From Flavobacteriales bacterium (GTDB taxonomy: Bacteria > Bacteroidota > Bacteroidia > Flavobacteriales > UBA7312), in NCBI GenBank assembly GCA_049890295.1, contig JBMHBP010000012.1, positions 9,983 through 73,982 on the forward strand: a stretch of DNA of 64,000 nt, given 5' to 3'. Shown here in pieces: positions 1 through 64,000 of the stretch. The notes beneath the pieces are model-generated. The model had not been told where the DNA came from. It ran no database searches and saw only the letters and a list, made by a program, of their open reading frames with translations. Within the stretch, counting starts at the first letter, position 1; each line of letters opens with the position of its first letter. Both the position numbers and the translations under genes were made by a program.

Positions 1-721
1 TTAGTGCTTTCATAAACTCAAACTGGGTGAATTTTTGAGGGGATGCCATATTATATGGGCCTGACACAGATTCAGTGTTCAAGGCGTGACATATAAAATT
101 AGCCACATCATCAATATGAATCCATTCAAATGGCCGATTTCCTTTGCCAAACACCACACCAACACCCAGACGCATTGATAATGAAGTAGGCTGTAAAATC
201 CCCGAATTTTTAGAAAGTAATAGTGAAATTCTCATTTGTATAACACGGCTGCCCAACTGTCTGAATTGTTCTGCGGCATGCTCCCAATCTACACTCATAT
301 CACACAACCAACCTCGTCCAGCTGTGTCGGTCTCTTTACAATAGCTATCAAAAACATGACCGTAATACCCCATTGCTGATGCACTTACTACAGTTAATGG
401 TGAAATATTATGTTCTTTACACTTCTTAAAAATTAAGTTTGCAGCCGAAACACGACTATCATACATTAATTGCTTATTACGACTAGTCCAAGGCTTTATA
501 ATACTAAAACCGGCTAAATGAACAATATGATGACAACCTTCAATCGCTTTTGTATCAATTTCATTTTGGTCAATATTCCAATAAAAGACGTCAGTATTAT
601 TAACCTTATTTTTGTTGGTGGTTAAGTATACCAAATCATATTGATCAGACGGTAAAAACTTGACTAATCGCTTTGCCAAACTACCACTAGCTCCTGTAAT
701 TAATACTTTTTCTTTTGTCAT
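1..721 (-). CDS. NAD-dependent epimerase/dehydratase family protein, TIGR01777 (YfcH/SDR39U1)-like; 3' end runs off the left window edge
   Basis: Absent from the ORF track because it is open at the window edge. My translation of the minus strand from ATG 721..719 gives MTKEKVLITGASGSLAKRLVKFLPSDQYDLVYLTT...HIVHLAGFSIIKPWTSRNKQ...SASAMGYYG...GKGNRPFEWIHIDDVANFICHAL...FMKAL. I checked the first 21 codons and the last ~50 codons base by base and found no stop; the middle was translated less rigorously, also without a stop. Rossmann TGASG motif plus HLAG and WIHIDD blocks are typical of this family. The start overlaps the upstream gene stop by 1 nt. Confidence 0.7.
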   Translation of the reverse strand, partial: MTKEKVLITGASGSLAKRLVKFLPSDQYDLVYLTTNKNKVNNTDVFYWNIDQNEIDTKAIEGCHHIVHLAGFSIIKPWTSRNKQLMYDSRVSAANLIFKKCKEHNISPLTVVSASAMGYYGHVFDSYCKETDTAGRGWLCDMSVDWEHAAEQFRQLGSRVIQMRISLLLSKNSGILQPTSLSMRLGVGVVFGKGNRPFEWIHIDDVANFICHALNTESVSGPYNMASPQKFTQFEFMKAL

Positions 722-3102
722 TAAAATTCTATTAGTAATCCTACCGTAGGTAAAACAGTACCCGATTCATTAACGATTTCATAGAGTGAATACTGAGAAT
801 CGTTTTGTGCTTCAAATAATTGCTCTCCAACATCTTCATTGATGCCAAGTTCTGAAGGTAATTGTATTTTATAATTATACAGGTTTTCTACATCTAGATA
901 AGCATTCAAACTCCATTTTTTGAAAAACCATTTTTTATCTAATCGAATATCTACACCGTGTATATCGCTAAGTCGTTCGTTATTTAACAAATCATAATTT
1001 AAAACACCCTGTTGATTTACGTTCCATACTCCTTTAATACTAGATGTAGCTAAATCATATGGTGTGTAAGGTGCTCCCCCAGAGTATCGAAACTTTATAC
1101 CGAGTTCGATATTCCTTTTAAACTTTTTTCCTGCCGTGACATTCAAAATGTATCGATTATCCCATGCTGATGGTATTAATACCTCGTTTTTATCCTCAAA
1201 TTCACTTTTGTAATAGGTAAAGGATAAAATACCGTAAACTGATGAACTCAGTTTTTGTTGGGCTAATAGTTCTAATCCATAACTTCTTCCCTTAGAAATG
1301 GAAGATATATTTTCATTGCCTATTACTCCAAAATCGCCACCAAGATTAGCCAACGAAATACCTACTGAATCAGAGAATGGGTAATTATTGTAGTTCTTAT
1401 AAAAACTCTCTAGTGTTATTTTACTATAATTTGAAGGGTTAAATTCTAACCCTAGTACAGCGTGATCGCATTGAATATAATTTGCATCCTTGTTGAGGTA
1501 GTTTCCATTGTTTTCAAATCCAAGAATAGTGTATGATGGTAATTGAAAATAACGACCTAAATTAGCGTTTATACTAGATTTTCCGTTAATGTTGTAAGCT
1601 AGCGATAAACGTGGTGAAATATTAGGTGTTGTCGAATTTTCTGTAAATGAATTTCCATCGGCACGAATACCAAACGAAGTAACCAATCGATCAACTAAGT
1701 AGGTCTTACTCAATTGCATGAAAGCACCATACTTGATAAAATATAAATCTGAATTAACGATCTTATCAGTGATGACGTCACCAAATGTAATCTTTCGGTT
1801 AGTAAAATTGGTATAACTGGCGTCCTCTAAATTAAAGCCGACATTAAACTTTATATTGTTTGTTCTAAAGTTATATTCAATTCGTGATTTATTCTCTATT
1901 TCTTCGGATTCGTAATCTAAAAGCTTTTCTGAGTTCAAATCGGCATAGTCAAGATACTTTTCTGCTGAATTATTTAAATGACTTCTACTGATTACTACTA
2001 AAAGATTTGAATTGTCAAAGAATCGTTTCCAACTTGCTCCAATAGCATAATTCCATTGTTCATTGACTGGTAAGTTGTTCAAAATGTATTCGTTCTGAGC
2101 TAAAGTTTGTGGGTCGTCAATATTTTGATTAGCATCAGGATTTAAGGTAAATTCATCAATGGCAGCTAAGCCGATAACGTTTATTTTATTTTTATTATCT
2201 GGCTTATGAGTTAACTTAAATTGTATGTCATTATAAGTTGGTAAGAAGGGTAATTGAAGGGCTTGAAACAGGAATTGTAGATATGAACGCCTAACGGAAA
2301 GAAGCATAGTCGTTTTATCATCTATTGGTGTATTAATAGAGAGTCCAGCATCACTTGAACCAACCATGAAAGATCCGCTAAAGCTTTCATCACTGCCTTC
2401 TATTTGTTTTAATTCCATAATGGAGCTTAATGCGTTTCCCCTATTAGCTGGAAAAGCTCCTGAATAAAAGTCTACTTCTCTAATAAAGTTAACATTAATT
2501 ATTCCTACTGGACCTCCTGATGAGCCTTGTGTAGCAAAGTGATTGATATTTGGGATTTCTATACCATCTAGAAAAAATCGATTTTCATTAGGTGCACCAC
2601 CTCTAATGATGATGTCATTTCTAAATGATGGCGTACTAGAAACTCCTGGTAGATTAGCAATTACTTTTGAAATATCTCTATTTCCGCCTGGGCTTCGGTA
2701 AATTTCGGATGCATTAATGGTTCTTAAACTAGTTGGACTCTCTTCAGTTTTGTTAAACGTATTGGCAGTAATCTGTACCTCTTCGATAATTTGAGCGTTC
2801 TCAGTCAAGCTAAAATCAAGTCGTAAGCTTTTATTAGGTGAAAGCTGAACTTCAGTCTTTGTATTAGGATCAAATCCAATGTAAGTGCATTTAAAATTAT
2901 ATTCACCAGGAGAAAGATCCAAAAGCTCAAAATTTCCATCAATATCAGTTGTTGTACCTAGACTTGTACCGTCCACTATAATATTGGCAAATGGTATCGG
3001 GTCATTGTTTATGGAATTGGTAACTTGACCATACACTTTAACCGTTTGAGCTGAAAGCTGTTGAACTAAAAATGAAAGAAAAAATATTATTAAAAGTCTC
3101 AT
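721..3102 (-). CDS. TonB-dependent receptor with N-terminal carboxypeptidase-regulatory-like domain
   Basis: 793 aa. Signal peptide (MRLLIIFFLSFLVQQLSAQ), CarboxypepD_reg-like start (VKVYGQVTNSINNDPIPFANIIVDG), plug-like region (RGGAPNENRFFLDGIEIPN), long beta-barrel and a terminal aromatic residue (..LLIEF). Confidence 0.85.
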   Translation of the reverse strand: MRLLIIFFLSFLVQQLSAQTVKVYGQVTNSINNDPIPFANIIVDGTSLGTTTDIDGNFELLDLSPGEYNFKCTYIGFDPNTKTEVQLSPNKSLRLDFSLTENAQIIEEVQITANTFNKTEESPTSLRTINASEIYRSPGGNRDISKVIANLPGVSSTPSFRNDIIIRGGAPNENRFFLDGIEIPNINHFATQGSSGGPVGIINVNFIREVDFYSGAFPANRGNALSSIMELKQIEGSDESFSGSFMVGSSDAGLSINTPIDDKTTMLLSVRRSYLQFLFQALQLPFLPTYNDIQFKLTHKPDNKNKINVIGLAAIDEFTLNPDANQNIDDPQTLAQNEYILNNLPVNEQWNYAIGASWKRFFDNSNLLVVISRSHLNNSAEKYLDYADLNSEKLLDYESEEIENKSRIEYNFRTNNIKFNVGFNLEDASYTNFTNRKITFGDVITDKIVNSDLYFIKYGAFMQLSKTYLVDRLVTSFGIRADGNSFTENSTTPNISPRLSLAYNINGKSSINANLGRYFQLPSYTILGFENNGNYLNKDANYIQCDHAVLGLEFNPSNYSKITLESFYKNYNNYPFSDSVGISLANLGGDFGVIGNENISSISKGRSYGLELLAQQKLSSSVYGILSFTYYKSEFEDKNEVLIPSAWDNRYILNVTAGKKFKRNIELGIKFRYSGGAPYTPYDLATSSIKGVWNVNQQGVLNYDLLNNERLSDIHGVDIRLDKKWFFKKWSLNAYLDVENLYNYKIQLPSELGINEDVGEQLFEAQNDSQYSLYEIVNESGTVLPTVGLLIEF

Positions 3103-3110
3103 AGATTATT

Positions 3111-4358
3111 TTATGCTGATTGTACATCAATTATTGATATTTCTGGTAAAATACCAACCCTTCCAGGATATCCCAGATGACCAATCCCTCTATTGACATA
3201 CAAGTAATTATTGCCTTTTTGGTAAAGTCCAGCCCAATGTTTATATCGCCACTTAACTGGGCTCCACTTAAATTTACCTACTTCAACTCCAAATTGCATG
3301 CCATGTGTATGTCCAGCCATTTGCAGGTCTATGTGCTGATCAGACTTCAACACTTTACTTTCCCAATGGGTTGGGTCATGAGATAACAAAAATGTGGGAA
3401 TATTCTCTTTAGAATTTTCAAGAGCTTTGTTCAGGTCCCCGTATTTTGAGAATCTTCCTGAACCCCAATTTTCTACCCCAACAATGTTAATCTCAACATT
3501 TGATACTTTTAAAACTCTAGTTTCATTCAATAATAAATCAAAGCCCATTGATTTATGAATTGATAGCATTTCTTGAAAGCTCTCATTCCACTTACTCAAA
3601 CCTAACTCGGTTGACCTATTTAATCCAATATAGTCGGCATAGTCATGATTACCCAATACAGAGTATTTTCCATATTTTGCCTTTAATTTTTTCATTACTT
3701 CCACAAAGGGTCTGGCTTCTGAAGGAAAATTATTTACCAAATCGCCAGTGAAAACAATTAAATCTGGATTTTCATTATTTATCAAATTAACAGCCTCGGT
3801 TAGTTTACTTACACTCTGAAAGCTACCTAAATGTAGGTCAGAAATTTGTATTATTCTTAAAGGCTTTTCACCTTTAGGGTAGTTTTTAAGATTAAGTTTT
3901 ACAAAATGTTTTTTGAAATTATATCTACCAATAAGGATTCCGTAGGTTAAAAGTGAAAGTGTAACTGCTCCGAAACCAAAAGCGGTTTTTTTCAAGAAAT
4001 TTAATCTTGTAATCGGCTCAGCAACTGATGATTGGTCAGTTGACGAGAAGAGTAGTCTATATAACTGTTTGAAAAGACGAATTACATCGTCAATTATAAG
4101 CGGAAATGCAACAGTCATTTTAGATGCTACAATAGCAAAAATAAATCCAAAAATAACCACCATATATCCTGGATATAAGGTCATGTTAGAGTTGATTGCT
4201 GGATAAAAAATGGCCGCTATTGTTAAAATTGAAATCATCCAGTATAAGTATTTAACTACTGGATTTGAAACAAAATATGTTTTAAATGCCGACCAGATAT
4301 ACAGGTCAAGTGAAAGGATAAATGTTACGAATATAGTTGCGAAAATTATTCTAGCCAT
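3111..4358 (-). CDS. Membrane-anchored metallophosphoesterase (calcineurin-like)
   Basis: 415 aa. N-terminal hydrophobic helices followed by phosphoesterase motifs ISDLHLG, TGDLVN, GNHDY, GHTHG. Confidence 0.85.
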   Translation of the reverse strand: MARIIFATIFVTFILSLDLYIWSAFKTYFVSNPVVKYLYWMISILTIAAIFYPAINSNMTLYPGYMVVIFGFIFAIVASKMTVAFPLIIDDVIRLFKQLYRLLFSSTDQSSVAEPITRLNFLKKTAFGFGAVTLSLLTYGILIGRYNFKKHFVKLNLKNYPKGEKPLRIIQISDLHLGSFQSVSKLTEAVNLINNENPDLIVFTGDLVNNFPSEARPFVEVMKKLKAKYGKYSVLGNHDYADYIGLNRSTELGLSKWNESFQEMLSIHKSMGFDLLLNETRVLKVSNVEINIVGVENWGSGRFSKYGDLNKALENSKENIPTFLLSHDPTHWESKVLKSDQHIDLQMAGHTHGMQFGVEVGKFKWSPVKWRYKHWAGLYQKGNNYLYVNRGIGHLGYPGRVGILPEISIIDVQSA

Positions 4359-4387
4359 TGTTGTTAAATTTCGGCAAATGTATTATT

Positions 4388-5023
4388 TTAAAGATTAAAT
4401 TCTGGAAGTTCATTTACTCTTGCATAAGGTAAATTATCAATACCTTTTAAACTATAATAACGATTCAGCCCACCTATCCCAACAGATTGAAGTTTTTGCA
4501 AATCAATTTCATAGTTTTCATTTAGGCATGTGTCATCAATAGTTATATGCTCAATAGAGCCTATAAACAAGGAACATTGATTAATGGTAATTGGAACTAC
4601 TTCCTCTAATTTTAAACCGATTTTCAAGTGGCTTTCTTTGACAAATGGCGCATCAAATCCATCAATATATTCTTCCGTTAGTTGACATTTTTCAAACTCT
4701 GAATCCTGTGAATCAAATTTGGCAGAAGTATAATGGGCTTTAGATACAAACTGAGGGTGTACATGATTGAAAGTATAATACTTTGTTTCTAATATATTTT
4801 CATAAGTATCGCGTCTTACTTCGGTATGCGGACGAAGAAAAAAACCTAACAAAGCAGGATGACTACCTAAATGTACTACTGAACTAAAAATAGCAAGATT
4901 AGTATTTCCTTCGCCTGATTTTGTGCCAATTAAATTAGCTGGCTTAATACCAGTTATTGAATTAATCAAATTTAAACGTTTAATTCGAGGGGTTTTAAAA
5001 ATATCTTCTTTGGTTAAGTGCAT
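4388..5023 (-). CDS. Flavin reductase family protein (FMN-binding split-barrel)
   Basis: 211 aa. LNLINSITGIKPANLIGTKSGEGNTNLAIFSSVVHLGSHPALLGFFLRP matches the conserved Bacteroidota flavin-reductase-like block as I remember it. Confidence 0.6.
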   Translation of the reverse strand: MHLTKEDIFKTPRIKRLNLINSITGIKPANLIGTKSGEGNTNLAIFSSVVHLGSHPALLGFFLRPHTEVRRDTYENILETKYYTFNHVHPQFVSKAHYTSAKFDSQDSEFEKCQLTEEYIDGFDAPFVKESHLKIGLKLEEVVPITINQCSLFIGSIEHITIDDTCLNENYEIDLQKLQSVGIGGLNRYYSLKGIDNLPYARVNELPEFNL

Positions 5024-5024
5024 T

Positions 5025-5504
5025 TTAAAGGATTATTCTACTTTTTACTAAATCTTGAAAAGATAGTATATTGGTTTCCGAAAAAGTTTTAAAGGTCGTG
5101 ACATCAAAAAAGAAAATGGCATGATCACCGTGGTGCTCCATAACAGATTTTTTTTCTAACTCAAGAACCGCTGAAATATCTTTAAGTATGGTATGATCTT
5201 TCCAATTTTCTAACAAGTCGTAAGACTGTAAATACCGTTCTTTATCATAAATACGGCCGCTGACTTTACCTAATTTACGAATCACTTTAAGATTATTGGA
5301 ACTGAGTAATTGGAGAACTACTTTATCAGATTTTTCGAGATTTTTAAAGGTTTTAGAAGTATAATCTATAGCAATCATATACATCTTAGGTTTCATACTA
5401 ATTGGAGATACATATGTACAAATATTCATGTTTAGACTATTGTTATCATCATAAGTAATCAAACTATAAACTGGTGGACTAATTGTATTCCAAGGTCGTT
5501 TCAT
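5025..5504 (-). CDS. Flavin reductase-like domain protein (weak call)
   Basis: 159 aa. Size and the pattern LITYDDNNSLNMNICTYVSPISMKPKMYMIAID resemble the flavin reductase-like fold. 4-nt overlap with the upstream gene and 1-nt gap to the downstream gene. Confidence 0.45.
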   Translation of the reverse strand: MKRPWNTISPPVYSLITYDDNNSLNMNICTYVSPISMKPKMYMIAIDYTSKTFKNLEKSDKVVLQLLSSNNLKVIRKLGKVSGRIYDKERYLQSYDLLENWKDHTILKDISAVLELEKKSVMEHHGDHAIFFFDVTTFKTFSETNILSFQDLVKSRIIL

Positions 5505-5962
5505 TTTTTAAATTTTTTATCTAAGACTTTAAATCTGTAATCGAAAATTTCTTTAAGTTGTTTTTTGATCAAAAATTGATTAGCAATGTCACCCAAAATA
5601 CCAAATGGTGGGATATAGGTAACAATATCAGTCATTAAAACACCCTTGTCATTTTCCTCAAAAAAATGTTGATGATGCCACATTTTATAAGGACCCATAC
5701 GTTGTTCATCAATAAAAAAATGTTTATCCCTAACTTGTGTTATTTCAGTCACCCAATTCATTTTAATATTCAAAAGCGGGGACACTTTATAAGAAATGAT
5801 CATGCCAGGATACATCTTTTCCCTCAACTCTTCAGAGGTAATTTCAAACAACATATAATCTGGTGTTATTTCTTTTAGATTTTTTGGAGAAGAAACAAAG
5901 TCCCAAATTGTATCGATGTCAGTGTTTAATTGCTGTTTTACAGTTAATTGATAGTGCGACAT
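5501..5962 (-). CDS. SRPBCC (START/polyketide-cyclase-like) family protein
   Basis: 153 aa. N-terminal pattern ...DIDTIWDFVSSPKNLKEITP... and the overall size are typical of SRPBCC ligand-binding proteins. First gene after operator copy 1. Confidence 0.6.
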   Translation of the reverse strand: MSHYQLTVKQQLNTDIDTIWDFVSSPKNLKEITPDYMLFEITSEELREKMYPGMIISYKVSPLLNIKMNWVTEITQVRDKHFFIDEQRMGPYKMWHHQHFFEENDKGVLMTDIVTYIPPFGILGDIANQFLIKKQLKEIFDYRFKVLDKKFKK

Positions 5963-5990
5963 TAGTGGTTAAATTAGTAATTATATAATT

Positions 5991-6022
5991 TTGTATAATT
6001 ATCTTTTTATACATCTATACAA
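5991..6022. promoter_or_regulatory. Palindromic operator candidate copy 1 (TTGTATA-N18-TATACAA)
   Basis: TTGTATA at 5991..5997 and TATACAA at 6016..6022 with an 18-nt spacer. Lies 29 nt upstream of the SRPBCC start (5962, minus strand). The right arm overlaps a minus-strand TATATTTG box (6027..6020). Same arms and spacing as copies at 7262 and 14149. Confidence 0.6.
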
Positions 6023-6157
6023 ATATACGACTATGAAGTGAATTAGTTTTAAATAGGGCCATAAAAGTCGAAAACTAAATACTTTTTATAATCTTAAATC
6101 GGACATTAATTTAGTATGACGAATAATAGTTTAACAAAATTTAATTCTGAGATTAAT

Positions 6158-7039
6158 TTAATTGATAATGTCTATAAATTCATCAAGGTTTTCCATAACA
6201 ATTAGACTTTTTTCCTGTGTTAGAAAATTTATATCTAGTCCATTAGCTACTAAATAATGTTTGGCTGATGGAAAAGTTTTGTTTATATAATCCGTTGTAA
6301 AATCTAGATTACTTTTTGAAGTATTTGAAATGGAGAAAAACAAAACATTATCTACTCTTCTTTTTTCTGCTAGCTGTTGAAGTGATCCGTAAGGAATGTT
6401 ATTACCCAAATAGATGACTTCATAACCATGTTTAACAAGTAAAAATTTAGCAAACATTAATCCTATATCATGAAATTCATTTTCGGGTAAGAAAAGTAAC
6501 CAGCTTTCTTTACTGTTGATATTTAAACTAGCAGAGTCAGCAGCGGCGGACACCTTTTGCTTAACAAGTTCAGATAAGAAATGCTCTTGTGAAGGAGCAA
6601 TTCTATTAGTGAGCCAAAAAATACCGACCTTATTGAAAGCTATTAATAAAACGCTTTTATAGAATTCAATAATTCCCAATTCACGAACACCACTATCATA
6701 AGTCAAATGAAACAATTTAGAATCAAACTCTAGAGCTGATTCAATGAGTTTAGAAATATAGTAAGCCTCTTTGGATTTATTATCAGAACTGTTTTTTATA
6801 CTATCTACTTTCTGTCGTATTTCATCATCAGAAAGTTTTGAGACCACAGATATTTTGAGTCCGTTTTCAAGTAAATAATTACAGTTAAGAGCACGCACTA
6901 ATAAGTCATCAGTATAATAACGGATTTTAGTGTCAGTACGCTCGGCTTTTAAAAACCCATAACGATTTTCCCATGTTCTTAGTACAAACTTGGTAATTCC
7001 CGTTATCTGGGAAAATTGATCTATACTATACTTTGTCAT
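6158..7039 (-). CDS. carH: MerR-family transcriptional regulator with B12-binding domain, CarH/LitR-type AdoB12 photoreceptor
   Basis: 293 aa. MerR HTH (YSIDQFSQITGITKFVLRTWENRYGF). Wx9EH (WLTNRIAPSQEH, nt 6581..6616). ExHxxG (EFHDIG, nt 6461..6478), then SIS about 42 aa later and NG about 28 aa after that, which is the cobalamin-binding Rossmann signature. Confidence 0.85.
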   Translation of the reverse strand: MTKYSIDQFSQITGITKFVLRTWENRYGFLKAERTDTKIRYYTDDLLVRALNCNYLLENGLKISVVSKLSDDEIRQKVDSIKNSSDNKSKEAYYISKLIESALEFDSKLFHLTYDSGVRELGIIEFYKSVLLIAFNKVGIFWLTNRIAPSQEHFLSELVKQKVSAAADSASLNINSKESWLLFLPENEFHDIGLMFAKFLLVKHGYEVIYLGNNIPYGSLQQLAEKRRVDNVLFFSISNTSKSNLDFTTDYINKTFPSAKHYLVANGLDINFLTQEKSLIVMENLDEFIDIIN

Positions 7040-7261
7040 TTACAATATATTTTCCATTTGGAAACTTGTCAAGCCAAAAATCAAGATTGCTTAGAGACTT
7101 AAGATTTATTCTAATCTTGTCAGTATAAAAGACAATCTTTGGTGTTCTTTTCTTGATTTCCTCTATAGAAATTTTTTGCTTTTTCTTTCTAGGCATTGTT
7201 TACAAAAATTTGTTATTAGCATACACCATAGTCAGCTAATCTTAGTGCAAATATACACTTT

Positions 7262-7293
7262 TTGTATAATTATTATGTTATTTTTTTATACAA
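7262..7293. promoter_or_regulatory. Palindromic operator candidate copy 2 (TTGTATA-N18-TATACAA) in the carH / cupredoxin-FAS1 divergent region
   Basis: TTGTATA at 7262..7268 and TATACAA at 7287..7293 with an 18-nt spacer. Flanked by a minus-strand TATATTTG (7255..7248, toward carH) and a plus-strand TATATTTG (7321..7328, 22 nt before ATG 7350). Confidence 0.6.
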
Positions 7294-7349
7294 AACTTCA
7301 AATTTTTAACAAATACCTTGTATATTTGCATAAATTATTAATCAAAATT

Positions 7350-9098
7350 ATGAAAAAAGTTTATTTATTATTTTCATTGTTTTTCTTGACAATGACATTT
7401 TCTTTTGCTAGCAGCCATCAAATAAATGCTGGCGGATTTTACTACCAACCATCTTCGCTCACAGTCTCTATTGGTGATACTGTAGTTTGGGTAAACGATG
7501 GTGGAACTCATGATGTTAATGGTAATATCAATTCTCAAACGGGATCTAGCTTTAACAATCCTGAAAGTTTTAGTTCAGCCTCAACATCAGCACAAGGAGC
7601 AATCATTTATACTTACGTATTTACCATACCTGGCACATACAACTATGATTGCTCAGTTGGTAATCATGCAGCAATGGGCATGGTTGGAACAATTATAGTT
7701 GAGGATGAAACTACAGTTTTTGATTTAATTGCTAGCTCTGAAAACCACACAACATTAGAAACAGCATTATTAACTGCTGGTCTTGACGCTGCCCTAAACG
7801 GCGATGGACCATTCACTGTGTTTGCTCCTAGTGATGATGCCTTTGGCGAAATACCACAAGATGATTTAGATAATCTGTTAGCCAATGCTGCACAGCTAAA
7901 CGCTGTTTTATTACACCACGTTCATGCTGGCGAAATCTTAGCTCAAGATATTGTTACAATGAATGGTATGACAATTGAAACACTAAACCAAGATCAATTA
8001 TCTGTCACCATTGACGGCTCAACAGTAATGATTGATATGTCTACTGTTACTACACCTGACCTTATCGCCGATAACGGGGTAGTACATGTTGTTGATATGG
8101 TATTAATGCCAGAAACACTGACAACTGTATTCGATATCATAGCTGGTTCAGAAAACCACATGACTTTAGAAACGGCTATACTTGAAGCCGAGTTAGATGA
8201 TGCTTTAAACGGTATTGGACCTTTGACCGTATTTGCTCCCAGTGATGATGTGTTCAACAATCTTCCGGAAGGTACACTAACTACTTTATTAGCTAATACA
8301 AATCTTTTAACCACCATACTATTACATCATGTACATGCCGGAGAACTTCTTTCAGCTGACTTAGTTGGCATGGATGGTATGACTATTGAAACACTGAACG
8401 ATGATGAATTAACAATTACAATCGCTAATGATATTGTCAAAATTGACATGGCTACAGTAACAATTCCAGATCTTACGGCAATTAATGGTGTTGTTCATGT
8501 GATTGACATGGTACTGATGCCTGAAATTGATACCACCATAACTGTGATGGATATTGTGGATAATTCACCATCACATACAACACTAAAAACAGCTTTATAC
8601 GAAGCTGAATTAGATGATGACCTAAGAACAGAAGGTCCATTCACTGTGTTTGCACCAACTGACAGTGCATTCAATAGTTTACCTGCAGGTGCTTTAGACG
8701 ATTTATTAGATAATATCCCAGCACTTATAGAGGTATTACACCATCACGTTCATTCTGGAAACGCTATGGCTGATGACTTATCTAATGATATGATGATTCC
8801 TACCCTAAACAACGATAATTTAACTGTAACAATTGAGGGTAGTACAGTCATGATAGATATGGCAACTGTTGTATTAGCTGATTTAACAGCAGATAACGGC
8901 GTAGTACATGTTATTGATATGGTTCTTTTACCGGAATCAAATCCAACAGCAATAGATGAATTTATTTCAACCGACAAATTTTACTTATATACAATGAACA
9001 TTCTTGGCGAAAAAGTTAATAGAAATGCTAAAGACAAAATTCTTATTGACATATTTTCTGATGGTAGTTCAATCAAACGTTATAACTTGACTAAGTAA
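7350..9098 (+). CDS. Secreted cupredoxin (type-1 copper-like) domain + three fasciclin (FAS1) domains + short C-terminal T9SS-like tail
   Basis: The track ORF starts at TTG 7176. I place the start at ATG 7350 (MKKVYLLFSLFFLTMTFSFA signal peptide). Cupredoxin region has candidate Cu ligands H (GGTHDV), C (YDCSV), H (GNHAAM), M (GMVG). There are three ~137-aa FAS1 repeats (TVFAPSDDAF...NGVVHVIDMVL). The tail NILGEKV...ILIDIFSDGSSIKRY resembles a truncated Por sorting domain. Confidence 0.8.
   Translation: MKKVYLLFSLFFLTMTFSFASSHQINAGGFYYQPSSLTVSIGDTVVWVNDGGTHDVNGNINSQTGSSFNNPESFSSASTSAQGAIIYTYVFTIPGTYNYDCSVGNHAAMGMVGTIIVEDETTVFDLIASSENHTTLETALLTAGLDAALNGDGPFTVFAPSDDAFGEIPQDDLDNLLANAAQLNAVLLHHVHAGEILAQDIVTMNGMTIETLNQDQLSVTIDGSTVMIDMSTVTTPDLIADNGVVHVVDMVLMPETLTTVFDIIAGSENHMTLETAILEAELDDALNGIGPLTVFAPSDDVFNNLPEGTLTTLLANTNLLTTILLHHVHAGELLSADLVGMDGMTIETLNDDELTITIANDIVKIDMATVTIPDLTAINGVVHVIDMVLMPEIDTTITVMDIVDNSPSHTTLKTALYEAELDDDLRTEGPFTVFAPTDSAFNSLPAGALDDLLDNIPALIEVLHHHVHSGNAMADDLSNDMMIPTLNNDNLTVTIEGSTVMIDMATVVLADLTADNGVVHVIDMVLLPESNPTAIDEFISTDKFYLYTMNILGEKVNRNAKDKILIDIFSDGSSIKRYNLTK
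7713..8936 (+). repeat. Three tandem ~411-bp coding repeats (FAS1 domain units)
   Basis: Units at about 7713..8111, 8124..8522 and 8538..8936 share long blocks at both nucleotide and protein level (ENHTTLETA / ENHMTLETA / PSHTTLKTA; FTVFAPSDDAF; LLHHVHAG; DNGVVHVVDMVLMPE). Confidence 0.8.
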
Positions 9099-9123
9099 AA
9101 CCCTCAATCAATTATACAATCAT

Positions 9124-9150
9124 GGGGGAGTAATTACTCCCCCTTTTTTA
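9124..9150 (+). terminator. Rho-independent terminator after the cupredoxin-FAS1 gene
   Basis: GGGGGAGT-AATT-ACTCCCCC gives an 8-bp GC-rich stem (9124..9143) followed by TTTTTT (9144..9149). It ends 11 nt before the gpx ATG. Confidence 0.75.
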
Positions 9151-9159
9151 TATCCTATT

Positions 9160-9684
9160 ATGACTAAATACCTCCTTTTAATTATATCACTTTTAACTAT
9201 GAATACTACAATTTCTCAAACTTTTTACGACCTGTCTATCAAAGGTATTGACGGAGAAACTATCAATCTTTCTGATTACAAAGAACAAAATGTACTGATT
9301 GTAAATGTTGCCTCATTTTGTGGTTATACTTCCCAATACACTGAACTTCAAAAATTACACGACTCTTTCCCCAACTTAACCGTAATAGGCGTTCCATGTA
9401 ATCAATTTGGTTTTCAAGAGCCTGGCAATGCAAAGGAGATACAGAACTTTTGTCAAAGTAAGTATAGTATAGATTTTGTGCTCACTGAAAAAACAAAAGT
9501 TAAGGGAAAAGACAAGCATGAACTTTATAAATGGTTGACAGAAAAGAGTCTAAATGGTAAAGATGACTTTTCAGTGAGTTGGAATTTCAATAAATTCCTA
9601 GTCAATTCAGATGGCCAATTAGTAGATCATTTTGGTAGTGGAGTGTCTCCAATGGACAGTAAAATCACCAGTCAAATTAGGTAA
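9160..9684 (+). CDS. Glutathione peroxidase (Cys-type, BtuE-like), secreted/periplasmic
   Basis: 174 aa. Signal peptide, VASFCGYTSQY (peroxidatic Cys block), GVPCNQFGFQEPG, WNFNKFLV. These are canonical GPx family motifs. Confidence 0.9.
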   Translation: MTKYLLLIISLLTMNTTISQTFYDLSIKGIDGETINLSDYKEQNVLIVNVASFCGYTSQYTELQKLHDSFPNLTVIGVPCNQFGFQEPGNAKEIQNFCQSKYSIDFVLTEKTKVKGKDKHELYKWLTEKSLNGKDDFSVSWNFNKFLVNSDGQLVDHFGSGVSPMDSKITSQIR

Positions 9685-10241
9685 TGAAGAAGTTTCTGAT
9701 TGTATGTTTATCTATAATTTCGGTATTTACTATTTACGCTTTTAATGTGAGTTATGATACAAACTATACCGTAATTGAGACTATTGAATCTGTAGAAATT
9801 CGAGAATATCCAGAATCAATTTTTGCTAGCTATTATACAAATGGTTCAGGAAATAACTCTCAATTTAGAGTGCTTGCCAACTACATTTTTGGCGGAAACG
9901 ACCGTCAAGAACAAATTGGTATGACCTCTCCGGTGAATATGAAAATATCATCTGAGAATAATGAAATGTTATTCTTGATGCCTAATCGATACAATAAAAT
10001 CAATTTACCAAAACCTAATAACATCAATATCGACATAATTACCGTAGAAAAACGTAAAGTAGCTACTCTTCGGTTTTCAGGTTACTCCAATACTGATAAA
10101 GTTAATAAGAAAAAAGCTCAACTTATCGAGACTCTAAATAAACACAATATTAAACATACCAATGAGTATGAACTATTAATTTACGACTCACCATATAAGT
10201 TGCTGAACCGAAGAAATGAAGTATTAGTCGTACTACCATAA
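9684..10241 (+). CDS. SOUL heme-binding family protein
   Basis: 185 aa. YTVIETIESVEIREYPE, FRVLANYIFGGN, IGMTSPV, ATLRFSGY are SOUL/HBP family blocks. The start overlaps the gpx stop by 1 nt. Confidence 0.75.
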   Translation: MKKFLIVCLSIISVFTIYAFNVSYDTNYTVIETIESVEIREYPESIFASYYTNGSGNNSQFRVLANYIFGGNDRQEQIGMTSPVNMKISSENNEMLFLMPNRYNKINLPKPNNINIDIITVEKRKVATLRFSGYSNTDKVNKKKAQLIETLNKHNIKHTNEYELLIYDSPYKLLNRRNEVLVVLP

Positions 10242-11035
10242 TGCCAGAAGGTCCTGAGGTAAAAATAGCATCCAAATTTTATAATTCTTTTTTTAAAGAA
10301 GCAAAAAATATGTCCTTTGATATTATCAACGAATATTATGAGGTCAAATACAAAACTGTTTTTGAAAAAATCAAAAACCATCATCCTAAAGATTTTGTAC
10401 CATCGTTTACAGTGGGTAAAAATTTATTTATTCCCTTAAACAACAATTATTTATTCAACTTCCATCTTGGCATGACAGGTTGCTGGAGTCATGAAAAATC
10501 AAAACACTGCCACTTCAAAATTTCTAGTAGTAATGGTGAACTCTTTTTTAAAGACGTTAGAAAATTTGGTAAAATGAGAATACTCACTTTTGATGAATTT
10601 GCCATAAAACATTCTCCTCAGTTTGATTTACTACATGAAGATTACAATACAGAATTACATCTAACATACCTTACAGAAAAAATTACCCCCAAACGGAGTA
10701 TATGCTCTGTATTGATGGATCAAAACTGTTTTCCTGGAGTTGGTAACTACATAAAATCTGAGGCCCTATTTGCTGCAAAAATTCATCCCGAAAAAAAATG
10801 GGGACAATTATCTAAGAGAAAAAAAATAACTTTAATAGAGTTTACAAAAGAAATCATGCATCATAGTTTTCAAACTGGAGGTGCTGAACTTAAAGATTTT
10901 AAAAACCCTTTTGACCAGTCTCAATTTTCATTAAAAGTGTATGGTAAAAAAAATGACCCTGAAGGGAATGAAGTGATCAGTCAATTAACCTCTGACCAGC
11001 GTAAAAGTTGGTTCTGTCCATCCGTTCAAAAATGA
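10241..11035 (+). CDS. Fpg/Nei family DNA glycosylase/AP lyase with degenerate (zincless-type) C-terminal finger
   Basis: 264 aa. N-terminal MPEGPEV (catalytic Pro2/Glu3), H2TH-like PGVGNYIKSEALFAAKIHP. The C-terminus ...VYGKKNDPEGNEVISQLTSDQRKSWFCPSVQK retains only one Cys where Fpg has CxxC...CxxC. Confidence 0.85.
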   Translation: MPEGPEVKIASKFYNSFFKEAKNMSFDIINEYYEVKYKTVFEKIKNHHPKDFVPSFTVGKNLFIPLNNNYLFNFHLGMTGCWSHEKSKHCHFKISSSNGELFFKDVRKFGKMRILTFDEFAIKHSPQFDLLHEDYNTELHLTYLTEKITPKRSICSVLMDQNCFPGVGNYIKSEALFAAKIHPEKKWGQLSKRKKITLIEFTKEIMHHSFQTGGAELKDFKNPFDQSQFSLKVYGKKNDPEGNEVISQLTSDQRKSWFCPSVQK

Positions 11036-11391
11036 ATTACTGTGTCCATTTTATTTTTTACAATCAGGAGCTACTACTATTGAAGCGAAAAAAAACAAAT
11101 CCATTTTTTCCTAACATATGGACACCTGTCATTGGGAAAATAAAAAATAATGAACAACCTTATGATGCAATGATTAGAGAAACAAAGGAAGAAACTGATT
11201 TGATTTTAGCAAATCCCCAATTTATTAAAGAAGTCAAACACAAGGATGATACGTATTGGTTTTATCAAAGCACGACCGAAACAACTGATATCTACTTGAA
11301 TCATGAAAATGATAAATTCAGTTTCTTTAAATGTAATGAGCTACCAGAAAGTTTATGGTTACTTTTCAAAAATATAGTTGCAAAATCCTAA
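11032..11391 (+). CDS. NUDIX hydrolase
   Basis: Nudix box GKIKNNEQPYDAMIRETKEETDL (Gx5Ex7REUxEExGU with G to D at the last Gly). I prefer ATG 11032 (ATGA overlap with the nei stop) over the track start at 11008. Confidence 0.8.
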   Translation: MNYCVHFIFYNQELLLLKRKKTNPFFPNIWTPVIGKIKNNEQPYDAMIRETKEETDLILANPQFIKEVKHKDDTYWFYQSTTETTDIYLNHENDKFSFFKCNELPESLWLLFKNIVAKS

Positions 11392-13454
11392 GTCAGTCGC
11401 TTAATAATCAAAGGCAAATAGACTAGATCAAAAAACACAGCAATAATTGCACTTAAGATAGTGATTACTGAAAGTTGAGATACAGACTTGAACTCAGAAA
11501 ACATCAGTGGTAGTAAACAAAAAATAATAATAAAGGTAGTTTTTACAACAGCCGAGCCCGTTTTAGTTAGCACTAAATCCATTGCTTTTGATTGGCTAAC
11601 CCCTCGCTTGATATGATTTGAATAGGCGCTAATCACATGTATTGAGTCATCAATAATCAGTCCAAAAACTATAGTAAAAATAAAAGCGTTAGATAAACTA
11701 AAGTAAAATCCAAATGTGTGAAGAATTCCAATACAAACAAGTATTGGTGCTAGATTTGGAATAACAGCAATCACAAAGTAATTTTTATTAAAATTATTGA
11801 TTACGAAGAAAATGATGCCTATTGATAAAATGGCAATCAATAAACCAAAAATTAGCTGTTTGGTTAAATCATTGGCTAATAAATCAAATAAATACCCCGC
11901 TCCAGAATATTCAAACTTAACCTCAGGGAATACACTTTCTAAGTTGTTTAACTTACTAATTGTTTTTAGTGAACCTTCATCAGAAGATCGACAAATAAAA
12001 AAATAACTATCGGCTAGAGATTCACTTGAAAACCCCATGCTTTTAAGCAAGCTAGTATTTGATGATATATTAGAAAAATCTATTGTAAAACCCAAGTTTA
12101 TCAATTCATCTTCAATAGCTTTTAATTGCTCATAGTCTAATTCTTTTTGTTGACTAATATTGATTGATATTGGCTTTATTCCTCCAAAATGTTGATCAAT
12201 GAAGGCCGTTTGTTTGTACATGAACGACTTTTTATTTATTTCATCAGTTAAGTAGTTGTCAATTTTTACATTAAACACACCATAAACTCCTAAAGCAACT
12301 AAAAAAACCATGACAACATGAAAAGTCATTTTCTGCTGGCCCTCTTTTAAAAACATAATAAAACTAGATATAAACTGTTCTATAAACAAATAACTATTAC
12401 TTTGATTAAAGCCTTTCTCAACACTGATGGAATAAACTAATTTGGCAATAAATAAAGTAACGACTACCCCTAAAGAAGTAATTATACCGAACCGTAAAAT
12501 TGGCATAATATCGTTAGCTAAAAAGGTTAGAAAACTCATAGCAGTAGTAATTGACGTCAAGGCTACAGCCTTCCCCACCAGGTTCATTCTATTGTCAAAA
12601 AAGCCTCTTCGAGATTGCGTCAGTTTAGCTTGTTTATTGGTCAAATGCATAATATCAGAAAGACAAACAATAAAAAGAATAGCAGGAGTAACAATCATTA
12701 CCAACTCAATACCACCAAATACAATTTGTGAAATTCCTAGCGTAATTACTATACTAGCTATTACGCTCATAACAGTTAAACTTACTAAAGCTAAATTTCG
12801 AGTAATAAGCATCAGAAATAAAAAGCAAAGCGTACCGCTAATAAGAGTCAAAACAATAAACTCTTCTATAACTTTTTTTGAAAAATATAATTCACTTGGC
12901 AGTCGTCCACTAACAAATACTTCCTCTAAATTAGCGTTAATATTAGCCTTATAAAGCGATGCTATAAAGGATTTATTTTCTTCAAAAGTAGTTTCCGCTT
13001 CTTTCTCTACTAAAAAAAGTAATTTTTTTCTGTCATCAGAAATGAAATTACTAGGTGATTGTTGTAACGTTAGAAAAGAGCGGTCAAATGATTGTTGACT
13101 TTGTAAATCCAACACCCTATTGGTGATTGGAAAAAGACCTGTATTTATAATTCGCCTGTCATTAATTATACTAAATAGACGTTTTACTTGGCTTGTTTTT
13201 TTTAAAGTCGTATGAAAATTTTTGACATCATTCATATCTGTATAAGACAGACTTTCTTTGAACGATAAGCCTAAAAAAACAAGATTATTATCATCGACTA
13301 ATTTTACAGCTTCGTTGCTAAGCTCTAACTCATTGATTATTCGTTCAGAATCAAAAAATATTGTTGCAGTCGAAAGACGAAAAGCACAATATATGAAAGT
13401 CAAAACGGTTAAAACCGATAAGCTATATTTATAACGCCACAAAAACGAATACAT
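11388..13454 (-). CDS. MMPL/RND-superfamily (sterol-sensing-domain type) membrane transporter
   Basis: 688 aa. Two hydrophobic 5-6 helix bundles separated by soluble loops, the topology typical of MMPL/SSD exporters. Follows the SDR gene after a 5-nt gap. Confidence 0.65.
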   Translation of the reverse strand: MYSFLWRYKYSLSVLTVLTFIYCAFRLSTATIFFDSERIINELELSNEAVKLVDDNNLVFLGLSFKESLSYTDMNDVKNFHTTLKKTSQVKRLFSIINDRRIINTGLFPITNRVLDLQSQQSFDRSFLTLQQSPSNFISDDRKKLLFLVEKEAETTFEENKSFIASLYKANINANLEEVFVSGRLPSELYFSKKVIEEFIVLTLISGTLCFLFLMLITRNLALVSLTVMSVIASIVITLGISQIVFGGIELVMIVTPAILFIVCLSDIMHLTNKQAKLTQSRRGFFDNRMNLVGKAVALTSITTAMSFLTFLANDIMPILRFGIITSLGVVVTLFIAKLVYSISVEKGFNQSNSYLFIEQFISSFIMFLKEGQQKMTFHVVMVFLVALGVYGVFNVKIDNYLTDEINKKSFMYKQTAFIDQHFGGIKPISINISQQKELDYEQLKAIEDELINLGFTIDFSNISSNTSLLKSMGFSSESLADSYFFICRSSDEGSLKTISKLNNLESVFPEVKFEYSGAGYLFDLLANDLTKQLIFGLLIAILSIGIIFFVINNFNKNYFVIAVIPNLAPILVCIGILHTFGFYFSLSNAFIFTIVFGLIIDDSIHVISAYSNHIKRGVSQSKAMDLVLTKTGSAVVKTTFIIIFCLLPLMFSEFKSVSQLSVITILSAIIAVFFDLVYLPLIIKRLT

Positions 13455-13459
13455 ACTTT

Positions 13460-14125
13460 CTATTTTTTGATAGAAGATAATCCACCATCAAGCTGTAAAA
13501 CTTGACCGGTCATCCATGATGATTTGTCTGAAAGCAAAAATTCAATACCATGTGCAATATCCTGAGGTTGTCCAACTCTTTGTAATGGATGACGAGCATT
13601 CATTTGTTCTACCTGGGCTTCAGTTCTAAATAAACGACTTGATAATTTAGTTTGCACCACAGAAGGAGCTATACAATTCACCCTTACCTTAGGAGACCAC
13701 TCGGCAGCTAATGCACGTGCAAACCCCTCCAATGCTGACTTACACAATGAAATAGATGCATGATATGGCATACCGACAGATGCAGCAACAGAGCTAATAA
13801 ATACAACTGATGAATTTTGAGCCAATTGCTTGTGATAGTGTTTAAGAATTTTAATTAATCCTAATACATTTATTTCGTAATCAGTCTGAAAATCAGACAA
13901 TTTTAAACCAGAAAATGGTCTTAGGTTAATTGAACCAGGAAAATATACTAAACCATCTAAATCACCTGAAATATCTGGAAATGTGGATTCATCCTGAATG
14001 TTCACTTGGTGTTGTCCAGGACTTGAAGGATTGGAAGTAAACTGAATAAATTCTGTTTTAGTTCCGCTAATTTCTAAAAGGCTTTTAGCTATTTCACTAG
14101 AAGCACCAACGAGTAATATTTTCAT
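13460..14125 (-). CDS. Short-chain dehydrogenase/reductase (SDR), atypical catalytic-Tyr spacing
   Basis: 221 aa. MKILLVGASSEIAKSL Rossmann start, ISSVAA, CIAPSVVQT, and C-terminal WMTGQVLQLDGG typical of classical SDRs. The expected YxxxK region reads PYHASISLCKSAL. Confidence 0.8.
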   Translation of the reverse strand: MKILLVGASSEIAKSLLEISGTKTEFIQFTSNPSSPGQHQVNIQDESTFPDISGDLDGLVYFPGSINLRPFSGLKLSDFQTDYEINVLGLIKILKHYHKQLAQNSSVVFISSVAASVGMPYHASISLCKSALEGFARALAAEWSPKVRVNCIAPSVVQTKLSSRLFRTEAQVEQMNARHPLQRVGQPQDIAHGIEFLLSDKSSWMTGQVLQLDGGLSSIKK

Positions 14126-14148
14126 TTTTCTTGCAAAGCTAATACTTT

Positions 14149-14180
14149 TTGTATAATTTTGACAATGTAAATTTATACAA
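14149..14180. promoter_or_regulatory. Palindromic operator candidate copy 3 (TTGTATA-N18-TATACAA) in the SDR / PTPS-folE-crt divergent region
   Basis: TTGTATA at 14149..14155 and TATACAA at 14174..14180 with an 18-nt spacer, inside the 56-nt gap between ATG 14125 (minus) and ATG 14182 (plus). The left arm overlaps a plus-strand TAATTTTG box (14154..14161). A minus-strand TAGCTTTG box lies at 14141..14134. Confidence 0.6.
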
Positions 14181-14181
14181 A

Positions 14182-14598
14182 ATGAAAAAAGTTAAAGTAA
14201 TTCGTCGTGAACGTTTCAACGCTGCCCACCGATTATTCAACCCTAACTGGTCGGATAAAAAAAACGAAAGTGTTTTTGGCAAATGTTCAAACAAAAATTG
14301 GCACGGTCACAACTACGAGTTATTTGTCACTGTTGAAGGCACTATCGACCCAGAGACTGGCTACGTTATTGATCTCAAAATTTTGAGTGACATCATCAAA
14401 AATAATGTTGTAAACAAAATGGACCACCGAAACCTTAATCTAGAAGTTGACTTCATGAAAGGTGTGATTACTACAGCTGAAAATATAGCCGTTAAAATAT
14501 ACGAACAGATTGAAAAAGAAATCAAGGCTACTAACTGCAATCTCTACAGTGTGAAACTCTACGAGACTGAAAATAATTATGTGGAGTATTATGGATAA
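14182..14598 (+). CDS. 6-pyruvoyl-tetrahydropterin synthase / QueD family (COG0720) enzyme
   Basis: I place the start at ATG 14182 (MKKVKVIRRERFNAAHRL...); the track start at 14149 is a TTG inside the operator. Motifs FNAAHRL and C-x5-HGH (CSNKNWHGHNY), and the C-terminal ETENN block. Confidence 0.85.
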   Translation: MKKVKVIRRERFNAAHRLFNPNWSDKKNESVFGKCSNKNWHGHNYELFVTVEGTIDPETGYVIDLKILSDIIKNNVVNKMDHRNLNLEVDFMKGVITTAENIAVKIYEQIEKEIKATNCNLYSVKLYETENNYVEYYG

Positions 14599-15277
14599 AA
14601 AACAAAACGAAAATATCGCTCACATCATAGAACTAAATCCTGAATTAAAAAATATTGGTTTTGCCGATGGTATAAATATTGGAGGTGCACTCAATAGTGC
14701 GGAGAAGGAAGTAATGATTAAAAAGGCAGCTCATAAATTTGGAGAGTTTTTAGATGCATTAGGTTGCGACTGGAAAAACGACCCTAATTCTAAAGAAACA
14801 CCAACAAGAGTTGCCAAAGCGTATGTCAACGATTTGTGGGCCGGACGATATAATCCATTTCCTAAAATAACCACTTTCCCCAATGACGATTATGATGGCA
14901 TCATTTTTGAGGGAAATATTCCTGTAATATCTATGTGTTCTCACCACCATCAAACCATTATGGGCAAAGCACATATAGCCTATATTCCAAAAATCAACCA
15001 TAAGATAATAGGATTGAGTAAGCTCAACCGAATTGTCGAACATTACTCCAGGCGTGGTGCTATTCAAGAAAACTTGACAGTACGCATTCACGATGCCATC
15101 AATAAGATAGTTGAGAGTAACAAGGGAGTTGCTGTAATGATTGAAGCAACTCACAATTGTGTTCAATGTAGAGGTGTAGGCCATAAAGGAACAACAATGA
15201 AGACTTCTAAATTAACTGGAGAGTTCATAGAATCGAACAAAACAAGAAATGAATTTTATGAATTTATCAAGTCTTAA
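14579..15277 (+). CDS. folE: GTP cyclohydrolase I (FolE type 1)
   Basis: 232 aa. TPTRVAKAY, zinc ligands in SMCSHHHQ and ATHNCVQCRGV. Alternative start at ATG 14591. Overlaps the upstream gene end. Confidence 0.9.
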   Translation: MWSIMDKKQNENIAHIIELNPELKNIGFADGINIGGALNSAEKEVMIKKAAHKFGEFLDALGCDWKNDPNSKETPTRVAKAYVNDLWAGRYNPFPKITTFPNDDYDGIIFEGNIPVISMCSHHHQTIMGKAHIAYIPKINHKIIGLSKLNRIVEHYSRRGAIQENLTVRIHDAINKIVESNKGVAVMIEATHNCVQCRGVGHKGTTMKTSKLTGEFIESNKTRNEFYEFIKS

Positions 15278-15279
15278 AT

Positions 15280-16758
15280 ATGGGTAAGGTTTCAGTCATA
15301 GGAAGTGGATTTTCAGGCTTAAGTACGGCGGCATTCTTGGCAAAAGATGGGCATGAGGTTTCAATTTTTGAAAAAAACAATACCATAGGAGGTAGAGCTA
15401 GACAATTTAGTGCCAATGGATTTATTTTTGATATGGGTCCAAGTTGGTATTGGATGGCTGATGTTTTTGAAAAATTCTTTCATCAATTTGGAAAAAAACC
15501 CAGTGACTATTTTGATTTAGTACAATTAGATCCAGGCTTTCAGATCATTTTCGACCAAGATCATACAATGGAAATTTCGTCGAATTGGGATGACGTTTGC
15601 GAGTTATTTGAATACTTTGAAAAAGGCTCTGCAGATAAGCTAAATGCATTTATGAAAGAAGCCGAATACAAATACGACATCGGCATCAATCAATTAGTGT
15701 ACGAGCCAGGGCTGTCATTATCAGAAGTCTGCAAACCTGAAATTTTCCTCAACGTATTTAAACTTCAAGTTTTCACTTCTTACAGAAAGCATGTAGCTAA
15801 ATATTTTAAAAATCCTTATTTAAGATCACTTTTAGAGTTTCCTGTTTTATTTCTAGGAACAGCACCCAATCAAACCCCCGCTTTGTATAGTTTAATGACT
15901 TACTCCGGCATCAAAAAAGGAACCTTTTATCCAATGGGTGGTTTTGGGAAAGTTATTGATGGCTTTAAACAAGTATGTGTCGAACAAGGGGTTTCTATTT
16001 TCACAGACGAGGCCGTGCAGTCAGTGAACATAAAGGACAGAAAAATTCAGTCAATACAAACAAGCCAAAGAACGTTTGAAACTGATGTTCTGATAGGATC
16101 GGCCGATTACAGCCATGTAGATAATAAAATTCTACCCAAAGAATACAGTAATTACAAGGCATCCTATTGGGAGAATAGAACTTTCTCGCCATCTAGTTTG
16201 TTATTTTATGTAGGAGTCAATAAAAAAATAAATAAACTCATTCATCACAATTTATTTTTTGATGAAGATATTGAACAGCATACTAATGAGATATATAAAA
16301 ACCCACAGTGGCCAAAACAACCTCTTTTTTATGTTTGCTGCCCTTCAAAGACAGATCCAGAAGTAGCTCCAGAAGGAAAAGAAAACTTATTCTTTTTAAT
16401 GCCAATAGCTCCCGGCCTTCAAGATACCGAAGAGATTCGCGAAAAATATTTCAAAATAATGCTAAAGCGTCTAGAAAAATATACGGGACAAAGCATAGAG
16501 GACGCTATTGAGTACAAAAAGAGCTACTGCGTTAATGACTTCGTTTCTGATTATAATGCTTATAAAGGCAACGCCTATGGCTTAGCTAACACGCTTATGC
16601 AAACTGCTAATTTGAAGCCTAAAATCAATAATAAAAAAATATCAAACTTATTCTACACAGGACAACTTACTGTACCAGGACCCGGTGTCCCACCTTCAAT
16701 TATTTCAGGACAGGTGGTTGCCAAACATATTGTAGATTCTAAACTTCTTTCATTATGA
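15280..16758 (+). CDS. crtI: Phytoene desaturase
   Basis: 492 aa. FAD dinucleotide fold VIGSGFSGLSTAAFLAKDGHEVSIFEKNNTIGGRA and C-terminal FYTGQLTVPGPGVPPSIISG, typical of CrtI. Confidence 0.9.
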   Translation: MGKVSVIGSGFSGLSTAAFLAKDGHEVSIFEKNNTIGGRARQFSANGFIFDMGPSWYWMADVFEKFFHQFGKKPSDYFDLVQLDPGFQIIFDQDHTMEISSNWDDVCELFEYFEKGSADKLNAFMKEAEYKYDIGINQLVYEPGLSLSEVCKPEIFLNVFKLQVFTSYRKHVAKYFKNPYLRSLLEFPVLFLGTAPNQTPALYSLMTYSGIKKGTFYPMGGFGKVIDGFKQVCVEQGVSIFTDEAVQSVNIKDRKIQSIQTSQRTFETDVLIGSADYSHVDNKILPKEYSNYKASYWENRTFSPSSLLFYVGVNKKINKLIHHNLFFDEDIEQHTNEIYKNPQWPKQPLFYVCCPSKTDPEVAPEGKENLFFLMPIAPGLQDTEEIREKYFKIMLKRLEKYTGQSIEDAIEYKKSYCVNDFVSDYNAYKGNAYGLANTLMQTANLKPKINNKKISNLFYTGQLTVPGPGVPPSIISGQVVAKHIVDSKLLSL

Positions 16759-17594
16759 AACATATTTTCGATAACGTATCCGATAGATGCAGTAAACTAA
16801 CAACTATAGCCTACAGTACCAGTTTTAGTTTTGGTATTAAAGCATTAGATAAAAAACTACATGCACCAATATATGGTATTTATGGCTTTGTTCGATTTGC
16901 TGATGAAATAGTAGATACCTTTCATGAATACGACAAGCATCACCTATTTAATAAATTCAAAGAAGATACCATTGAGTCAATAGATAGAAAAATAAGCTTA
17001 AACCCTATCCTCAATAGTTTCCAAAAGGTAGTCCATGACTATAATATTGAATGGAATCTTATTAATACCTTTTTAGATAGCATGCAAATGGATCTTGATG
17101 AAGAACAGGCATACGATTCCGACAAGTATAACAAATATATATTAGGGTCTGCTGAAGTAGTCGGTTTAATGTGCCTAAAAGTGTTTGTAGACGGTGATGA
17201 AGATGCATATACAAAACTTAAGCCAAGCGCGATGAGTTTAGGCTCAGCATTCCAAAAAGTTAATTTTTTGAGAGATGCTAATAGCGACTTTAACAACTTA
17301 GGAAGAACCTACTTTCCAGATGTTAATATGCTAAACTTTAGCGAATCAGACAAAGCAAAAATTGAAGCCGATATACAATTTGACTTTCAAGAAGCTTTGG
17401 AAGGAATTAAACAATTACCATACAGTTCAAGAGGTGGTGTTTATCTAGCTTATATTTATTATTACAATTTATTTAGAAAAATTAAGTCCTTACCATCCTC
17501 TAAAATATTAGAAGAAAGAATTCGAATTCCAAATGCTGATAAGCTTGCGCTGATGGCCCAATCAATGATAAAAAATCAATTGAATTTGATATGA
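16755..17594 (+). CDS. crtB: Phytoene synthase
   Basis: 279 aa. YSTSFSFGIKAL, YGFVRFADEIVD (first Asp-rich motif region), SAEVVGLMC, FQKVNFLRD. 4-nt overlap with crtI. Confidence 0.9.
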   Translation: MKHIFDNVSDRCSKLTTIAYSTSFSFGIKALDKKLHAPIYGIYGFVRFADEIVDTFHEYDKHHLFNKFKEDTIESIDRKISLNPILNSFQKVVHDYNIEWNLINTFLDSMQMDLDEEQAYDSDKYNKYILGSAEVVGLMCLKVFVDGDEDAYTKLKPSAMSLGSAFQKVNFLRDANSDFNNLGRTYFPDVNMLNFSESDKAKIEADIQFDFQEALEGIKQLPYSSRGGVYLAYIYYYNLFRKIKSLPSSKILEERIRIPNADKLALMAQSMIKNQLNLI

Positions 17595-18052
17595 AAGTAT
17601 GTATTTCAATACTTCTCCTCTTTTTATCTAAGCTTGCCTTAACACAATCATCCAAAACAACTGAGCTTCGTGAACTCTTTGTCACCGCTCATACTGAAGA
17701 GGAAACGTGTATTAAGCTATTTAAATTAACTGAAAATACCGATTTGAAAGAAAATTCATTAGCATACGCATATCATGCAGTCGCTAATATGTTATTAGCA
17801 AATTACGCTTTAAATCCATTCAAAAAATGGCACTATTTTAAAGTTGGTAAAGAAATGCTTGAAAACGTAATTATTCAAAACCCAAAAAATATTGAAATTC
17901 GTTTTTTGAGGTACTGCATTCAAATGAATTCACCAGTATTTTTGGCCTATCAAAGTGATCTAGAAACAGATAAAAAAATTATATCCTCAAGCATTTATAA
18001 TCAGCCTAAACACTTACAATCATTTATTAACCCCATATTTAACAATCTATAA
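17591..18052 (+). CDS. Hypothetical signal-peptide protein embedded in the carotenoid operon
   Basis: 153 aa. Hydrophobic N-terminus (MKVCISILLLFLSKLALTQS). The composition looks helix-prone, though no structure prediction was run. ATGA overlap with the crtB stop (17591..17594) and 1-nt gap to idi. No family recognised. Confidence 0.6.
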   Translation: MKVCISILLLFLSKLALTQSSKTTELRELFVTAHTEEETCIKLFKLTENTDLKENSLAYAYHAVANMLLANYALNPFKKWHYFKVGKEMLENVIIQNPKNIEIRFLRYCIQMNSPVFLAYQSDLETDKKIISSSIYNQPKHLQSFINPIFNNL

Positions 18053-18053
18053 T

Positions 18054-18593
18054 ATGAATTCGCAAGTTATTTTAGTTGACAAGAAAGATAATCCTATTGG
18101 TATTATGGACAAGCTAGAAGCTCATGAAAAAGGGCTTCTACACAGAGCTTTATCTGTTTTTATTTTCAATTCTGAAGGCAAGATGCTTATACAGCGACGA
18201 GCTTTAACGAAATATCACACACCCGGCTTGTGGAGCAATACTGCATGTAGTCACCCAATGATTGGAGAAGAAACGATAGATGCAGCCCGAAGACGTTTAA
18301 AAGAAGAGATGGGTTTGACAACAAATTTGACTTTTTCATTTAGTTTTTTATATGAAGCAAGTTTTATAAATGGCCTCACTGAAAATGAATTAGATCATGT
18401 TTATTTAGGCTTCTCAGATGATAAACCTGAATTTGATAGAAGAGAAGTTTGTGACTATAAATACATGAGTACCGAAGAGCTTGAAAAAGACGTTAATGAC
18501 TTTCCAGAAAAATATACCCCATGGTTTAAAATATGCCTCAAGAAAGTATTAGAAAGCAAATACTATTTTCAAAAAAATGCATTAATTGCTTAA
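18054..18593 (+). CDS. idi: Isopentenyl-diphosphate delta-isomerase, type 1 (Nudix fold)
   Basis: 179 aa. LHRALSVFIFNSEGKMLIQRRA, WSNTACSHP (catalytic Cys), ENELDHVY. Confidence 0.9.
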   Translation: MNSQVILVDKKDNPIGIMDKLEAHEKGLLHRALSVFIFNSEGKMLIQRRALTKYHTPGLWSNTACSHPMIGEETIDAARRRLKEEMGLTTNLTFSFSFLYEASFINGLTENELDHVYLGFSDDKPEFDRREVCDYKYMSTEELEKDVNDFPEKYTPWFKICLKKVLESKYYFQKNALIA

Positions 18594-18602
18594 TTTTGTA
18601 CT

Positions 18603-19040
18603 ATGAATTGGTTGATGAGTTTGCTAATAATTTTTACAACTTTTTGGGTAATGGAGTTTGTTGCATGGGCTACTCATAAATACGTCATGCACGGCTTTTT
18701 ATGGAACTTACACAGAGATCATCACCAAGTAGATAAACACAAAAAGTTTGAAAAAAACGATGCATTTTTTCTGATTTTTGCCTTACCGGGGGCCGTTTTA
18801 ATGATGTCTGGATCATATTTTCTACCAATAGGTATTGGTATTACCCTTTACGGTTTTGCTTACTTTATAATTCACGAAGTATTTATTCATCAGCGTATCA
18901 AATTACTTAGAAATACGAACTTACGCTATTTTAAAGCCATCAGAAGAGCTCACAAAATTCACCACAAAAATCTAACTAAAGAAAACGGCAGTTGTTTTGG
19001 GATGTTGATTGTTCCTCTAAAGTACTTTAAAAGGTACTAA
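18603..19040 (+). CDS. crtZ: Beta-carotene 3-hydroxylase
   Basis: 145 aa. His boxes HKYVMH, HRDHH, HEVFIH, HKIHH in a small 4-TM protein, the classical CrtZ layout. Confidence 0.9.
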   Translation: MNWLMSLLIIFTTFWVMEFVAWATHKYVMHGFLWNLHRDHHQVDKHKKFEKNDAFFLIFALPGAVLMMSGSYFLPIGIGITLYGFAYFIIHEVFIHQRIKLLRNTNLRYFKAIRRAHKIHHKNLTKENGSCFGMLIVPLKYFKRY

Positions 19041-19297
19041 TATTTAGCTATCAACAAACTCTTTTAGAAGGATTACTAGCATTAAGATATTAGGTAAGCC
19101 AATCTATTTTATTACTATCTTCAATTTGTAGTTTTAGTCAATCTGAGAATAACTATCAAAAATTTAATCTTTATTAGAGCCTAAGCTGTTTTAAGAAGTA
19201 TTTTGAGCCTTGTATGAAATTGATAGACATAAAAAAAGTTATTCCACTAAGAAGTTTTTTATTTTAATTATTTTTGCTAGGCTAAGTTGAATTAAAA

Positions 19298-19678
19298 ATG
19301 AAAAACTTCCTAATTATATATTTCCTTTTACTAGCATGTAACTCACAAAGTTTTCTTATTTCATCAAGCTATCAAGATTGGGTGGGCGGCCTAAAAGAAT
19401 CTGGATCTGGCACTAATTTTAACTTCAAAATAGTTGCTCCAGCCAGTCAATCAAATTTTTCTATTGAAACTGTTTATGCACATGAACGTCTGCTTCGCTT
19501 TAATGTCTTACCTAAATCCTTCGAACGTGGTGACACACTCATTATTAGTGGTTATAAAAGCGAACAGAATTGGCAGTCTGAGGGCTTATCGGCTAAAATT
19601 GAATATTTATTGAATGACAGATTAAACTCAATAGCTATTAATGAGATGACAAAATTGGAAAAATTATATTATCCCTAG
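19298..19678 (+). CDS. Hypothetical lipoprotein
   Basis: 126 aa. Lipobox LLLACN. No family recognised. Confidence 0.5.
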   Translation: MKNFLIIYFLLLACNSQSFLISSSYQDWVGGLKESGSGTNFNFKIVAPASQSNFSIETVYAHERLLRFNVLPKSFERGDTLIISGYKSEQNWQSEGLSAKIEYLLNDRLNSIAINEMTKLEKLYYP

Positions 19679-19714
19679 AAAAATAAACAAATTTATAACT
19701 AAAACTCCCTAAGT

Positions 19715-20143
19715 ATGAAAACTAAATCACCCCTATGGTTTTGGATAGTTACAACACTTATTCTATTATGGAATAGTATGGGTATACTTTCTTTTTTTGG
19801 CCATATATATGTCTCAAAATTCGGCATAGAAGAATTATCAACTAGCGAACAAGCCTTGTACGCTGAGTTTCCACTATGGACTTTTTTGATTTTTGGTCTA
19901 GCCGTTTCTACTGGCTTTTTTGGATCTATTGGTTTACTCCTTCGTAAACATTGGTCATATAGCATGTTCATGCTATCGATTTTAGCAATTATACCACAGA
20001 TGGTCCATAATGTATTTTTCACAAGTTCAATAGAGGTATTTGGCTTAGCCCAAACCATAACTATGCCTATACTCGTTATCGTATTTGGAGTATTTCTCAT
20101 TTGGTTTTCAAAACGTTCAGTTTATAATAACTGGTACAGATAA
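19715..20143 (+). CDS. Hypothetical 4-TM membrane protein
   Basis: 142 aa with four clear hydrophobic segments. Preferred over the overlapping minus-strand ORF 19699..20100. Confidence 0.55.
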   Translation: MKTKSPLWFWIVTTLILLWNSMGILSFFGHIYVSKFGIEELSTSEQALYAEFPLWTFLIFGLAVSTGFFGSIGLLLRKHWSYSMFMLSILAIIPQMVHNVFFTSSIEVFGLAQTITMPILVIVFGVFLIWFSKRSVYNNWYR

Positions 20144-20182
20144 AGCGTGTAAAAGTTAGTTAAAGCAATTATCTTTGCAGAC

Positions 20183-21694
20183 ATGCAAAACACTAAAACA
20201 GTTCTAATGATATTAGATGGCTGGGGACACGGAAGTCAAGACGCCTCAGATGCTATTTTTTCTGCCAAAACACCGTACATTGATTCCCTTTATAACAAAT
20301 GGCCTAACAGCGAACTACAAACTGATGGACTTGCTGTGGGGCTGCCTGAAGGTCAAATGGGCAACTCAGAAGTAGGACATCTCAATATAGGAGCAGGAAG
20401 AATCGTTTATCAAGATTTAGCCAAAATTAACAAAGCATGTGATGAAAACAGCTTAGAGAGTATGCTTAACTTACAGATTGCTTTTCAATATGCTAAAGAA
20501 AACTCTAAACCCTTACACCTCATGGGCTTAGTTTCAGATGGTGGAATCCATTCCCATTCCAATCACCTTTATGAGCTGTGCCGACTAGCCGAAAAGGCTG
20601 GAGTCAAAGACGTATTTATACACGCTTTTACGGATGGAAGAGACACCGACCCAAAAAGTGGAAAAAGATTTTTAGCAGCCTTAGAAGATAATTTACATGG
20701 GGCAAAGATAGCCACAGTTTGTGGTCGCTACTATGCCATGGATAGAGATAACCGATGGGAACGAATCAAATTAGCTTACGATTTGTTAACCAAAGGTAAG
20801 GGCAAGCCAACAACGAATATTTTACAAAGCATAGAGAAATCCTACCAAAATAATACCAGTGACGAATTTATTACCCCTATAGTCCACACGAACAACGGAC
20901 AGCCAATAGCTACCATCAAAGAAGGTGATGCTGTTATATGCTTCAATTTTAGAACCGATAGGTGTCGTGAAATTACAACGGCACTTACTCAAAAACACAT
21001 GCCAGAATATGACATGCAACCCCTAAAGTTACATTATACGACTATGACGATGTACGATAAAACCTTTAAAAACATCAATGTTATTTTCGAGAAGGACAAC
21101 CTTAATAACACACTTGGCCAAATTATTGCAGAAAATGGATTGAAGCAAATTCGAATAGCTGAAACAGAAAAATATCCCCATGTCACCTTTTTCTTTTCAG
21201 GCGGTAGGGAACAAGAATTTGAGGGGGAAAAGCGACTCATGGCCAATTCACCCAAAGTAGCAACCTACGACCTACAACCCGAAATGAGTGCCCATGAAAT
21301 TGTCAATTTGATTGTGCCAGAACTTGAAAACCAAAGTACTGACTTCATATGTCTCAATTTTGCCAACCCCGACATGGTTGGTCATACTGGCGATTATGAA
21401 GCTATTAAGACGGCAGTTGAAACGGTGGATACATGCACTAAGAAAGTAGTTGAAACGGCTATCAACAACAACTACGCTGTACTCATTATTGCTGATCATG
21501 GAAATGCCGACTATGCCATAAATTCCGATGGTAGTCCAAACACTGCCCATACTACTAACTTAGTGCCTTGCTTTTTGCTAAACACTCAGCATACTACAAT
21601 TAAAAATGGTAAATTAGGCGATATTGCCCCCACTATACTCACACTAATGGGAATTGATATTCCACAAGAAATGACTGGACAAACATTACTATAA
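20183..21694 (+). CDS. gpmI: 2,3-bisphosphoglycerate-independent phosphoglycerate mutase
   Basis: 503 aa. LMILDGWG, GNSEVGHLNIGAGR, HLMGLVSDGGIHSH, ADHGNA. Confidence 0.95.
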   Translation: MQNTKTVLMILDGWGHGSQDASDAIFSAKTPYIDSLYNKWPNSELQTDGLAVGLPEGQMGNSEVGHLNIGAGRIVYQDLAKINKACDENSLESMLNLQIAFQYAKENSKPLHLMGLVSDGGIHSHSNHLYELCRLAEKAGVKDVFIHAFTDGRDTDPKSGKRFLAALEDNLHGAKIATVCGRYYAMDRDNRWERIKLAYDLLTKGKGKPTTNILQSIEKSYQNNTSDEFITPIVHTNNGQPIATIKEGDAVICFNFRTDRCREITTALTQKHMPEYDMQPLKLHYTTMTMYDKTFKNINVIFEKDNLNNTLGQIIAENGLKQIRIAETEKYPHVTFFFSGGREQEFEGEKRLMANSPKVATYDLQPEMSAHEIVNLIVPELENQSTDFICLNFANPDMVGHTGDYEAIKTAVETVDTCTKKVVETAINNNYAVLIIADHGNADYAINSDGSPNTAHTTNLVPCFLLNTQHTTIKNGKLGDIAPTILTLMGIDIPQEMTGQTLL

Positions 21695-21696
21695 TT

Positions 21697-23088
21697 ATGG
21701 AACATATTAATCAATACATAGAAGAACACAAAAACCGATTTATTGAAGAACTACTAGATTTACTACGTATACCTTCTATAAGTGCCGACCCAGCCTACTT
21801 AAAAGACGTATACAACTGTGCACAGGCCGTACATGACCATTTAGTGAAAGCAGGGGCTGATAATGTCGACATTTGCCCAACCAAAGGCTATCCCATTGTT
21901 TACGGAGAAAAAATAATAGACTCATCACTACCAACTGTACTTGTGTATGGTCATTACGACGTCCAACCCGCTGACCCTTTAGAGTTATGGGAAAGTGGTC
22001 CATTTGAACCAATCATCAAAGCCACTGACATCCATCCCGATGGTGCCATCTTTGCACGTGGTGCTTGCGATGATAAAGGACAAATGTATATGCACATCAA
22101 AGCATTTGAACTGATGATGCGTACCAACTCACTGGCCTGTAATGTGAAATTCATGATAGAGGGCGAAGAAGAAGTCGGTTCAGACAATTTAGGTGACTTT
22201 GTCAAATCCAACAAAGAACGACTGAAATGCGATGCCATACTTATCTCTGATACTGGTATTATAGCCAACGATACTCCCTCCATTACGACTGGATTAAAAG
22301 GATTAAGCTATTTAGAAGTGGAAGTGACAGGCCCTAACCGCGATTTACATTCGGGATTGTACGGCGGGGCCGTGGCCAACCCCATCAATATTTTATGTGA
22401 AATGATAGCCTCTCTAAAAGACGAAAATAATCACATTACTATCCCTGGTTTTTACGACAAAGTCGTAGAGCTGTCAGACCAAGAAAGAGCGGATATGGCT
22501 AGGGCACCTTTTTCTTTGGCAGATTATAAAAAAGCTTTAGACTTAGGCGATGTTCATGGAGAAAAGGGTTACACTACTATGGAAAGAACAGGCATACGCC
22601 CTACTCTAGACGTTAATGGTATTTGGGGTGGCTATACTGGCGAAGGAGCCAAAACAGTCATTGCATCAAAGGCCTATGCTAAAATATCCATGCGACTAGT
22701 TCCTAATCAGCAAGATGAAGAGATTACACAATTATTTGAATCTCACTTTAATCGTATTGCCCCAAAAAGTGTTAGTGTAAAAGTTAAACCACATCATGGT
22801 GGAGAACCATATGTTGCTCCTACTGATAGTCCAGCTTATCTAGCAGCAAGCGAGGCTATGGAAAGTACTTTTGGTAAAAAACCTGTGCCAATAAGAAGTG
22901 GTGGTAGCATACCTATTGTCGCTTTATTTGAAGAAGAACTAGATGTAAAGTCTATTTTGATGGGCTTTGGACTAGATAGCGATGCTATACATTCCCCTAA
23001 TGAACACTATGGTATTTTTAACTTCCTAAAGGGAATAGAAACTATTCCACACTTTTTCACTAACTTTAAACGTTTGATGACAAAATAA
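21697..23088 (+). CDS. M20 family dipeptidase (ArgE/DapE/CNDP-like)
   Basis: 463 aa. VYGHYDVQP, ARGACDDKG, IEGEEEVGS, HSPNEH. Confidence 0.85.
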   Translation: MEHINQYIEEHKNRFIEELLDLLRIPSISADPAYLKDVYNCAQAVHDHLVKAGADNVDICPTKGYPIVYGEKIIDSSLPTVLVYGHYDVQPADPLELWESGPFEPIIKATDIHPDGAIFARGACDDKGQMYMHIKAFELMMRTNSLACNVKFMIEGEEEVGSDNLGDFVKSNKERLKCDAILISDTGIIANDTPSITTGLKGLSYLEVEVTGPNRDLHSGLYGGAVANPINILCEMIASLKDENNHITIPGFYDKVVELSDQERADMARAPFSLADYKKALDLGDVHGEKGYTTMERTGIRPTLDVNGIWGGYTGEGAKTVIASKAYAKISMRLVPNQQDEEITQLFESHFNRIAPKSVSVKVKPHHGGEPYVAPTDSPAYLAASEAMESTFGKKPVPIRSGGSIPIVALFEEELDVKSILMGFGLDSDAIHSPNEHYGIFNFLKGIETIPHFFTNFKRLMTK

Positions 23089-23093
23089 CACTA

Positions 23094-23954
23094 TTGAGGC
23101 AGTTATTATTCATATCGATACTTTTTTTAATGGCATGTGCTAAAGATCAGCCTATTTTAGTAGGTGATAATGTAGCACCACCTGATCAAACTATTGATAG
23201 GGTTGTCAAAGAAAATTACATCAATAAACTATACATCAGCTTACTAGGTAGAGAACCAAACTCAACTGAATTTGATGAAGCCAACACCCTTTTAGGTAGC
23301 GAAGTTTCTTTACAAAGCAGAGAACAAGTCATTGATATAATTCAAGGCAATGAGGAATATTATATTAATTTATATAGAGTTTTCAGACAAGACTACCTCA
23401 ACGGAGTAGACACCACTCAAATCAGAGATGATTATATAATCCTATTCGAAAACTTATTGGAAAATGAAAGTAACCCTTTTGTTATTGAAGAGTTTGAAAA
23501 AATATTGGACAGACTATATCTTTTGAGTCGTTCGGCAGATGATCTTATTTCCGGTCAAGCCAACGTAGTAGAAATTCATCAGCGATGCGTCAACAATGAA
23601 CTCTATGATGAAATAAACATGGGAAGCTTTAATTATGTGGTTTCCATCTTTCAAAACTTTTTACACCGCTATCCGACCCAATCTGAACTAGAAAACGGTA
23701 TCATAATGGTAGATGGCGAACAAAGTATTTGTTTTGAGCAAAATGGCGATAGTAAAAATAACTTTAACGCCTTATTTTTCGAATACGACGGCTACTACGA
23801 AGGGCAGATAGTTAGTGTTTACAACAAACTTTTGTTCAGAGACCCCAATACCATAGAAATAAGTGAGCTAATTCAATTGTTCAAAGCAGACAAAGACTAT
23901 CAAAAACTCCAAAAAAGAATACTAACTACCGATGAATTTTTAGGCATAGAATGA
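23094..23954 (+). CDS. Hypothetical lipoprotein with DUF4214-like repeat motif
   Basis: 286 aa. TTG start as in the track, because an ATG start would delete the signal peptide. Lipobox FLMACAK. INKLYISLLGREPNSTEFDEANTLL resembles the DUF4214 Y..lLgR.p...e motif. Confidence 0.5.
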   Translation: MRQLLFISILFLMACAKDQPILVGDNVAPPDQTIDRVVKENYINKLYISLLGREPNSTEFDEANTLLGSEVSLQSREQVIDIIQGNEEYYINLYRVFRQDYLNGVDTTQIRDDYIILFENLLENESNPFVIEEFEKILDRLYLLSRSADDLISGQANVVEIHQRCVNNELYDEINMGSFNYVVSIFQNFLHRYPTQSELENGIIMVDGEQSICFEQNGDSKNNFNALFFEYDGYYEGQIVSVYNKLLFRDPNTIEISELIQLFKADKDYQKLQKRILTTDEFLGIE

Positions 23955-24445
23955 AAACCTCTGTTTACATATTTTTGACCCTAACTCTACTTGTTTTTTC
24001 TTCTTGTTCAAACGACGACCCCTACTTTCTATTTGAGGTTGACAAAGTAGAGGTTGAGCAAACCAATGCCGACAAAAATCGCTTAAAAACAGACATTGAG
24101 TTTGTTTCTATTGCCTTCAATGATTTATATGGCACCAATATTCCTCAAAACCAATTAGAAGAAATCATCACCTCATATAAATCGTTCGGCGACAAATCTT
24201 TAGTCATTGAATTAATTATCAAGAAGTTCATTCTAGACGAAGGAAGTGCTATTCCAAATTTACTTCGTATCTCTAGAGAAAGTGTAGAGCTATTTGTGGT
24301 AGAGGCCTACGAAAAACTATATAACAGAACGCCAAATGCCTTTGAAAAGTGGCACATGACAGAGTTAATTATGAACAACAGCAGTGTGGATGCAGAAATG
24401 GTATATTTCTCAATGATGACTGCCAACGAATACAGATACTACTAA
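23951..24445 (+). CDS. Hypothetical lipoprotein (DUF4214-like motif, weak)
   Basis: 164 aa. Lipobox VFSSCSN. AYEKLYNRTPNAFEKWHMTELI. ATGA overlap with the upstream gene. Confidence 0.5.
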   Translation: MKTSVYIFLTLTLLVFSSCSNDDPYFLFEVDKVEVEQTNADKNRLKTDIEFVSIAFNDLYGTNIPQNQLEEIITSYKSFGDKSLVIELIIKKFILDEGSAIPNLLRISRESVELFVVEAYEKLYNRTPNAFEKWHMTELIMNNSSVDAEMVYFSMMTANEYRYY

Positions 24446-24446
24446 T

Positions 24447-25751
24447 ATGAAAAGACGTTCATTCATAAAAAAGACGGCCCTAACGGCAGCAGCTAGTTTT
24501 GCTGTTCCATATATTTTACCATCTGGACGCTTATTTGCTGCCACTGGTGCTCGAAAAGCCAATCATGTAGTTTTATGTCTCTTTGCGGGTGGAGTAAGGA
24601 GTTTAGAGTCTCATAAATTTTCCAATGGTAACTTCGGAAATATGATGCCCTACACTTTTACTGGTGGCGTAGAAAATCTAGCAGGCGTTGATATAGGTAG
24701 TGCTTTAGGATTACCCTCCGGACAAAGCTTACAAGAACAGGGAACATTGTTTTCTAATATGAAAATGAAAAACGGCCCAACTGGTCATTATAATGGACAC
24801 GCTACTTTAATGACTGGCGTTTATACCGATACTAACCTCAACATCAATGCCAATCCACAATACCCAACGGTATTTGAGTTATACAGAAAACACAACTCAC
24901 CTTCTATGAGTGCCTTAAACGCTTGGTGGGTATCCAACTCCTTAGGACCCTATCCTCAACTTAATTATAGTACAGATCCTAGCTATGGTGCTAAATATGG
25001 GGCAAATCACATTCAACCGATGAGTTTCATTTACTCAGGATATGAATCGATTTATACAACTGGCAATTCGCTGCTCAACAGTCAATCAGAATCTATCAGC
25101 ACCTTAAAAGGGTTTTGTGACAACAACTTCAACAGAGACTTTGCAAATAACAGTGGGGTTGTGAATACTGCCCAGGACAAGGCTCTTTTAGAAGCCTTTA
25201 TCCAAAATAACTTTAACAAAGCAATAACAGGTCAGTTGAACGATCCTTGGGGCCTAGGACCAGATATTTATAATGGCGATATGTACACCATGTACTTCGC
25301 TGAAGAAATCATCAAAGAGTTTCAGCCAGAACTATTGGTAGTGAATATGCAAAATGTCGATGCTGCACATGATGATACTACCGATTATTTAAATAATCTA
25401 AAACGAGCCGATTATGCCCTAGCCCATTTATGGCAAACCATACAAAACACGCCTGGTATGGAGAATACTATTTTAATAGCTGCCCCTGAGCACGGCCGAA
25501 ACCTTGAAACCAACGGCGTGGTAGACAGCTTTGGTAGAGAAGGCACTGACCATACTGGCGACGACATGAGTAGAGAGGTCTTTTGTATGATGTTAGGCCA
25601 TCAAACCGATGCTTTTGTCAACAGTGGTTTATCAGTGAACGCTGATTGCGAAACCATCGACATTGTTCCCACCATAGCCAATATTTTGGGCTTTGACAAC
25701 GACATACCTGGACAACTCAGTGGGCGATCACTCAATGAAGCATTTAGTTAA
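24447..25751 (+). CDS. Tat-signal alkaline-phosphatase-superfamily protein (DUF1501-like)
   Basis: 434 aa. Twin-arginine signal MKRRSFIKKTALTAAASFA. C-terminal HGRN...GTDHTGDD...IDIVPTIANILG is sulfatase/AP-superfamily-like. The N-terminal metal-site block is divergent. Confidence 0.55.
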   Translation: MKRRSFIKKTALTAAASFAVPYILPSGRLFAATGARKANHVVLCLFAGGVRSLESHKFSNGNFGNMMPYTFTGGVENLAGVDIGSALGLPSGQSLQEQGTLFSNMKMKNGPTGHYNGHATLMTGVYTDTNLNINANPQYPTVFELYRKHNSPSMSALNAWWVSNSLGPYPQLNYSTDPSYGAKYGANHIQPMSFIYSGYESIYTTGNSLLNSQSESISTLKGFCDNNFNRDFANNSGVVNTAQDKALLEAFIQNNFNKAITGQLNDPWGLGPDIYNGDMYTMYFAEEIIKEFQPELLVVNMQNVDAAHDDTTDYLNNLKRADYALAHLWQTIQNTPGMENTILIAAPEHGRNLETNGVVDSFGREGTDHTGDDMSREVFCMMLGHQTDAFVNSGLSVNADCETIDIVPTIANILGFDNDIPGQLSGRSLNEAFS

Positions 25752-26686
25752 TGATGAAAAGAATTCATAGTATATACTTTATTTTGACTCTAGTATCAGG
25801 CGTGCTATTATGGAGTTGTGGAGAAGATATTCCAGAACCCTATAACCCCTATAGTGAAATCATTTATCCCATAGAAAGTAATCCTGTGGATAATTCTAGC
25901 CCAAACTCACTAAGTCGCACCCACAATGAAGTCTTTGAGCCTAAATGTAATGTGTTAGGCTGCCATGATGGTAGTTTCGAACCCGATTTTAGAACACCTA
26001 TCAGCAGCTACTCTACATTAGTGTACCATTCTATAAAGAAGAATAATGCCGATGAAGAGTTTGAGTACAGAGTCATTCCTTACGACACTGCCAACTCAGT
26101 ACTGTGGGAACGTATTACTAACTGTTGCTTTGTGAACGAAAACGATCGAATGCCACAAGATAATATCGGTATTTCAATGCCTCAAGAGTCTATCGATCAA
26201 ATCGGCAATTGGATAATGGCCGGTGCACCTGACTTGTTCGGAAATGTAGCTGAAGAGCCCAATACACTGCCAAACATAATGTATGCATCGTTTTTTGATG
26301 TGGATTACGATACCAATTACACTAGTAACAGAGTAGATGATGAATGGTATACTCCCTTTATTTTACCCCAAAATACTGATATAAATGTAGTGGTAACAGT
26401 CGAAGATGACAATGTGCATAATTTGAATTTATTGTACAATACTTTGAAAATATCCACAGACATTAATGATTTTTCTAACGCCCAAGAATTTGTAGCCAAC
26501 TGTTTAGACAACGAAGAATTTGATTATCCTTTTCTGTTGACGCTCAATACTTCTGACTTTAATACCGATCAACAATATTTTGTTCGCTATTATACCAAAG
26601 ATAGTCCTAATGGACAATTGGCAGAATACCCTGAAACAGAAGACGAAAGTTATTATAAATCTATATGGTCATTTATTCTAGAGTAA
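25751..26686 (+). CDS. Lipoprotein with planctomycete-cytochrome-C-like (PSCyt-like) domain carrying CX4CH
   Basis: 311 aa. Lipobox LLWSCGE. CNVLGCHDGSFEPDF...VIPYDTANSVLWERIT...DRMPQDN..ISMPQESIDQIGNWIMAGAP follows the C..CH ... vvPG.p..S.L..ri ... MPP ... ls..ei..l..WI..GA pattern I associate with PSCyt domains. Confidence 0.5.
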   Translation: MMKRIHSIYFILTLVSGVLLWSCGEDIPEPYNPYSEIIYPIESNPVDNSSPNSLSRTHNEVFEPKCNVLGCHDGSFEPDFRTPISSYSTLVYHSIKKNNADEEFEYRVIPYDTANSVLWERITNCCFVNENDRMPQDNIGISMPQESIDQIGNWIMAGAPDLFGNVAEEPNTLPNIMYASFFDVDYDTNYTSNRVDDEWYTPFILPQNTDINVVVTVEDDNVHNLNLLYNTLKISTDINDFSNAQEFVANCLDNEEFDYPFLLTLNTSDFNTDQQYFVRYYTKDSPNGQLAEYPETEDESYYKSIWSFILE

Positions 26687-27123
26687 CATACGGTCTAATT
26701 TGCATAATACTATGGCTACTTGTGAGTGCTTGTGGTTCTGACGATGATATTATTTTATCAAATGTTCCTAACTTAAGTTTTAACTCACTTAGTCCAACCT
26801 CAGTTCAAGAGTTTGATGGGCCAATTACCTTTACAGTAGATTATGAAGACGGAGATGGGGATTTAGGCGAAAATGATCCTAACGTCAAGAACTTATACTT
26901 AAAAGACAATAGAAACGGTATTATATATGAATATCGCCTGCAGCAATTAGCCCCCGAAGATTCAAACATTCCAATCACTGGCAGCTTTGATATTGTCTTG
27001 AACAACACTGCTATTACAAACGGCAGTAGTGAACAAAGTGCCACCTTTGATATTTACGTGGTCGATAGAGAAGGTAACCGAAGCAATACTATTACATCAG
27101 ATCCACTAAATATTTATCAATAA
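26665..27123 (+). CDS. Hypothetical lipoprotein (Asp/Gly-rich loop, beta-sandwich-like)
   Basis: 152 aa. Lipobox LLVSACGS. DYEDGDGDLGENDPN loop. Overlaps the upstream gene end. Confidence 0.5.
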   Translation: MVIYSRVTYGLICIILWLLVSACGSDDDIILSNVPNLSFNSLSPTSVQEFDGPITFTVDYEDGDGDLGENDPNVKNLYLKDNRNGIIYEYRLQQLAPEDSNIPITGSFDIVLNNTAITNGSSEQSATFDIYVVDREGNRSNTITSDPLNIYQ

Positions 27124-27134
27124 CACTTTAAATC

Positions 27135-27635
27135 ATGACAACCTACTTTAAGGAAGAACAATATTTTAGACAGCCATGGCTGTGGTTAGTCATATTATTT
27201 TTTCCTGCCTTTTCACTATATGGAATATACGAACAAGTCATGCTAGGTAACCCAATTGGTGACCAACCGTTAAGCGATGAAGGAGTAATCAGTTTTTCAT
27301 TATTAGTAGGTTTAGGTTTGCCTGTGTTATTTTGGTTTATGAAGCTAAAATTGAGAGTGACCGAGCAAGGATTACATTATCAATTCTTTCCTGTTCACTT
27401 CAAAGAGCGACTGATTCCTTTTGAAGATATCAGTCACTACAAGGCCAGAACCTATTCGCCGCTCAAGGAGTTTGGCGGTTGGGGCATTCGCTTTGGTTTT
27501 GAGAGTAAAGCCTACAATGTAAAAGGAGATAAGGGCTTGCAATTGGAATTAACTAATGGACGAAAGGTGTTGTTTGGCAGTCAAGATCATAAGGCTTTAG
27601 AAAAAGCTATGAAGAAAGCCCAAAAAGCTAGTTAA
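27135..27635 (+). CDS. Hypothetical 2-TM membrane protein with PH-like C-terminal domain
   Basis: 166 aa. Two hydrophobic helices followed by a soluble domain (GWGIRFG...KGLQLELTNGRKVLFGS). Confidence 0.5.
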   Translation: MTTYFKEEQYFRQPWLWLVILFFPAFSLYGIYEQVMLGNPIGDQPLSDEGVISFSLLVGLGLPVLFWFMKLKLRVTEQGLHYQFFPVHFKERLIPFEDISHYKARTYSPLKEFGGWGIRFGFESKAYNVKGDKGLQLELTNGRKVLFGSQDHKALEKAMKKAQKAS

Positions 27636-27996
27636 GGTTACAATCTTCCTCCTTACAGTGTAATGGAATAATTTGACGCTTTACAGCTAGTTCGTTATAG
27701 CACCAATGCCCTATCCTACTCACTTTTAGCACAAAGAAAAGAGGCACAAGCCACCACAATAATGGCAAGCGCAGTAGTATTTGCCAAATACTATCAAAAC
27801 CATAAAAAACAATTGAATGCCGATTGACAGAAGCTATGACTTTCAAAGCCTGTTCCTTACGAACTAGATTACCTTGGTAAAGACGAATATCAGCTTGTTC
27901 AATCTTATGAAAAATATCCAATCGTTTTAGTAAGCCACCAAAACGTACACAGATGGGACACCACGAATCTATATAAATAAATAACAAACTCACCAT
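27628..27996 (-). CDS. Thiol-disulfide oxidoreductase DCC (DUF393) family protein
   Basis: 122 aa. N-terminal YIDSWCPICVRFGGLLKRLD matches the DxxCxxC...D signature of the DCC family. Confidence 0.6.
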   Translation of the reverse strand: MVSLLFIYIDSWCPICVRFGGLLKRLDIFHKIEQADIRLYQGNLVRKEQALKVIASVNRHSIVFYGFDSIWQILLRLPLLWWLVPLFFVLKVSRIGHWCYNELAVKRQIIPLHCKEEDCNLN

Positions 27997-28151
27997 GCAA
28001 AATTAGTGAAAAAAAGTACTAAAAGTATTTTAGCCAACATAGTATAAAAGACATATTATCGCAGCCATTTTACAATAATCCACAAGATTGTTTTAGATCA
28101 TATAGGCTGAAGTAAAAGCCATCTAGCAAAAATTTCAACATACACATCAAA

Positions 28152-28820
28152 CTACTTTGCCCTGACTCCAGCTACAAATTCTTTGAGGTAAAAAGGCTCA
28201 TAATAGGCTAAGTCTTCAAAATCTTTTTTTGAAAATTTTTGAAAGGCTAGTTCTAGCATCCCCCTAGCTGAAGGATAAATACCCAATTCAAAATAAGCGT
28301 TGGAGTGTGTAAGGACTTGTTGGCATTTGTCAGCACCATCGCCAAAGAAAAGAAGTGGATATTTTTCTAATTCTTCAGCAAAGCTATCTTGGTCTATAAC
28401 TTTTGCTGTAATGGGATTTTGTATGCTTCCAAATAAGGCACAATAGACTTCCATACGTCGTGCATCTATCATAGGACACATTATTTTCATTGGATGTTTG
28501 TCTATCATCAGTTGTGCCATGGCCTCAAGGGTTGATACCGAGATAAGTGGAATTTCTAGAGCATAGCATAATCCTTTGGCTGTAGAAAGGCCTATTCTCA
28601 AACCTGTATAAGATCCTGGCCCTGAACTGAAAGCTATAGCATCTAAATCCTGTTGACTTAAACCATTTTGTGTTAAAACCTCTTGAATAAAAAGGGTTAG
28701 CTGCTCTGAATGGGAATAGCGTTCAGAGACTTCTTCATGACATCCTATCAATTGACCATTTTTGGACAATGCTACTGAACAGCTTTTGGTAGCCGTTTCT
28801 ATGTTAAGGATATAACTCAT
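28152..28820 (-). CDS. tsaB: tRNA threonylcarbamoyladenosine (t6A) biosynthesis protein TsaB
   Basis: 222 aa. ILNIETATKSCSVAL, AFSSGPGSYTGLRIGLSTAKGL. Confidence 0.9.
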   Translation of the reverse strand: MSYILNIETATKSCSVALSKNGQLIGCHEEVSERYSHSEQLTLFIQEVLTQNGLSQQDLDAIAFSSGPGSYTGLRIGLSTAKGLCYALEIPLISVSTLEAMAQLMIDKHPMKIMCPMIDARRMEVYCALFGSIQNPITAKVIDQDSFAEELEKYPLLFFGDGADKCQQVLTHSNAYFELGIYPSARGMLELAFQKFSKKDFEDLAYYEPFYLKEFVAGVRAK

Positions 28821-30094
28821 TGAACAGAAATGGAGAAAGTGCTTTTTCTATCTTGGTCAGATTGGTTGGTTTTTAATACTTTACTATCGTCTTCTAGCAA
28901 ACGAGAAACAGCACTATAAGGGCCAGAAATAACTTCTTGATTTTCTTCTAAACCACTTTTGATTTGTATGTACTCATCGTCTTGAATACCTGTTGTTACT
29001 TGATATAAATTGGCTTGAGCATTTTCGTATGCAAATACGCATTCTATTTTTTCATCGTTTTCAGAGGTGTCTTTTCGGGTAGTTACGGCTTGAATAGGTA
29101 AGGACAGTACACCATAAGCTCTTTGAGTCTGGATTTCTACAGTAGCTGTCATACCTGGTCTAAAAGATACTTCATCAATAATCCTAACTTTAACTTCAAA
29201 GTTGGTTACCTGATCGGCACTGACCCCCATGACGTTGGCGGAGTTGGCAATTTCAGACACCAAACCCTTAAACTCTTCCCCCAGAAAAGCATCAACTTCT
29301 ATATGGGCTGTATCGTTTAAATTGACATTATTTATATCGTTTTCGTTAACCTCAACAGCTACCTCCATAAGCTTCAAATTAGCTAAACGTAATAACTCTG
29401 TGCCGGCCATCTGAGCTGTACCAACAACACGCTCTCCTAATTCTACATTTAATCTTGAAATAGTGCCTCCAATAGGAGCATGTATATTCGTCTTATTTAA
29501 GTTCTCTTTAGCTTCACGTAAAGAGGCCTTGGCACTAGTTACCATAAATTCTCCATCTTCAACACTAAGTTGAGCAACTTTAAAAGATGCTTCTATCTTC
29601 TCATATTCTGATTTAGAAATAGTTCCGTTATTAAATAAAATTTTATTCCTATTGTAATTGGATTGGCTTTCTTCTAATTGTGCCTTAGCCTTTTCTAATG
29701 AGGAGTTAGACGTGTTTAATGCTGCCTGACTTCGTTCTAAAATTGATTGATAAGTATCTGGTTTTATTTTTAGTAACAGATCTCCTTTCTCTACCACATC
29801 ACCTTCTTTAACATATAGGCTAACTATCTCACCAGAAACATCGGGCGAAATTTTAACCTCCGTTTCTGGTTGTATTTTTCCGCTAGCGGAAACAGTTTCT
29901 ATAATATCACGCTTTTCTACTTGTTCAGTGTTCACGCTAATGGGTTTTTCGGCAGATATCCAGCCAACTTGCTGAGCTATAAATATGAATAAGGATATTA
30001 TACCAACTACTAAACCTAATAGTTTCATGAGTTTATGATTATTTCTTCTTCCAAAATAATATAAAACAGCTCCTGCGATTATAAATAGTATCAT
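28817..30094 (-). CDS. Efflux transporter periplasmic adaptor (HlyD/MFP family, MacA-like)
   Basis: 425 aa. N-terminal anchor, lipoyl-like GKIQPETEVKISPDVSGEIVSLYVKEGDVVEKGDLLLKI, long coiled coil, IHAPIGGTISRLNVELGE. Confidence 0.85.
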   Translation of the reverse strand: MILFIIAGAVLYYFGRRNNHKLMKLLGLVVGIISLFIFIAQQVGWISAEKPISVNTEQVEKRDIIETVSASGKIQPETEVKISPDVSGEIVSLYVKEGDVVEKGDLLLKIKPDTYQSILERSQAALNTSNSSLEKAKAQLEESQSNYNRNKILFNNGTISKSEYEKIEASFKVAQLSVEDGEFMVTSAKASLREAKENLNKTNIHAPIGGTISRLNVELGERVVGTAQMAGTELLRLANLKLMEVAVEVNENDINNVNLNDTAHIEVDAFLGEEFKGLVSEIANSANVMGVSADQVTNFEVKVRIIDEVSFRPGMTATVEIQTQRAYGVLSLPIQAVTTRKDTSENDEKIECVFAYENAQANLYQVTTGIQDDEYIQIKSGLEENQEVISGPYSAVSRLLEDDSKVLKTNQSDQDRKSTFSISVQ

Positions 30095-30097
30095 TGT

Positions 30098-31462
30098 CTA
30101 AAATGTTAAAGGTTCGCCCATGTAAAAGTCAAGCATTTTAACTTTAAAAATATAATCATACTTTGCTTGTAACAAATCTGTTTCTGCTCTAAACAATACG
30201 TTTTTAGCATTGTTATAATCGTAAGTTGTTATGAGCTGTAGATCATATTTTTCTTGGGTATATTGAAAGGATTCCTCGTGAAAATCGACAGTTTTTTTTG
30301 AGGCAATATATTTTTTATGGCCAGCCAAAGCGTCATAATGTGCTTGTTCAACTGTTTTTCTAATACTGTTTTTGGCTTCCTGCAAACTATATTGTGACTG
30401 AAGTACGTTTATTTTTGCATTAGCAATAGTTGTATTAGTCATCCAAGCATTAAACAGTGGAATAGATAAGCTCAAACTAATAGATTGGTTTAGGTTTTCG
30501 TTTAACTGATCATTGAACGGGAAATCTTCATACATAGGAGTTGTTGGTGGGAGAGCTAATGAATCATAAACTAATCGTTTACTTGCTGACGAATAGGCTG
30601 TTCCCATACTGGCCGATATACTCAATCGCGGACTTCTACCCCCTTGAGCTATGGCTAATGAACGCTCTGCACTTTTCATTTTAAACTCAGAACTTTTTAG
30701 TTGGGGTAAAGTTGCTAGAGCCTTGGAATATATCTTATCAATATTTTCTGACTTATGTTCTTCTGACGGCTCTACTTTCAAAGCTTGTATTTCAAAAGAT
30801 TCCTCAGAGGATAGTTCTAGTAATTGTTTGAGATTTAGAAGTGCAATATCCCGCTGGTTTTCGGCATTTATAAGCTGTAACTCTTCTTGTGCTTTTTGTG
30901 CTTCTGTATTGAGTAATTCACCCCTTGGCAAACTTCCTACCTCTACCTTTTTACTGATTCGTTGAACTTGAAGTTCAGAAATATCAACTTTTTGTTGATT
31001 GACTAATACTAAATCTTGATTGTAAAGTAATTGTAAATAGGCTGTAACAATATTGACTGAAATATCATTGGCTATTTTTACCGCATCGTATTTTGAGGCT
31101 AGATAATCAAAATTATTTTTTCTGATAGTATTTAAATTTTGAAATCCATTGAATAGGGTTACTGTTGAATTTATACCAAAATTATTATTACGAATTCTGT
31201 CAACGGTTATTTGGTTAGTTACTGGGTCTATATTTCTTCCAAAATTAGTATTATCAGAAAGGCTTCCGTTTAGATTTGGAAGTATATTCATTTTAGACTG
31301 AAACAATAATTGCTTAGAAACTTTAGAATTTAAATTGGCTTTTTTTATGGTCAGGTTATTATTCTGAGCGTAGTTTAAGCATTCTTCTAAAGTCCATATT
31401 TTTTGAGAAAATGCATGTAATGCAAACGTGCAAAAAAGGAATAAAAGAGTTTGCTTTCTCAT
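30098..31462 (-). CDS. TolC family outer-membrane efflux protein
   Basis: 454 aa. Signal peptide, LEECLNYAQNNNLTIK start, two repeat halves with coiled-coil segments, C-terminal FYMGEPLTF. Confidence 0.85.
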   Translation of the reverse strand: MRKQTLLFLFCTFALHAFSQKIWTLEECLNYAQNNNLTIKKANLNSKVSKQLLFQSKMNILPNLNGSLSDNTNFGRNIDPVTNQITVDRIRNNNFGINSTVTLFNGFQNLNTIRKNNFDYLASKYDAVKIANDISVNIVTAYLQLLYNQDLVLVNQQKVDISELQVQRISKKVEVGSLPRGELLNTEAQKAQEELQLINAENQRDIALLNLKQLLELSSEESFEIQALKVEPSEEHKSENIDKIYSKALATLPQLKSSEFKMKSAERSLAIAQGGRSPRLSISASMGTAYSSASKRLVYDSLALPPTTPMYEDFPFNDQLNENLNQSISLSLSIPLFNAWMTNTTIANAKINVLQSQYSLQEAKNSIRKTVEQAHYDALAGHKKYIASKKTVDFHEESFQYTQEKYDLQLITTYDYNNAKNVLFRAETDLLQAKYDYIFKVKMLDFYMGEPLTF

Positions 31463-31484
31463 ACATCAACTATTTAGGGGCCGT

Positions 31485-31715
31485 TTATATCTTGGCTTTC
31501 AATCGCTTATTGTATCGTACCCAAACAAAGGCTACAATACCAAGAGCTATATAAGGCATTGCCATAAGGTATAAAATGCCGTCGTTTAGACCAGCACCAA
31601 TACTACTTCCTCCTTCAATATTACTTTCAACAACTGATTTACACATCGCACATTGTGCTACAGTTTGAGTAACTGAAAATATAGTTAGGATAATAGAAAT
31701 GAATACTGTTTTCAT
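31485..31715 (-). CDS. Small membrane-anchored CxxC protein (unknown function)
   Basis: 76 aa. Signal peptide, QCAMCK directly after the predicted cleavage site, Gly-rich segment, C-terminal TM helix and a basic tail. Confidence 0.5.
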   Translation of the reverse strand: MKTVFISIILTIFSVTQTVAQCAMCKSVVESNIEGGSSIGAGLNDGILYLMAMPYIALGIVAFVWVRYNKRLKAKI

Positions 31716-31725
31716 ATAAAATCGA

Positions 31726-32259
31726 TTAATAATATGGTATCATAAATATATAAACCATTACACCTGTAATGGCAACATACATCCAAATGGGATAAGCCCA
31801 CTTGACAATATTAAGGTGTTTCTTAAACTCCCCTGTCATACCTCTGTAAATAGCCAAAAGTGCTAAGGGTATAATAGGTACTGAGAGTATAATATGTGAT
31901 ATAAGAATAAAAAAATATGTTGGTCTTAACCAACCTTCTCCTCCGTAAGGAACGGGAGAGTTAGAAAGTTTAGAGATAACATAAGAAATCAAAAACACTG
32001 CTGATAGTAAAAAAGCACTAACCATCGATATTCTATGAAGAGTAATGTTTTTATTTTTAATCAATACAAAACCAACAAATAAAAGTACAGCTGTAGAACC
32101 ATTCAATACAGCATGAAAAAAGGGTAATGATTTTACGTTTATGCTACCAAAAGAAACTCTTAACTCATCTGGTAAAAACATTAGTGCTGCTACTGCTATG
32201 GGTATAATGATTGACAGTGCAACAATAAGTGGAATTATTACCTTGTCATTTTTGTTCAT
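31726..32259 (-). CDS. DUF420 family membrane protein (cytochrome oxidase-associated)
   Basis: 177 aa. 4-5 TM helices with FHAVLNGSTAVLL and HRISM blocks. Sits after SCO, as is usual in flavobacterial oxidase clusters. Confidence 0.7.
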   Translation of the reverse strand: MNKNDKVIIPLIVALSIIIPIAVAALMFLPDELRVSFGSINVKSLPFFHAVLNGSTAVLLFVGFVLIKNKNITLHRISMVSAFLLSAVFLISYVISKLSNSPVPYGGEGWLRPTYFFILISHIILSVPIIPLALLAIYRGMTGEFKKHLNIVKWAYPIWMYVAITGVMVYIFMIPYY

Positions 32260-32929
32260 CTTTTACCTTTTTTGCAAGATTGTATTCTGCCATTAAAACC
32301 TCTATATCATCGATAAGAAGACCAACTTCATAATCACTTGTGCCATCGTAAACACCTACATTATTACCATTATCATCTTCTCTTGCTCTTATACGGCCTT
32401 CTTTATCTACCAAAACAAAATATTCTGAATGTAAAAATCCACCCTCAGCGGTACTATCTTGCATAGCACTAACGAAATAATACTTTGCAATATTGTAAAT
32501 ATCTTGTCTATTGCCAGTTACAAAATTCCAATTGCTTAGATCTGCTTCCATTGTTTTGGCGTATTGCATTAGCACTTCAGGTGTATCATACTCAGGGAAT
32601 ACTGAGTGTGAAATAATTTTGAAACCAGGATACATAGCCATTTTTTGCTGTATCCTTCTCATGTTGTAAGTCATTACTGGACAAATTGTAGGGCATGTAG
32701 TGAAAACAAAATTGGCTAGATAAATATTACCCTCATAATCTGAACGACTTACTGTGTCGCCTGACTGATTTATAAATTCAAAGTTAGGTATTGTATAATA
32801 AGTAGAATCTTCCTGATTCATTACATATGGTAAATGCACAAAATTATGATTGCCATAACTTAAAAAAATATAAACTGCTGAAGGCACAACAAGTATAAGA
32901 GCTGCTAATAACCCTTTATATTTTTTCAT
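32246..32929 (-). CDS. SCO family copper chaperone / thioredoxin-fold protein
   Basis: 227 aa. FVFTTCPTICP (CxxxC copper site) and a downstream His (GFLHSEYFVLVD). Confidence 0.85.
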   Translation of the reverse strand: MKKYKGLLAALILVVPSAVYIFLSYGNHNFVHLPYVMNQEDSTYYTIPNFEFINQSGDTVSRSDYEGNIYLANFVFTTCPTICPVMTYNMRRIQQKMAMYPGFKIISHSVFPEYDTPEVLMQYAKTMEADLSNWNFVTGNRQDIYNIAKYYFVSAMQDSTAEGGFLHSEYFVLVDKEGRIRAREDDNGNNVGVYDGTSDYEVGLLIDDIEVLMAEYNLAKKVKDEQK

Positions 32930-32932
32930 TTC

Positions 32933-33250
32933 CTAAAGAGTAAGAAATACAAAATGTCCCTCTGTAAGCAGAATGAACATTAGGTATGGAATTAATACTA
33001 CGGCTGGTAATAAAATCGATAGTTTAAGCCCTTTTACTTCATGTCCTAGGTGCATAAACTCCATTACAATATAGGCTGCTTTGATGATGGTTAGGATGAT
33101 GAAGATTAGGTTCAATAAAGTTGTTCCTAAAAATGAATTATCGATTAAAACACTAGGTTTTATAATCCCTAATATTACCTCAATTGCTGTAACAATAAGC
33201 AAAATCCAAAATACTTTCCAAATCCACCAAGTTCCTGTTTGTTCTGACAT
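32933..33250 (-). CDS. Cytochrome c oxidase subunit IV family protein
   Basis: 105 aa. 3 TM helices, KAAYIVMEFMHL block. Confidence 0.7.
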   Translation of the reverse strand: MSEQTGTWWIWKVFWILLIVTAIEVILGIIKPSVLIDNSFLGTTLLNLIFIILTIIKAAYIVMEFMHLGHEVKGLKLSILLPAVVLIPYLMFILLTEGHFVFLTL

Positions 33251-33269
33251 AATAATAAATTTTAATTCG

Positions 33270-34193
33270 TTATACTAGATAAAAGAATGTGAATACGAAG
33301 ACCCATACTAGATCTACAAAGTGCCAATATAAGCCTGCTTTTTCAACCATTTCATAGTGCCCTCTTTTTTCATAGACACCCTTAATCACGTTAATAAAAA
33401 TGATAATTAAAATAACAACCCCACTAAATACGTGAAAACCATGAAAGCCTGTTATGAAGTAAAAGAAATTTGCAAATAACTGATGACCATATTCATTATG
33501 TATAAGATTAGCTCCCAGTACTACTTCGGCATTATGTAAATAAGCCATAGAAGCTTCATTACTCACAATTGTTTTATCGGCTAATCGAAGTCCTAGGTCT
33601 GGGCGACTAGATAAGGCTGTTTTGACCTCTACTATGGAAAAATTAGTGTTAGGATCATAGGAATCCTGACCTACTAAATCATACAAAGAATAAAAATGTG
33701 AGTTTTCATCTACAACATGAATGATTTCATGATTTGGTAATTTTATACCGCCTTTATCACCATGAATGAAATGCCCCCACTCCCAAGCTTGGGAACCTAA
33801 GAAGGTAAAACCACCAAAAATGGTTAGTGCCATCCATAGTATGACGCCTTTCTTGTTATTTTTATTTCCTTCATTTACAGCCAAAACCATTGTTACTGAA
33901 CTCATGATGAGGATAAAAGTCATCAAAGCAACGAATAGTAATGGATGCTCTCCTTTCAGGTAGGGGAAATGAGTAAATACATCTTCAGCTACTGGCCATA
34001 AGTGGGCATACTTAAACCTCATAAATCCATATGCTGCTAAGAAGCCTGAAAATGTTAGTGCATCAGAAACAAGGAAAAACCACATCATTAGTTTACCGTA
34101 ACTAGCAGACATTGGTTTATCACCTCCGGACCAGGATTTGTTTTCTGTTGTTGTAATGTTCGCCATTTTTTCTTGGTTTGAAAAGTTGTGCAA
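33270..34193 (-). CDS. Heme-copper oxidase subunit III
   Basis: 307 aa. Polytopic, with FITGFHGFHVFSGVVIL and YWHFVDLVWVFVF. Confidence 0.85.
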   Translation of the reverse strand: MHNFSNQEKMANITTTENKSWSGGDKPMSASYGKLMMWFFLVSDALTFSGFLAAYGFMRFKYAHLWPVAEDVFTHFPYLKGEHPLLFVALMTFILIMSSVTMVLAVNEGNKNNKKGVILWMALTIFGGFTFLGSQAWEWGHFIHGDKGGIKLPNHEIIHVVDENSHFYSLYDLVGQDSYDPNTNFSIVEVKTALSSRPDLGLRLADKTIVSNEASMAYLHNAEVVLGANLIHNEYGHQLFANFFYFITGFHGFHVFSGVVILIIIFINVIKGVYEKRGHYEMVEKAGLYWHFVDLVWVFVFTFFYLV

Positions 34194-34195
34194 TA

Positions 34196-34762
34196 TTAAT
34201 GATTAAATAATAAAAATAGGAATAAATAAAGCCATAAAAAGTCTAAAAAATGCCAAAAAATAGCACATAACTCTACCCCTAGGTGGTCAGTACTACTATA
34301 TTTTCCTAACTTCATTTTTACAGCAGTAAAGCCTAAAGCAAAAATTCCACCAAAGAGATGAAAGAGGTGCATTAAGGTAATTACATATAAAAACGATCCT
34401 GAGGCATTACTTCCAGGACCTGTAAAATAAACACCGTTTTTGTATAGCATCTGCCAAGTCAAATACTGCGATAAAGCAAAAATTAAGCCCAGAACTAATG
34501 TATAAATAAGGCCTTTGTAGGCTTTTTCACTATCATCAGTTTTTATATTTTTTTTGGCCCAGTGCATAGTTAAACTAGACAGCAAAATGGCTGCTGTACT
34601 AATATAAAACCAAATAGGAAAGTCAAAATCTAACCAGTTACCTTCGGCTTTTCGAACCACAAATGCACTCGTTAGGCCAGCAAAAATCATAGCCATACTT
34701 ATCATAGATATCCATAGTAATGGTTTTGCTGATTTCTTTTTTTGTTCTTCAAATGTTGTCAT
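34196..34762 (-). CDS. Heme-copper oxidase subunit III family protein (second copy)
   Basis: 188 aa. LMHLFHLFGGI and IFWHFLDFLWLYLF. Confidence 0.8.
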   Translation of the reverse strand: MTTFEEQKKKSAKPLLWISMISMAMIFAGLTSAFVVRKAEGNWLDFDFPIWFYISTAAILLSSLTMHWAKKNIKTDDSEKAYKGLIYTLVLGLIFALSQYLTWQMLYKNGVYFTGPGSNASGSFLYVITLMHLFHLFGGIFALGFTAVKMKLGKYSSTDHLGVELCAIFWHFLDFLWLYLFLFLLFNH

Positions 34763-35613
34763 AATAATGTATCTAAAACGTAAATCAATTGTAATAATGG
34801 TAAATGGATGAATGAGGCAAACATTAGCTTTTTTGCATCCTCATCTTTCAAAGTTTTAAAAAGGATAAGTGACTTTGTAAAAAACCATAACCCTAATAAA
34901 ATCAATACTAACATAGCAATATATGATAGCTGTAATTGACCTGTAAAATCAAATACTGGCAATACTGATAGTGGAATTAAGAATAAGGTGTAAATCAGAA
35001 TTTTTACAGCAGTATTTTTATCCTTTCCTGAGGGTAACATTTTAAAGCCTGCTCTCTTATAATCTTCGTCACTTACCCATGCTATAGCCCAAAAATGTGG
35101 AAATTGCCACAAAAACTGTATGGCAAATAAAATACCTGATTCTATGGCAAAATTATTACTTACTGCTACCCAACCCAGCATAAAAGGTATTGCTCCTGGA
35201 AATGCCCCCACAAAAACTGAAAATGATGTTTTTTGCTTAAGTGGAGTATATGACAAAACATACAGTAACATTGACAATAAGCCAAAGCCACCACAATAAA
35301 GATTAATCATAAATAATGATAAAACACCTAAAGTGCCCATTATCAAAGACAACCAAAAAGCTTGTGATACAGTTATTCTATTTTTAGGAAGGGGTCGATC
35401 TGATGTACGTTTCATCAGTTTATCTAAGTCTTTTTCAATAACCTGATTAAAGCCATTTGATGAGGCTACTACCAAAAGACCACCTACAATGAGGAAAACC
35501 AAATCGGCCTTATTGTAAAGTCCTCCAGCAATAAAATAACCTGCAATTGCTGAAAAAACAACACTAACGGTTAATCTAATTTTTGAGAGCTGTAGAATGT
35601 CGCTTAATGACAT
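34759..35613 (-). CDS. cyoE: Protoheme IX farnesyltransferase (heme O synthase)
   Basis: 284 aa. NQVIEKDLDKLMKRTSDRPLP and YTPLKQKT UbiA-family motifs. Confidence 0.9.
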   Translation of the reverse strand: MSLSDILQLSKIRLTVSVVFSAIAGYFIAGGLYNKADLVFLIVGGLLVVASSNGFNQVIEKDLDKLMKRTSDRPLPKNRITVSQAFWLSLIMGTLGVLSLFMINLYCGGFGLLSMLLYVLSYTPLKQKTSFSVFVGAFPGAIPFMLGWVAVSNNFAIESGILFAIQFLWQFPHFWAIAWVSDEDYKRAGFKMLPSGKDKNTAVKILIYTLFLIPLSVLPVFDFTGQLQLSYIAMLVLILLGLWFFTKSLILFKTLKDEDAKKLMFASFIHLPLLQLIYVLDTLL

Positions 35614-35742
35614 TTTATATATAATTGATTATTAGTTAGTTATAACAAAATATTTGTTAAAATTATTCCTATGTAAATTTATTGATTTTTTGAAATATTA
35701 AATGACTGAAACATTAAATATTTACAACTATTTAGAAAGAGT

Positions 35743-37320
35743 CTAAAAATCATTGTAAGTGTTACTCAAATCTGATTTGAGGGAGAAAAATAAATATTGA
35801 TTTTTTGAATTAGTAGTGAGGTCTTCAGCTAGACGGTTTGTAATACCCAATTCTAGTTTTAAATTGGTCATTGGGTTAATCAAATAACCTATTCTCACAT
35901 CTGTATGCTGTAAATGAGTGGTATTGCCTTGAGCAATTTCATTTCCGAAATCATTTCTATTTTGGTTATACGAATAAAAGATATCAGACCCATAGTTAGT
36001 AGTATCACCTTCTAGTTGAGCTCCTAGTCGAGCCAATACAATTTTCAAATCGGCACTCCAGCGATCTTTCCTATAGCGAATGATAGTTACGTTTTCAATA
36101 AAGCTAGCCCCAAATGGATGAGCTAAGGGTTGTGCAAAATGTGCATAATTAAGTATGGGTTTAAGATGGCTATAAGTGAAAGGCCTAACAATATTCAATT
36201 CTGACTGTAAACTTAAGTTGTCAAAACCAAATAAATCAAAACATTTAAAGCCTATTTGCCCGCCGTATTTATTAGCCCAATAACCGTTTTGAGCTTTTAA
36301 TTGTTTAAGGGTGAATTCATCGAGTAAAAACTGACCATACAAATGTGCTAGATTAGTTAATTTATACTTGAGTCCTAGACCCATAACCGCATTTCCGTGC
36401 CTTGAATATCCAATAGAATATTCTACAGGACGGTAAAAAATAATTGGATTTAAGTAATTAACATCAAAAACATGGCCTAAACTATCTTCACCTAACATTA
36501 TTGACTCAAACAAATTGATAGTCAAACGACTACCTATATTAGCACTCAAATAATGTATGGCACTAAATTTTTTCTTACTTATATCGTAACCTCTGTCCCA
36601 ATCGATATGCTGCATGCTAGAGAACAAATTAACGTATTTAAGCCTCCAAAAGGTGGTAGTGAGTTTAAAGTATGGATAGTTAAAAGCATTATCAGATAAT
36701 AAAAGTGATCGATAACCATCGCCAAAAAAGTGCTTGCCATGACCAAATTCTATATTAAAGAACTGGCTAGCATTATAGTTTACATAGGCATTGGCGTGGT
36801 ATAAATCAATAATGGAGTCTTCCAAGAAAATAGTTCGTTTTACCATTCCCTGACCAGGTAAAACAAATTGATTATTTAAAATAAACTGCTGAATATAATC
36901 ATTAGTAAAGGCTTGAAGTTCATGAAATGCTGTATAAAAGGTGGTCTTATTTCCTATTCTTCCTTTCAGTTCAATACCTCTGGAGTTTATATATCGATTA
37001 ACAGCATCATTACCAATTTCAAAGTGAAAGAGCGGATTCAAATAAAGCTCATAATCATCGGTCTTTACGAAAAGTAAATTATCATTTAAAAAGTTATTTA
37101 AAACTATACTCTTGCTGTTAAATGAGCTATTCAATTGATAAAAAGAACTATCACTTTGAGATAACTTTAAGGGCTTAATAGAGGTGTGGTTTCTAACACC
37201 TATTTCGTGCATCTCTTTTTCAATATTAGCCAAATAGTTATGACTTAAAGAGCTATTGTATTGAGAAATGGCTGAGTTGCAGAAACTGAATACTAAAACT
37301 AGAGTAAGTAAAACCTTCAT
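35743..37320 (-). CDS. Outer-membrane beta-barrel protein, capsule-assembly Wzi-like / RemB-like (tentative)
   Basis: 525 aa. Signal peptide, alternating beta-strand pattern, C-terminal aromatic residue (..YNDF). Located at the edge of the polysaccharide locus. The family call is from memory only. Confidence 0.4.
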   Translation of the reverse strand: MKVLLTLVLVFSFCNSAISQYNSSLSHNYLANIEKEMHEIGVRNHTSIKPLKLSQSDSSFYQLNSSFNSKSIVLNNFLNDNLLFVKTDDYELYLNPLFHFEIGNDAVNRYINSRGIELKGRIGNKTTFYTAFHELQAFTNDYIQQFILNNQFVLPGQGMVKRTIFLEDSIIDLYHANAYVNYNASQFFNIEFGHGKHFFGDGYRSLLLSDNAFNYPYFKLTTTFWRLKYVNLFSSMQHIDWDRGYDISKKKFSAIHYLSANIGSRLTINLFESIMLGEDSLGHVFDVNYLNPIIFYRPVEYSIGYSRHGNAVMGLGLKYKLTNLAHLYGQFLLDEFTLKQLKAQNGYWANKYGGQIGFKCFDLFGFDNLSLQSELNIVRPFTYSHLKPILNYAHFAQPLAHPFGASFIENVTIIRYRKDRWSADLKIVLARLGAQLEGDTTNYGSDIFYSYNQNRNDFGNEIAQGNTTHLQHTDVRIGYLINPMTNLKLELGITNRLAEDLTTNSKNQYLFFSLKSDLSNTYNDF

Positions 37321-37367
37321 ATAAGCAAAAATACTAAAAGAATTATTAGTTGAACGTTAGTAAAAAA

Positions 37368-38477
37368 TCAAGAGATTAAAGGAATATATTGTTTGGCGAT
37401 ATCGTCCCATGAATAATTTGTTTTCATAGTCTGAATAGCATTGACTGAATAATTTTTTTTCAAAGATTCATCTTGAATAAGGGTGTTGATTTTTTGGGCT
37501 AAATCGGTTGGATTTAAGGATTGGAAAATGGACCCATTATTTTCATCAACAATTACTTCTTTGAATGGAGGTATATCTGAAACTACCACAGGAATACCAT
37601 AAGACATAGACATTAATAAAACACCACTCTGAAAAATGACTTCGTAGGGAAGAATCATAGCATTTACGGCTTTGAAATAAAGCTCTCTCTTTTCCTCGGT
37701 AATATAATTTACATCTAAAAGAACTCTATCACTAATATTTAGTCGATCTATTGCTTCTTGGTATTGATGAAAATTTACTTTTCCACTACTGCCTGCTATA
37801 ATTAAATGTATACTATTGTCAATTGCAGGCATAGCATTTAGCAGAACATCTAGTCGCTTAGTTGGCTTAAGTCTACCAAAAAATAGAATGTAATGGCGTT
37901 TTGGGTCAAGATTTAGTTTTTCTCTAGCAATATCAGTAGAAATTGATTGATCAGGCAATGTAAGAAAAGCTCCATGTTTAATAATTCTCAATTTAGAGTG
38001 CAGACTTTCTTTGATGAGCGGCAGTATAGACTGCTTTGAAAACTCGTTATGTACAATGATATATTTTGACCATTTCTCATATATCAACCAGTGAAAAATC
38101 CGATTATCTTGGTTAGTAAAAGAAGAAACATCATGAGCAATGGTGATAATTTTTAACCCAAATACTTTTGATATAAAATATGTCAAAAAAGCCATCATGT
38201 GGGTAGAAAACACGTGTACAATTATTGTATTTATATCATGTCGTTTGCAATGAAAACAGGTCAATAACATCCCCTTTAAAAAGTTAATAGTTTGGGAAAG
38301 TTTTGAAGAAAACATTACACCAAAGTATGACTTGGTAATTACTTCTGAGTTTTCTACTTCAAAGTTGGAGTAAATATATGGCTTGACAGCTTGTTTTTGA
38401 AGTGAAATGGCTAGTGAATAATCATAATGATTCATTCCACTTTTGATTCCCACAGGGTCTATAATTCCTATTTTCAT
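37368..38477 (-). CDS. Glycosyltransferase family 4 (GT-B)
   Basis: 369 aa. FFGRLKPTKRLDVLL, and the E-x7-E region (YEVIFQSGVLLMSMSYGIPVVVSD). Confidence 0.8.
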   Translation of the reverse strand: MKIGIIDPVGIKSGMNHYDYSLAISLQKQAVKPYIYSNFEVENSEVITKSYFGVMFSSKLSQTINFLKGMLLTCFHCKRHDINTIIVHVFSTHMMAFLTYFISKVFGLKIITIAHDVSSFTNQDNRIFHWLIYEKWSKYIIVHNEFSKQSILPLIKESLHSKLRIIKHGAFLTLPDQSISTDIAREKLNLDPKRHYILFFGRLKPTKRLDVLLNAMPAIDNSIHLIIAGSSGKVNFHQYQEAIDRLNISDRVLLDVNYITEEKRELYFKAVNAMILPYEVIFQSGVLLMSMSYGIPVVVSDIPPFKEVIVDENNGSIFQSLNPTDLAQKINTLIQDESLKKNYSVNAIQTMKTNYSWDDIAKQYIPLIS

Positions 38478-39313
38478 TTCCAGTGACTTAAATCAGTTTT
38501 AAGTAATGACTCTAATTTCCCTATGTCTTCTAAGTAATAGTCTTTCAAAACTGTAGACATGTGTTCAGAAACTTTAGGTTTTTCTTTTTTTGAAAAGACT
38601 AATTTTTTGATGCGTTTTATATTCTGTTTTGTGAAAATTATATTAAAACTTTTCCTTAACCAATCAAACTTATAAAGAAATGCAACTAGAGTGTTTGAAG
38701 GTAAAACAAACGGATTTTGTATGGAATAGTTCAAACTTAAATTATCGACATTCAAGAAATCAAATACCTCTTTCATTACTAATGAAGTGTCTTTTTTGAA
38801 ATCGTCATAAAATAAAATTTTCACATTCTCTTTTCCAAATGCTGTGATGTAACGTTTTACTTGATCATGATATAAACCTAACTCAAAGTATTGCTGAAAA
38901 AATTGAGGGTACTTTTCTTGGCATTTAAAAATATGATCAAACTCTAAATGGCAATATCCCAGTCGACTATCCATTAAATAATGAGAAAAAGCACGTTCAA
39001 TTGGCTGACGTAACATTATGATAATTTTAGCGTCCTTGTTATAATCTTTAATGCGTTTGGGGACATCTTGGTAAAAAAGATAAGAAACACTTGCCTCGCC
39101 TAAAATAGGTTTAGTTTCATCAAATAGCTTCTCGTAATCTTTTGAGTTTTGTATGGATTTAGAATTATAAAATAAGGATGATACTTCTCGGCATGAAAAG
39201 AAGTCTGGTTCTTTAATAGAACTCATTGATACCTGAGTGTGCTGATTAAGGTAATGATGCAAGGAGGTGGTTCCTGCTTTTGGGGCACCGACTATGAACG
39301 TATTGACTTTCAT
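38474..39313 (-). CDS. Sulfotransferase family protein
   Basis: 279 aa. 5'-PSB loop FIVGAPKAGTTSL and 3'-PB motif MLRQPIERAFSHY. Confidence 0.8.
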   Translation of the reverse strand: MKVNTFIVGAPKAGTTSLHHYLNQHTQVSMSSIKEPDFFSCREVSSLFYNSKSIQNSKDYEKLFDETKPILGEASVSYLFYQDVPKRIKDYNKDAKIIIMLRQPIERAFSHYLMDSRLGYCHLEFDHIFKCQEKYPQFFQQYFELGLYHDQVKRYITAFGKENVKILFYDDFKKDTSLVMKEVFDFLNVDNLSLNYSIQNPFVLPSNTLVAFLYKFDWLRKSFNIIFTKQNIKRIKKLVFSKKEKPKVSEHMSTVLKDYYLEDIGKLESLLKTDLSHWK

Positions 39314-39314
39314 A

Positions 39315-40217
39315 TTACATTTTTAAACCTTTAAAATAGGAGGTTTGTATTAAACTTAATACTTGCCAATTTTTATTAAAATTTCTACTAAAAAAGAATC
39401 TAAACATTAAATAAAACCATAAATAAATAATCATTAAATAAGACAATAAATCCTTTTGTTTTTTTAGAAAGTATACATGATTTTTACTATTCTGCTTGAT
39501 AAAAAAGGGACTATAAAATTGAGAGCCTTTTGCAGTTCTAGATTTCGTTAAACTTCCTATTTTGTGAAAAAACTCAATGTTGTGAATGTATCTGACTTCA
39601 TGTTTATTATTCAATTTAATTCGATAAAAGAAATCCGTGTCGTCGAAGTAAACAAAAAATTTTTCATCCATGAGACCGACATCCTCAAAAACCGTTTTAT
39701 GTATTAATGCACAGCATGTCGGTGCATATTCTATAACATCATCACTATTATATTGGCCTTTATCTAATTCACCTTGCCCTCTATGATAATTTAATTTTGC
39801 TTTCCAAGGATTATAAAACCCTCCTGCAAACCAAATCTCATCTTGGTTGTCATAATATTTCATTTTAGGCACAATCACACTTGATTTATAACGGTGATAA
39901 CCATCGATCAGTTTTTCAAATAAGGCTGGCTCAAACTTTGTGTCATTATTCATCAGAAGTATGAAATCACAATCCTGTTCCATTGCTAATTTAATACCCT
40001 GATTATTAGCCGCTGCAACGCCTACATTTGTCTTATTTTCAACCAGAATTTGGTTAGAGTCAAGATGTGCTTTGATAAGCTCCACCGAATTGTCTGATGA
40101 TGCGTTATCTATATAAATAGTTTTGAAATTGCTATGAGTCTGAGCAGAGAGAGAACTAAAAAAATCGGCTAATACTTTTTCACTATTATATGTTACACTA
40201 ACTACGCCAATTTTCAT
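39315..40217 (-). CDS. Glycosyltransferase family 2
   Basis: 300 aa. VVSVTYNS, IDNASSDNS, LLMNNDT (DxD-like), C-terminal TM segment. Confidence 0.85.
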   Translation of the reverse strand: MKIGVVSVTYNSEKVLADFFSSLSAQTHSNFKTIYIDNASSDNSVELIKAHLDSNQILVENKTNVGVAAANNQGIKLAMEQDCDFILLMNNDTKFEPALFEKLIDGYHRYKSSVIVPKMKYYDNQDEIWFAGGFYNPWKAKLNYHRGQGELDKGQYNSDDVIEYAPTCCALIHKTVFEDVGLMDEKFFVYFDDTDFFYRIKLNNKHEVRYIHNIEFFHKIGSLTKSRTAKGSQFYSPFFIKQNSKNHVYFLKKQKDLLSYLMIIYLWFYLMFRFFFSRNFNKNWQVLSLIQTSYFKGLKM

Positions 40218-41347
40218 TTCATCAACCCCTTTTCTTTTAGCTCTAGAATAGACTGTTCATAATTATCAGATTGAATCTCTTGTTTTTTCACCCATTCAAC
40301 AAATAAACTGACACCTTCTTTAAATGAAGTTTTAGGTTGAAAACCTAGTAGCTTACTTATTTTATTTATGTCAGCTTTGTTATGACGGATATCTCCCAAT
40401 CTATATTCTCCACTTATGCGAATGTTAATATCAGATTGATAAAGTTGTTTTAAATTTTGAGCCACCTCTTCTACTGTAGTGGCTACTCCTGAACCAACAT
40501 TCAACGCTATATTTTGAGGAACTGTTTTTTGGATTGAAAGGATAGTTGCATCAATAACATCATCTATGTATACAAAGTCTCGACTCTCTTGACCATCTTC
40601 GAAAATATTGATATCATTTTTATTCAAAATTCGTGTTGAAAAAATGGATAATATTCCTGTATATGGATTGGATAGTGATTGTCCAGGGCCATATACATTT
40701 TGATACCTCAATGCTATTGCAGAAATATTTAGACTTTGACAACTTACCAAAACCATTTGTTCTTGAGTATTCTTTGTAATCCCATATATAGATTCAGGAT
40801 GAATTTTTGACTCCTCATCAGTGCTAATAAGTTCTAATGGTTGCTCACAGACATCACACATTGGATCAAATTTACCTTGCGACAAATGATCATTTTTTCG
40901 CTGATGAGGATAAACAAACCCATGATCTTCACAACGGTATTTCCCTTCGCCATAGATGGCCCTTGAAGAAGCGACAATAACTTTTTTTACGTTATGATTT
41001 GAGTTGGTGAGTATATCCAGCATATTAGCAGTACCTACACCATTTGTATTTACATACTTTTCAACTTGGTACATGGATTGCCCAGTACCTGTCTCAGCTG
41101 CTAAATGAACGATTATATCTTGATTTGTTATAGCGTTTTGCCAGTCAGACTTATTGACAACATCACCGTAAATAAAATTAACCTTTTCTTTTATCGATTG
41201 ATATAAGAATGAGTTTTCAGGATTATCTGAATGTATTTGTGGTGAAAGATTGTCTAAAACAGTAACTTGATGACCCAACTCTATTAAGCGCAATGCTAGT
41301 CGCGAACCTATAAAGCCTGCACCTCCTGTAATTAATATTTTATCCAT
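40214..41347 (-). CDS. NAD-dependent sugar epimerase/dehydratase with CxxH...CxxC insertion
   Basis: 377 aa. ITGGAGFIGSRL, SSRAIYG, YGITK (YxxxK). A ~50-aa insert lies between them and contains CEDH and CDVC. Confidence 0.85.
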   Translation of the reverse strand: MDKILITGGAGFIGSRLALRLIELGHQVTVLDNLSPQIHSDNPENSFLYQSIKEKVNFIYGDVVNKSDWQNAITNQDIIVHLAAETGTGQSMYQVEKYVNTNGVGTANMLDILTNSNHNVKKVIVASSRAIYGEGKYRCEDHGFVYPHQRKNDHLSQGKFDPMCDVCEQPLELISTDEESKIHPESIYGITKNTQEQMVLVSCQSLNISAIALRYQNVYGPGQSLSNPYTGILSIFSTRILNKNDINIFEDGQESRDFVYIDDVIDATILSIQKTVPQNIALNVGSGVATTVEEVAQNLKQLYQSDINIRISGEYRLGDIRHNKADINKISKLLGFQPKTSFKEGVSLFVEWVKKQEIQSDNYEQSILELKEKGLMK

Positions 41348-42549
41348 CTAAACTTATTAAAAAAATAAATCCCACCAGACATTACAAATGTTAAGAAAAA
41401 AGGTCTTAACAATAAGGGTTCAGTCATAAGGGATATAATAATAAAAATAAAAAACCATTTTCTTTTTTCCAAGACAAACTGTTGCTTAAACAACATTAAA
41501 AGTACAATTAATGTAAACGGAATTCCTGTAGCTGCCAGAAAAAACATCACTGAATTTGTAGAACCTTTACTTCTATTTGAAAAGTCAAGAGCATTTAGAT
41601 TCAAAGAATAGGCTGTAAATTGGCGAACTTCTATATATTGCTCATCATCTAGTCCTACACCTGTTAAGGGGTAATCTTTTAGTAAATAGAAAGGCTGAAC
41701 TAAATCAAAAAAACGAGCTTGAAAAGAATACCTGCCATCTCCAGATACTTTGTCACGGATATTATCGACAGTAACGAAGTATATGCTAACAAGTATTAAG
41801 AAAATTACAGGAGTGAAATAGATATTTCTTCTAACTGAACTAAAAAAATAAATTACTATCTGTAACAGTAATACTAACAATCCTGTAGTTGAAAATGTAG
41901 TTAAAAGACCAATTAGGATTAGCCAAAATAATAGGCCTCTTTTTTTATAAATAAAGGCCTCAATAAAGAACAAAAGATTAAGATATATCTGTAAAATACC
42001 TGGCTCCCAAAAAATACCTTGATTTCTGATCATATCAAACCCAAAGAATGAAATTGAATGAGTATCTAAATAATAAAAAAGATAAAAGAATGTTTGACAA
42101 TTGTATCGCTCATTACTGATTTCAAATAAAAAAGGTTTGATCAATGGGTAAGCCAAGAAATTAATCAAGGAATGAAAAAGAGCGAGTCTAAGAACAACAT
42201 ATAAATGGGGTATAAATTTTGACTGATTTTGACCTCTAGAATAATACAATGCTGCAAAAACTGACGATAGAAATATCACAAAACTGGCTAAGAGTTTTTG
42301 GGATGACTGAGGGGTTATAGCAAATACATAATTTATAACTAGAAGTAGTGAAAACAAACCAAAAAGCTGAACTATTTTTATGACTTCACTTTTGAAAATA
42401 TTTTTAAAAAATAAAAGCCCTGCAAATACTACTAATATAGTGTACAGCATTTCCTTTCTAAAAAAAACAAATAAAAGACTTCCTGCTGATAACGTTAGTA
42501 AAAGCATGGGTAGCCAATCGAAATTATATTTTTTGAAGCTTAAATTCAT
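41332..42549 (-). CDS. O-antigen polymerase/ligase-like (Wzy-type) membrane protein
   Basis: 405 aa. About 10 TM helices with one larger loop. Context is between transferases and the flippase. Confidence 0.65.
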   Translation of the reverse strand: MNLSFKKYNFDWLPMLLLTLSAGSLLFVFFRKEMLYTILVVFAGLLFFKNIFKSEVIKIVQLFGLFSLLLVINYVFAITPQSSQKLLASFVIFLSSVFAALYYSRGQNQSKFIPHLYVVLRLALFHSLINFLAYPLIKPFLFEISNERYNCQTFFYLFYYLDTHSISFFGFDMIRNQGIFWEPGILQIYLNLLFFIEAFIYKKRGLLFWLILIGLLTTFSTTGLLVLLLQIVIYFFSSVRRNIYFTPVIFLILVSIYFVTVDNIRDKVSGDGRYSFQARFFDLVQPFYLLKDYPLTGVGLDDEQYIEVRQFTAYSLNLNALDFSNRSKGSTNSVMFFLAATGIPFTLIVLLMLFKQQFVLEKRKWFFIFIIISLMTEPLLLRPFFLTFVMSGGIYFFNKFRWIKY

Positions 42550-43139
42550 TCCTTAACTTCAAGCCAGCTATTATGTTTCTGATCATATCGTTTTATCACT
42601 TTTGCAGGTGACCCAACTGCCATACTATAATCGGGTATATCTTTAGTAACTACTGAATTTGCACCTATTATACATTGTTTTCCTATTTTAGAGGATATAA
42701 CGCATACATTTTCACCAAGCCAAGTACCTTCTCCAATCTTTACCTCTTGTTTAAACCCTAGCCCTTGGTTTTTATATGGCAAATTCCCATTTCTAAATTC
42801 ATGAAAATTATCAGCTATATAAACATTATCTGCTATCAAAACATTACTTGAAATATGTATGTTTTTTAACGCTACTATATGCACATTTCTGCCAATGTAC
42901 GTATTTGAACCTATGAAAAGCTTTTCATTGTTACCACCTACTTGTTTATCATCGAGTGCCAATAACCAGGCGTTTTGTTTGACAAAAACGTTTTCATCAA
43001 TGGAAATAAATTGTGCTCCATTTATTGAAATTGGCATACAAAGCGTAGATTTACTTCCTAATTTTTTAAACGAACTTTTATAAAGTAGAGTAAATGCTTT
43101 ATCGCGTAATTTTTTTAAATAGTTATGAATTGTCTCCAT
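42546..43139 (-). CDS. Hexapeptide-repeat (LbH) acyl/acetyltransferase
   Basis: 197 aa. Repeated [LIV]-G-x4 hexads (IGSNTYIGRNVHIV, ISSNVLIADNVYIAD, IGEGTWLGENVCVIS, IGANSVVTKDIP). Confidence 0.75.
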   Translation of the reverse strand: METIHNYLKKLRDKAFTLLYKSSFKKLGSKSTLCMPISINGAQFISIDENVFVKQNAWLLALDDKQVGGNNEKLFIGSNTYIGRNVHIVALKNIHISSNVLIADNVYIADNFHEFRNGNLPYKNQGLGFKQEVKIGEGTWLGENVCVISSKIGKQCIIGANSVVTKDIPDYSMAVGSPAKVIKRYDQKHNSWLEVKE

Positions 43140-44058
43140 CTTTTAGCCAATTTACATTTGCTGAAGGCAAAAGATCCTTCAACATACTAACATCTTTACT
43201 AAAATACGTTTTTAACTTATTGTTGGTCTCTTCTGTCAATAATACTTTTGATTTTGTTAGATTTTTTCGAACAACAATTTCTTTCAAAAGTCTAGTTTTT
43301 TCTTTTCCAATAATGCTGTAAAAGGTATCTTTCAAAAATGATATAGCCGATATCTGTTGTAAGAAGTTGTTTAGCCATTTATTTTTTGGCACCCCTGTAC
43401 TCTTTTTGTTGACTAAGAAGTTAGAAGGTTTGAATGATGAATCTATACCCAAAAATTCAAAGATTTCAACTAAACTACCATCTATATCATTTATAAATTG
43501 TTCAAAAAATATAATTTTCACATCATCAAATTGTTCTTGAAAGGCTTTTACCTGATTGGCATAAGCACTCAAGCCTAAATAATGCCAAAATGAATTATAC
43601 CCTTTTGAAATTCTATTTGCTTCTTCTTGAATAGCTTGCTCGAAACTTAAGTCTTCAACACTAGAAAGATTGTGCTGGTAATTTGAAAAAGCTCTATCAA
43701 TTGGGTTCCTTAATAAAATTAGAATTTTAGGCTTATTATTACCAATAGCTTTTAATTTTGGTATTACCTCTTCATAATGGTAGAGGTATTGAGTACTTGA
43801 ATCACATAAAATTTTTTCAGTTCTATTTTTATAAAGGTTCAAATAGTCTTCTTCATTTAATACAGAACTCCTCAATAAATATGGTTTTATTGGATCAGCA
43901 TCACTAATATTCTGAATGGTATCCTTTATAAAAAAGCGTGGTTCTTTATCTGGAATACATATATCAGGGTGTTGATTTAAATAATGGTATAAGGAAGTGG
44001 TTCCAGATTTTGGAGCTCCTACAATAAATAAATTGGGATACGTCTTCATTTGAACCAA
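43123..44058 (-). CDS. Sulfotransferase family protein (second copy)
   Basis: 311 aa. FIVGAPKSGTTSL and LLRNPIDRAFSNYQH. Confidence 0.8.
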   Translation of the reverse strand: MVQMKTYPNLFIVGAPKSGTTSLYHYLNQHPDICIPDKEPRFFIKDTIQNISDADPIKPYLLRSSVLNEEDYLNLYKNRTEKILCDSSTQYLYHYEEVIPKLKAIGNNKPKILILLRNPIDRAFSNYQHNLSSVEDLSFEQAIQEEANRISKGYNSFWHYLGLSAYANQVKAFQEQFDDVKIIFFEQFINDIDGSLVEIFEFLGIDSSFKPSNFLVNKKSTGVPKNKWLNNFLQQISAISFLKDTFYSIIGKEKTRLLKEIVVRKNLTKSKVLLTEETNNKLKTYFSKDVSMLKDLLPSANVNWLKDGDNS

Positions 44059-45377
44059 GGTATGTAAATAGTATAAAAATTAAACTCTTTTTTAATATAA
44101 ATTATCATTAAAATATTCCATAAAATACCGCTAACAGCACTAGCTATTGCAGCGCCGTTAATTCCATAAATAGGAATTAAAAAATAATTTAGTGAAATAT
44201 TAATTATAGCCGCGAGGATAAGTATGTTTTGAAAAATAGTTTGCTTTCCAACCATTTGAAGAAATGTACCAACTGAGCCTGAAATAGCACTAAACATTTT
44301 GCCTGTGGAAAGCATTATTAAACTAAAAGCAGCAATGGTAAACTCTTCACCAAACATACTTAATATGAGCTCTGGCAATATTAAAAATAATAGGAGAACT
44401 GGCATACTTATCCAAAAAATTGTTTTGGTTGACTGTTTTACTATTTTCTTTAATGACTCTACATCTCCAGAAGAATGTAATTCTGAAAATTTTGGTGCTG
44501 CTATACTATTCACTGACATTAATCCAATGTATGAAAGCATGGACAATTTTAACGCTATACTATAAATACCTACCTCTTCTGAAGATCTCATATTCGCTAG
44601 CATAAATAAATCCACTTTTCCCATTATCAACATCATAGATTGACCCAAAAGTAAGGGGAATGAAATAGTCAATAATTCTGATGTAGATAAAGGTGTTTGT
44701 TCTGAATTAGTACCAACTTGAATGTTTTGTTTTAAGGTAAACCAAAAGACATAGGACGCTAAAGTCATTATTATAACACTAGCCACATAAGCATAAATCG
44801 GTAAACTATTATCGGAAATAAAAAAAGAACAAGCTACTAATGTTAATAATGTAAATAATGAAATGGAAACATTATTTAAAAAGGAAAATGAAAGCATCTT
44901 TTTTAAGCCGCGAATAGCCTGCACATTCATATAAAATAAAACTAATGGAATAAATGAAAAAGACACTATCAGTAAATAGTCCTTCTCTAAATTCATAAAA
45001 GCAGCCACATTATTCGAAAAGAACAATAATACTAATGTTATAAGTACAGCTACTATACTGACGATGATAATAGATTTAGTGTATAACTTGTCTATTAATT
45101 GAGAAGAGTTTAACTGAATATATTTCGAAATAAATCGCACCAATGCTGTATCAACACCTAATCTTGAAATGATACTTAAAATTTCTACAATTAAAAGGGC
45201 AGTAACATACTGACCAAAAATATAAGCACCATACTGATTAGTAATATAAATAGCTAACACATAACCAATAACTAATCCTACAATTTTAAGAATGAAAGTA
45301 CTTGATGCCCCTTTAATTAATTCAAAGAAATGATTATCGGTAGAAAGCTTCGAATAATATGATTTTAACTTGTTCAA
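44046..45377 (-). CDS. Polysaccharide flippase (Wzx, MOP superfamily)
   Basis: 443 aa. About 12 TM helices, typical Wzx size and position at the head of the locus. Confidence 0.75.
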   Translation of the reverse strand: MNKLKSYYSKLSTDNHFFELIKGASSTFILKIVGLVIGYVLAIYITNQYGAYIFGQYVTALLIVEILSIISRLGVDTALVRFISKYIQLNSSQLIDKLYTKSIIIVSIVAVLITLVLLFFSNNVAAFMNLEKDYLLIVSFSFIPLVLFYMNVQAIRGLKKMLSFSFLNNVSISLFTLLTLVACSFFISDNSLPIYAYVASVIIMTLASYVFWFTLKQNIQVGTNSEQTPLSTSELLTISFPLLLGQSMMLIMGKVDLFMLANMRSSEEVGIYSIALKLSMLSYIGLMSVNSIAAPKFSELHSSGDVESLKKIVKQSTKTIFWISMPVLLLFLILPELILSMFGEEFTIAAFSLIMLSTGKMFSAISGSVGTFLQMVGKQTIFQNILILAAIINISLNYFLIPIYGINGAAIASAVSGILWNILMIIYIKKEFNFYTIYIPWFK

Positions 45378-45388
45378 GGAATAATTGA

Positions 45389-46138
45389 CTAATAATCGCT
45401 ATTACTTTTTTTATCATTCAATATGACCAAGGCTGATGAAGTACCGATTCGTCGAACACCCGCATCAAGCATTTTATTGAAGTCAGTTAAATTTCTAACT
45501 CCACCTGAGGCTTTTACAGGTAATGGTGCAGAATGGCTGACCATTAATTGTATAGCGGCTACAGTTGCACCACCAGACTTACCATTAGGTAATTGATAGT
45601 ATCCTGTTGAAGACTTTACAAAAACAGTTTTAGCTTGTTCTGGGCCAAAACTTGCCAAAACTAAATCTCTTATCAATTGACAAACAGAAATAATTTCTTG
45701 ATCACTCAATGCTGCTGACTCAATAATCCACTTTGTAATTTTTTTATTTTCTAAGCACAAAGTCGTACAGCGAAGAATTTCTTCTTTTAGATAGGTCCAT
45801 TTTTTTTCTTTAATCAAGGAATAATTCAAAACAATATCAATTTCATCGGCTCCTAGTTCAATGGCAGATTGAATTTCTTTTTCTTTTTGATTAATGGTTG
45901 ATTGCCCTAAAGGAAAATCGATTACAGTACCAACAAGCAGTTGACTATTATTTTCTTGAACGTATGTATTGGCTAATTCAATATGTTCTTGTCTTATCAT
46001 GACCAACTTGAATTTGTACTCTATAGCTTCCAGAATAAATGATTTGAGAGAATCAATATATTCAGATTCGGAACAATCAGACTGCTCTAAAGTCTTTAAA
46101 AAAGTTGAGTCAAAATACTTACAAATTGAATGATCCAT
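45389..46138 (-). CDS. deoC: Deoxyribose-phosphate aldolase family protein
   Basis: 249 aa. DIVLNY, FVKSSTGY, PVKASGGVR (Schiff-base Lys region), IGTSS. Confidence 0.75.
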   Translation of the reverse strand: MDHSICKYFDSTFLKTLEQSDCSESEYIDSLKSFILEAIEYKFKLVMIRQEHIELANTYVQENNSQLLVGTVIDFPLGQSTINQKEKEIQSAIELGADEIDIVLNYSLIKEKKWTYLKEEILRCTTLCLENKKITKWIIESAALSDQEIISVCQLIRDLVLASFGPEQAKTVFVKSSTGYYQLPNGKSGGATVAAIQLMVSHSAPLPVKASGGVRNLTDFNKMLDAGVRRIGTSSALVILNDKKSNSDY

Positions 46139-46155
46139 AAAAGCCTTGTTTTGAG

Positions 46156-46188
46156 AAATAAAAAAGGCTCACCCTAAGATAAGCCTTT
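46156..46188 (-). terminator. Putative terminator downstream of tonB
   Basis: On the minus strand, AAAGGCT-N12-AGCCTTT (7-bp stem) followed by TTTATTT. The loop is large, so support is moderate. Confidence 0.45.
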
Positions 46189-46205
46189 AAAATCATTAAA
46201 GTTGT

Positions 46206-46877
46206 TTAGTTTAATTTGAAACTAATCGGCACGTTGTATTGTACCTTAACAGGTTTGCCTCTTTGTTTTCCGGGTCGGAATTTTGGCATACTTTTAACTA
46301 CTCTAATTGCTTCTGCATCAAGGTATTTATCAACACCTCTCAACACCTTTGCATTGGTTACTAAGCCTGATTTATCTACAACAAAACTGACAAATACTCT
46401 ACCTGTTATATTATTTTCTTTTGCAATTGGTGGATACTTAGTTTTTCTAGCAATGAACTGCATAATCTTTGTCTGAGTACATGTTTCATCGTTGCAACCT
46501 TCAAAACGAGGCATATCTTCTACCACCATAAAAATTTCATCAGTAGTTTCTTCTTCTTCTTCAATGACCTCTAAATCTTCATCAGATTCTGTATCTTCAA
46601 TTTCAACTTCCTCTACCTCTTCTTCGTTTTCCACAATCACAATTTCATCAGGCGGAGGTGGGGGTGGTGGGGGTGGTTTTTCTTCTCGGAAAGTATTTTC
46701 AATTTCTTCTTCAAAGTCAGCTTCTAACACTAAATCACCAAGCGATGAGATAACCTTTTCGTAGGTTCTGTATTCGAAAGCTCCAAGAACTAAAAGAAGA
46801 GAAACTGCTAAGCCAATCTGCATGAACAGACCTCTTTTTTTCTCCAAGTCGGCTTTTGGGTGTTTCTTTGGTTCCAT
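46206..46877 (-). CDS. tonB: Energy transducer TonB
   Basis: 223 aa. N-terminal anchor (GLFMQIGLAVSLLLVLGAF), PPPPPPPPP and acidic spacer, C-terminal TonB domain (GRVFVSFVVDKSG...PGKQRGKPVKVQYNVPISF). Confidence 0.85.
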   Translation of the reverse strand: MEPKKHPKADLEKKRGLFMQIGLAVSLLLVLGAFEYRTYEKVISSLGDLVLEADFEEEIENTFREEKPPPPPPPPPDEIVIVENEEEVEEVEIEDTESDEDLEVIEEEEETTDEIFMVVEDMPRFEGCNDETCTQTKIMQFIARKTKYPPIAKENNITGRVFVSFVVDKSGLVTNAKVLRGVDKYLDAEAIRVVKSMPKFRPGKQRGKPVKVQYNVPISFKLN

Positions 46878-46900
46878 ACTTTTTTAGTTTCACAACAAAT

Positions 46901-47278
46901 TTAAACTTTTTTACAAGATTCAAAAGTGCTTAAAAAGGGAATTTTTGGAAAAAAATAAATCCCTAATAAAACTCCTATTGAATCGGCGATAAGATCTAAT
47001 ACACTGAAGTTACGTTCAATAAAGATTAAAGCTTGACTTAGTTCTAGAAGTAGCCCATAAAGTATTAATCCAATAAATACTAAACGTGTATTGAGGTGTG
47101 AATGTTGTCTGTGATGTGAATAAACTAGAATAACATAAGCTACGAAAAAGATGAAGGCATGAACCAGCTTATCAATATGAAAAACGTTAAAAATATGATT
47201 GCTTGGGACTTCAGATCCCGGCAGGGCATGCAATACAGCTATAAAAATTAACCAAAAGTAGGCTAAAACACGAGCCAC
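46901..47278 (-). CDS. VanZ family membrane protein
   Basis: 125 aa. 4 TM helices, DKLVHAFIF and DLIADSIG motifs. Confidence 0.7.
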   Translation of the reverse strand: MARVLAYFWLIFIAVLHALPGSEVPSNHIFNVFHIDKLVHAFIFFVAYVILVYSHHRQHSHLNTRLVFIGLILYGLLLELSQALIFIERNFSVLDLIADSIGVLLGIYFFPKIPFLSTFESCKKV

Positions 47279-47655
47279 TAAGCAATAAGCTCTTTGTATT
47301 GTTCATCAGAGAGTAATGTTTCAATCTCTGAAGCATCACTTAACTTAATCTTAATCATCCAGCCTTGACCATATGGATCAGAATTTACTAACTCTGGCGT
47401 ATCTTCTAATTCAGAATTAAAACTTATCACCTCACCTGATAATGGCATGAATAAATCGGAAACAGTTTTCACTGCTTCAACAGTTCCGAAAACGTCTTCT
47501 CTTTCAATATTTTCGCCTTCTGTTTCAATTTCGACAAATACAATATCGCCTAGCTCACTCTGGGCAAAATCAGTAATACCGACTAATGCTATATCTCCTT
47601 CAACTTTTACCCACTCGTGGTCTTTTGTAAATTTAAGATCTGATGGAATGTTCAT
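47278..47655 (-). CDS. gcvH: Glycine cleavage system protein H
   Basis: I place the start at ATG 47655 ([16 protein letters not shown]). Lipoyl-lysine motif VEAVKTVSD. Confidence 0.95.
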
Positions 47656-47691
47656 TTTTAAAAATTTAAAGTACAAAAATACAATCTTTTT

Positions 47692-50600
47692 TTATTGTGC
47701 TAACGTAAATCTAACACTAAAACCTCCATTAGTAACTGCTGATGGGAAACTGTTGGAGACATAAGGATTTGTCATTACTTTATCAAAGAATAATCTTAAG
47801 TTAAATCTACTACTTACAACATAATCAGCTGTAAATTTGAGTGACAAAACACTATTACCGCCAGTAATTTCTTCAACGTTTTCCTCAAGTTTACGAATCA
47901 CTACTTTGTTGGAACGTATGGAAAAATCAAGCTTAAGATCTAGATCTGAACTGATCTTTCTTTGTCTTCCGGCTGCTCTAACATTGAAAGCTAACTCCTT
48001 GATTCTATAGCCTGTACCTACCACTAATTCGTTTGAGGCCCTATCAGTAAGCTGATTATTACTCAAGCCTAAACTTAAGGTACGTTCTTTTTTGATTTCA
48101 AATCGTGCAGACAGACTATTTTTAAATGTCATATCTATTTTAAATAAGGGATTCAAACTCTCCCTTATTGAAACCTGATTGATTTCATATTTTTCATAAT
48201 AATTCAATGTAGCTTCGTTTATAGCTGTAGGCCACTGCTCAAAACCTTCTTCATAATCTAAGCTACTCACATAACTACCTACGCTGTAGGTCGATTTATA
48301 AGAGTGACTTAGAGTTATGGTATTTACACGCTTTTTTATCCAGCTAAGATTTCTTAAACCATCAAAGGTTATACGCCAATTTGGCAAAGGAATATTAGGA
48401 AATTTATTTAATCCTACAGTAGTGGGGCTTTTACCGGAGTAAGCAGCTATAAATGCAGGAATTAAGACCTCTTGAGAAGTGCTTTGATAGCCGAGTGGAT
48501 ATTGAGTACTATCAACAATAGAGTTGTCGTAAGGGTTTTGGATAGCTAATCGTTCAGCTATAATCTTTCTGTAATCTCTAAAGTTTTGGAAAGTTTGATT
48601 AGAATGATCATCAGAATCACCAATAAATGCTGTATTCCAGCTTATAAACGAAATACTATGACTACCATTTTCTATACTATTGAACGATGAATAATCACCA
48701 ACAAAATCATCGTATCTAAAGATTTCTTGAGTATTATTTGATTTTGAACGATTTGCAGTTAGCTCTATTCTAAAACCTTTGATGGGCTCTACTGTACTTC
48801 TTAAATTTATTGTTTCACTATTGGTCAGTCTAAAAAACTGGTTCAAACTAGAATTAGTGGTAATCCATCCTTCACGAGAACTTAATGATCTTATATCTAT
48901 ACTTTGACTACCTAAAGCAAATGGAATACCTGGTGCCATACTTTGCCAATCTTGACCAAAGAAATGTGGTTTTTTATTGAACCCAGGTAATACTATACCT
49001 TGATTTTGTCTGTACGAAATTGAGGCATTTTTTACCAACATGGTCATTCTCAAAATAGAGTTAGCTATTTTTTTAAAAGAAAATTTGACTGAATCTTGAA
49101 CCACTTCATTAGGTAATCTTATGTTTTCTCTACTCACACCTCTTTCTCTGCCTCGATTAGAATTGTTTTTATTCAATTTTTTTAGAAATGGAACTTTATT
49201 GTAAAGCTGAGTAAAATTAAGGGTTGTATTAATTTGTTTGTTATTACTGTTTTGGATAGTATTTCCTAGTTCTTGAACACTTAAAGGAGCTGCTAGCCAA
49301 TCATAATTGGCGGTATATTTAGTGTTCATATTAATCCATGAAGTTAATGGAAACTTATTCAAAGGCACATTATAACTAGCATTAACAGAATGATGATATA
49401 GGGTTGGACGACCAAAATTCAATATATTATTCCAAACAGAATCTCGTTTGGCTACATATAAAGGATCTGTTTTATCATATTCACCTAAAGGCTCGTCTAT
49501 ACTAGCTGAATTCCTGACCTTAAACTCTGTTTTTAGAGTCCGTGTTAAATCGTATTTAATACTGTAATTTCTATTCCATACAAATGATTTATTATAGTAT
49601 GGGGGCAGAATAAAGTTAGGATTATTTAGATTTCTGAATTGAGTTTTATTAAAGTATCTATCCAAATCGGTTTGGAAGCTTATGGACTTGGGTAAAACAT
49701 AAAAGTTGAAATCCTTGATGAGAGCAAAATATTTATTTCTAAACAGTTTTACTTTCCTAAATGGCTTGATGTTCTTAGGTTTTGCCGAGTAATTATAATT
49801 CAACGACAATTTAGAATTGACTGTTGTTCTTTCTTTTAAATTTACATTTTTTGAAAAGGTTTCATTTCTTGAATATGTGGCTGAAAAATTTTCTATATCA
49901 TACACTTTACTTTTTTTAGCAGCAGCGTTAGCTTTATTTTTTCTTACATTAGTAAAGTTAATCGATTTACGTTTTGTTAAATCCTGAGCAATTTCTTTAA
50001 GTTCTTCTTTTTCTTGTTGAGTTTGGAGTTCATCTAGTGAGGCTTTTAAAGTTATATCTGGATCTAAAGGATTAAACTGAGGGTTTTGAATAGCCTCCGA
50101 AACACCGACATACATAGGGATTTTTACCGCGGCTTTTTTTCCAAAGAAATTTCCAAGGGCAAATGAAGATGAAATATCATATTGGTAAGCATCGTGCTTT
50201 TGTCGTGCTGTTAGACTTTGATCTATACTTCCAAAGCCAATAGTACTCATACTACCAGTTACATTAACATTGGCAAAATCGGCTAATCGGGCATTAAGTC
50301 TTGCATTAGCCGCGTAGCCGCCTTGCTCATCGAAGTCGGTCAATCGCAATTCGTTTAGCCACACTTCACCACACTTTGGGGTACCATCGTCGGTGCTGCT
50401 AGAGTTTGCTGTGCCCTTTTTAGGATTCCTAAGTCCTAACATAATGGTTTTAACCTGACTCAAATTAGGATTACCCACTACTGTTATTTGAGAATTGGTA
50501 CCACTAAAAGGGTCTGTAGTACTAGAATGAGACCCCTCTCGAACAGCTTGATTACGTTGGCGTTTGGTATTAAGTAATTCTTCAAATGTGATATCGAGTT

Positions 50601-53600
50601 CATTAGCGATTGGCCATATCAAGTCCTCATCTAATTTTGACACGCCCCATGGAGTTACCTTTAGTGGTATTTCATACTCATAGAAGTTGTCATTAAAGTC
50701 AGTCCCCAAGCGAATAAATAGTGATAAATCATCATCAGATAGGGTCAACTCATCATCTCCTGAAGCCTCGGCATGAACATACATTTTTAGTCGTTTGTAG
50801 GTTCGGAAATCATTGTTAAATGTTTTGTAGGCAGCACGTGAGTCACCATCTTCAAGTTCACAAACTTTTAATACTAATGACTGTTCGTTTTGACGTCTAG
50901 CATAAGTGGTTGTATTGTCAACTTCTTGAACAATTCCAGGTGGTAAAACATAAGGAATTGGTACTTTCTCACCGTTTTCTTCAATATTTACTACTGAAAC
51001 ATCAAATGAAGTGTTAGTGGCGTTATCATTTGGAACATACTCGCCCTCAGCCTTCAAATCAAAATTATATCTACGCCACTCTCCCCTTACTAATTCTAGC
51101 GTTGCAAATCGTAAAACTACAGCTTGCTCAAAGTCCTTCAAAATCATACGCATAAAACGAATGGACTTGAAATCTCGAATTGATCCAACAATTTTATCAG
51201 CTTGTTGAACCGGTACTTTAAATTGATACCATTTGATTGGCCTATCGCCCTGAGCAGTATTGGCGTTAGTTTCTTGAATATCCGTGACATAACTCTCTCC
51301 TACCTGCATATTAGGATAGATAGGTATACTATAATGGTAATAACTTTCAGATTCGTTTAAGGTATTATCAAAGTTAATATCTTCCGTATTTGGAATAGTG
51401 GTTGACATAGTAGGTATGGGATCAGGGATAGCTGAATTTCCATCTACTCCAGAAAAATATTTATAACGATTGATAATTGAAGCACTTTGATCGTCCAAGT
51501 CATCACCTAAAAAGTATCTGTAATTATCTGAAGATGGATCGTCAATAGCAAGAGCGTAGGCTTGACTATTAGTTCCATAAATATCACCTATCTTTTGAAT
51601 ATAAGCCGTATCGAAAAAAGCTTGCTCATCGATATCTCGAAGACCATCCAAACCAACATCTTGAAACTCTCTTGAGGCTGCATCAACATCAAATGAATTA
51701 GTTAATGCAAAATTTGTGGGCATTCTACCCCACACACTACTGGTGTCATCAACATTTTCCAGTACTGCTGATGATGGTAAACCGTTCTCAAAACTTTTAA
51801 AACCGTCTTTTAAAACATCTTCTGAAATATTACCAAGATTTAAAATCAGTGTTCCACCACTTTGGTTTTCAGAATCGTCATGAAAAGGGTCCATCATCCA
51901 AAATTCAATAAACTCAATATTTTGAGTTTCAAAGTCGGTAGTTTCCAATTTCCGCATGATACCAGACCACCTGTCACCAGGGTTTAGTAAGTTACCTGAA
52001 GTGGTAATATTTTGTGTGTCAAAATTATAAGGTCCACGTTCTGTTGGATTGTAATATAGGTTAAGTACAGGTAGATTTGAAACTTGTGTAGCGTACTCTG
52101 GATCTTTATTAGGGAAAACCTCTTTTTCTAGAACTTCTCTAACATTATGATTAGATAATTGATTATTATCATTAGCAATGTGTGCCGGTGTAGTGCTAGT
52201 GTTTCTATAAAAAGTAGGATCAATATTATACCATGACAATAGGCCTCTGTTAGCTCCCGAATTGAGGTTGCCTAGCCTTGGAGATTGATTGGCTAAGGCT
52301 GACTCTGGAAATAAATTAGGATCATTGGGTAAACTAGCTAAAAACCACGCCCCAGGATTTTTAATATCCACGCCGATACTACTGGCCTCAAAATCATCTA
52401 TGTAAGCGTTTCCAGACTCGCCTATTACTCTTGGATGACCAGGAATAAGGTGAGCAAACTCACCCTGTGCCGTAAACATGGATTTCTCTTTTGTTTCTAG
52501 AAAAGGCAAAAAGTCTACAATTTTTGTCAACAGACTTGATTCACGTCTATAGGTACCGTCCAATCCCCAAATGGTATTTGAAATGGGCTCATCACCAGTG
52601 TTAACTTTTCTGGTGTAAGGTTTTTCAGTTAAGTTTAGAATAGTTCCTCCAAGCAAGAAATCATCTGAAATACGGTAATCGACATGTGTACCAACTAGGG
52701 TTTTTCGTTGTAGTCCTAATGAATTACTTTCCACTGAAATACGTATTGGCGTACCTGACAATAAAATACCTTCGTTGATGATGTTCACCTTACCCATTGA
52801 GTAATTAACCGTAAAGTCTTTTCCTTCTTCAAGTCGTAAACCACCGGCTGTAACTACTACTGATCCTTGTTCAATTGAAAAAACACCTAAATATATTTCA
52901 GCACCAGATTCTGATTGATAACTACCTTTAATTCTGAACTTATTAAACTCAGGGAACTGTTGGGCGATGGTAATGGTTGAATCGTACAATTCATCATAGA
53001 CATATTGATTAGCAATATCTGTATTTTCAAAAGTGTTTCTCAAATCTTCCCCAAATGGCTCTAAAACAGGGAATATAATTTTACCATTTGAAGTAATGAT
53101 ATTTATGCCTGGCAAGAAATCAAAAATTCCATCTGAGCGATTGTTCTGTTGGGCATCCAATTGATCAAGTTTTAATAGTTTGATAATTGGCGTATTAAAA
53201 AACCCTTCTTCTGGAATGTAGTTGGTAATCGTTCCATTATCTCGAGTGTTTTCAAAGACAACATCAAGATAAAACTCTTTGGAACTAATGTTGTAAGCCC
53301 CTAGGGAATAGATATTTTTCATCATCAAATCCCAGTTTGGCAGTTGGGGGGAAAAGCTTAAGTTTTTTAATAACTTAACATATAATGAACTGGGTGCTGA
53401 GGGACCGTTAGAAGTAAATTCTCCAACTTGATAGGTCTCACTACCTATGGTATACTGATAGGCTACGGCCAAAACTTCATCAGGGCCAATTACACTGTTC
53501 AACGATATATAGCCCAACTGAGGATGAAAGGTGTATTCGGTAGGGTTCAACAATCGTGCCCTTTCCAATTTTTCGTAATCTTGTGATCCTAAAAAATTGG

Positions 53601-54837
53601 GGTAGTTGGTAGAGTTGAACACACTATTAACTTGATTTATATTTCTTAGGTTCGGACCCTCAGCAAGCATTTGCTGATACAGGGTATTGTTATCATTATC
53701 AGGGTAAGATAAATCTGGATTATCAGAGAAAAGAATAGTGTTATACATTTTCTCTTGTGACTCTCCTAAATCTAAAAAAGCTAATATGTTTCGATTATTT
53801 TCTACAGTCCCTGTTTTATTCGTTACCCAAACCTCAATTTTTGTAATATTTACAGGCGAGTTGATAAAAGGTAAATTAGACATCGCCTCGTTATATTTTG
53901 ATCTAAAATAATGTGAGATGAAAAAGTGCTTGTTACTTTCGTATTGATCAGCATAAATATCGTACTCTGTAGTTTGAGCACCTCCTTCAACGTCAATAAC
54001 CTTTGAATTACTTTTTTGCTCCGAGAAAATGGTAGTTACTGTAGCACGACCAAATTGCAATTGTGTTTTAAGTCCTAATAGACTTTGACTACCATTAATC
54101 AAGGTGCCGTTTAGAGGTAGGCCTACATTACCGATTTCAATTTTTTTAATAATTTCATCTTCTTCGCCTTCATATTCCAGCTTTATTTTGTTGTCAAAAT
54201 CAAATATTGCCTCAGTGTTATAGTTGGTATTCAGCTGAAGTTTATCCCCAATTTTTCCAATAACATTCATTTGAATTTTTTGCTTGAAATCAAAGCTAGT
54301 ATTAGCCTGTCTATCTAGCGGAAGAGCATTGTTTTGTGTTTTGTTGTGTTTAACGGAAAAAATCAGTTCCGCCGATCCTTGAGGGCGTATGTCGACCGTA
54401 CTATTACCAAAAATTCGATCGAAAACCTCTCCTCCAATATCTATACTTAAAGGTCCTTTATTTTGATTTTCAGCGTTTAGTGAAGGGCTAGATATTTTTT
54501 CTTTCCAGTATTCTAATATTGAATTATTGACATTATAATTGTCATATTCTTCAAAGGTCAAAAAAGAAGGGTTGCTTAATCTGAAACCATTGTTTGTTTG
54601 TTCAACACTGTAAAGTTTACTTTCAGGATCGTATTCAATAGTTGGCTTCAAAAAGCTTGGGTTAGCTAAGTAAAAACCACTAGAGGGTTGTTCTAGAGGA
54701 GACGACCAATTTTCTGTAACTGGAATATCAACTTGCAGACTATTATTTTCAGACTGGGCAAAAGTACATTTTGCTAGTGCTAAAAACAACAAAAAGCACC
54801 AAGGTGCCAGAAATACATTGATACGGTTTTGAATCAA
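47692..54837 (-). CDS. sprA: T9SS outer-membrane translocon / gliding motility protein SprA (Sov)
   Basis: 2381 aa, a giant beta-barrel protein with a signal peptide. Size, composition and the conserved ruvA-sprA-gcvH neighbourhood are characteristic of SprA in Flavobacteriia. Confidence 0.9.
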   Translation of the reverse strand: MIQNRINVFLAPWCFLLFLALAKCTFAQSENNSLQVDIPVTENWSSPLEQPSSGFYLANPSFLKPTIEYDPESKLYSVEQTNNGFRLSNPSFLTFEEYDNYNVNNSILEYWKEKISSPSLNAENQNKGPLSIDIGGEVFDRIFGNSTVDIRPQGSAELIFSVKHNKTQNNALPLDRQANTSFDFKQKIQMNVIGKIGDKLQLNTNYNTEAIFDFDNKIKLEYEGEEDEIIKKIEIGNVGLPLNGTLINGSQSLLGLKTQLQFGRATVTTIFSEQKSNSKVIDVEGGAQTTEYDIYADQYESNKHFFISHYFRSKYNEAMSNLPFINSPVNITKIEVWVTNKTGTVENNRNILAFLDLGESQEKMYNTILFSDNPDLSYPDNDNNTLYQQMLAEGPNLRNINQVNSVFNSTNYPNFLGSQDYEKLERARLLNPTEYTFHPQLGYISLNSVIGPDEVLAVAYQYTIGSETYQVGEFTSNGPSAPSSLYVKLLKNLSFSPQLPNWDLMMKNIYSLGAYNISSKEFYLDVVFENTRDNGTITNYIPEEGFFNTPIIKLLKLDQLDAQQNNRSDGIFDFLPGINIITSNGKIIFPVLEPFGEDLRNTFENTDIANQYVYDELYDSTITIAQQFPEFNKFRIKGSYQSESGAEIYLGVFSIEQGSVVVTAGGLRLEEGKDFTVNYSMGKVNIINEGILLSGTPIRISVESNSLGLQRKTLVGTHVDYRISDDFLLGGTILNLTEKPYTRKVNTGDEPISNTIWGLDGTYRRESSLLTKIVDFLPFLETKEKSMFTAQGEFAHLIPGHPRVIGESGNAYIDDFEASSIGVDIKNPGAWFLASLPNDPNLFPESALANQSPRLGNLNSGANRGLLSWYNIDPTFYRNTSTTPAHIANDNNQLSNHNVREVLEKEVFPNKDPEYATQVSNLPVLNLYYNPTERGPYNFDTQNITTSGNLLNPGDRWSGIMRKLETTDFETQNIEFIEFWMMDPFHDDSENQSGGTLILNLGNISEDVLKDGFKSFENGLPSSAVLENVDDTSSVWGRMPTNFALTNSFDVDAASREFQDVGLDGLRDIDEQAFFDTAYIQKIGDIYGTNSQAYALAIDDPSSDNYRYFLGDDLDDQSASIINRYKYFSGVDGNSAIPDPIPTMSTTIPNTEDINFDNTLNESESYYHYSIPIYPNMQVGESYVTDIQETNANTAQGDRPIKWYQFKVPVQQADKIVGSIRDFKSIRFMRMILKDFEQAVVLRFATLELVRGEWRRYNFDLKAEGEYVPNDNATNTSFDVSVVNIEENGEKVPIPYVLPPGIVQEVDNTTTYARRQNEQSLVLKVCELEDGDSRAAYKTFNNDFRTYKRLKMYVHAEASGDDELTLSDDDLSLFIRLGTDFNDNFYEYEIPLKVTPWGVSKLDEDLIWPIANELDITFEELLNTKRQRNQAVREGSHSSTTDPFSGTNSQITVVGNPNLSQVKTIMLGLRNPKKGTANSSSTDDGTPKCGEVWLNELRLTDFDEQGGYAANARLNARLADFANVNVTGSMSTIGFGSIDQSLTARQKHDAYQYDISSSFALGNFFGKKAAVKIPMYVGVSEAIQNPQFNPLDPDITLKASLDELQTQQEKEELKEIAQDLTKRKSINFTNVRKNKANAAAKKSKVYDIENFSATYSRNETFSKNVNLKERTTVNSKLSLNYNYSAKPKNIKPFRKVKLFRNKYFALIKDFNFYVLPKSISFQTDLDRYFNKTQFRNLNNPNFILPPYYNKSFVWNRNYSIKYDLTRTLKTEFKVRNSASIDEPLGEYDKTDPLYVAKRDSVWNNILNFGRPTLYHHSVNASYNVPLNKFPLTSWINMNTKYTANYDWLAAPLSVQELGNTIQNSNNKQINTTLNFTQLYNKVPFLKKLNKNNSNRGRERGVSRENIRLPNEVVQDSVKFSFKKIANSILRMTMLVKNASISYRQNQGIVLPGFNKKPHFFGQDWQSMAPGIPFALGSQSIDIRSLSSREGWITTNSSLNQFFRLTNSETINLRSTVEPIKGFRIELTANRSKSNNTQEIFRYDDFVGDYSSFNSIENGSHSISFISWNTAFIGDSDDHSNQTFQNFRDYRKIIAERLAIQNPYDNSIVDSTQYPLGYQSTSQEVLIPAFIAAYSGKSPTTVGLNKFPNIPLPNWRITFDGLRNLSWIKKRVNTITLSHSYKSTYSVGSYVSSLDYEEGFEQWPTAINEATLNYYEKYEINQVSIRESLNPLFKIDMTFKNSLSARFEIKKERTLSLGLSNNQLTDRASNELVVGTGYRIKELAFNVRAAGRQRKISSDLDLKLDFSIRSNKVVIRKLEENVEEITGGNSVLSLKFTADYVVSSRFNLRLFFDKVMTNPYVSNSFPSAVTNGGFSVRFTLAQ

Positions 54838-54867
54838 AATAGGATAACTTATTGGCTGGCAAAAATA

Positions 54868-55449
54868 TTACATTTTTTTGAGCACTCTTTTCACCAATTC
54901 TTCTACTTCTAAATTCGAATTGTTTTGCAATTCTTTGTCAATAACTTTTTCAACCCCAGCCTTAGAAAAGCCAAGCATTGTTAATGCCGATAACGCTTCT
55001 TCTTTAGTAGTATTGTATGAAAGACCTGAAGAATCTGCAGCTATTTCTAATGATCCGACCTTGTCTCTTAGGTCAAGTATGATGCGTTGGGCGGATTTAG
55101 CCCCAATACCCTTAACACTTTTTAATGTATTGACATCTTCTGTAAGAATGGCCTGCTGAATTTCTTGTGGCGTAAGCGACGACAATACCATTTGAGCTGT
55201 GCTAGGCCCAACTCCTGAAACTGAAATCAGATGGCGAAAAAGCTCGCGCTCATCTTTGTCGAAAAAGCCAAATAAGGTGTGAGAATCTTCCTTTATAGAC
55301 AAATGTGTAAACAAAGTACATTGCTCATGGTTGCCTAATTTTGAAAAAGTATGTAAAGATATTCTCAAGAGATAGCCAACTCCACTACAGTCTATAATGA
55401 CATAGGAAGGGTTTTTCTCGGTTAATCTTCCGTTAATGTGTGTTATCAT
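54868..55449 (-). CDS. ruvA: Holliday junction branch migration complex subunit RuvA
   Basis: 193 aa. MITHINGRL, FGFFDKDERELFRHLISVSGVGPSTA, KGIGAKSAQRIILDL (HhH motifs). Confidence 0.95.
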   Translation of the reverse strand: MITHINGRLTEKNPSYVIIDCSGVGYLLRISLHTFSKLGNHEQCTLFTHLSIKEDSHTLFGFFDKDERELFRHLISVSGVGPSTAQMVLSSLTPQEIQQAILTEDVNTLKSVKGIGAKSAQRIILDLRDKVGSLEIAADSSGLSYNTTKEEALSALTMLGFSKAGVEKVIDKELQNNSNLEVEELVKRVLKKM

Positions 55450-55543
55450 TATTATAAATTTATTTCAATGTGAGTAAAAAGCTTCAGCAGACATAAGCTA
55501 CATCTTGCTGTGTTTGTTTGGTCAAAGATAGAGCTATACTACA

Positions 55544-55569
55544 AATAAAAAAACCGGCATAAAAGCCGG
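55544..55569 (-). terminator. Rho-independent terminator downstream of the 236-aa T9SS cargo gene
   Basis: The minus strand reads CCGGC-TTTTAT-GCCGG followed by TTTTTTTTATTT (plus-strand hairpin arms at 55554..55558 and 55565..55569). Confidence 0.6.
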
Positions 55570-55593
55570 CTTAAATTTTTGTTTGTATTAGCC

Positions 55594-56304
55594 TTATCGA
55601 TTAATAACTAAACGTTTAATTTCGGTCAGTTGTCCATCTACATAAATATTAGCGAAGTACAAACCATTGGGCGTGTTACTAACGTCAAACTTTAACTTAC
55701 CTTCTTGGTTTTTTAGATGTTTAATTTTAACCACATTCCCCAGCATATCGGTCACTACAATTTTTGCCAAAGTATAGTTACTGGCAAAGGCGTAGTCTAT
55801 ACTAGTCAATGAGGTAGTTGGGTTAGGATGAAAATTTGAAAATGTGCCAGAGGTTTTGGATTCAATCGAAGATGTCACAACTGAATAATTGACGATAGCA
55901 CAGGCTGAATCGGTAGGATTATCAGCATCAAACGCACAATATTTTATGGAAGCATAAGCAGGATCAACACCTTGATTATCAAAATGAACTTGAAAACTAC
56001 TTACATCAACTTGCTGAGGGCTGAATGATTTAGGTTCGGGTGAAACGCTAATATTTGCTGGATAACAGGCGGTCCAACAAAAATAATTTCTAGTACCTTG
56101 AGTAGCAGAAATAAGCTGTCTAGAAACTTTGATATCTATTGTTTCATTAGAAACGTTTTGAATAGTAATCTCTGTTCCTAAATCACCTAAAATTGATGTA
56201 GAATTACTTTCGTTAACATTATTTTCATGAGGCTCAACGGTAATACTCTGAGCAAACAACTGACCACATGACAATAAAAGTGAGAATAGTACAAGGTGTT
56301 TCAT
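55594..56304 (-). CDS. Hypothetical secreted protein with T9SS type-A C-terminal sorting domain
   Basis: 236 aa. Signal peptide. The last ~80 aa, FHPNPTTSLTSIDY...VVTDMLGNVV...PNGLYFANIYVDGQ...KRLVI, match the Por_Secre_tail (TIGR04183) pattern. Confidence 0.7.
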   Translation of the reverse strand: MKHLVLFSLLLSCGQLFAQSITVEPHENNVNESNSTSILGDLGTEITIQNVSNETIDIKVSRQLISATQGTRNYFCWTACYPANISVSPEPKSFSPQQVDVSSFQVHFDNQGVDPAYASIKYCAFDADNPTDSACAIVNYSVVTSSIESKTSGTFSNFHPNPTTSLTSIDYAFASNYTLAKIVVTDMLGNVVKIKHLKNQEGKLKFDVSNTPNGLYFANIYVDGQLTEIKRLVINR

Positions 56305-56478
56305 AGTCCAAATGTTTTAACAAAGATAATAAAGATATGCGTTAATTAGAGTTTTAACTTATTAAATTTGAGGGGTTTGAACGCGTAAGAAATTAAAATA
56401 TTAATCTTTGAAAACGGACAAAATTGAATTCTTTATTTTTATCTTGGTAGACGTAAAATCTTAAAACCTCTATTTAAA

Positions 56479-58005
56479 ATGATAAAAGCTTCCCTTATTA
56501 TTACTCTAATTTTAAGTTCAATTATGGTCAAAGCTCAACTTCCTAACGGCAGTTTTGGACCTAATTTTACAGTTTCCGATATCAATGGCAACACCCATAC
56601 TTTATATGACATTCTCGATAGCGGCTACACGGTTGTAATGGATTTGAATGCCACTTGGTGCCAGCCCTGTTGGAATTATCACCAAGGTGGTGAACTAGAG
56701 ACCTTGTGGGAAGAACATGGACCTGCGGGTTGGCCAGGTGTCAGTGAAAACACAACTGATGATGTATTTGTTTTTATGATAGAGTCCGATAACTCAACTG
56801 GAATGAGTCATTTAGATGGTACCGCCGTTAGCTATACATATGGCGATTGGATTACTGGTACAAGTTTTCCTATTGTAGATGATTACAGCGTTTCTCAAGC
56901 TTACGAACTTAGCTATTATCCTACAGTCTTCACAGTATGTCCTAACAGAAGAATAACCGAATCTGGTGCCCTATCAGCGTCAAATCATTATAACACCGTT
57001 GGTCAATGTATTGATGCACAAGAAGGAAAAAATATAGCCATTTATGATTACTTAGGAGAAACTACTACCTGCGATACCGAAGTACATGTAAAAGCTAATT
57101 TTCAAAATATGGGAACTCAGGCAATTAGTGACTTTACAGCCGAAATATTTGAAGGTACTACCTTGTTGGGCTCACAACAATACAACGGTAATCCTATTGA
57201 GCAATATAGCGTTGTAGAATTAGATTTTGGCACTATCAATGTTAGTGGTTTCAATGCCAATATTCAATTAAAAACACTAACGGCCGATGATATGTTGGAA
57301 AGCGATAATTCATTAAGTCAAACCATTGAAAAAGCTAGCATAGGTACCGAAACTATGAATTTGAAAATTACTACCGATAATTTTGGTTCTCAGGTAAGTT
57401 GGAAAATCAAAAATGATCAGGACAGCGTAGTCGCTAGCGGAGGGCCCTATTCCAATTCATCCAATACTACAACATACGAACCCATTGTTCAAGACGATGA
57501 GGACATAAGCTTTTCAACTAGTGGTTGTTATTATTTTGAGGTTTATGATAGTCAAAACAATGGCATGTACAACAGCCCTGCTCACGACGACGGCCCTACT
57601 TTTTTTAGATTAATAAGTAATGGAATAAATGTTGTTGAAATTTTTGGTGATGATTATACCAATACTACTAAACAGAAGTTCATCTATAATTCATCAGCAT
57701 CAATGGACGAAAAGTGGAAAGTAGTAAAAACTTCCGTTTATCCTAACCCTACATCTGGAATGAGTCACTTAAAGCTAGTTAGTAAAGAAGAAATGAAAGG
57801 GGTAGAGCTTTGCATTTTCAACCTACTTGGTGAAGAGATGTCAAAGCAAACCATAAATTTCAACACTGGCGAAAATACCATTCCATTAAATTTAAATGGC
57901 TATAAGGATGGTATCTATAATATTAAACTAGAGTCGTCTAAGTTAAACATATCGCACAAACTACTTCTTTTAAATCAACAATCTTCTTTTTTTACTAAAA
58001 AATAA
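56479..58005 (+). CDS. T9SS-targeted thioredoxin-fold protein (WCQPCW), paralog 1
   Basis: 508 aa. Signal peptide; redoxin-like N-domain with NATWCQPCW (Cys codons 56659..56661 and 56668..56670) and a cis-Pro loop YYPTVF; beta-sandwich middle modules; C-terminal VYPNPTSG...FNLLGEE...DGIYNIKL sorting domain. Confidence 0.75.
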   Translation: MIKASLIITLILSSIMVKAQLPNGSFGPNFTVSDINGNTHTLYDILDSGYTVVMDLNATWCQPCWNYHQGGELETLWEEHGPAGWPGVSENTTDDVFVFMIESDNSTGMSHLDGTAVSYTYGDWITGTSFPIVDDYSVSQAYELSYYPTVFTVCPNRRITESGALSASNHYNTVGQCIDAQEGKNIAIYDYLGETTTCDTEVHVKANFQNMGTQAISDFTAEIFEGTTLLGSQQYNGNPIEQYSVVELDFGTINVSGFNANIQLKTLTADDMLESDNSLSQTIEKASIGTETMNLKITTDNFGSQVSWKIKNDQDSVVASGGPYSNSSNTTTYEPIVQDDEDISFSTSGCYYFEVYDSQNNGMYNSPAHDDGPTFFRLISNGINVVEIFGDDYTNTTKQKFIYNSSASMDEKWKVVKTSVYPNPTSGMSHLKLVSKEEMKGVELCIFNLLGEEMSKQTINFNTGENTIPLNLNGYKDGIYNIKLESSKLNISHKLLLLNQQSSFFTKK

Positions 58006-58056
58006 TTATAATTTAAAGAAATGATTAAATTTGTAAACAACTTTAAAAATACTATT

Positions 58057-59607
58057 ATGAAACAATTTATACCCATGTTATTAGGTCTATTAATGTTAGT
58101 TTTTACATTAGACTCCAATGCTCAGTTAGCAGATGGAACTGTCGTGCCTAATTTTACCACTACAGATGTTAACGGCAACCCTCACGATTTATATGAATAT
58201 TTAGATGCTGGATATACAGTTATTGTTGATATCAGCGCTACTTGGTGTGGACCTTGCTGGAGCTACCATGAGGGTGGCGCATTTGAAGAAATATGGGAAG
58301 CCCATGGACCAGCGGGCGAACCTGGTGTTAGTGAAAATACAACAGATGATGTAGTTATATTGTGGTTTGAAGGTGATCCAGGCACAGCAGAAAGTGAATT
58401 AGAAAATAGCACATTGGGTAATTGGCTAGAGCCAAATGGAAATGCCGTTAATTTTCCTATAATGAATGATAATAATGTTGCTGATTTTTTTGACTTATCA
58501 TTTTACCCAACAATATTCACAATTTGCCCAAACAAAAGAGTTAAGTTGACGGGACAACTCAATGCCACACAACACTATGCTGAATTAGGTAATTGTGAGC
58601 AACCAGTAGAAGGTACTAATGCTGCTTTAACTTCAATGAGCTCTAATATTTCTGCCGTTGGGTGTGAAGCTAGTGCTTCAGGTTCACTTTCTGTTGTCGT
58701 TCAAAACTTTGGAACTTCAACGATAAATTCATTTACCGTTGAAGTAATCGGTAATGGTCAAACAATAGCTTCAGAAGATTTTAATGGTTCTTTAGATGTC
58801 TTTGAAACAACTGAAATTGATTTTGGAAATATTACAGTTGAAACAGAAAATATTGAAATCACTATTACTTCTTCGGACGATGATGCTGAAGATAATACAC
58901 TTACAGAATCTTTTCAGTTCAATACTGGTGAAACTGAAGAAACAGTAACGATTAAATTTCTAACCGATAACTTCGCCAGTGAAACCTATTTAGAAATAAA
59001 AAATGAACTTGGTGAAGTAGTTTGGACTGAAGGAAATGAAAGTGTAGAAGGAAACTATAATACTGGAAATGAAGATGCTCCAACAGACCCAACAACACCA
59101 CTAGCTAACAATACCTCATACGAATGGGATGTAAACCTTACATCTTTAGATTGCTATACTTTCTTTATTGGTGATTTCTTCGGTGACGGACTTGATGCTT
59201 CACAATGGGGTGGTACAAACGGTTCATGGTCGATCGAAAATAATAATGGAGTAGTTATAAGTCAACAAACCGTAGCTAACTTCGGTGGTTCTGATCAATC
59301 CTCTTTCCTAAATAAAGTAGCTGCAGACCCATCTAGTATAGAAGAGTCATTTGCACAATCATTAGCAGTTTATCCAAACCCTGTACAATCAAATACTACT
59401 ATCTCATTTAACTTAAAAGAAAGCTCAAAGGTTAGATTAGATGTATTAAACGTACTTGGAGAAACACTAATCTCATCTAATTATCCAATGAATGCTGGCA
59501 ATAATACTATCGACCTAAACGTTGATAAGTTAACTAGCGGTGTTTACTTTGCCCACCTAACAATTAATGGTGAAACTAATACAGTAAAACTTACCGTTAG
59601 CAAATAA
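58057..59607 (+). CDS. T9SS-targeted thioredoxin-fold protein (WCGPCW), paralog 2
   Basis: I prefer ATG 58057 (MKQFIPMLLGLLMLVF...), with ATG 58021 also possible. SATWCGPCW (Cys codons 58246..58248 and 58255..58257), FYPTIF cis-Pro loop, C-terminal VYPNPVQS...LNVLGET...SGVYFAHL sorting domain. Collinear with paralog 1 over the whole length. Confidence 0.75.
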   Translation: MKQFIPMLLGLLMLVFTLDSNAQLADGTVVPNFTTTDVNGNPHDLYEYLDAGYTVIVDISATWCGPCWSYHEGGAFEEIWEAHGPAGEPGVSENTTDDVVILWFEGDPGTAESELENSTLGNWLEPNGNAVNFPIMNDNNVADFFDLSFYPTIFTICPNKRVKLTGQLNATQHYAELGNCEQPVEGTNAALTSMSSNISAVGCEASASGSLSVVVQNFGTSTINSFTVEVIGNGQTIASEDFNGSLDVFETTEIDFGNITVETENIEITITSSDDDAEDNTLTESFQFNTGETEETVTIKFLTDNFASETYLEIKNELGEVVWTEGNESVEGNYNTGNEDAPTDPTTPLANNTSYEWDVNLTSLDCYTFFIGDFFGDGLDASQWGGTNGSWSIENNNGVVISQQTVANFGGSDQSSFLNKVAADPSSIEESFAQSLAVYPNPVQSNTTISFNLKESSKVRLDVLNVLGETLISSNYPMNAGNNTIDLNVDKLTSGVYFAHLTINGETNTVKLTVSK

Positions 59608-59631
59608 GGATAATTTGCTAAACACAAAAAA

Positions 59632-59671
59632 GGTCAGTAGATTAGCAAAACTAATTTTCTGACCTTTTTTA
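59632..59671 (+). terminator. Rho-independent terminator after the paralog pair
   Basis: GGTCAG (59632..59637) pairs with CTGACC (59659..59664), with inner ATTAG/CTAAT pairing, followed by TTTTTT. Confidence 0.75.
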
Positions 59672-59696
59672 TTAATTAAAAAACCGAACAATTACT

Positions 59697-60188
59697 ATGA
59701 AAAAATTGCTTTTTGCCATTACACTACTTTGTTTTTCTGTAAGTGCTTTTTCTCAAAAAAGAACACTTCCAAAAGTAGATTTAAAAACATTAGACAACGC
59801 TACTATAAGTTCTTCTAGCTTTGACAATGATGGACAACCTATAGTCATCAGCTTTTGGGCTACTTGGTGTAAACCCTGTATTAAAGAATTATCAAACATT
59901 GCCGAGATATATGAAGACTGGCAAGATGAAACAGGTGTAAAAGTTATAGCTATCTCAATTGATGATGCTAGAAATATGTCAAAAGTAAAACCCAAAGTAA
60001 ATGCCGAAATGTGGGAGTATGAAGTGTATTGTGATCCCAACAGCGATTTCAAAAGAGCTATGGGAGTTGGAGGCGTACCGCATACATTTTTACTCAATGA
60101 CAAAAAAGAAATTGTTTACCAACATACTGGCTATAAAGATGGAGATGAGTATGAATTATTTGAAAAGATTAAGCAATATTCTAAATAA
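59697..60188 (+). CDS. TlpA-family periplasmic thiol-disulfide oxidoreductase
   Basis: 163 aa. Signal peptide, ISFWATWCKPCIKELS (Cys codons 59868..59870 and 59877..59879), GVPHTFLLN cis-Pro loop. Confidence 0.85.
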   Translation: MKKLLFAITLLCFSVSAFSQKRTLPKVDLKTLDNATISSSSFDNDGQPIVISFWATWCKPCIKELSNIAEIYEDWQDETGVKVIAISIDDARNMSKVKPKVNAEMWEYEVYCDPNSDFKRAMGVGGVPHTFLLNDKKEIVYQHTGYKDGDEYELFEKIKQYSK

Positions 60189-60191
60189 AGT

Positions 60192-61844
60192 ATGAAAGCA
60201 ACATTTTATTTACTTCTCTTAATTCCTTTTTTAAGCTTTTCACAAGATAATAATCAGGGAGTCATCCAAGGTGATTTTAATTTTACGGCCCAAACTTATT
60301 ACGAAGATTCAACTATCAATGCTAGCCTAGTAGATGAGTTTATGCTCATGAATGGCTACGCTAACATTCTTTACAGCAAAGGTAACTTTATAGCTGGTGT
60401 TCGTTATGAAAGTTATATGAATACCTTGCAAGGTTTCGACACTAGATATAACGGGCATGGTATTCCATATAGATTTGCACAGTATAATGTTCACGGTTTA
60501 GATATCACAGTCGGTAATTTTTACGAGCAATTTGGAAGTGGTATTATTTTTAGAAGTTATGAGGAAAAAAACTTAGGTATTGACAACGTTATGGACGGAA
60601 TTCGCCTAAAGTACTCCCCATTACAAGGGCTAACGCTAAAAGGCTTTGTGGCTAAGCAACGTCTTTATTGGGAACATGGCCCAGGAATTATACGCGGTAT
60701 TGATGGTGAATTTAACCTCAACGAAGCATTCATATCACTAGAGAATAGTAAAACAAGAGCCATTTTTGGAGGTAGTTTTGTAAGTCGCTTTCAAGAAGAT
60801 AACAATCCTGTGTATAACCTTCCTGAAAACGTAGCTGCCTATGCCGTCAGAACTAGTTTAAGTAGAGGGAAAATAGCCTTTAACTCTGAGTACGCTTATA
60901 AGTACAATGATCCTGCTGGCGGTATTACCTTTAATAATTATGCTCCTGGCATGGCTCTAACCTCTAACCTTAGCTACTCCCAAAGAGGATTAGGTATACT
61001 TTTAGAGGCCCACAGAGTAGATAATATGGACTATCGATCCAAGCGGGGTGCCTCGCTCAACGATCTTACACTTAACTACATTCCGGCCATAAGTAAACAA
61101 CACGTCTACACCCTTGCAGCATTTTATCCTTTTGCGACCCAACCATTGGGAGAGTTAGGCTTTCAAGGACAAATCAATTATACCTTCAAAAAGAAAAGCA
61201 AAATTGGCGGCAAATACGGCACTCAACTTACCCTTAATTATTCCCGAATAAATGCTCTAAACAGAGGCTCGTCATTATTGACTGAAAGTGGTAGCCATAC
61301 GCCCATGTTTTTTAGTATTCAGGGAGAAGAGCTGTTTTTTAGAGATTTTAACGTTGATATTAAAAAGAAACTCAATAAAAACGTTAAAATTAATGTGAAT
61401 TACCTCGATATCATTTACAACAAAGATATCATTGAAGGAAAGAGTAATGGTAAAGACATACATGCCAGAATTGGAATTTTAGAAGTCAATTATAAACTAA
61501 AACCCAAACATACCATACGCAGTGAGTTTCAATACCTTTCGGTGGACAAAAGCGATAAGTATTATCAAGATCAAGGTGATTGGCTAATGGGATTAGTAGA
61601 ATACACAATATCACCTCATTGGTTTTTCGCCTTTATGGACCAATATAATGGCGGGTACACCAGCGAAGAAAAAACGTACGATGCCGTACATTATTTAAAT
61701 ATTAGCTGTGGCTACTCCAAAGGCACCAATCGATTTGAACTAGGCTATGGTAAAAAACGAGAGGGTATTTTTTGTGTAGGTGGGGTATGCCGAAACGTAC
61801 CTTCCTCAAATGGCTTTACTCTATCTATAACTTCAAGCTTTTAA
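60192..61844 (+). CDS. Outer-membrane beta-barrel protein, DUF6029-like
   Basis: 550 aa. Signal peptide; AGVRYESY...TVGNFYEQFGSGIIFRSYEEKNLGIDNVMDGIRLKY and C-terminal FCVGGVCRNVPSSNGFTLSITSSF match my memory of the DUF6029 family. 3-nt gap from tlpA. Confidence 0.65.
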   Translation: MKATFYLLLLIPFLSFSQDNNQGVIQGDFNFTAQTYYEDSTINASLVDEFMLMNGYANILYSKGNFIAGVRYESYMNTLQGFDTRYNGHGIPYRFAQYNVHGLDITVGNFYEQFGSGIIFRSYEEKNLGIDNVMDGIRLKYSPLQGLTLKGFVAKQRLYWEHGPGIIRGIDGEFNLNEAFISLENSKTRAIFGGSFVSRFQEDNNPVYNLPENVAAYAVRTSLSRGKIAFNSEYAYKYNDPAGGITFNNYAPGMALTSNLSYSQRGLGILLEAHRVDNMDYRSKRGASLNDLTLNYIPAISKQHVYTLAAFYPFATQPLGELGFQGQINYTFKKKSKIGGKYGTQLTLNYSRINALNRGSSLLTESGSHTPMFFSIQGEELFFRDFNVDIKKKLNKNVKINVNYLDIIYNKDIIEGKSNGKDIHARIGILEVNYKLKPKHTIRSEFQYLSVDKSDKYYQDQGDWLMGLVEYTISPHWFFAFMDQYNGGYTSEEKTYDAVHYLNISCGYSKGTNRFELGYGKKREGIFCVGGVCRNVPSSNGFTLSITSSF

Positions 61845-61847
61845 ATT

Positions 61848-62648
61848 ATGAAATCAACGTTTTTCACGCTATTTACAGCTGTTTTATTTATAACTTCATG
61901 TGACAAAATAGAAAAAGAGGACTTTCTACAAGGAGATAGTAGCGGCACTGTCGATACTACGACGATTGTAAAAAAAGCGCTTATAGAAGACTTTACGGGG
62001 TATAGGTGTAACAATTGCCCTCAGGCCGCTGCTGAACTGCATGCTATTGATTCTCTTTTTGAAGGTAAAATAGTAGGTATAGGTATTCATGTAGGACTTT
62101 TCGCTACACCTTCAGGGAACTTTACGACTGATTTTAGAACAGAAAGCGGTAATGAGCTTGATCAAGTCTTTGATGCATCAAATAATGGACTTCCCATTGG
62201 CATGGTAAATAGAAAAGGGTATCCAAGTGCAGTTTTAAGTCAATATACCGAATGGGCTAGCATGATACCGGACATTTTAAATGAGCCAGCTACAGTAGCT
62301 TTAAAATTATCTGAAAGCAATAATCAAATTACAGTCGAAGCAAAAAAATTAACAGAAATATCAGGAAATTTAAAATTAGTGGTGTGTATCACTGAAGATA
62401 ATATAATTTACAAACAAGTTGATGGCTCAACATTAATTGAGGACTATGAACATGATCACGTACTTAGAACGCACCTTAATGGTACTTGGGGTATTGATAT
62501 TACACTTGACAATGACTACACTAGCTTTAACTATGATTTTTCACTAGAAAACGACTGGGTTCGAAGTAACTGTAATGTCATTGCCTACGTATACAACGAT
62601 AGCAATAAAGAAGTATTACAAGTTGAAAAAATTCATCTCATAGATTAA
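61848..62648 (+). CDS. Omp28-related outer-membrane lipoprotein (thioredoxin-like, CNNC)
   Basis: 266 aa. Lipobox FITSCDK. ALIEDFTGYRCNNCPQAAAEL (Cys codons 62007..62009 and 62016..62018), then GIGIHVG. Confidence 0.65.
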   Translation: MKSTFFTLFTAVLFITSCDKIEKEDFLQGDSSGTVDTTTIVKKALIEDFTGYRCNNCPQAAAELHAIDSLFEGKIVGIGIHVGLFATPSGNFTTDFRTESGNELDQVFDASNNGLPIGMVNRKGYPSAVLSQYTEWASMIPDILNEPATVALKLSESNNQITVEAKKLTEISGNLKLVVCITEDNIIYKQVDGSTLIEDYEHDHVLRTHLNGTWGIDITLDNDYTSFNYDFSLENDWVRSNCNVIAYVYNDSNKEVLQVEKIHLID

Positions 62649-62659
62649 ACACCTTAATA

Positions 62660-63631
62660 ATGTATAAAATCTTAACTTTAATCTTGTCACTTACACTTTC
62701 AGTATCTTCTTTCGGGCAAGGCGTTATATTAAATAGTTCAGAAATAGAAAATGCTAAAAGCTTTCTAGAGGCCTATTTTAGACCAGTGGGAAGTAGTATA
62801 GGTGCAGGTTTAAACAACGGTTGGTACAATACTGCTAAACCCCATAAATTAGCTGGTTTTGACGTTAGTCTGACACTAAATTTAGTTAGTATAACTGACG
62901 AGACAAAATTTTTTAATGTTAATGAACTTAATAATTTTAGTAGTCTGTCAGAAAGGACGCCCACCGTTTTAGGTAATGGAGAAGGTGCTACAATTACCTA
63001 CGATAATAATGAAGGTATTTCTGGAACCTTTACTATGCCAGATCAAGATGTTGAAATTACAGCCGTACCAATTCCTACTTTAAATGTTGGTATTGGCTTA
63101 ATAAAAGGTACAGAGTTGACTATCCGCTATATTCCAGATTATGAATTTGATATGGGTTTTACAGGCAAAGGAACTATTGGCTTGTATGGTGGTGGTATAA
63201 AACATGACATATTACAATGGCTGCCAGTTGTTGACAAACTACCTTTCGATTTATCGGTACAAGCAGCTTTTAGTCAATTAAACACCTCGTTTGAAGTAGA
63301 AAGTCAAAGTGTTAAACAAGAAGTAGGATTAAATGTTAATGCAAGCACATATAATTTAATTCTTTCTAAAAAGTTTTCTGTACTCACAGCGTATTCCAGT
63401 GTTGGCGTAAATAATAGTAAATCACATTTTGTATCAAACACTAATTTTAGATTAGGAAGTACTGAAGTAATTGACTTTAATATTCCACTAACATTAGATT
63501 TTGAGAAGCAAAGTGAAATTCAGGCAGCTTTAGGAGTTCGCCTCAAATTAGCTATTTTTACACTTTATGCTAATCAAACATTTTCGAAATACCCCATCAC
63601 TTCTGCTGGTATTGGGTTAAGTTTTAGATGA
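62660..63631 (+). CDS. Outer-membrane beta-barrel-like protein (DUF6588-like, tentative)
   Basis: 323 aa. Signal peptide, GAGLNNGWYNTAKPHKLAGFDVSL block, C-terminal ..GIGLSFR. Confidence 0.45.
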   Translation: MYKILTLILSLTLSVSSFGQGVILNSSEIENAKSFLEAYFRPVGSSIGAGLNNGWYNTAKPHKLAGFDVSLTLNLVSITDETKFFNVNELNNFSSLSERTPTVLGNGEGATITYDNNEGISGTFTMPDQDVEITAVPIPTLNVGIGLIKGTELTIRYIPDYEFDMGFTGKGTIGLYGGGIKHDILQWLPVVDKLPFDLSVQAAFSQLNTSFEVESQSVKQEVGLNVNASTYNLILSKKFSVLTAYSSVGVNNSKSHFVSNTNFRLGSTEVIDFNIPLTLDFEKQSEIQAALGVRLKLAIFTLYANQTFSKYPITSAGIGLSFR

Positions 63632-64000
63632 GACCATTAATTTTCATACTCACTTTACTTCTTTGTAGTGTCAGTACTTTCAGCCAGAACTTTAAAGCTG
63701 GAGCAATTGCTGGCATTAGTACCTCGCAAGTTTCTGGTGATCAATTAGGAGGATTTAATAAAGTAGGTGTCAAACTAGGTACTTATGTGAATCACCCCAT
63801 CAATGCAGGGACCAGAGGCGAATTATCTATATATTATATTGACAAAGGAAGTAATGATTTAAAGAGTAATTATAAGATTGATTTGTCATACGTTGAAACT
63901 TCATGGTGTTTGCAGAAAACATCCAAAGGATTTATATATGAAGCGGGGCTATTATTTGGTGTACTTGTAGATGGTAAAATTTACGATATTTATGGTTATG
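63628..64000 (+). CDS. Porin-family outer-membrane beta-barrel protein, 3' end off the right window edge
   Basis: Absent from the track because it has no stop in the window. My translation from ATG 63628 (ATGA overlap with the upstream stop) gives MRPLIFILTLLLCSVSTFSQNFKAGAIAGISTSQVSGDQLGGFNKVGVKLGTYVNH...GVLVDGKIYDIYGY, open to position 64000. Confidence 0.6.
   Translation, partial: MRPLIFILTLLLCSVSTFSQNFKAGAIAGISTSQVSGDQLGGFNKVGVKLGTYVNHPINAGTRGELSIYYIDKGSNDLKSNYKIDLSYVETSWCLQKTSKGFIYEAGLLFGVLVDGKIYDIYGY

Follow-up and report, generated by a model that had tools for sequence, protein, structure and literature searches.

The locus described here is, on balance, best read as one arm of a light-relieved CarH-type regulon that would co-supply a biopterin-type pterin and carotenoids. 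It lies in a window of 64 kb (the whole stretch of DNA analyzed, 64,000 nt), where the segment with the PTPS, FolE and SDR genes occupies positions 13460-15277. The regulon, found in a widespread marine clade of Flavobacteriales, would be under a CarH-type (adenosyl-B12) repressor that light would inactivate. In this scheme, where the response to light, the nature of the pterin and whatever part the SDR plays are all inferred, the CarH-like repressor (encoded at 6158-7039) would sit in the dark on a palindrome at 14149-14179, shutting both divergent promoters, and would be released from it in the light. The rightward message would be one tightly packed transcript for PTPS-II, FolE, CrtI, CrtB, the product of a 153-aa ORF, Idi and CrtZ, and the leftward message would encode the SDR and an MMPL/RND transporter. 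FolE would convert GTP to dihydroneopterin triphosphate, from which the PTPS-II-type enzyme would form 6-pyruvoyl-tetrahydropterin, and the SDR may act on or alongside the pterin, e.g. in ring or side-chain reduction or in recycling. The outcome would be a light-induced, non-folate pterin of the biopterin type, made beside carotenoids and the products of oxidative-damage genes (GPx, Fpg/Nei, Nudix).

The preliminary description had placed a COG0720 gene and folE at the head of the carotenoid operon, and the coordinates, overlaps and Pfam matches agree with this. The first cistron, the PTPS gene (14182-14598, plus strand; ATG at 14182, 138 aa; PF01242, 7e-36), is followed on the same strand by the divergent GTP cyclohydrolase I gene folE (14591, or 14579, to 15277; PF01227, 5e-48) and by crtI (15280-16758), whose product matches the model CrtID of bifunctional phytoene desaturase/3,4-desaturase (NF058655, 713.6 bits, cutoff 640). 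Further downstream are the phytoene synthase gene crtB (16755-17594; PF00494, 3.6e-34), the 153-aa ORF (17591-18052), the type 1 IPP isomerase gene idi (18054-18593; NF002995, 164 bits, cutoff 127) and a crtZ-like carotene hydroxylase gene (18603-19040; PF04116, 2.4e-12), all on the plus strand, giving the order PTPS-FolE-crtI-crtB-orf-idi-crtZ. The folE start codon at 14591 overlaps the end of the PTPS gene, stop codon included, by 8 nt, 2 nt separate the folE stop from the crtI start, and crtI/crtB and crtB/153-aa ORF overlap by 4 nt each. The 153-aa ORF has no matches in Pfam or NCBIfam and no assigned family, while its homologues occupy the equivalent position inside crt operons of relatives (loci L005-L008 and L045).

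The SDR gene (13460-14125, minus strand; 221 aa; adh_short_C2, 2e-39), encoding a protein of the classical fold that lacks the usual Tyr, is divergent from the PTPS gene across a gap of exactly 56 nt (14126-14181), as had been described. Downstream of it, at a distance of 5 nt, is a gene for an HAE3/HpnN-like MMPL/RND transporter (11388-13454, minus strand; Pfam and NCBIfam matches), with which it is probably co-transcribed. Family matches also delineate a cupredoxin/fasciclin-GPx-SOUL-Fpg-Nudix gene string (7350-11391, plus strand) and a string of one SRPBCC and two flavin-reductase-like genes (4388-5962, minus strand), whereas no gene for a pterin-using enzyme, photolyase or glycosyltransferase was found in the 64-kb window. 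Identical or syntenic copies of the gene block are present on independent NCBI, ENA/TARA and Logan contigs, and the block is therefore no assembly oddity. The whole block of about 20 kb is syntenic in relatives (76-88% protein identity) and is also present in an abundant marine lineage, whose PTPS is listed in 95 blocks of the sequence collection.

Judged by its sequence, the COG0720 protein is a PTPS-II-type enzyme and not QueD. Its motif GKCSNKNWHGH contains Cys35-x5-His41-Gly-His43 (CSNKNWHGH, that is, Cx5HGH). This spacing is the signature of PTPS-II, while Cx3HGH is that of QueD and ExxHGH that of PTPS-III (PMC5041015); the PTPS-II signature CxxxxxHGH is also defined in PMC5445326. The phmmer comparisons, too, place the protein closest to PTPS-II, with E-values of 2e-34 for rat PTPS (1b66) and 3e-34 for human PTPS, against 8e-6 for the Plasmodium falciparum PTPS-III (1y13) and 4e-5 for the Escherichia coli QueD (4ntm); its identity is 42% to animal PTPS and 31% to E. 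coli QueD. Thus, both the published signature and the similarity bear out the earlier reading of Cx5HGH as the spacing of the eukaryote-type enzyme. In the alignment to 1b66, His16, His41 and His43 match rat His23, His48 and His50, while Cys35, Asp81, His82 and Glu128 match rat Cys42, Asp88, His89 and Glu133, all of them being identical. We take these rat residues to be the zinc triad (His23/48/50), the catalytic triad (Cys42/Asp88/His89) and the pterin anchor (Glu133). A PTPS-III-type bypass of FolB was considered and rejected, as the position of Glu in ExxHGH is occupied by Lys38 (K-N-W-HGH). Within its own family, 82 of 100 neighbor-joining bootstrap replicates put the window PTPS in the W-type clade, but the identities are equal (53% vs 55%), and it is only tentatively assigned as a W-type paralogue.

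If the same protein were the organism's QueD, FolE and QueD would feed queuosine (and folate) synthesis, and the placement beside crt would have no meaning for a pterin pigment. We consider this improbable. The motif is not CxxxHGH, the score of the QueD model TIGR03367 is 66.8 bits (cutoff 89.25), and the similarity to mammalian PTPS far exceeds that to QueD. Moreover, no queC, queE or queF is found in the window, and a tblastn search of 2.09 Mb (164 PTPS- or SDR-centred loci and the window) with approximate sequences of E. coli QueC and Bacillus subtilis QueE as queries yielded no QueC-like and two QueE-like matches, the latter about 6 kb away. In favor of QueD, the enzyme reportedly tolerates a shifted active-site Cys (Phillips et al., in 2012), the near-universal presence of PTPS-FolE in Bacteroidota suggests a housekeeping role, and the NCBI annotation of near-identical proteins is inconsistent, some being labeled 6-carboxytetrahydropterin synthase; the COG0720 family is promiscuous and hard to annotate (PMC5041015; PMC5699537).

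The second cistron, by homology, is a GTP cyclohydrolase I that is divergent, yet has its zinc ligands intact. It matches E. coli FolE with an E-value of 1.4e-32, and its C-S-H-H and H-x-C segments align with C110/H112/H113 and H179/C181 of that enzyme, so that the zinc ligands and the catalytic His pair are kept. Its PF01227 score is 163 bits, and it falls below every NCBIfam FolE cutoff (170.3 vs 202, 159.1 vs 181.6 and 157.1 vs 162). The window protein has CSHH, whereas all 70 comparison sequences (69 other Bacteroidota FolEs and that of E. coli) have CEHH, and its identity to other PTPS-linked Bacteroidota FolEs is 36%.

Such a FolE could also raise the folate supply, and with it the methenyl-tetrahydrofolate (MTHF) that photolyases and DASH cryptochromes use as an antenna, in which case PTPS and the SDR would be accessory or unrelated. 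The gene folE is said to be light-induced in the LitR regulon of Burkholderia multivorans (Sumi et al., in 2018), members of the SDR family share operons with class-I-like photolyases and with true DASH cryptochromes (TIGR02765, 555 bits), and in locus L054 carH is accompanied by a FolE-SDR-FlavRed-cryptochrome operon that lacks PTPS. Still, a PTPS with only the Cys makes no folate precursor (the Glu position of ExxHGH being Lys here) and would divert H2NTP from folate, and the window has no photolyase gene, which makes a supply of MTHF the least likely of the explanations considered.

The 56-nt gap is nearly filled by the palindrome TTGTATAATT-N14-TTATACA at 14149-14179. A second copy (7262-7292) lies between carH and the cupredoxin/fasciclin-GPx-SOUL-Fpg-Nudix string, and a third one (5991-6021) about 30 nt upstream of the SRPBCC-flavin-reductase-like string, both being in promoter regions beside the CarH-like regulator gene. 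With up to three mismatches, the window contains seven strand matches, while 1.69 matches are expected and none of 100 shuffles reaches seven. Loci L005, L006 and L008 have three sites each at equivalent gene positions, and L007 has one, in the crtI/SDR gap; in these four loci the half-sites are conserved and the spacer is variable. By its position and conservation, the palindrome at 14149-14179 is a candidate CarH operator. A scan for promoters and terminators produced fewer matches than in shuffled sequences, its consensus being that of sigma-70, which is unsuited to Bacteroidota.

The CarH/LitR-like regulator (6158-7039, minus strand) combines a MerR-type HTH domain (MerR_1, 6e-14) with a B12-binding-like C-terminus, for which the matches are weak and below the gathering thresholds (PF02310, 22.1 vs 32.1; PF02607, 22.1 vs 23). 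Its closest NCBIfam match is CarH (NF052513), at 79 bits far under the cutoff of 400. The translation contains WLTNRIAPSQEH (Wx9EH) and EFHDIG (the His motif), and we assume, from TtCarH, that Wx9EH and the His lower-ligand motif are signatures of the CarH B12 module. Since the palindrome recurs beside this regulator and is conserved in relatives, it is reasonable to infer light-dependent co-regulation of the pterin and carotenoid genes. The earlier claim that the pterin genes share an operon with crt behind a common operator-like site is upheld by the tight packing and by the palindrome near the CarH-like regulator gene.

Across Bacteroidota, a PTPS gene with folE directly after it forms an almost universal, fixed pair, which frequently has housekeeping neighbors (MqnA/B-like, FabD, PabC-like), and the position beside crt could therefore result from operon shuffling. 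In a streamlined genome, an ancient pair may simply have come to lie before crtI, being transcribed from a constitutive promoter of its own as well and having no functional connection with light, carotenoids or the SDR. Consistent with this, most of the 80 loci selected by PTPS have the pair in surroundings unrelated to light, the close relative L007 has the same divergent crtI/SDR arrangement as the window minus PTPS-FolE, and a published network shows a highly variable PTPS-II neighborhood, in which the coverage of the link to FolE does not exceed 0.13 (PMC5445326). We nevertheless hold such hitch-hiking to be unlikely, as the 56-nt gap with its palindrome is the sole intergenic space upstream of PTPS, and the marine FolE is unusually divergent, as expected for a specialised copy. 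Moreover, the pair is again associated with crt and carH in the unrelated locus L045 (crtZ-orf-crtB-crtI-carH-x-FolE-PTPS, divergent from SRPBCC-DUF2805-SDR-FlavRed-TspO-DUF2071-DPRP-CryDASH), and it is also part of photolyase-type clusters in L090, L104 and L159.

The part of the regulon reading that concerns the SDR depends on a protein of unusual type. Its segment Y121-H-A-S-I125-S-L-C-K129 confirms the sequence YHASISLCK given in the preliminary description; in alignments to solved SDRs, Ile125 and not Tyr121 occupies the position of the catalytic Tyr, and Lys129 that of the Lys. Tyr121 as the catalytic residue of a Yx7K motif was rejected, as 62 of the 76 family members have Phe at that position. 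The substitution is shared by a large uncharacterised Bacteroidota family: apart from the window protein, every one of the 75 sequences in the 76-sequence alignment has Val or Ile at the Tyr position (motif matching gives 73 of 75), and of 144 representatives at 50% identity, 142 have Ile, Val, Thr or Met there and one has Tyr. The family signature is thus His-x2-[I/V]-x3-Lys, the invariant His (His122 in the window) being three residues before the Ile/Val position. The usual Ser, Lys and Asn and the PSxxxT nicotinamide motif are kept: among the 76 sequences, S111 (the window protein has S111/S112), K129 and P154-S155-x3-T159 show no or almost no variation, and the residue at N86 is Asn in 63. 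Both glycines of GxxxGxG are retained in about half of the family (40/76), while in the window protein the Gly-rich loop is degenerate, with VGASSEIA instead of TGxxxGxG, and therefore even its binding of NAD(P)H is uncertain.

The AlphaFold model of the SDR has a moderate pLDDT (75.7, below 50 in loop 114-121), and Foldseek retrieves only generic SDRs from the PDB (1e-13), which supports a Rossmann SDR fold. The closest PDB and NCBIfam matches, to glucose/ribitol dehydrogenase, FabG and tropinone reductase, are equally generic. With a score of 79.5 (cutoff 288), the pteridine reductase model of NCBIfam does not surpass the models of generic SDRs, and none of these comparisons reveals special similarity to any characterised pterin reductase. 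Long representatives of the family (515-557 aa) are plain double-SDR proteins, giving no functional clue from fusions.

As the adjacent SDR lacks the usual catalytic Tyr, the complete tetrahydrobiopterin (BH4) pathway suggested earlier is supported only in part: FolE and PTPS-II stand, while a third step of the sepiapterin-reductase type does not, given the family-wide Ile/Val, the lack of likeness to pterin reductases, and neighbors that are mostly genes of photolyase/cryptochrome clusters. Among the neighbors in 80 SDR-selected loci, DUF2805 (31), FlavRed (26), CryDASH (24), SRPBCC (17) and DPRP (15) prevail over FolE (8) and PTPS (7); the literature on DUF2805 offered nothing relevant, only an unrelated metagenome-correlation paper. 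Among cultured bacteria, Mesonia oceanica ISS653 and Gillisia sp. JM1 have the gene order SRPBCC-SDR-photolyase and Ekhidna sp. To15 has SDR-DUF2867-photolyase, while in Pedobacter cryotolerans no photolyase gene adjoins that of the SDR. The SDR may accordingly be unrelated to pterins, either modifying or exporting a carotenoid or lipid together with the MMPL/RND transporter, or having a general light-stress role with the flavin-reductase-like, SRPBCC and DUF2805 proteins, an option to which we give appreciable weight, though it is not the one we favor. The SDR and MMPL genes are conserved as a pair in the marine clade (their adjacency is kept in L005-L009, L016 and L165-L167), and in L007 the SDR gene is divergent from crtI with no pterin genes at all. 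On the other hand, the MMPL partner is present in just 6/80 loci, those of the marine clade and of a few relatives, and FolE-SDR junctions of 5-16 nt on the same strand occur in several unrelated lineages.

A pterin-related role of the SDR, other than canonical sepiapterin reductase chemistry, is plausible because the gene sits directly in PTPS-FolE-SDR operons of several unrelated lineages (L095, L104, L114 and L159, same strand, gaps of 5-16 nt). Its recurrence both there and in FolE-SDR-flavin-reductase-cryptochrome operons suggests pterin-linked action, and the same operons of other Bacteroidota lend comparative support to the looser earlier idea of a pterin tied to light and flavoprotein photoreceptors. 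A bolder and rather doubtful extension would be a light-induced biopterin-type branch of Bacteroidota in which FolE and PTPS-II are joined by a new, Tyr-less and His-containing class of SDR as the pterin reductase. Its product would then be either a radical-trapping photoprotectant beside the carotenoids or, for the photolyases and DASH cryptochromes whose operons include the SDR, an antenna or cofactor other than folate.

If the regulon reading holds, non-phototrophic marine Flavobacteriales switch on pterins with carotenoids under a B12 photoreceptor, and pterin joins the bacterial light-stress response. It would also provide the first functional handle on a very large SDR family from Bacteroidota photolyase/cryptochrome clusters, an uncharacterised family that breaks the Ser-Tyr-Lys rule, and clarify the role of PTPS-II in many bacteria where it is inconsistently annotated as QueD or PTPS. 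In the literature searched, of partial coverage, no paper links PTPS/FolE to crt operons or light in Bacteroidota, which is absence of evidence only.

Several known systems resemble the locus. Chlorobi and Bacteroidota belong to the same FCB superphylum, and Chlorobi and cyanobacteria make pterin glycosides. The de novo BH4 pathway of animals, Chlorobium tepidum and Synechococcus PCC 7942 (the Synechococcus PTPS-II is covered in PMC5041015) comprises GTP cyclohydrolase I, PTPS-II and sepiapterin reductase, and shares with the window FolE and a Cx5HGH PTPS in which every zinc-binding and catalytic residue is present. Unlike that pathway, the window has no recognisable sepiapterin reductase or glycosyltransferase, and its pterin genes form part of a carotenoid operon that has a CarH-type site in front of it. 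QueD (PTPS-I) has in common with the window PTPS the T-fold of COG0720, the substrate H2NTP and frequent clustering with FolE, and differs from it in the active-site spacing, the low identity and the absence of queC/queE nearby. Pteridine SDRs (PTR1, FolM, sepiapterin reductase, dihydropteridine reductase) have the classical SDR fold and a deviating Gly-rich loop, which is TGx3RxG in PTR1 and FolM, but keep Tyr-x3-Lys where the window family has His-x2-[I/V]-x3-Lys.

Finally, the regulons of CarH/LitR adenosyl-B12 photoreceptors govern light-induced carotenogenesis in Myxococcus, Thermus and Bacillus megaterium (PMC6739363). As in these regulons, a regulator with a MerR-type HTH and a B12 domain is encoded near crt in the window, and a palindrome is present in the crt promoter. 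The score of the regulator, however, is a long way short of the equivalog cutoff for CarH. In the literature searched (again of partial coverage), neither the operator TTGTATAATT-N14-TTATACA is described nor a regulon that comprises pterin genes, a Tyr-less SDR and genes for MMPL, GPx, Fpg, SRPBCC and flavin-reductase-like proteins.

The sequence belongs to an uncultured marine Flavobacteriales MAG (GCA_049889755.1) and recurs in identical form on contigs from TARA/ENA and Logan; the GC content of the window is about 0.30-0.40. All locus elements named in the preliminary description, that is, the SDR, the gap, PTPS, FolE and the crt genes, are present according to the ORF listing and sequence reading, with protein domains assigned from Pfam and NCBIfam. 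The SDR gene (13460-14125, minus strand, adh_short_C2) is separated by a divergent gap of 56 nt (14126-14181) from the PTPS gene (14182-14598, plus strand, PTPS domain, motif GKCSNKNWHGH), whose stop is overlapped by 8 nt by the ATG of folE (14591-15277, plus strand, GTP_cyclohydroI). Downstream are crtI (plus strand, start at 15280; bifunctional CrtID model of NCBIfam, 713 bits, above the cutoff of 640), crtB (4-nt overlap with crtI, SQS_PSY), an ORF of 153 aa (17591-18052, 4-nt overlap with crtB, without family match), idi (IPP isomerase) and crtZ (FA_hydroxylase), which ends the operon at 19040. FolE and a PTPS-II-type enzyme head this carotenoid operon, an arrangement kept throughout an abundant marine clade. 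No lycopene cyclase was recognised in the crt operon (15280-19040).

The 153-aa ORF has a signal-peptide-like N-terminus and is conserved between crtB and idi/crtZ in four close relatives (L005-L008) and in a further SDR locus, L045; a homologue also adjoins a DASH-type cryptochrome in the PTPS-selected locus L159 (13335). A gene for a membrane protein of ~227 aa, absent from the window, stands beside crtZ in L007 and L045. On the other side of the gap, an MMPL/RND (MMPL/HAE3, HpnN-like) transporter gene (11388-13454) starts 5 nt past the SDR gene, the two being apparently co-transcribed in the marine clade; a possible role of the transporter is the export of carotenoids, or of some other lipid, towards the outer membrane.

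The published motif signatures are CxxxxxHGH for PTPS-II, CxxxHGH for QueD and ExxHGH for PTPS-III (PMC5041015; PMC5445326), which confirms the spacings given in the preliminary description (Cx5HGH for eukaryote-type PTPS, Cx3HGH for QueD). Rat and human PTPS are matched by the window protein at 2-3e-34, whereas the values for Plasmodium PTPS-III and E. coli QueD are only 8e-6 and 4e-5; Lys stands in the position of the ExxHGH Glu. The alignment to mammalian PTPS shows identity at the three zinc His, throughout the Cys/Asp/His triad and at the Glu that anchors the pterin, and the score of the QueD equivalog model, 66.8, is below its cutoff (89.25). Judged by sequence, the window COG0720 protein is a PTPS-II-type enzyme. 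It may nevertheless function as QueD: one of two Bacteroidota PTPS paralogues could be the lineage's synthase of CPH4, the QueD product, which keeps this alternative alive. In 2.09 Mb of related loci, a search with approximate QueC and QueE query sequences detected two QueE-like genes in the vicinity of PTPS and none resembling QueC.

These paralogues are seen in the 80 loci obtained by a metagenome scan with the PTPS alignment. PTPS followed by FolE is a nearly fixed pair in Bacteroidota (64 of the 80 loci, the remainder being mostly truncated), and 33-36 of these loci have two tandem Cx5HGH PTPS, the upstream copy being W-type (CANENWHGH, C-terminal VEYFG) and the FolE-proximal one Y/F-type (CNNPN[YF]HGH, C-terminal VEYPA). 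Such tandems upstream of FolE occur in many non-marine Bacteroidota among L086-L163 (e.g. L087, 9362-10414, and L094, 9360-10414). In NJ trees, 82 of 100 bootstraps place the window PTPS (CSNKNWHGH, C-terminal VEYYG) with the W-type, but it is approximately equidistant from the W-type and Y/F-type clades (53% and 55% identity).

Most PTPS-FolE pairs are surrounded by housekeeping genes, and the presence of the window pair in the crt operon may be housekeeping hitch-hiking; the pterin genes of the window may also serve folate/MTHF supply. The window FolE matches that of E. coli at 1.4e-32, with zinc and catalytic residues in place, and is under every NCBIfam FolE cutoff. Its identity to 69 other PTPS-linked Bacteroidota FolEs is only 36%, compared with 54% among those 69, and its motif is CSHH, as against CEHH in each of the 70 sequences compared (the 69 and E. 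coli); it thus has the look of a copy that is specialised or evolves rapidly. The unusual divergence (window 14591-15277) is a trait of the marine clade.

The divergent SDR had been proposed as a sepiapterin-reductase-like step with a stretched YxxxK starting at Tyr121. In the alignment to solved SDRs, the positions of the catalytic Tyr and Lys are occupied by Ile125 and Lys129, and Tyr121 was rejected as the catalytic residue, being Phe in 62 of 76 relatives. Among the 76 members of the family taken from genome contigs, only Val or Ile occurs at the Tyr position; no variation is seen at His122, Ser111, Lys129 or Pro154-Ser155, and Thr159 is kept in 74 of 76. The profile search of 1.84 billion representatives yielded 238 clusters (50% identity) at E<=1e-30, and among the best 144 clusters of normal length, 142 have Ile, Val, Thr or Met in this position with His three residues before it, and one has Tyr. 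The family signature is His-x2-[Ile/Val]-x3-Lys instead of Tyr-x3-Lys, with Y[F/C]PG replacing NNAG. About half of the members keep GxxxGxG; the window SDR lacks it, reading VGASSEIA, and in the marine clade the protein may not bind NAD(P)H. The model (pLDDT 75.7) has the usual SDR fold, and Foldseek matches it to generic reductases at 1e-13. Since the catalytic Tyr is absent and no pterin reductase stands out among the NCBIfam matches, the window SDR, as its predicted active site indicates, is not of the sepiapterin-reductase kind by defining chemistry. It represents a large uncharacterised family (window 13460-14125; L005-L084; P0241-P0390).

At least 598 relatives of the SDR were found in the genome scan, mostly in Bacteroidota MAGs, a few being labelled as other phyla. 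In the 80 best loci, the neighbours are DUF2805 (31 loci), flavin-reductase-like (26), DASH-cryptochrome-type photolyase homologues (24), SRPBCC (17), DPRP photolyase-related (15), CarH-like (9), FolE (8) and PTPS (7). With 555 bits, over the cutoff of 317, one representative of the SDR-linked cryptochromes is a genuine DASH cryptochrome. Mesonia oceanica and Gillisia sp. JM1 have SRPBCC-SDR-photolyase, where the SDR stop abuts the photolyase start, and Ekhidna has SDR-DUF2867-photolyase. Given these counts and gene orders, the family is primarily a member of light/UV-response clusters.

The link of the SDR with pterin genes is also real. In L045, crtZ-orf-crtB-crtI-carH-x-FolE-PTPS is divergent from SRPBCC-DUF2805-SDR-FlavRed-TspO-DUF2071-DPRP-CryDASH; the order in L054, another SDR locus, is FolE-SDR-FlavRed-cryptochrome, and in Chitinophagaceae and Flavipsychrobacter loci the SDR is divergent from PTPS-FolE. 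The SDR adjoins the pair in 6 of 53 PTPS-side loci with room, and in four of these six the FolE-SDR junctions are 5-16 nt. Against a specific link are the crtI/SDR-MMPL arrangement of L007, without PTPS-FolE, and the housekeeping surroundings of most pairs; the SDR may instead be devoted to carotenoid or lipid handling. On comparative grounds, a role of the divergent SDR as a pterin-handling partner is plausible.

The SDR/PTPS gap is nearly filled by the palindrome TTGTATAATT-N14-TTATACA (14149-14179), found in only two further places in the 64 kb: at 7262-7292, between the CarH-like gene and a cupredoxin/fasciclin-GPx-SOUL-Fpg/Nei-Nudix string, and at 5991-6021, a short distance upstream of an SRPBCC gene that is followed by two flavin-reductase-like genes. 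When up to 3 mismatches are allowed, 7 strand matches are counted against 1.69 expected, and none of 100 shuffles reaches 7. Three sites occupy corresponding positions in L005, L006 and L008, and L007 has one in the crtI/SDR gap; the half-sites are kept, the spacers being variable. A TGTTTAA...TTAAACA variant precedes PTPS or carH in more distant loci. A sigma-70 scan gave fewer matches than in shuffles, its consensus being unsuited to Bacteroidota. The palindrome is probably a CarH-type operator of the PTPS-FolE-crt operon, and its three copies, each in a promoter-like gap, define a candidate CarH regulon comprising SRPBCC with the two flavin-reductase-like genes, carH with the cupredoxin/fasciclin-GPx-SOUL-Fpg-Nudix string, and, at the 56-nt gap, SDR-MMPL and PTPS-FolE-crt. 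We infer light control via the CarH-like regulator (6158-7039, minus strand) by reasoning, as the evidence on it consists of a MerR HTH, the Wx9EH and His motifs, weak B12-domain matches and CarH as the top NCBIfam family, the latter at 79 bits, far short of its cutoff (400). The small Nudix gene (11032-11391) overlaps the end of the Fpg/Nei gene, and its top NCBIfam matches are weak (dihydroneopterin-triphosphate diphosphatase, 25.5 bits; MutT, 24.9 bits); the product could bear on pterin or 8-oxo-dGTP metabolism.

The most likely chemistry is predicted to be light-induced formation of 6-pyruvoyl-tetrahydropterin. Of the FolE-PTPS-SDR route to BH4 suggested in the preliminary description, FolE and the PTPS-II-type enzyme at the operon head stand, whereas the SDR is not a canonical sepiapterin reductase. 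Chlorobi and cyanobacteria are known to have BH4-type pathways, and carotenogenesis under CarH control is likewise known. Neither the combination of the two nor the Tyr-less SDR family, with its ties to photolyase and PTPS-FolE genes, was found in the literature searched.
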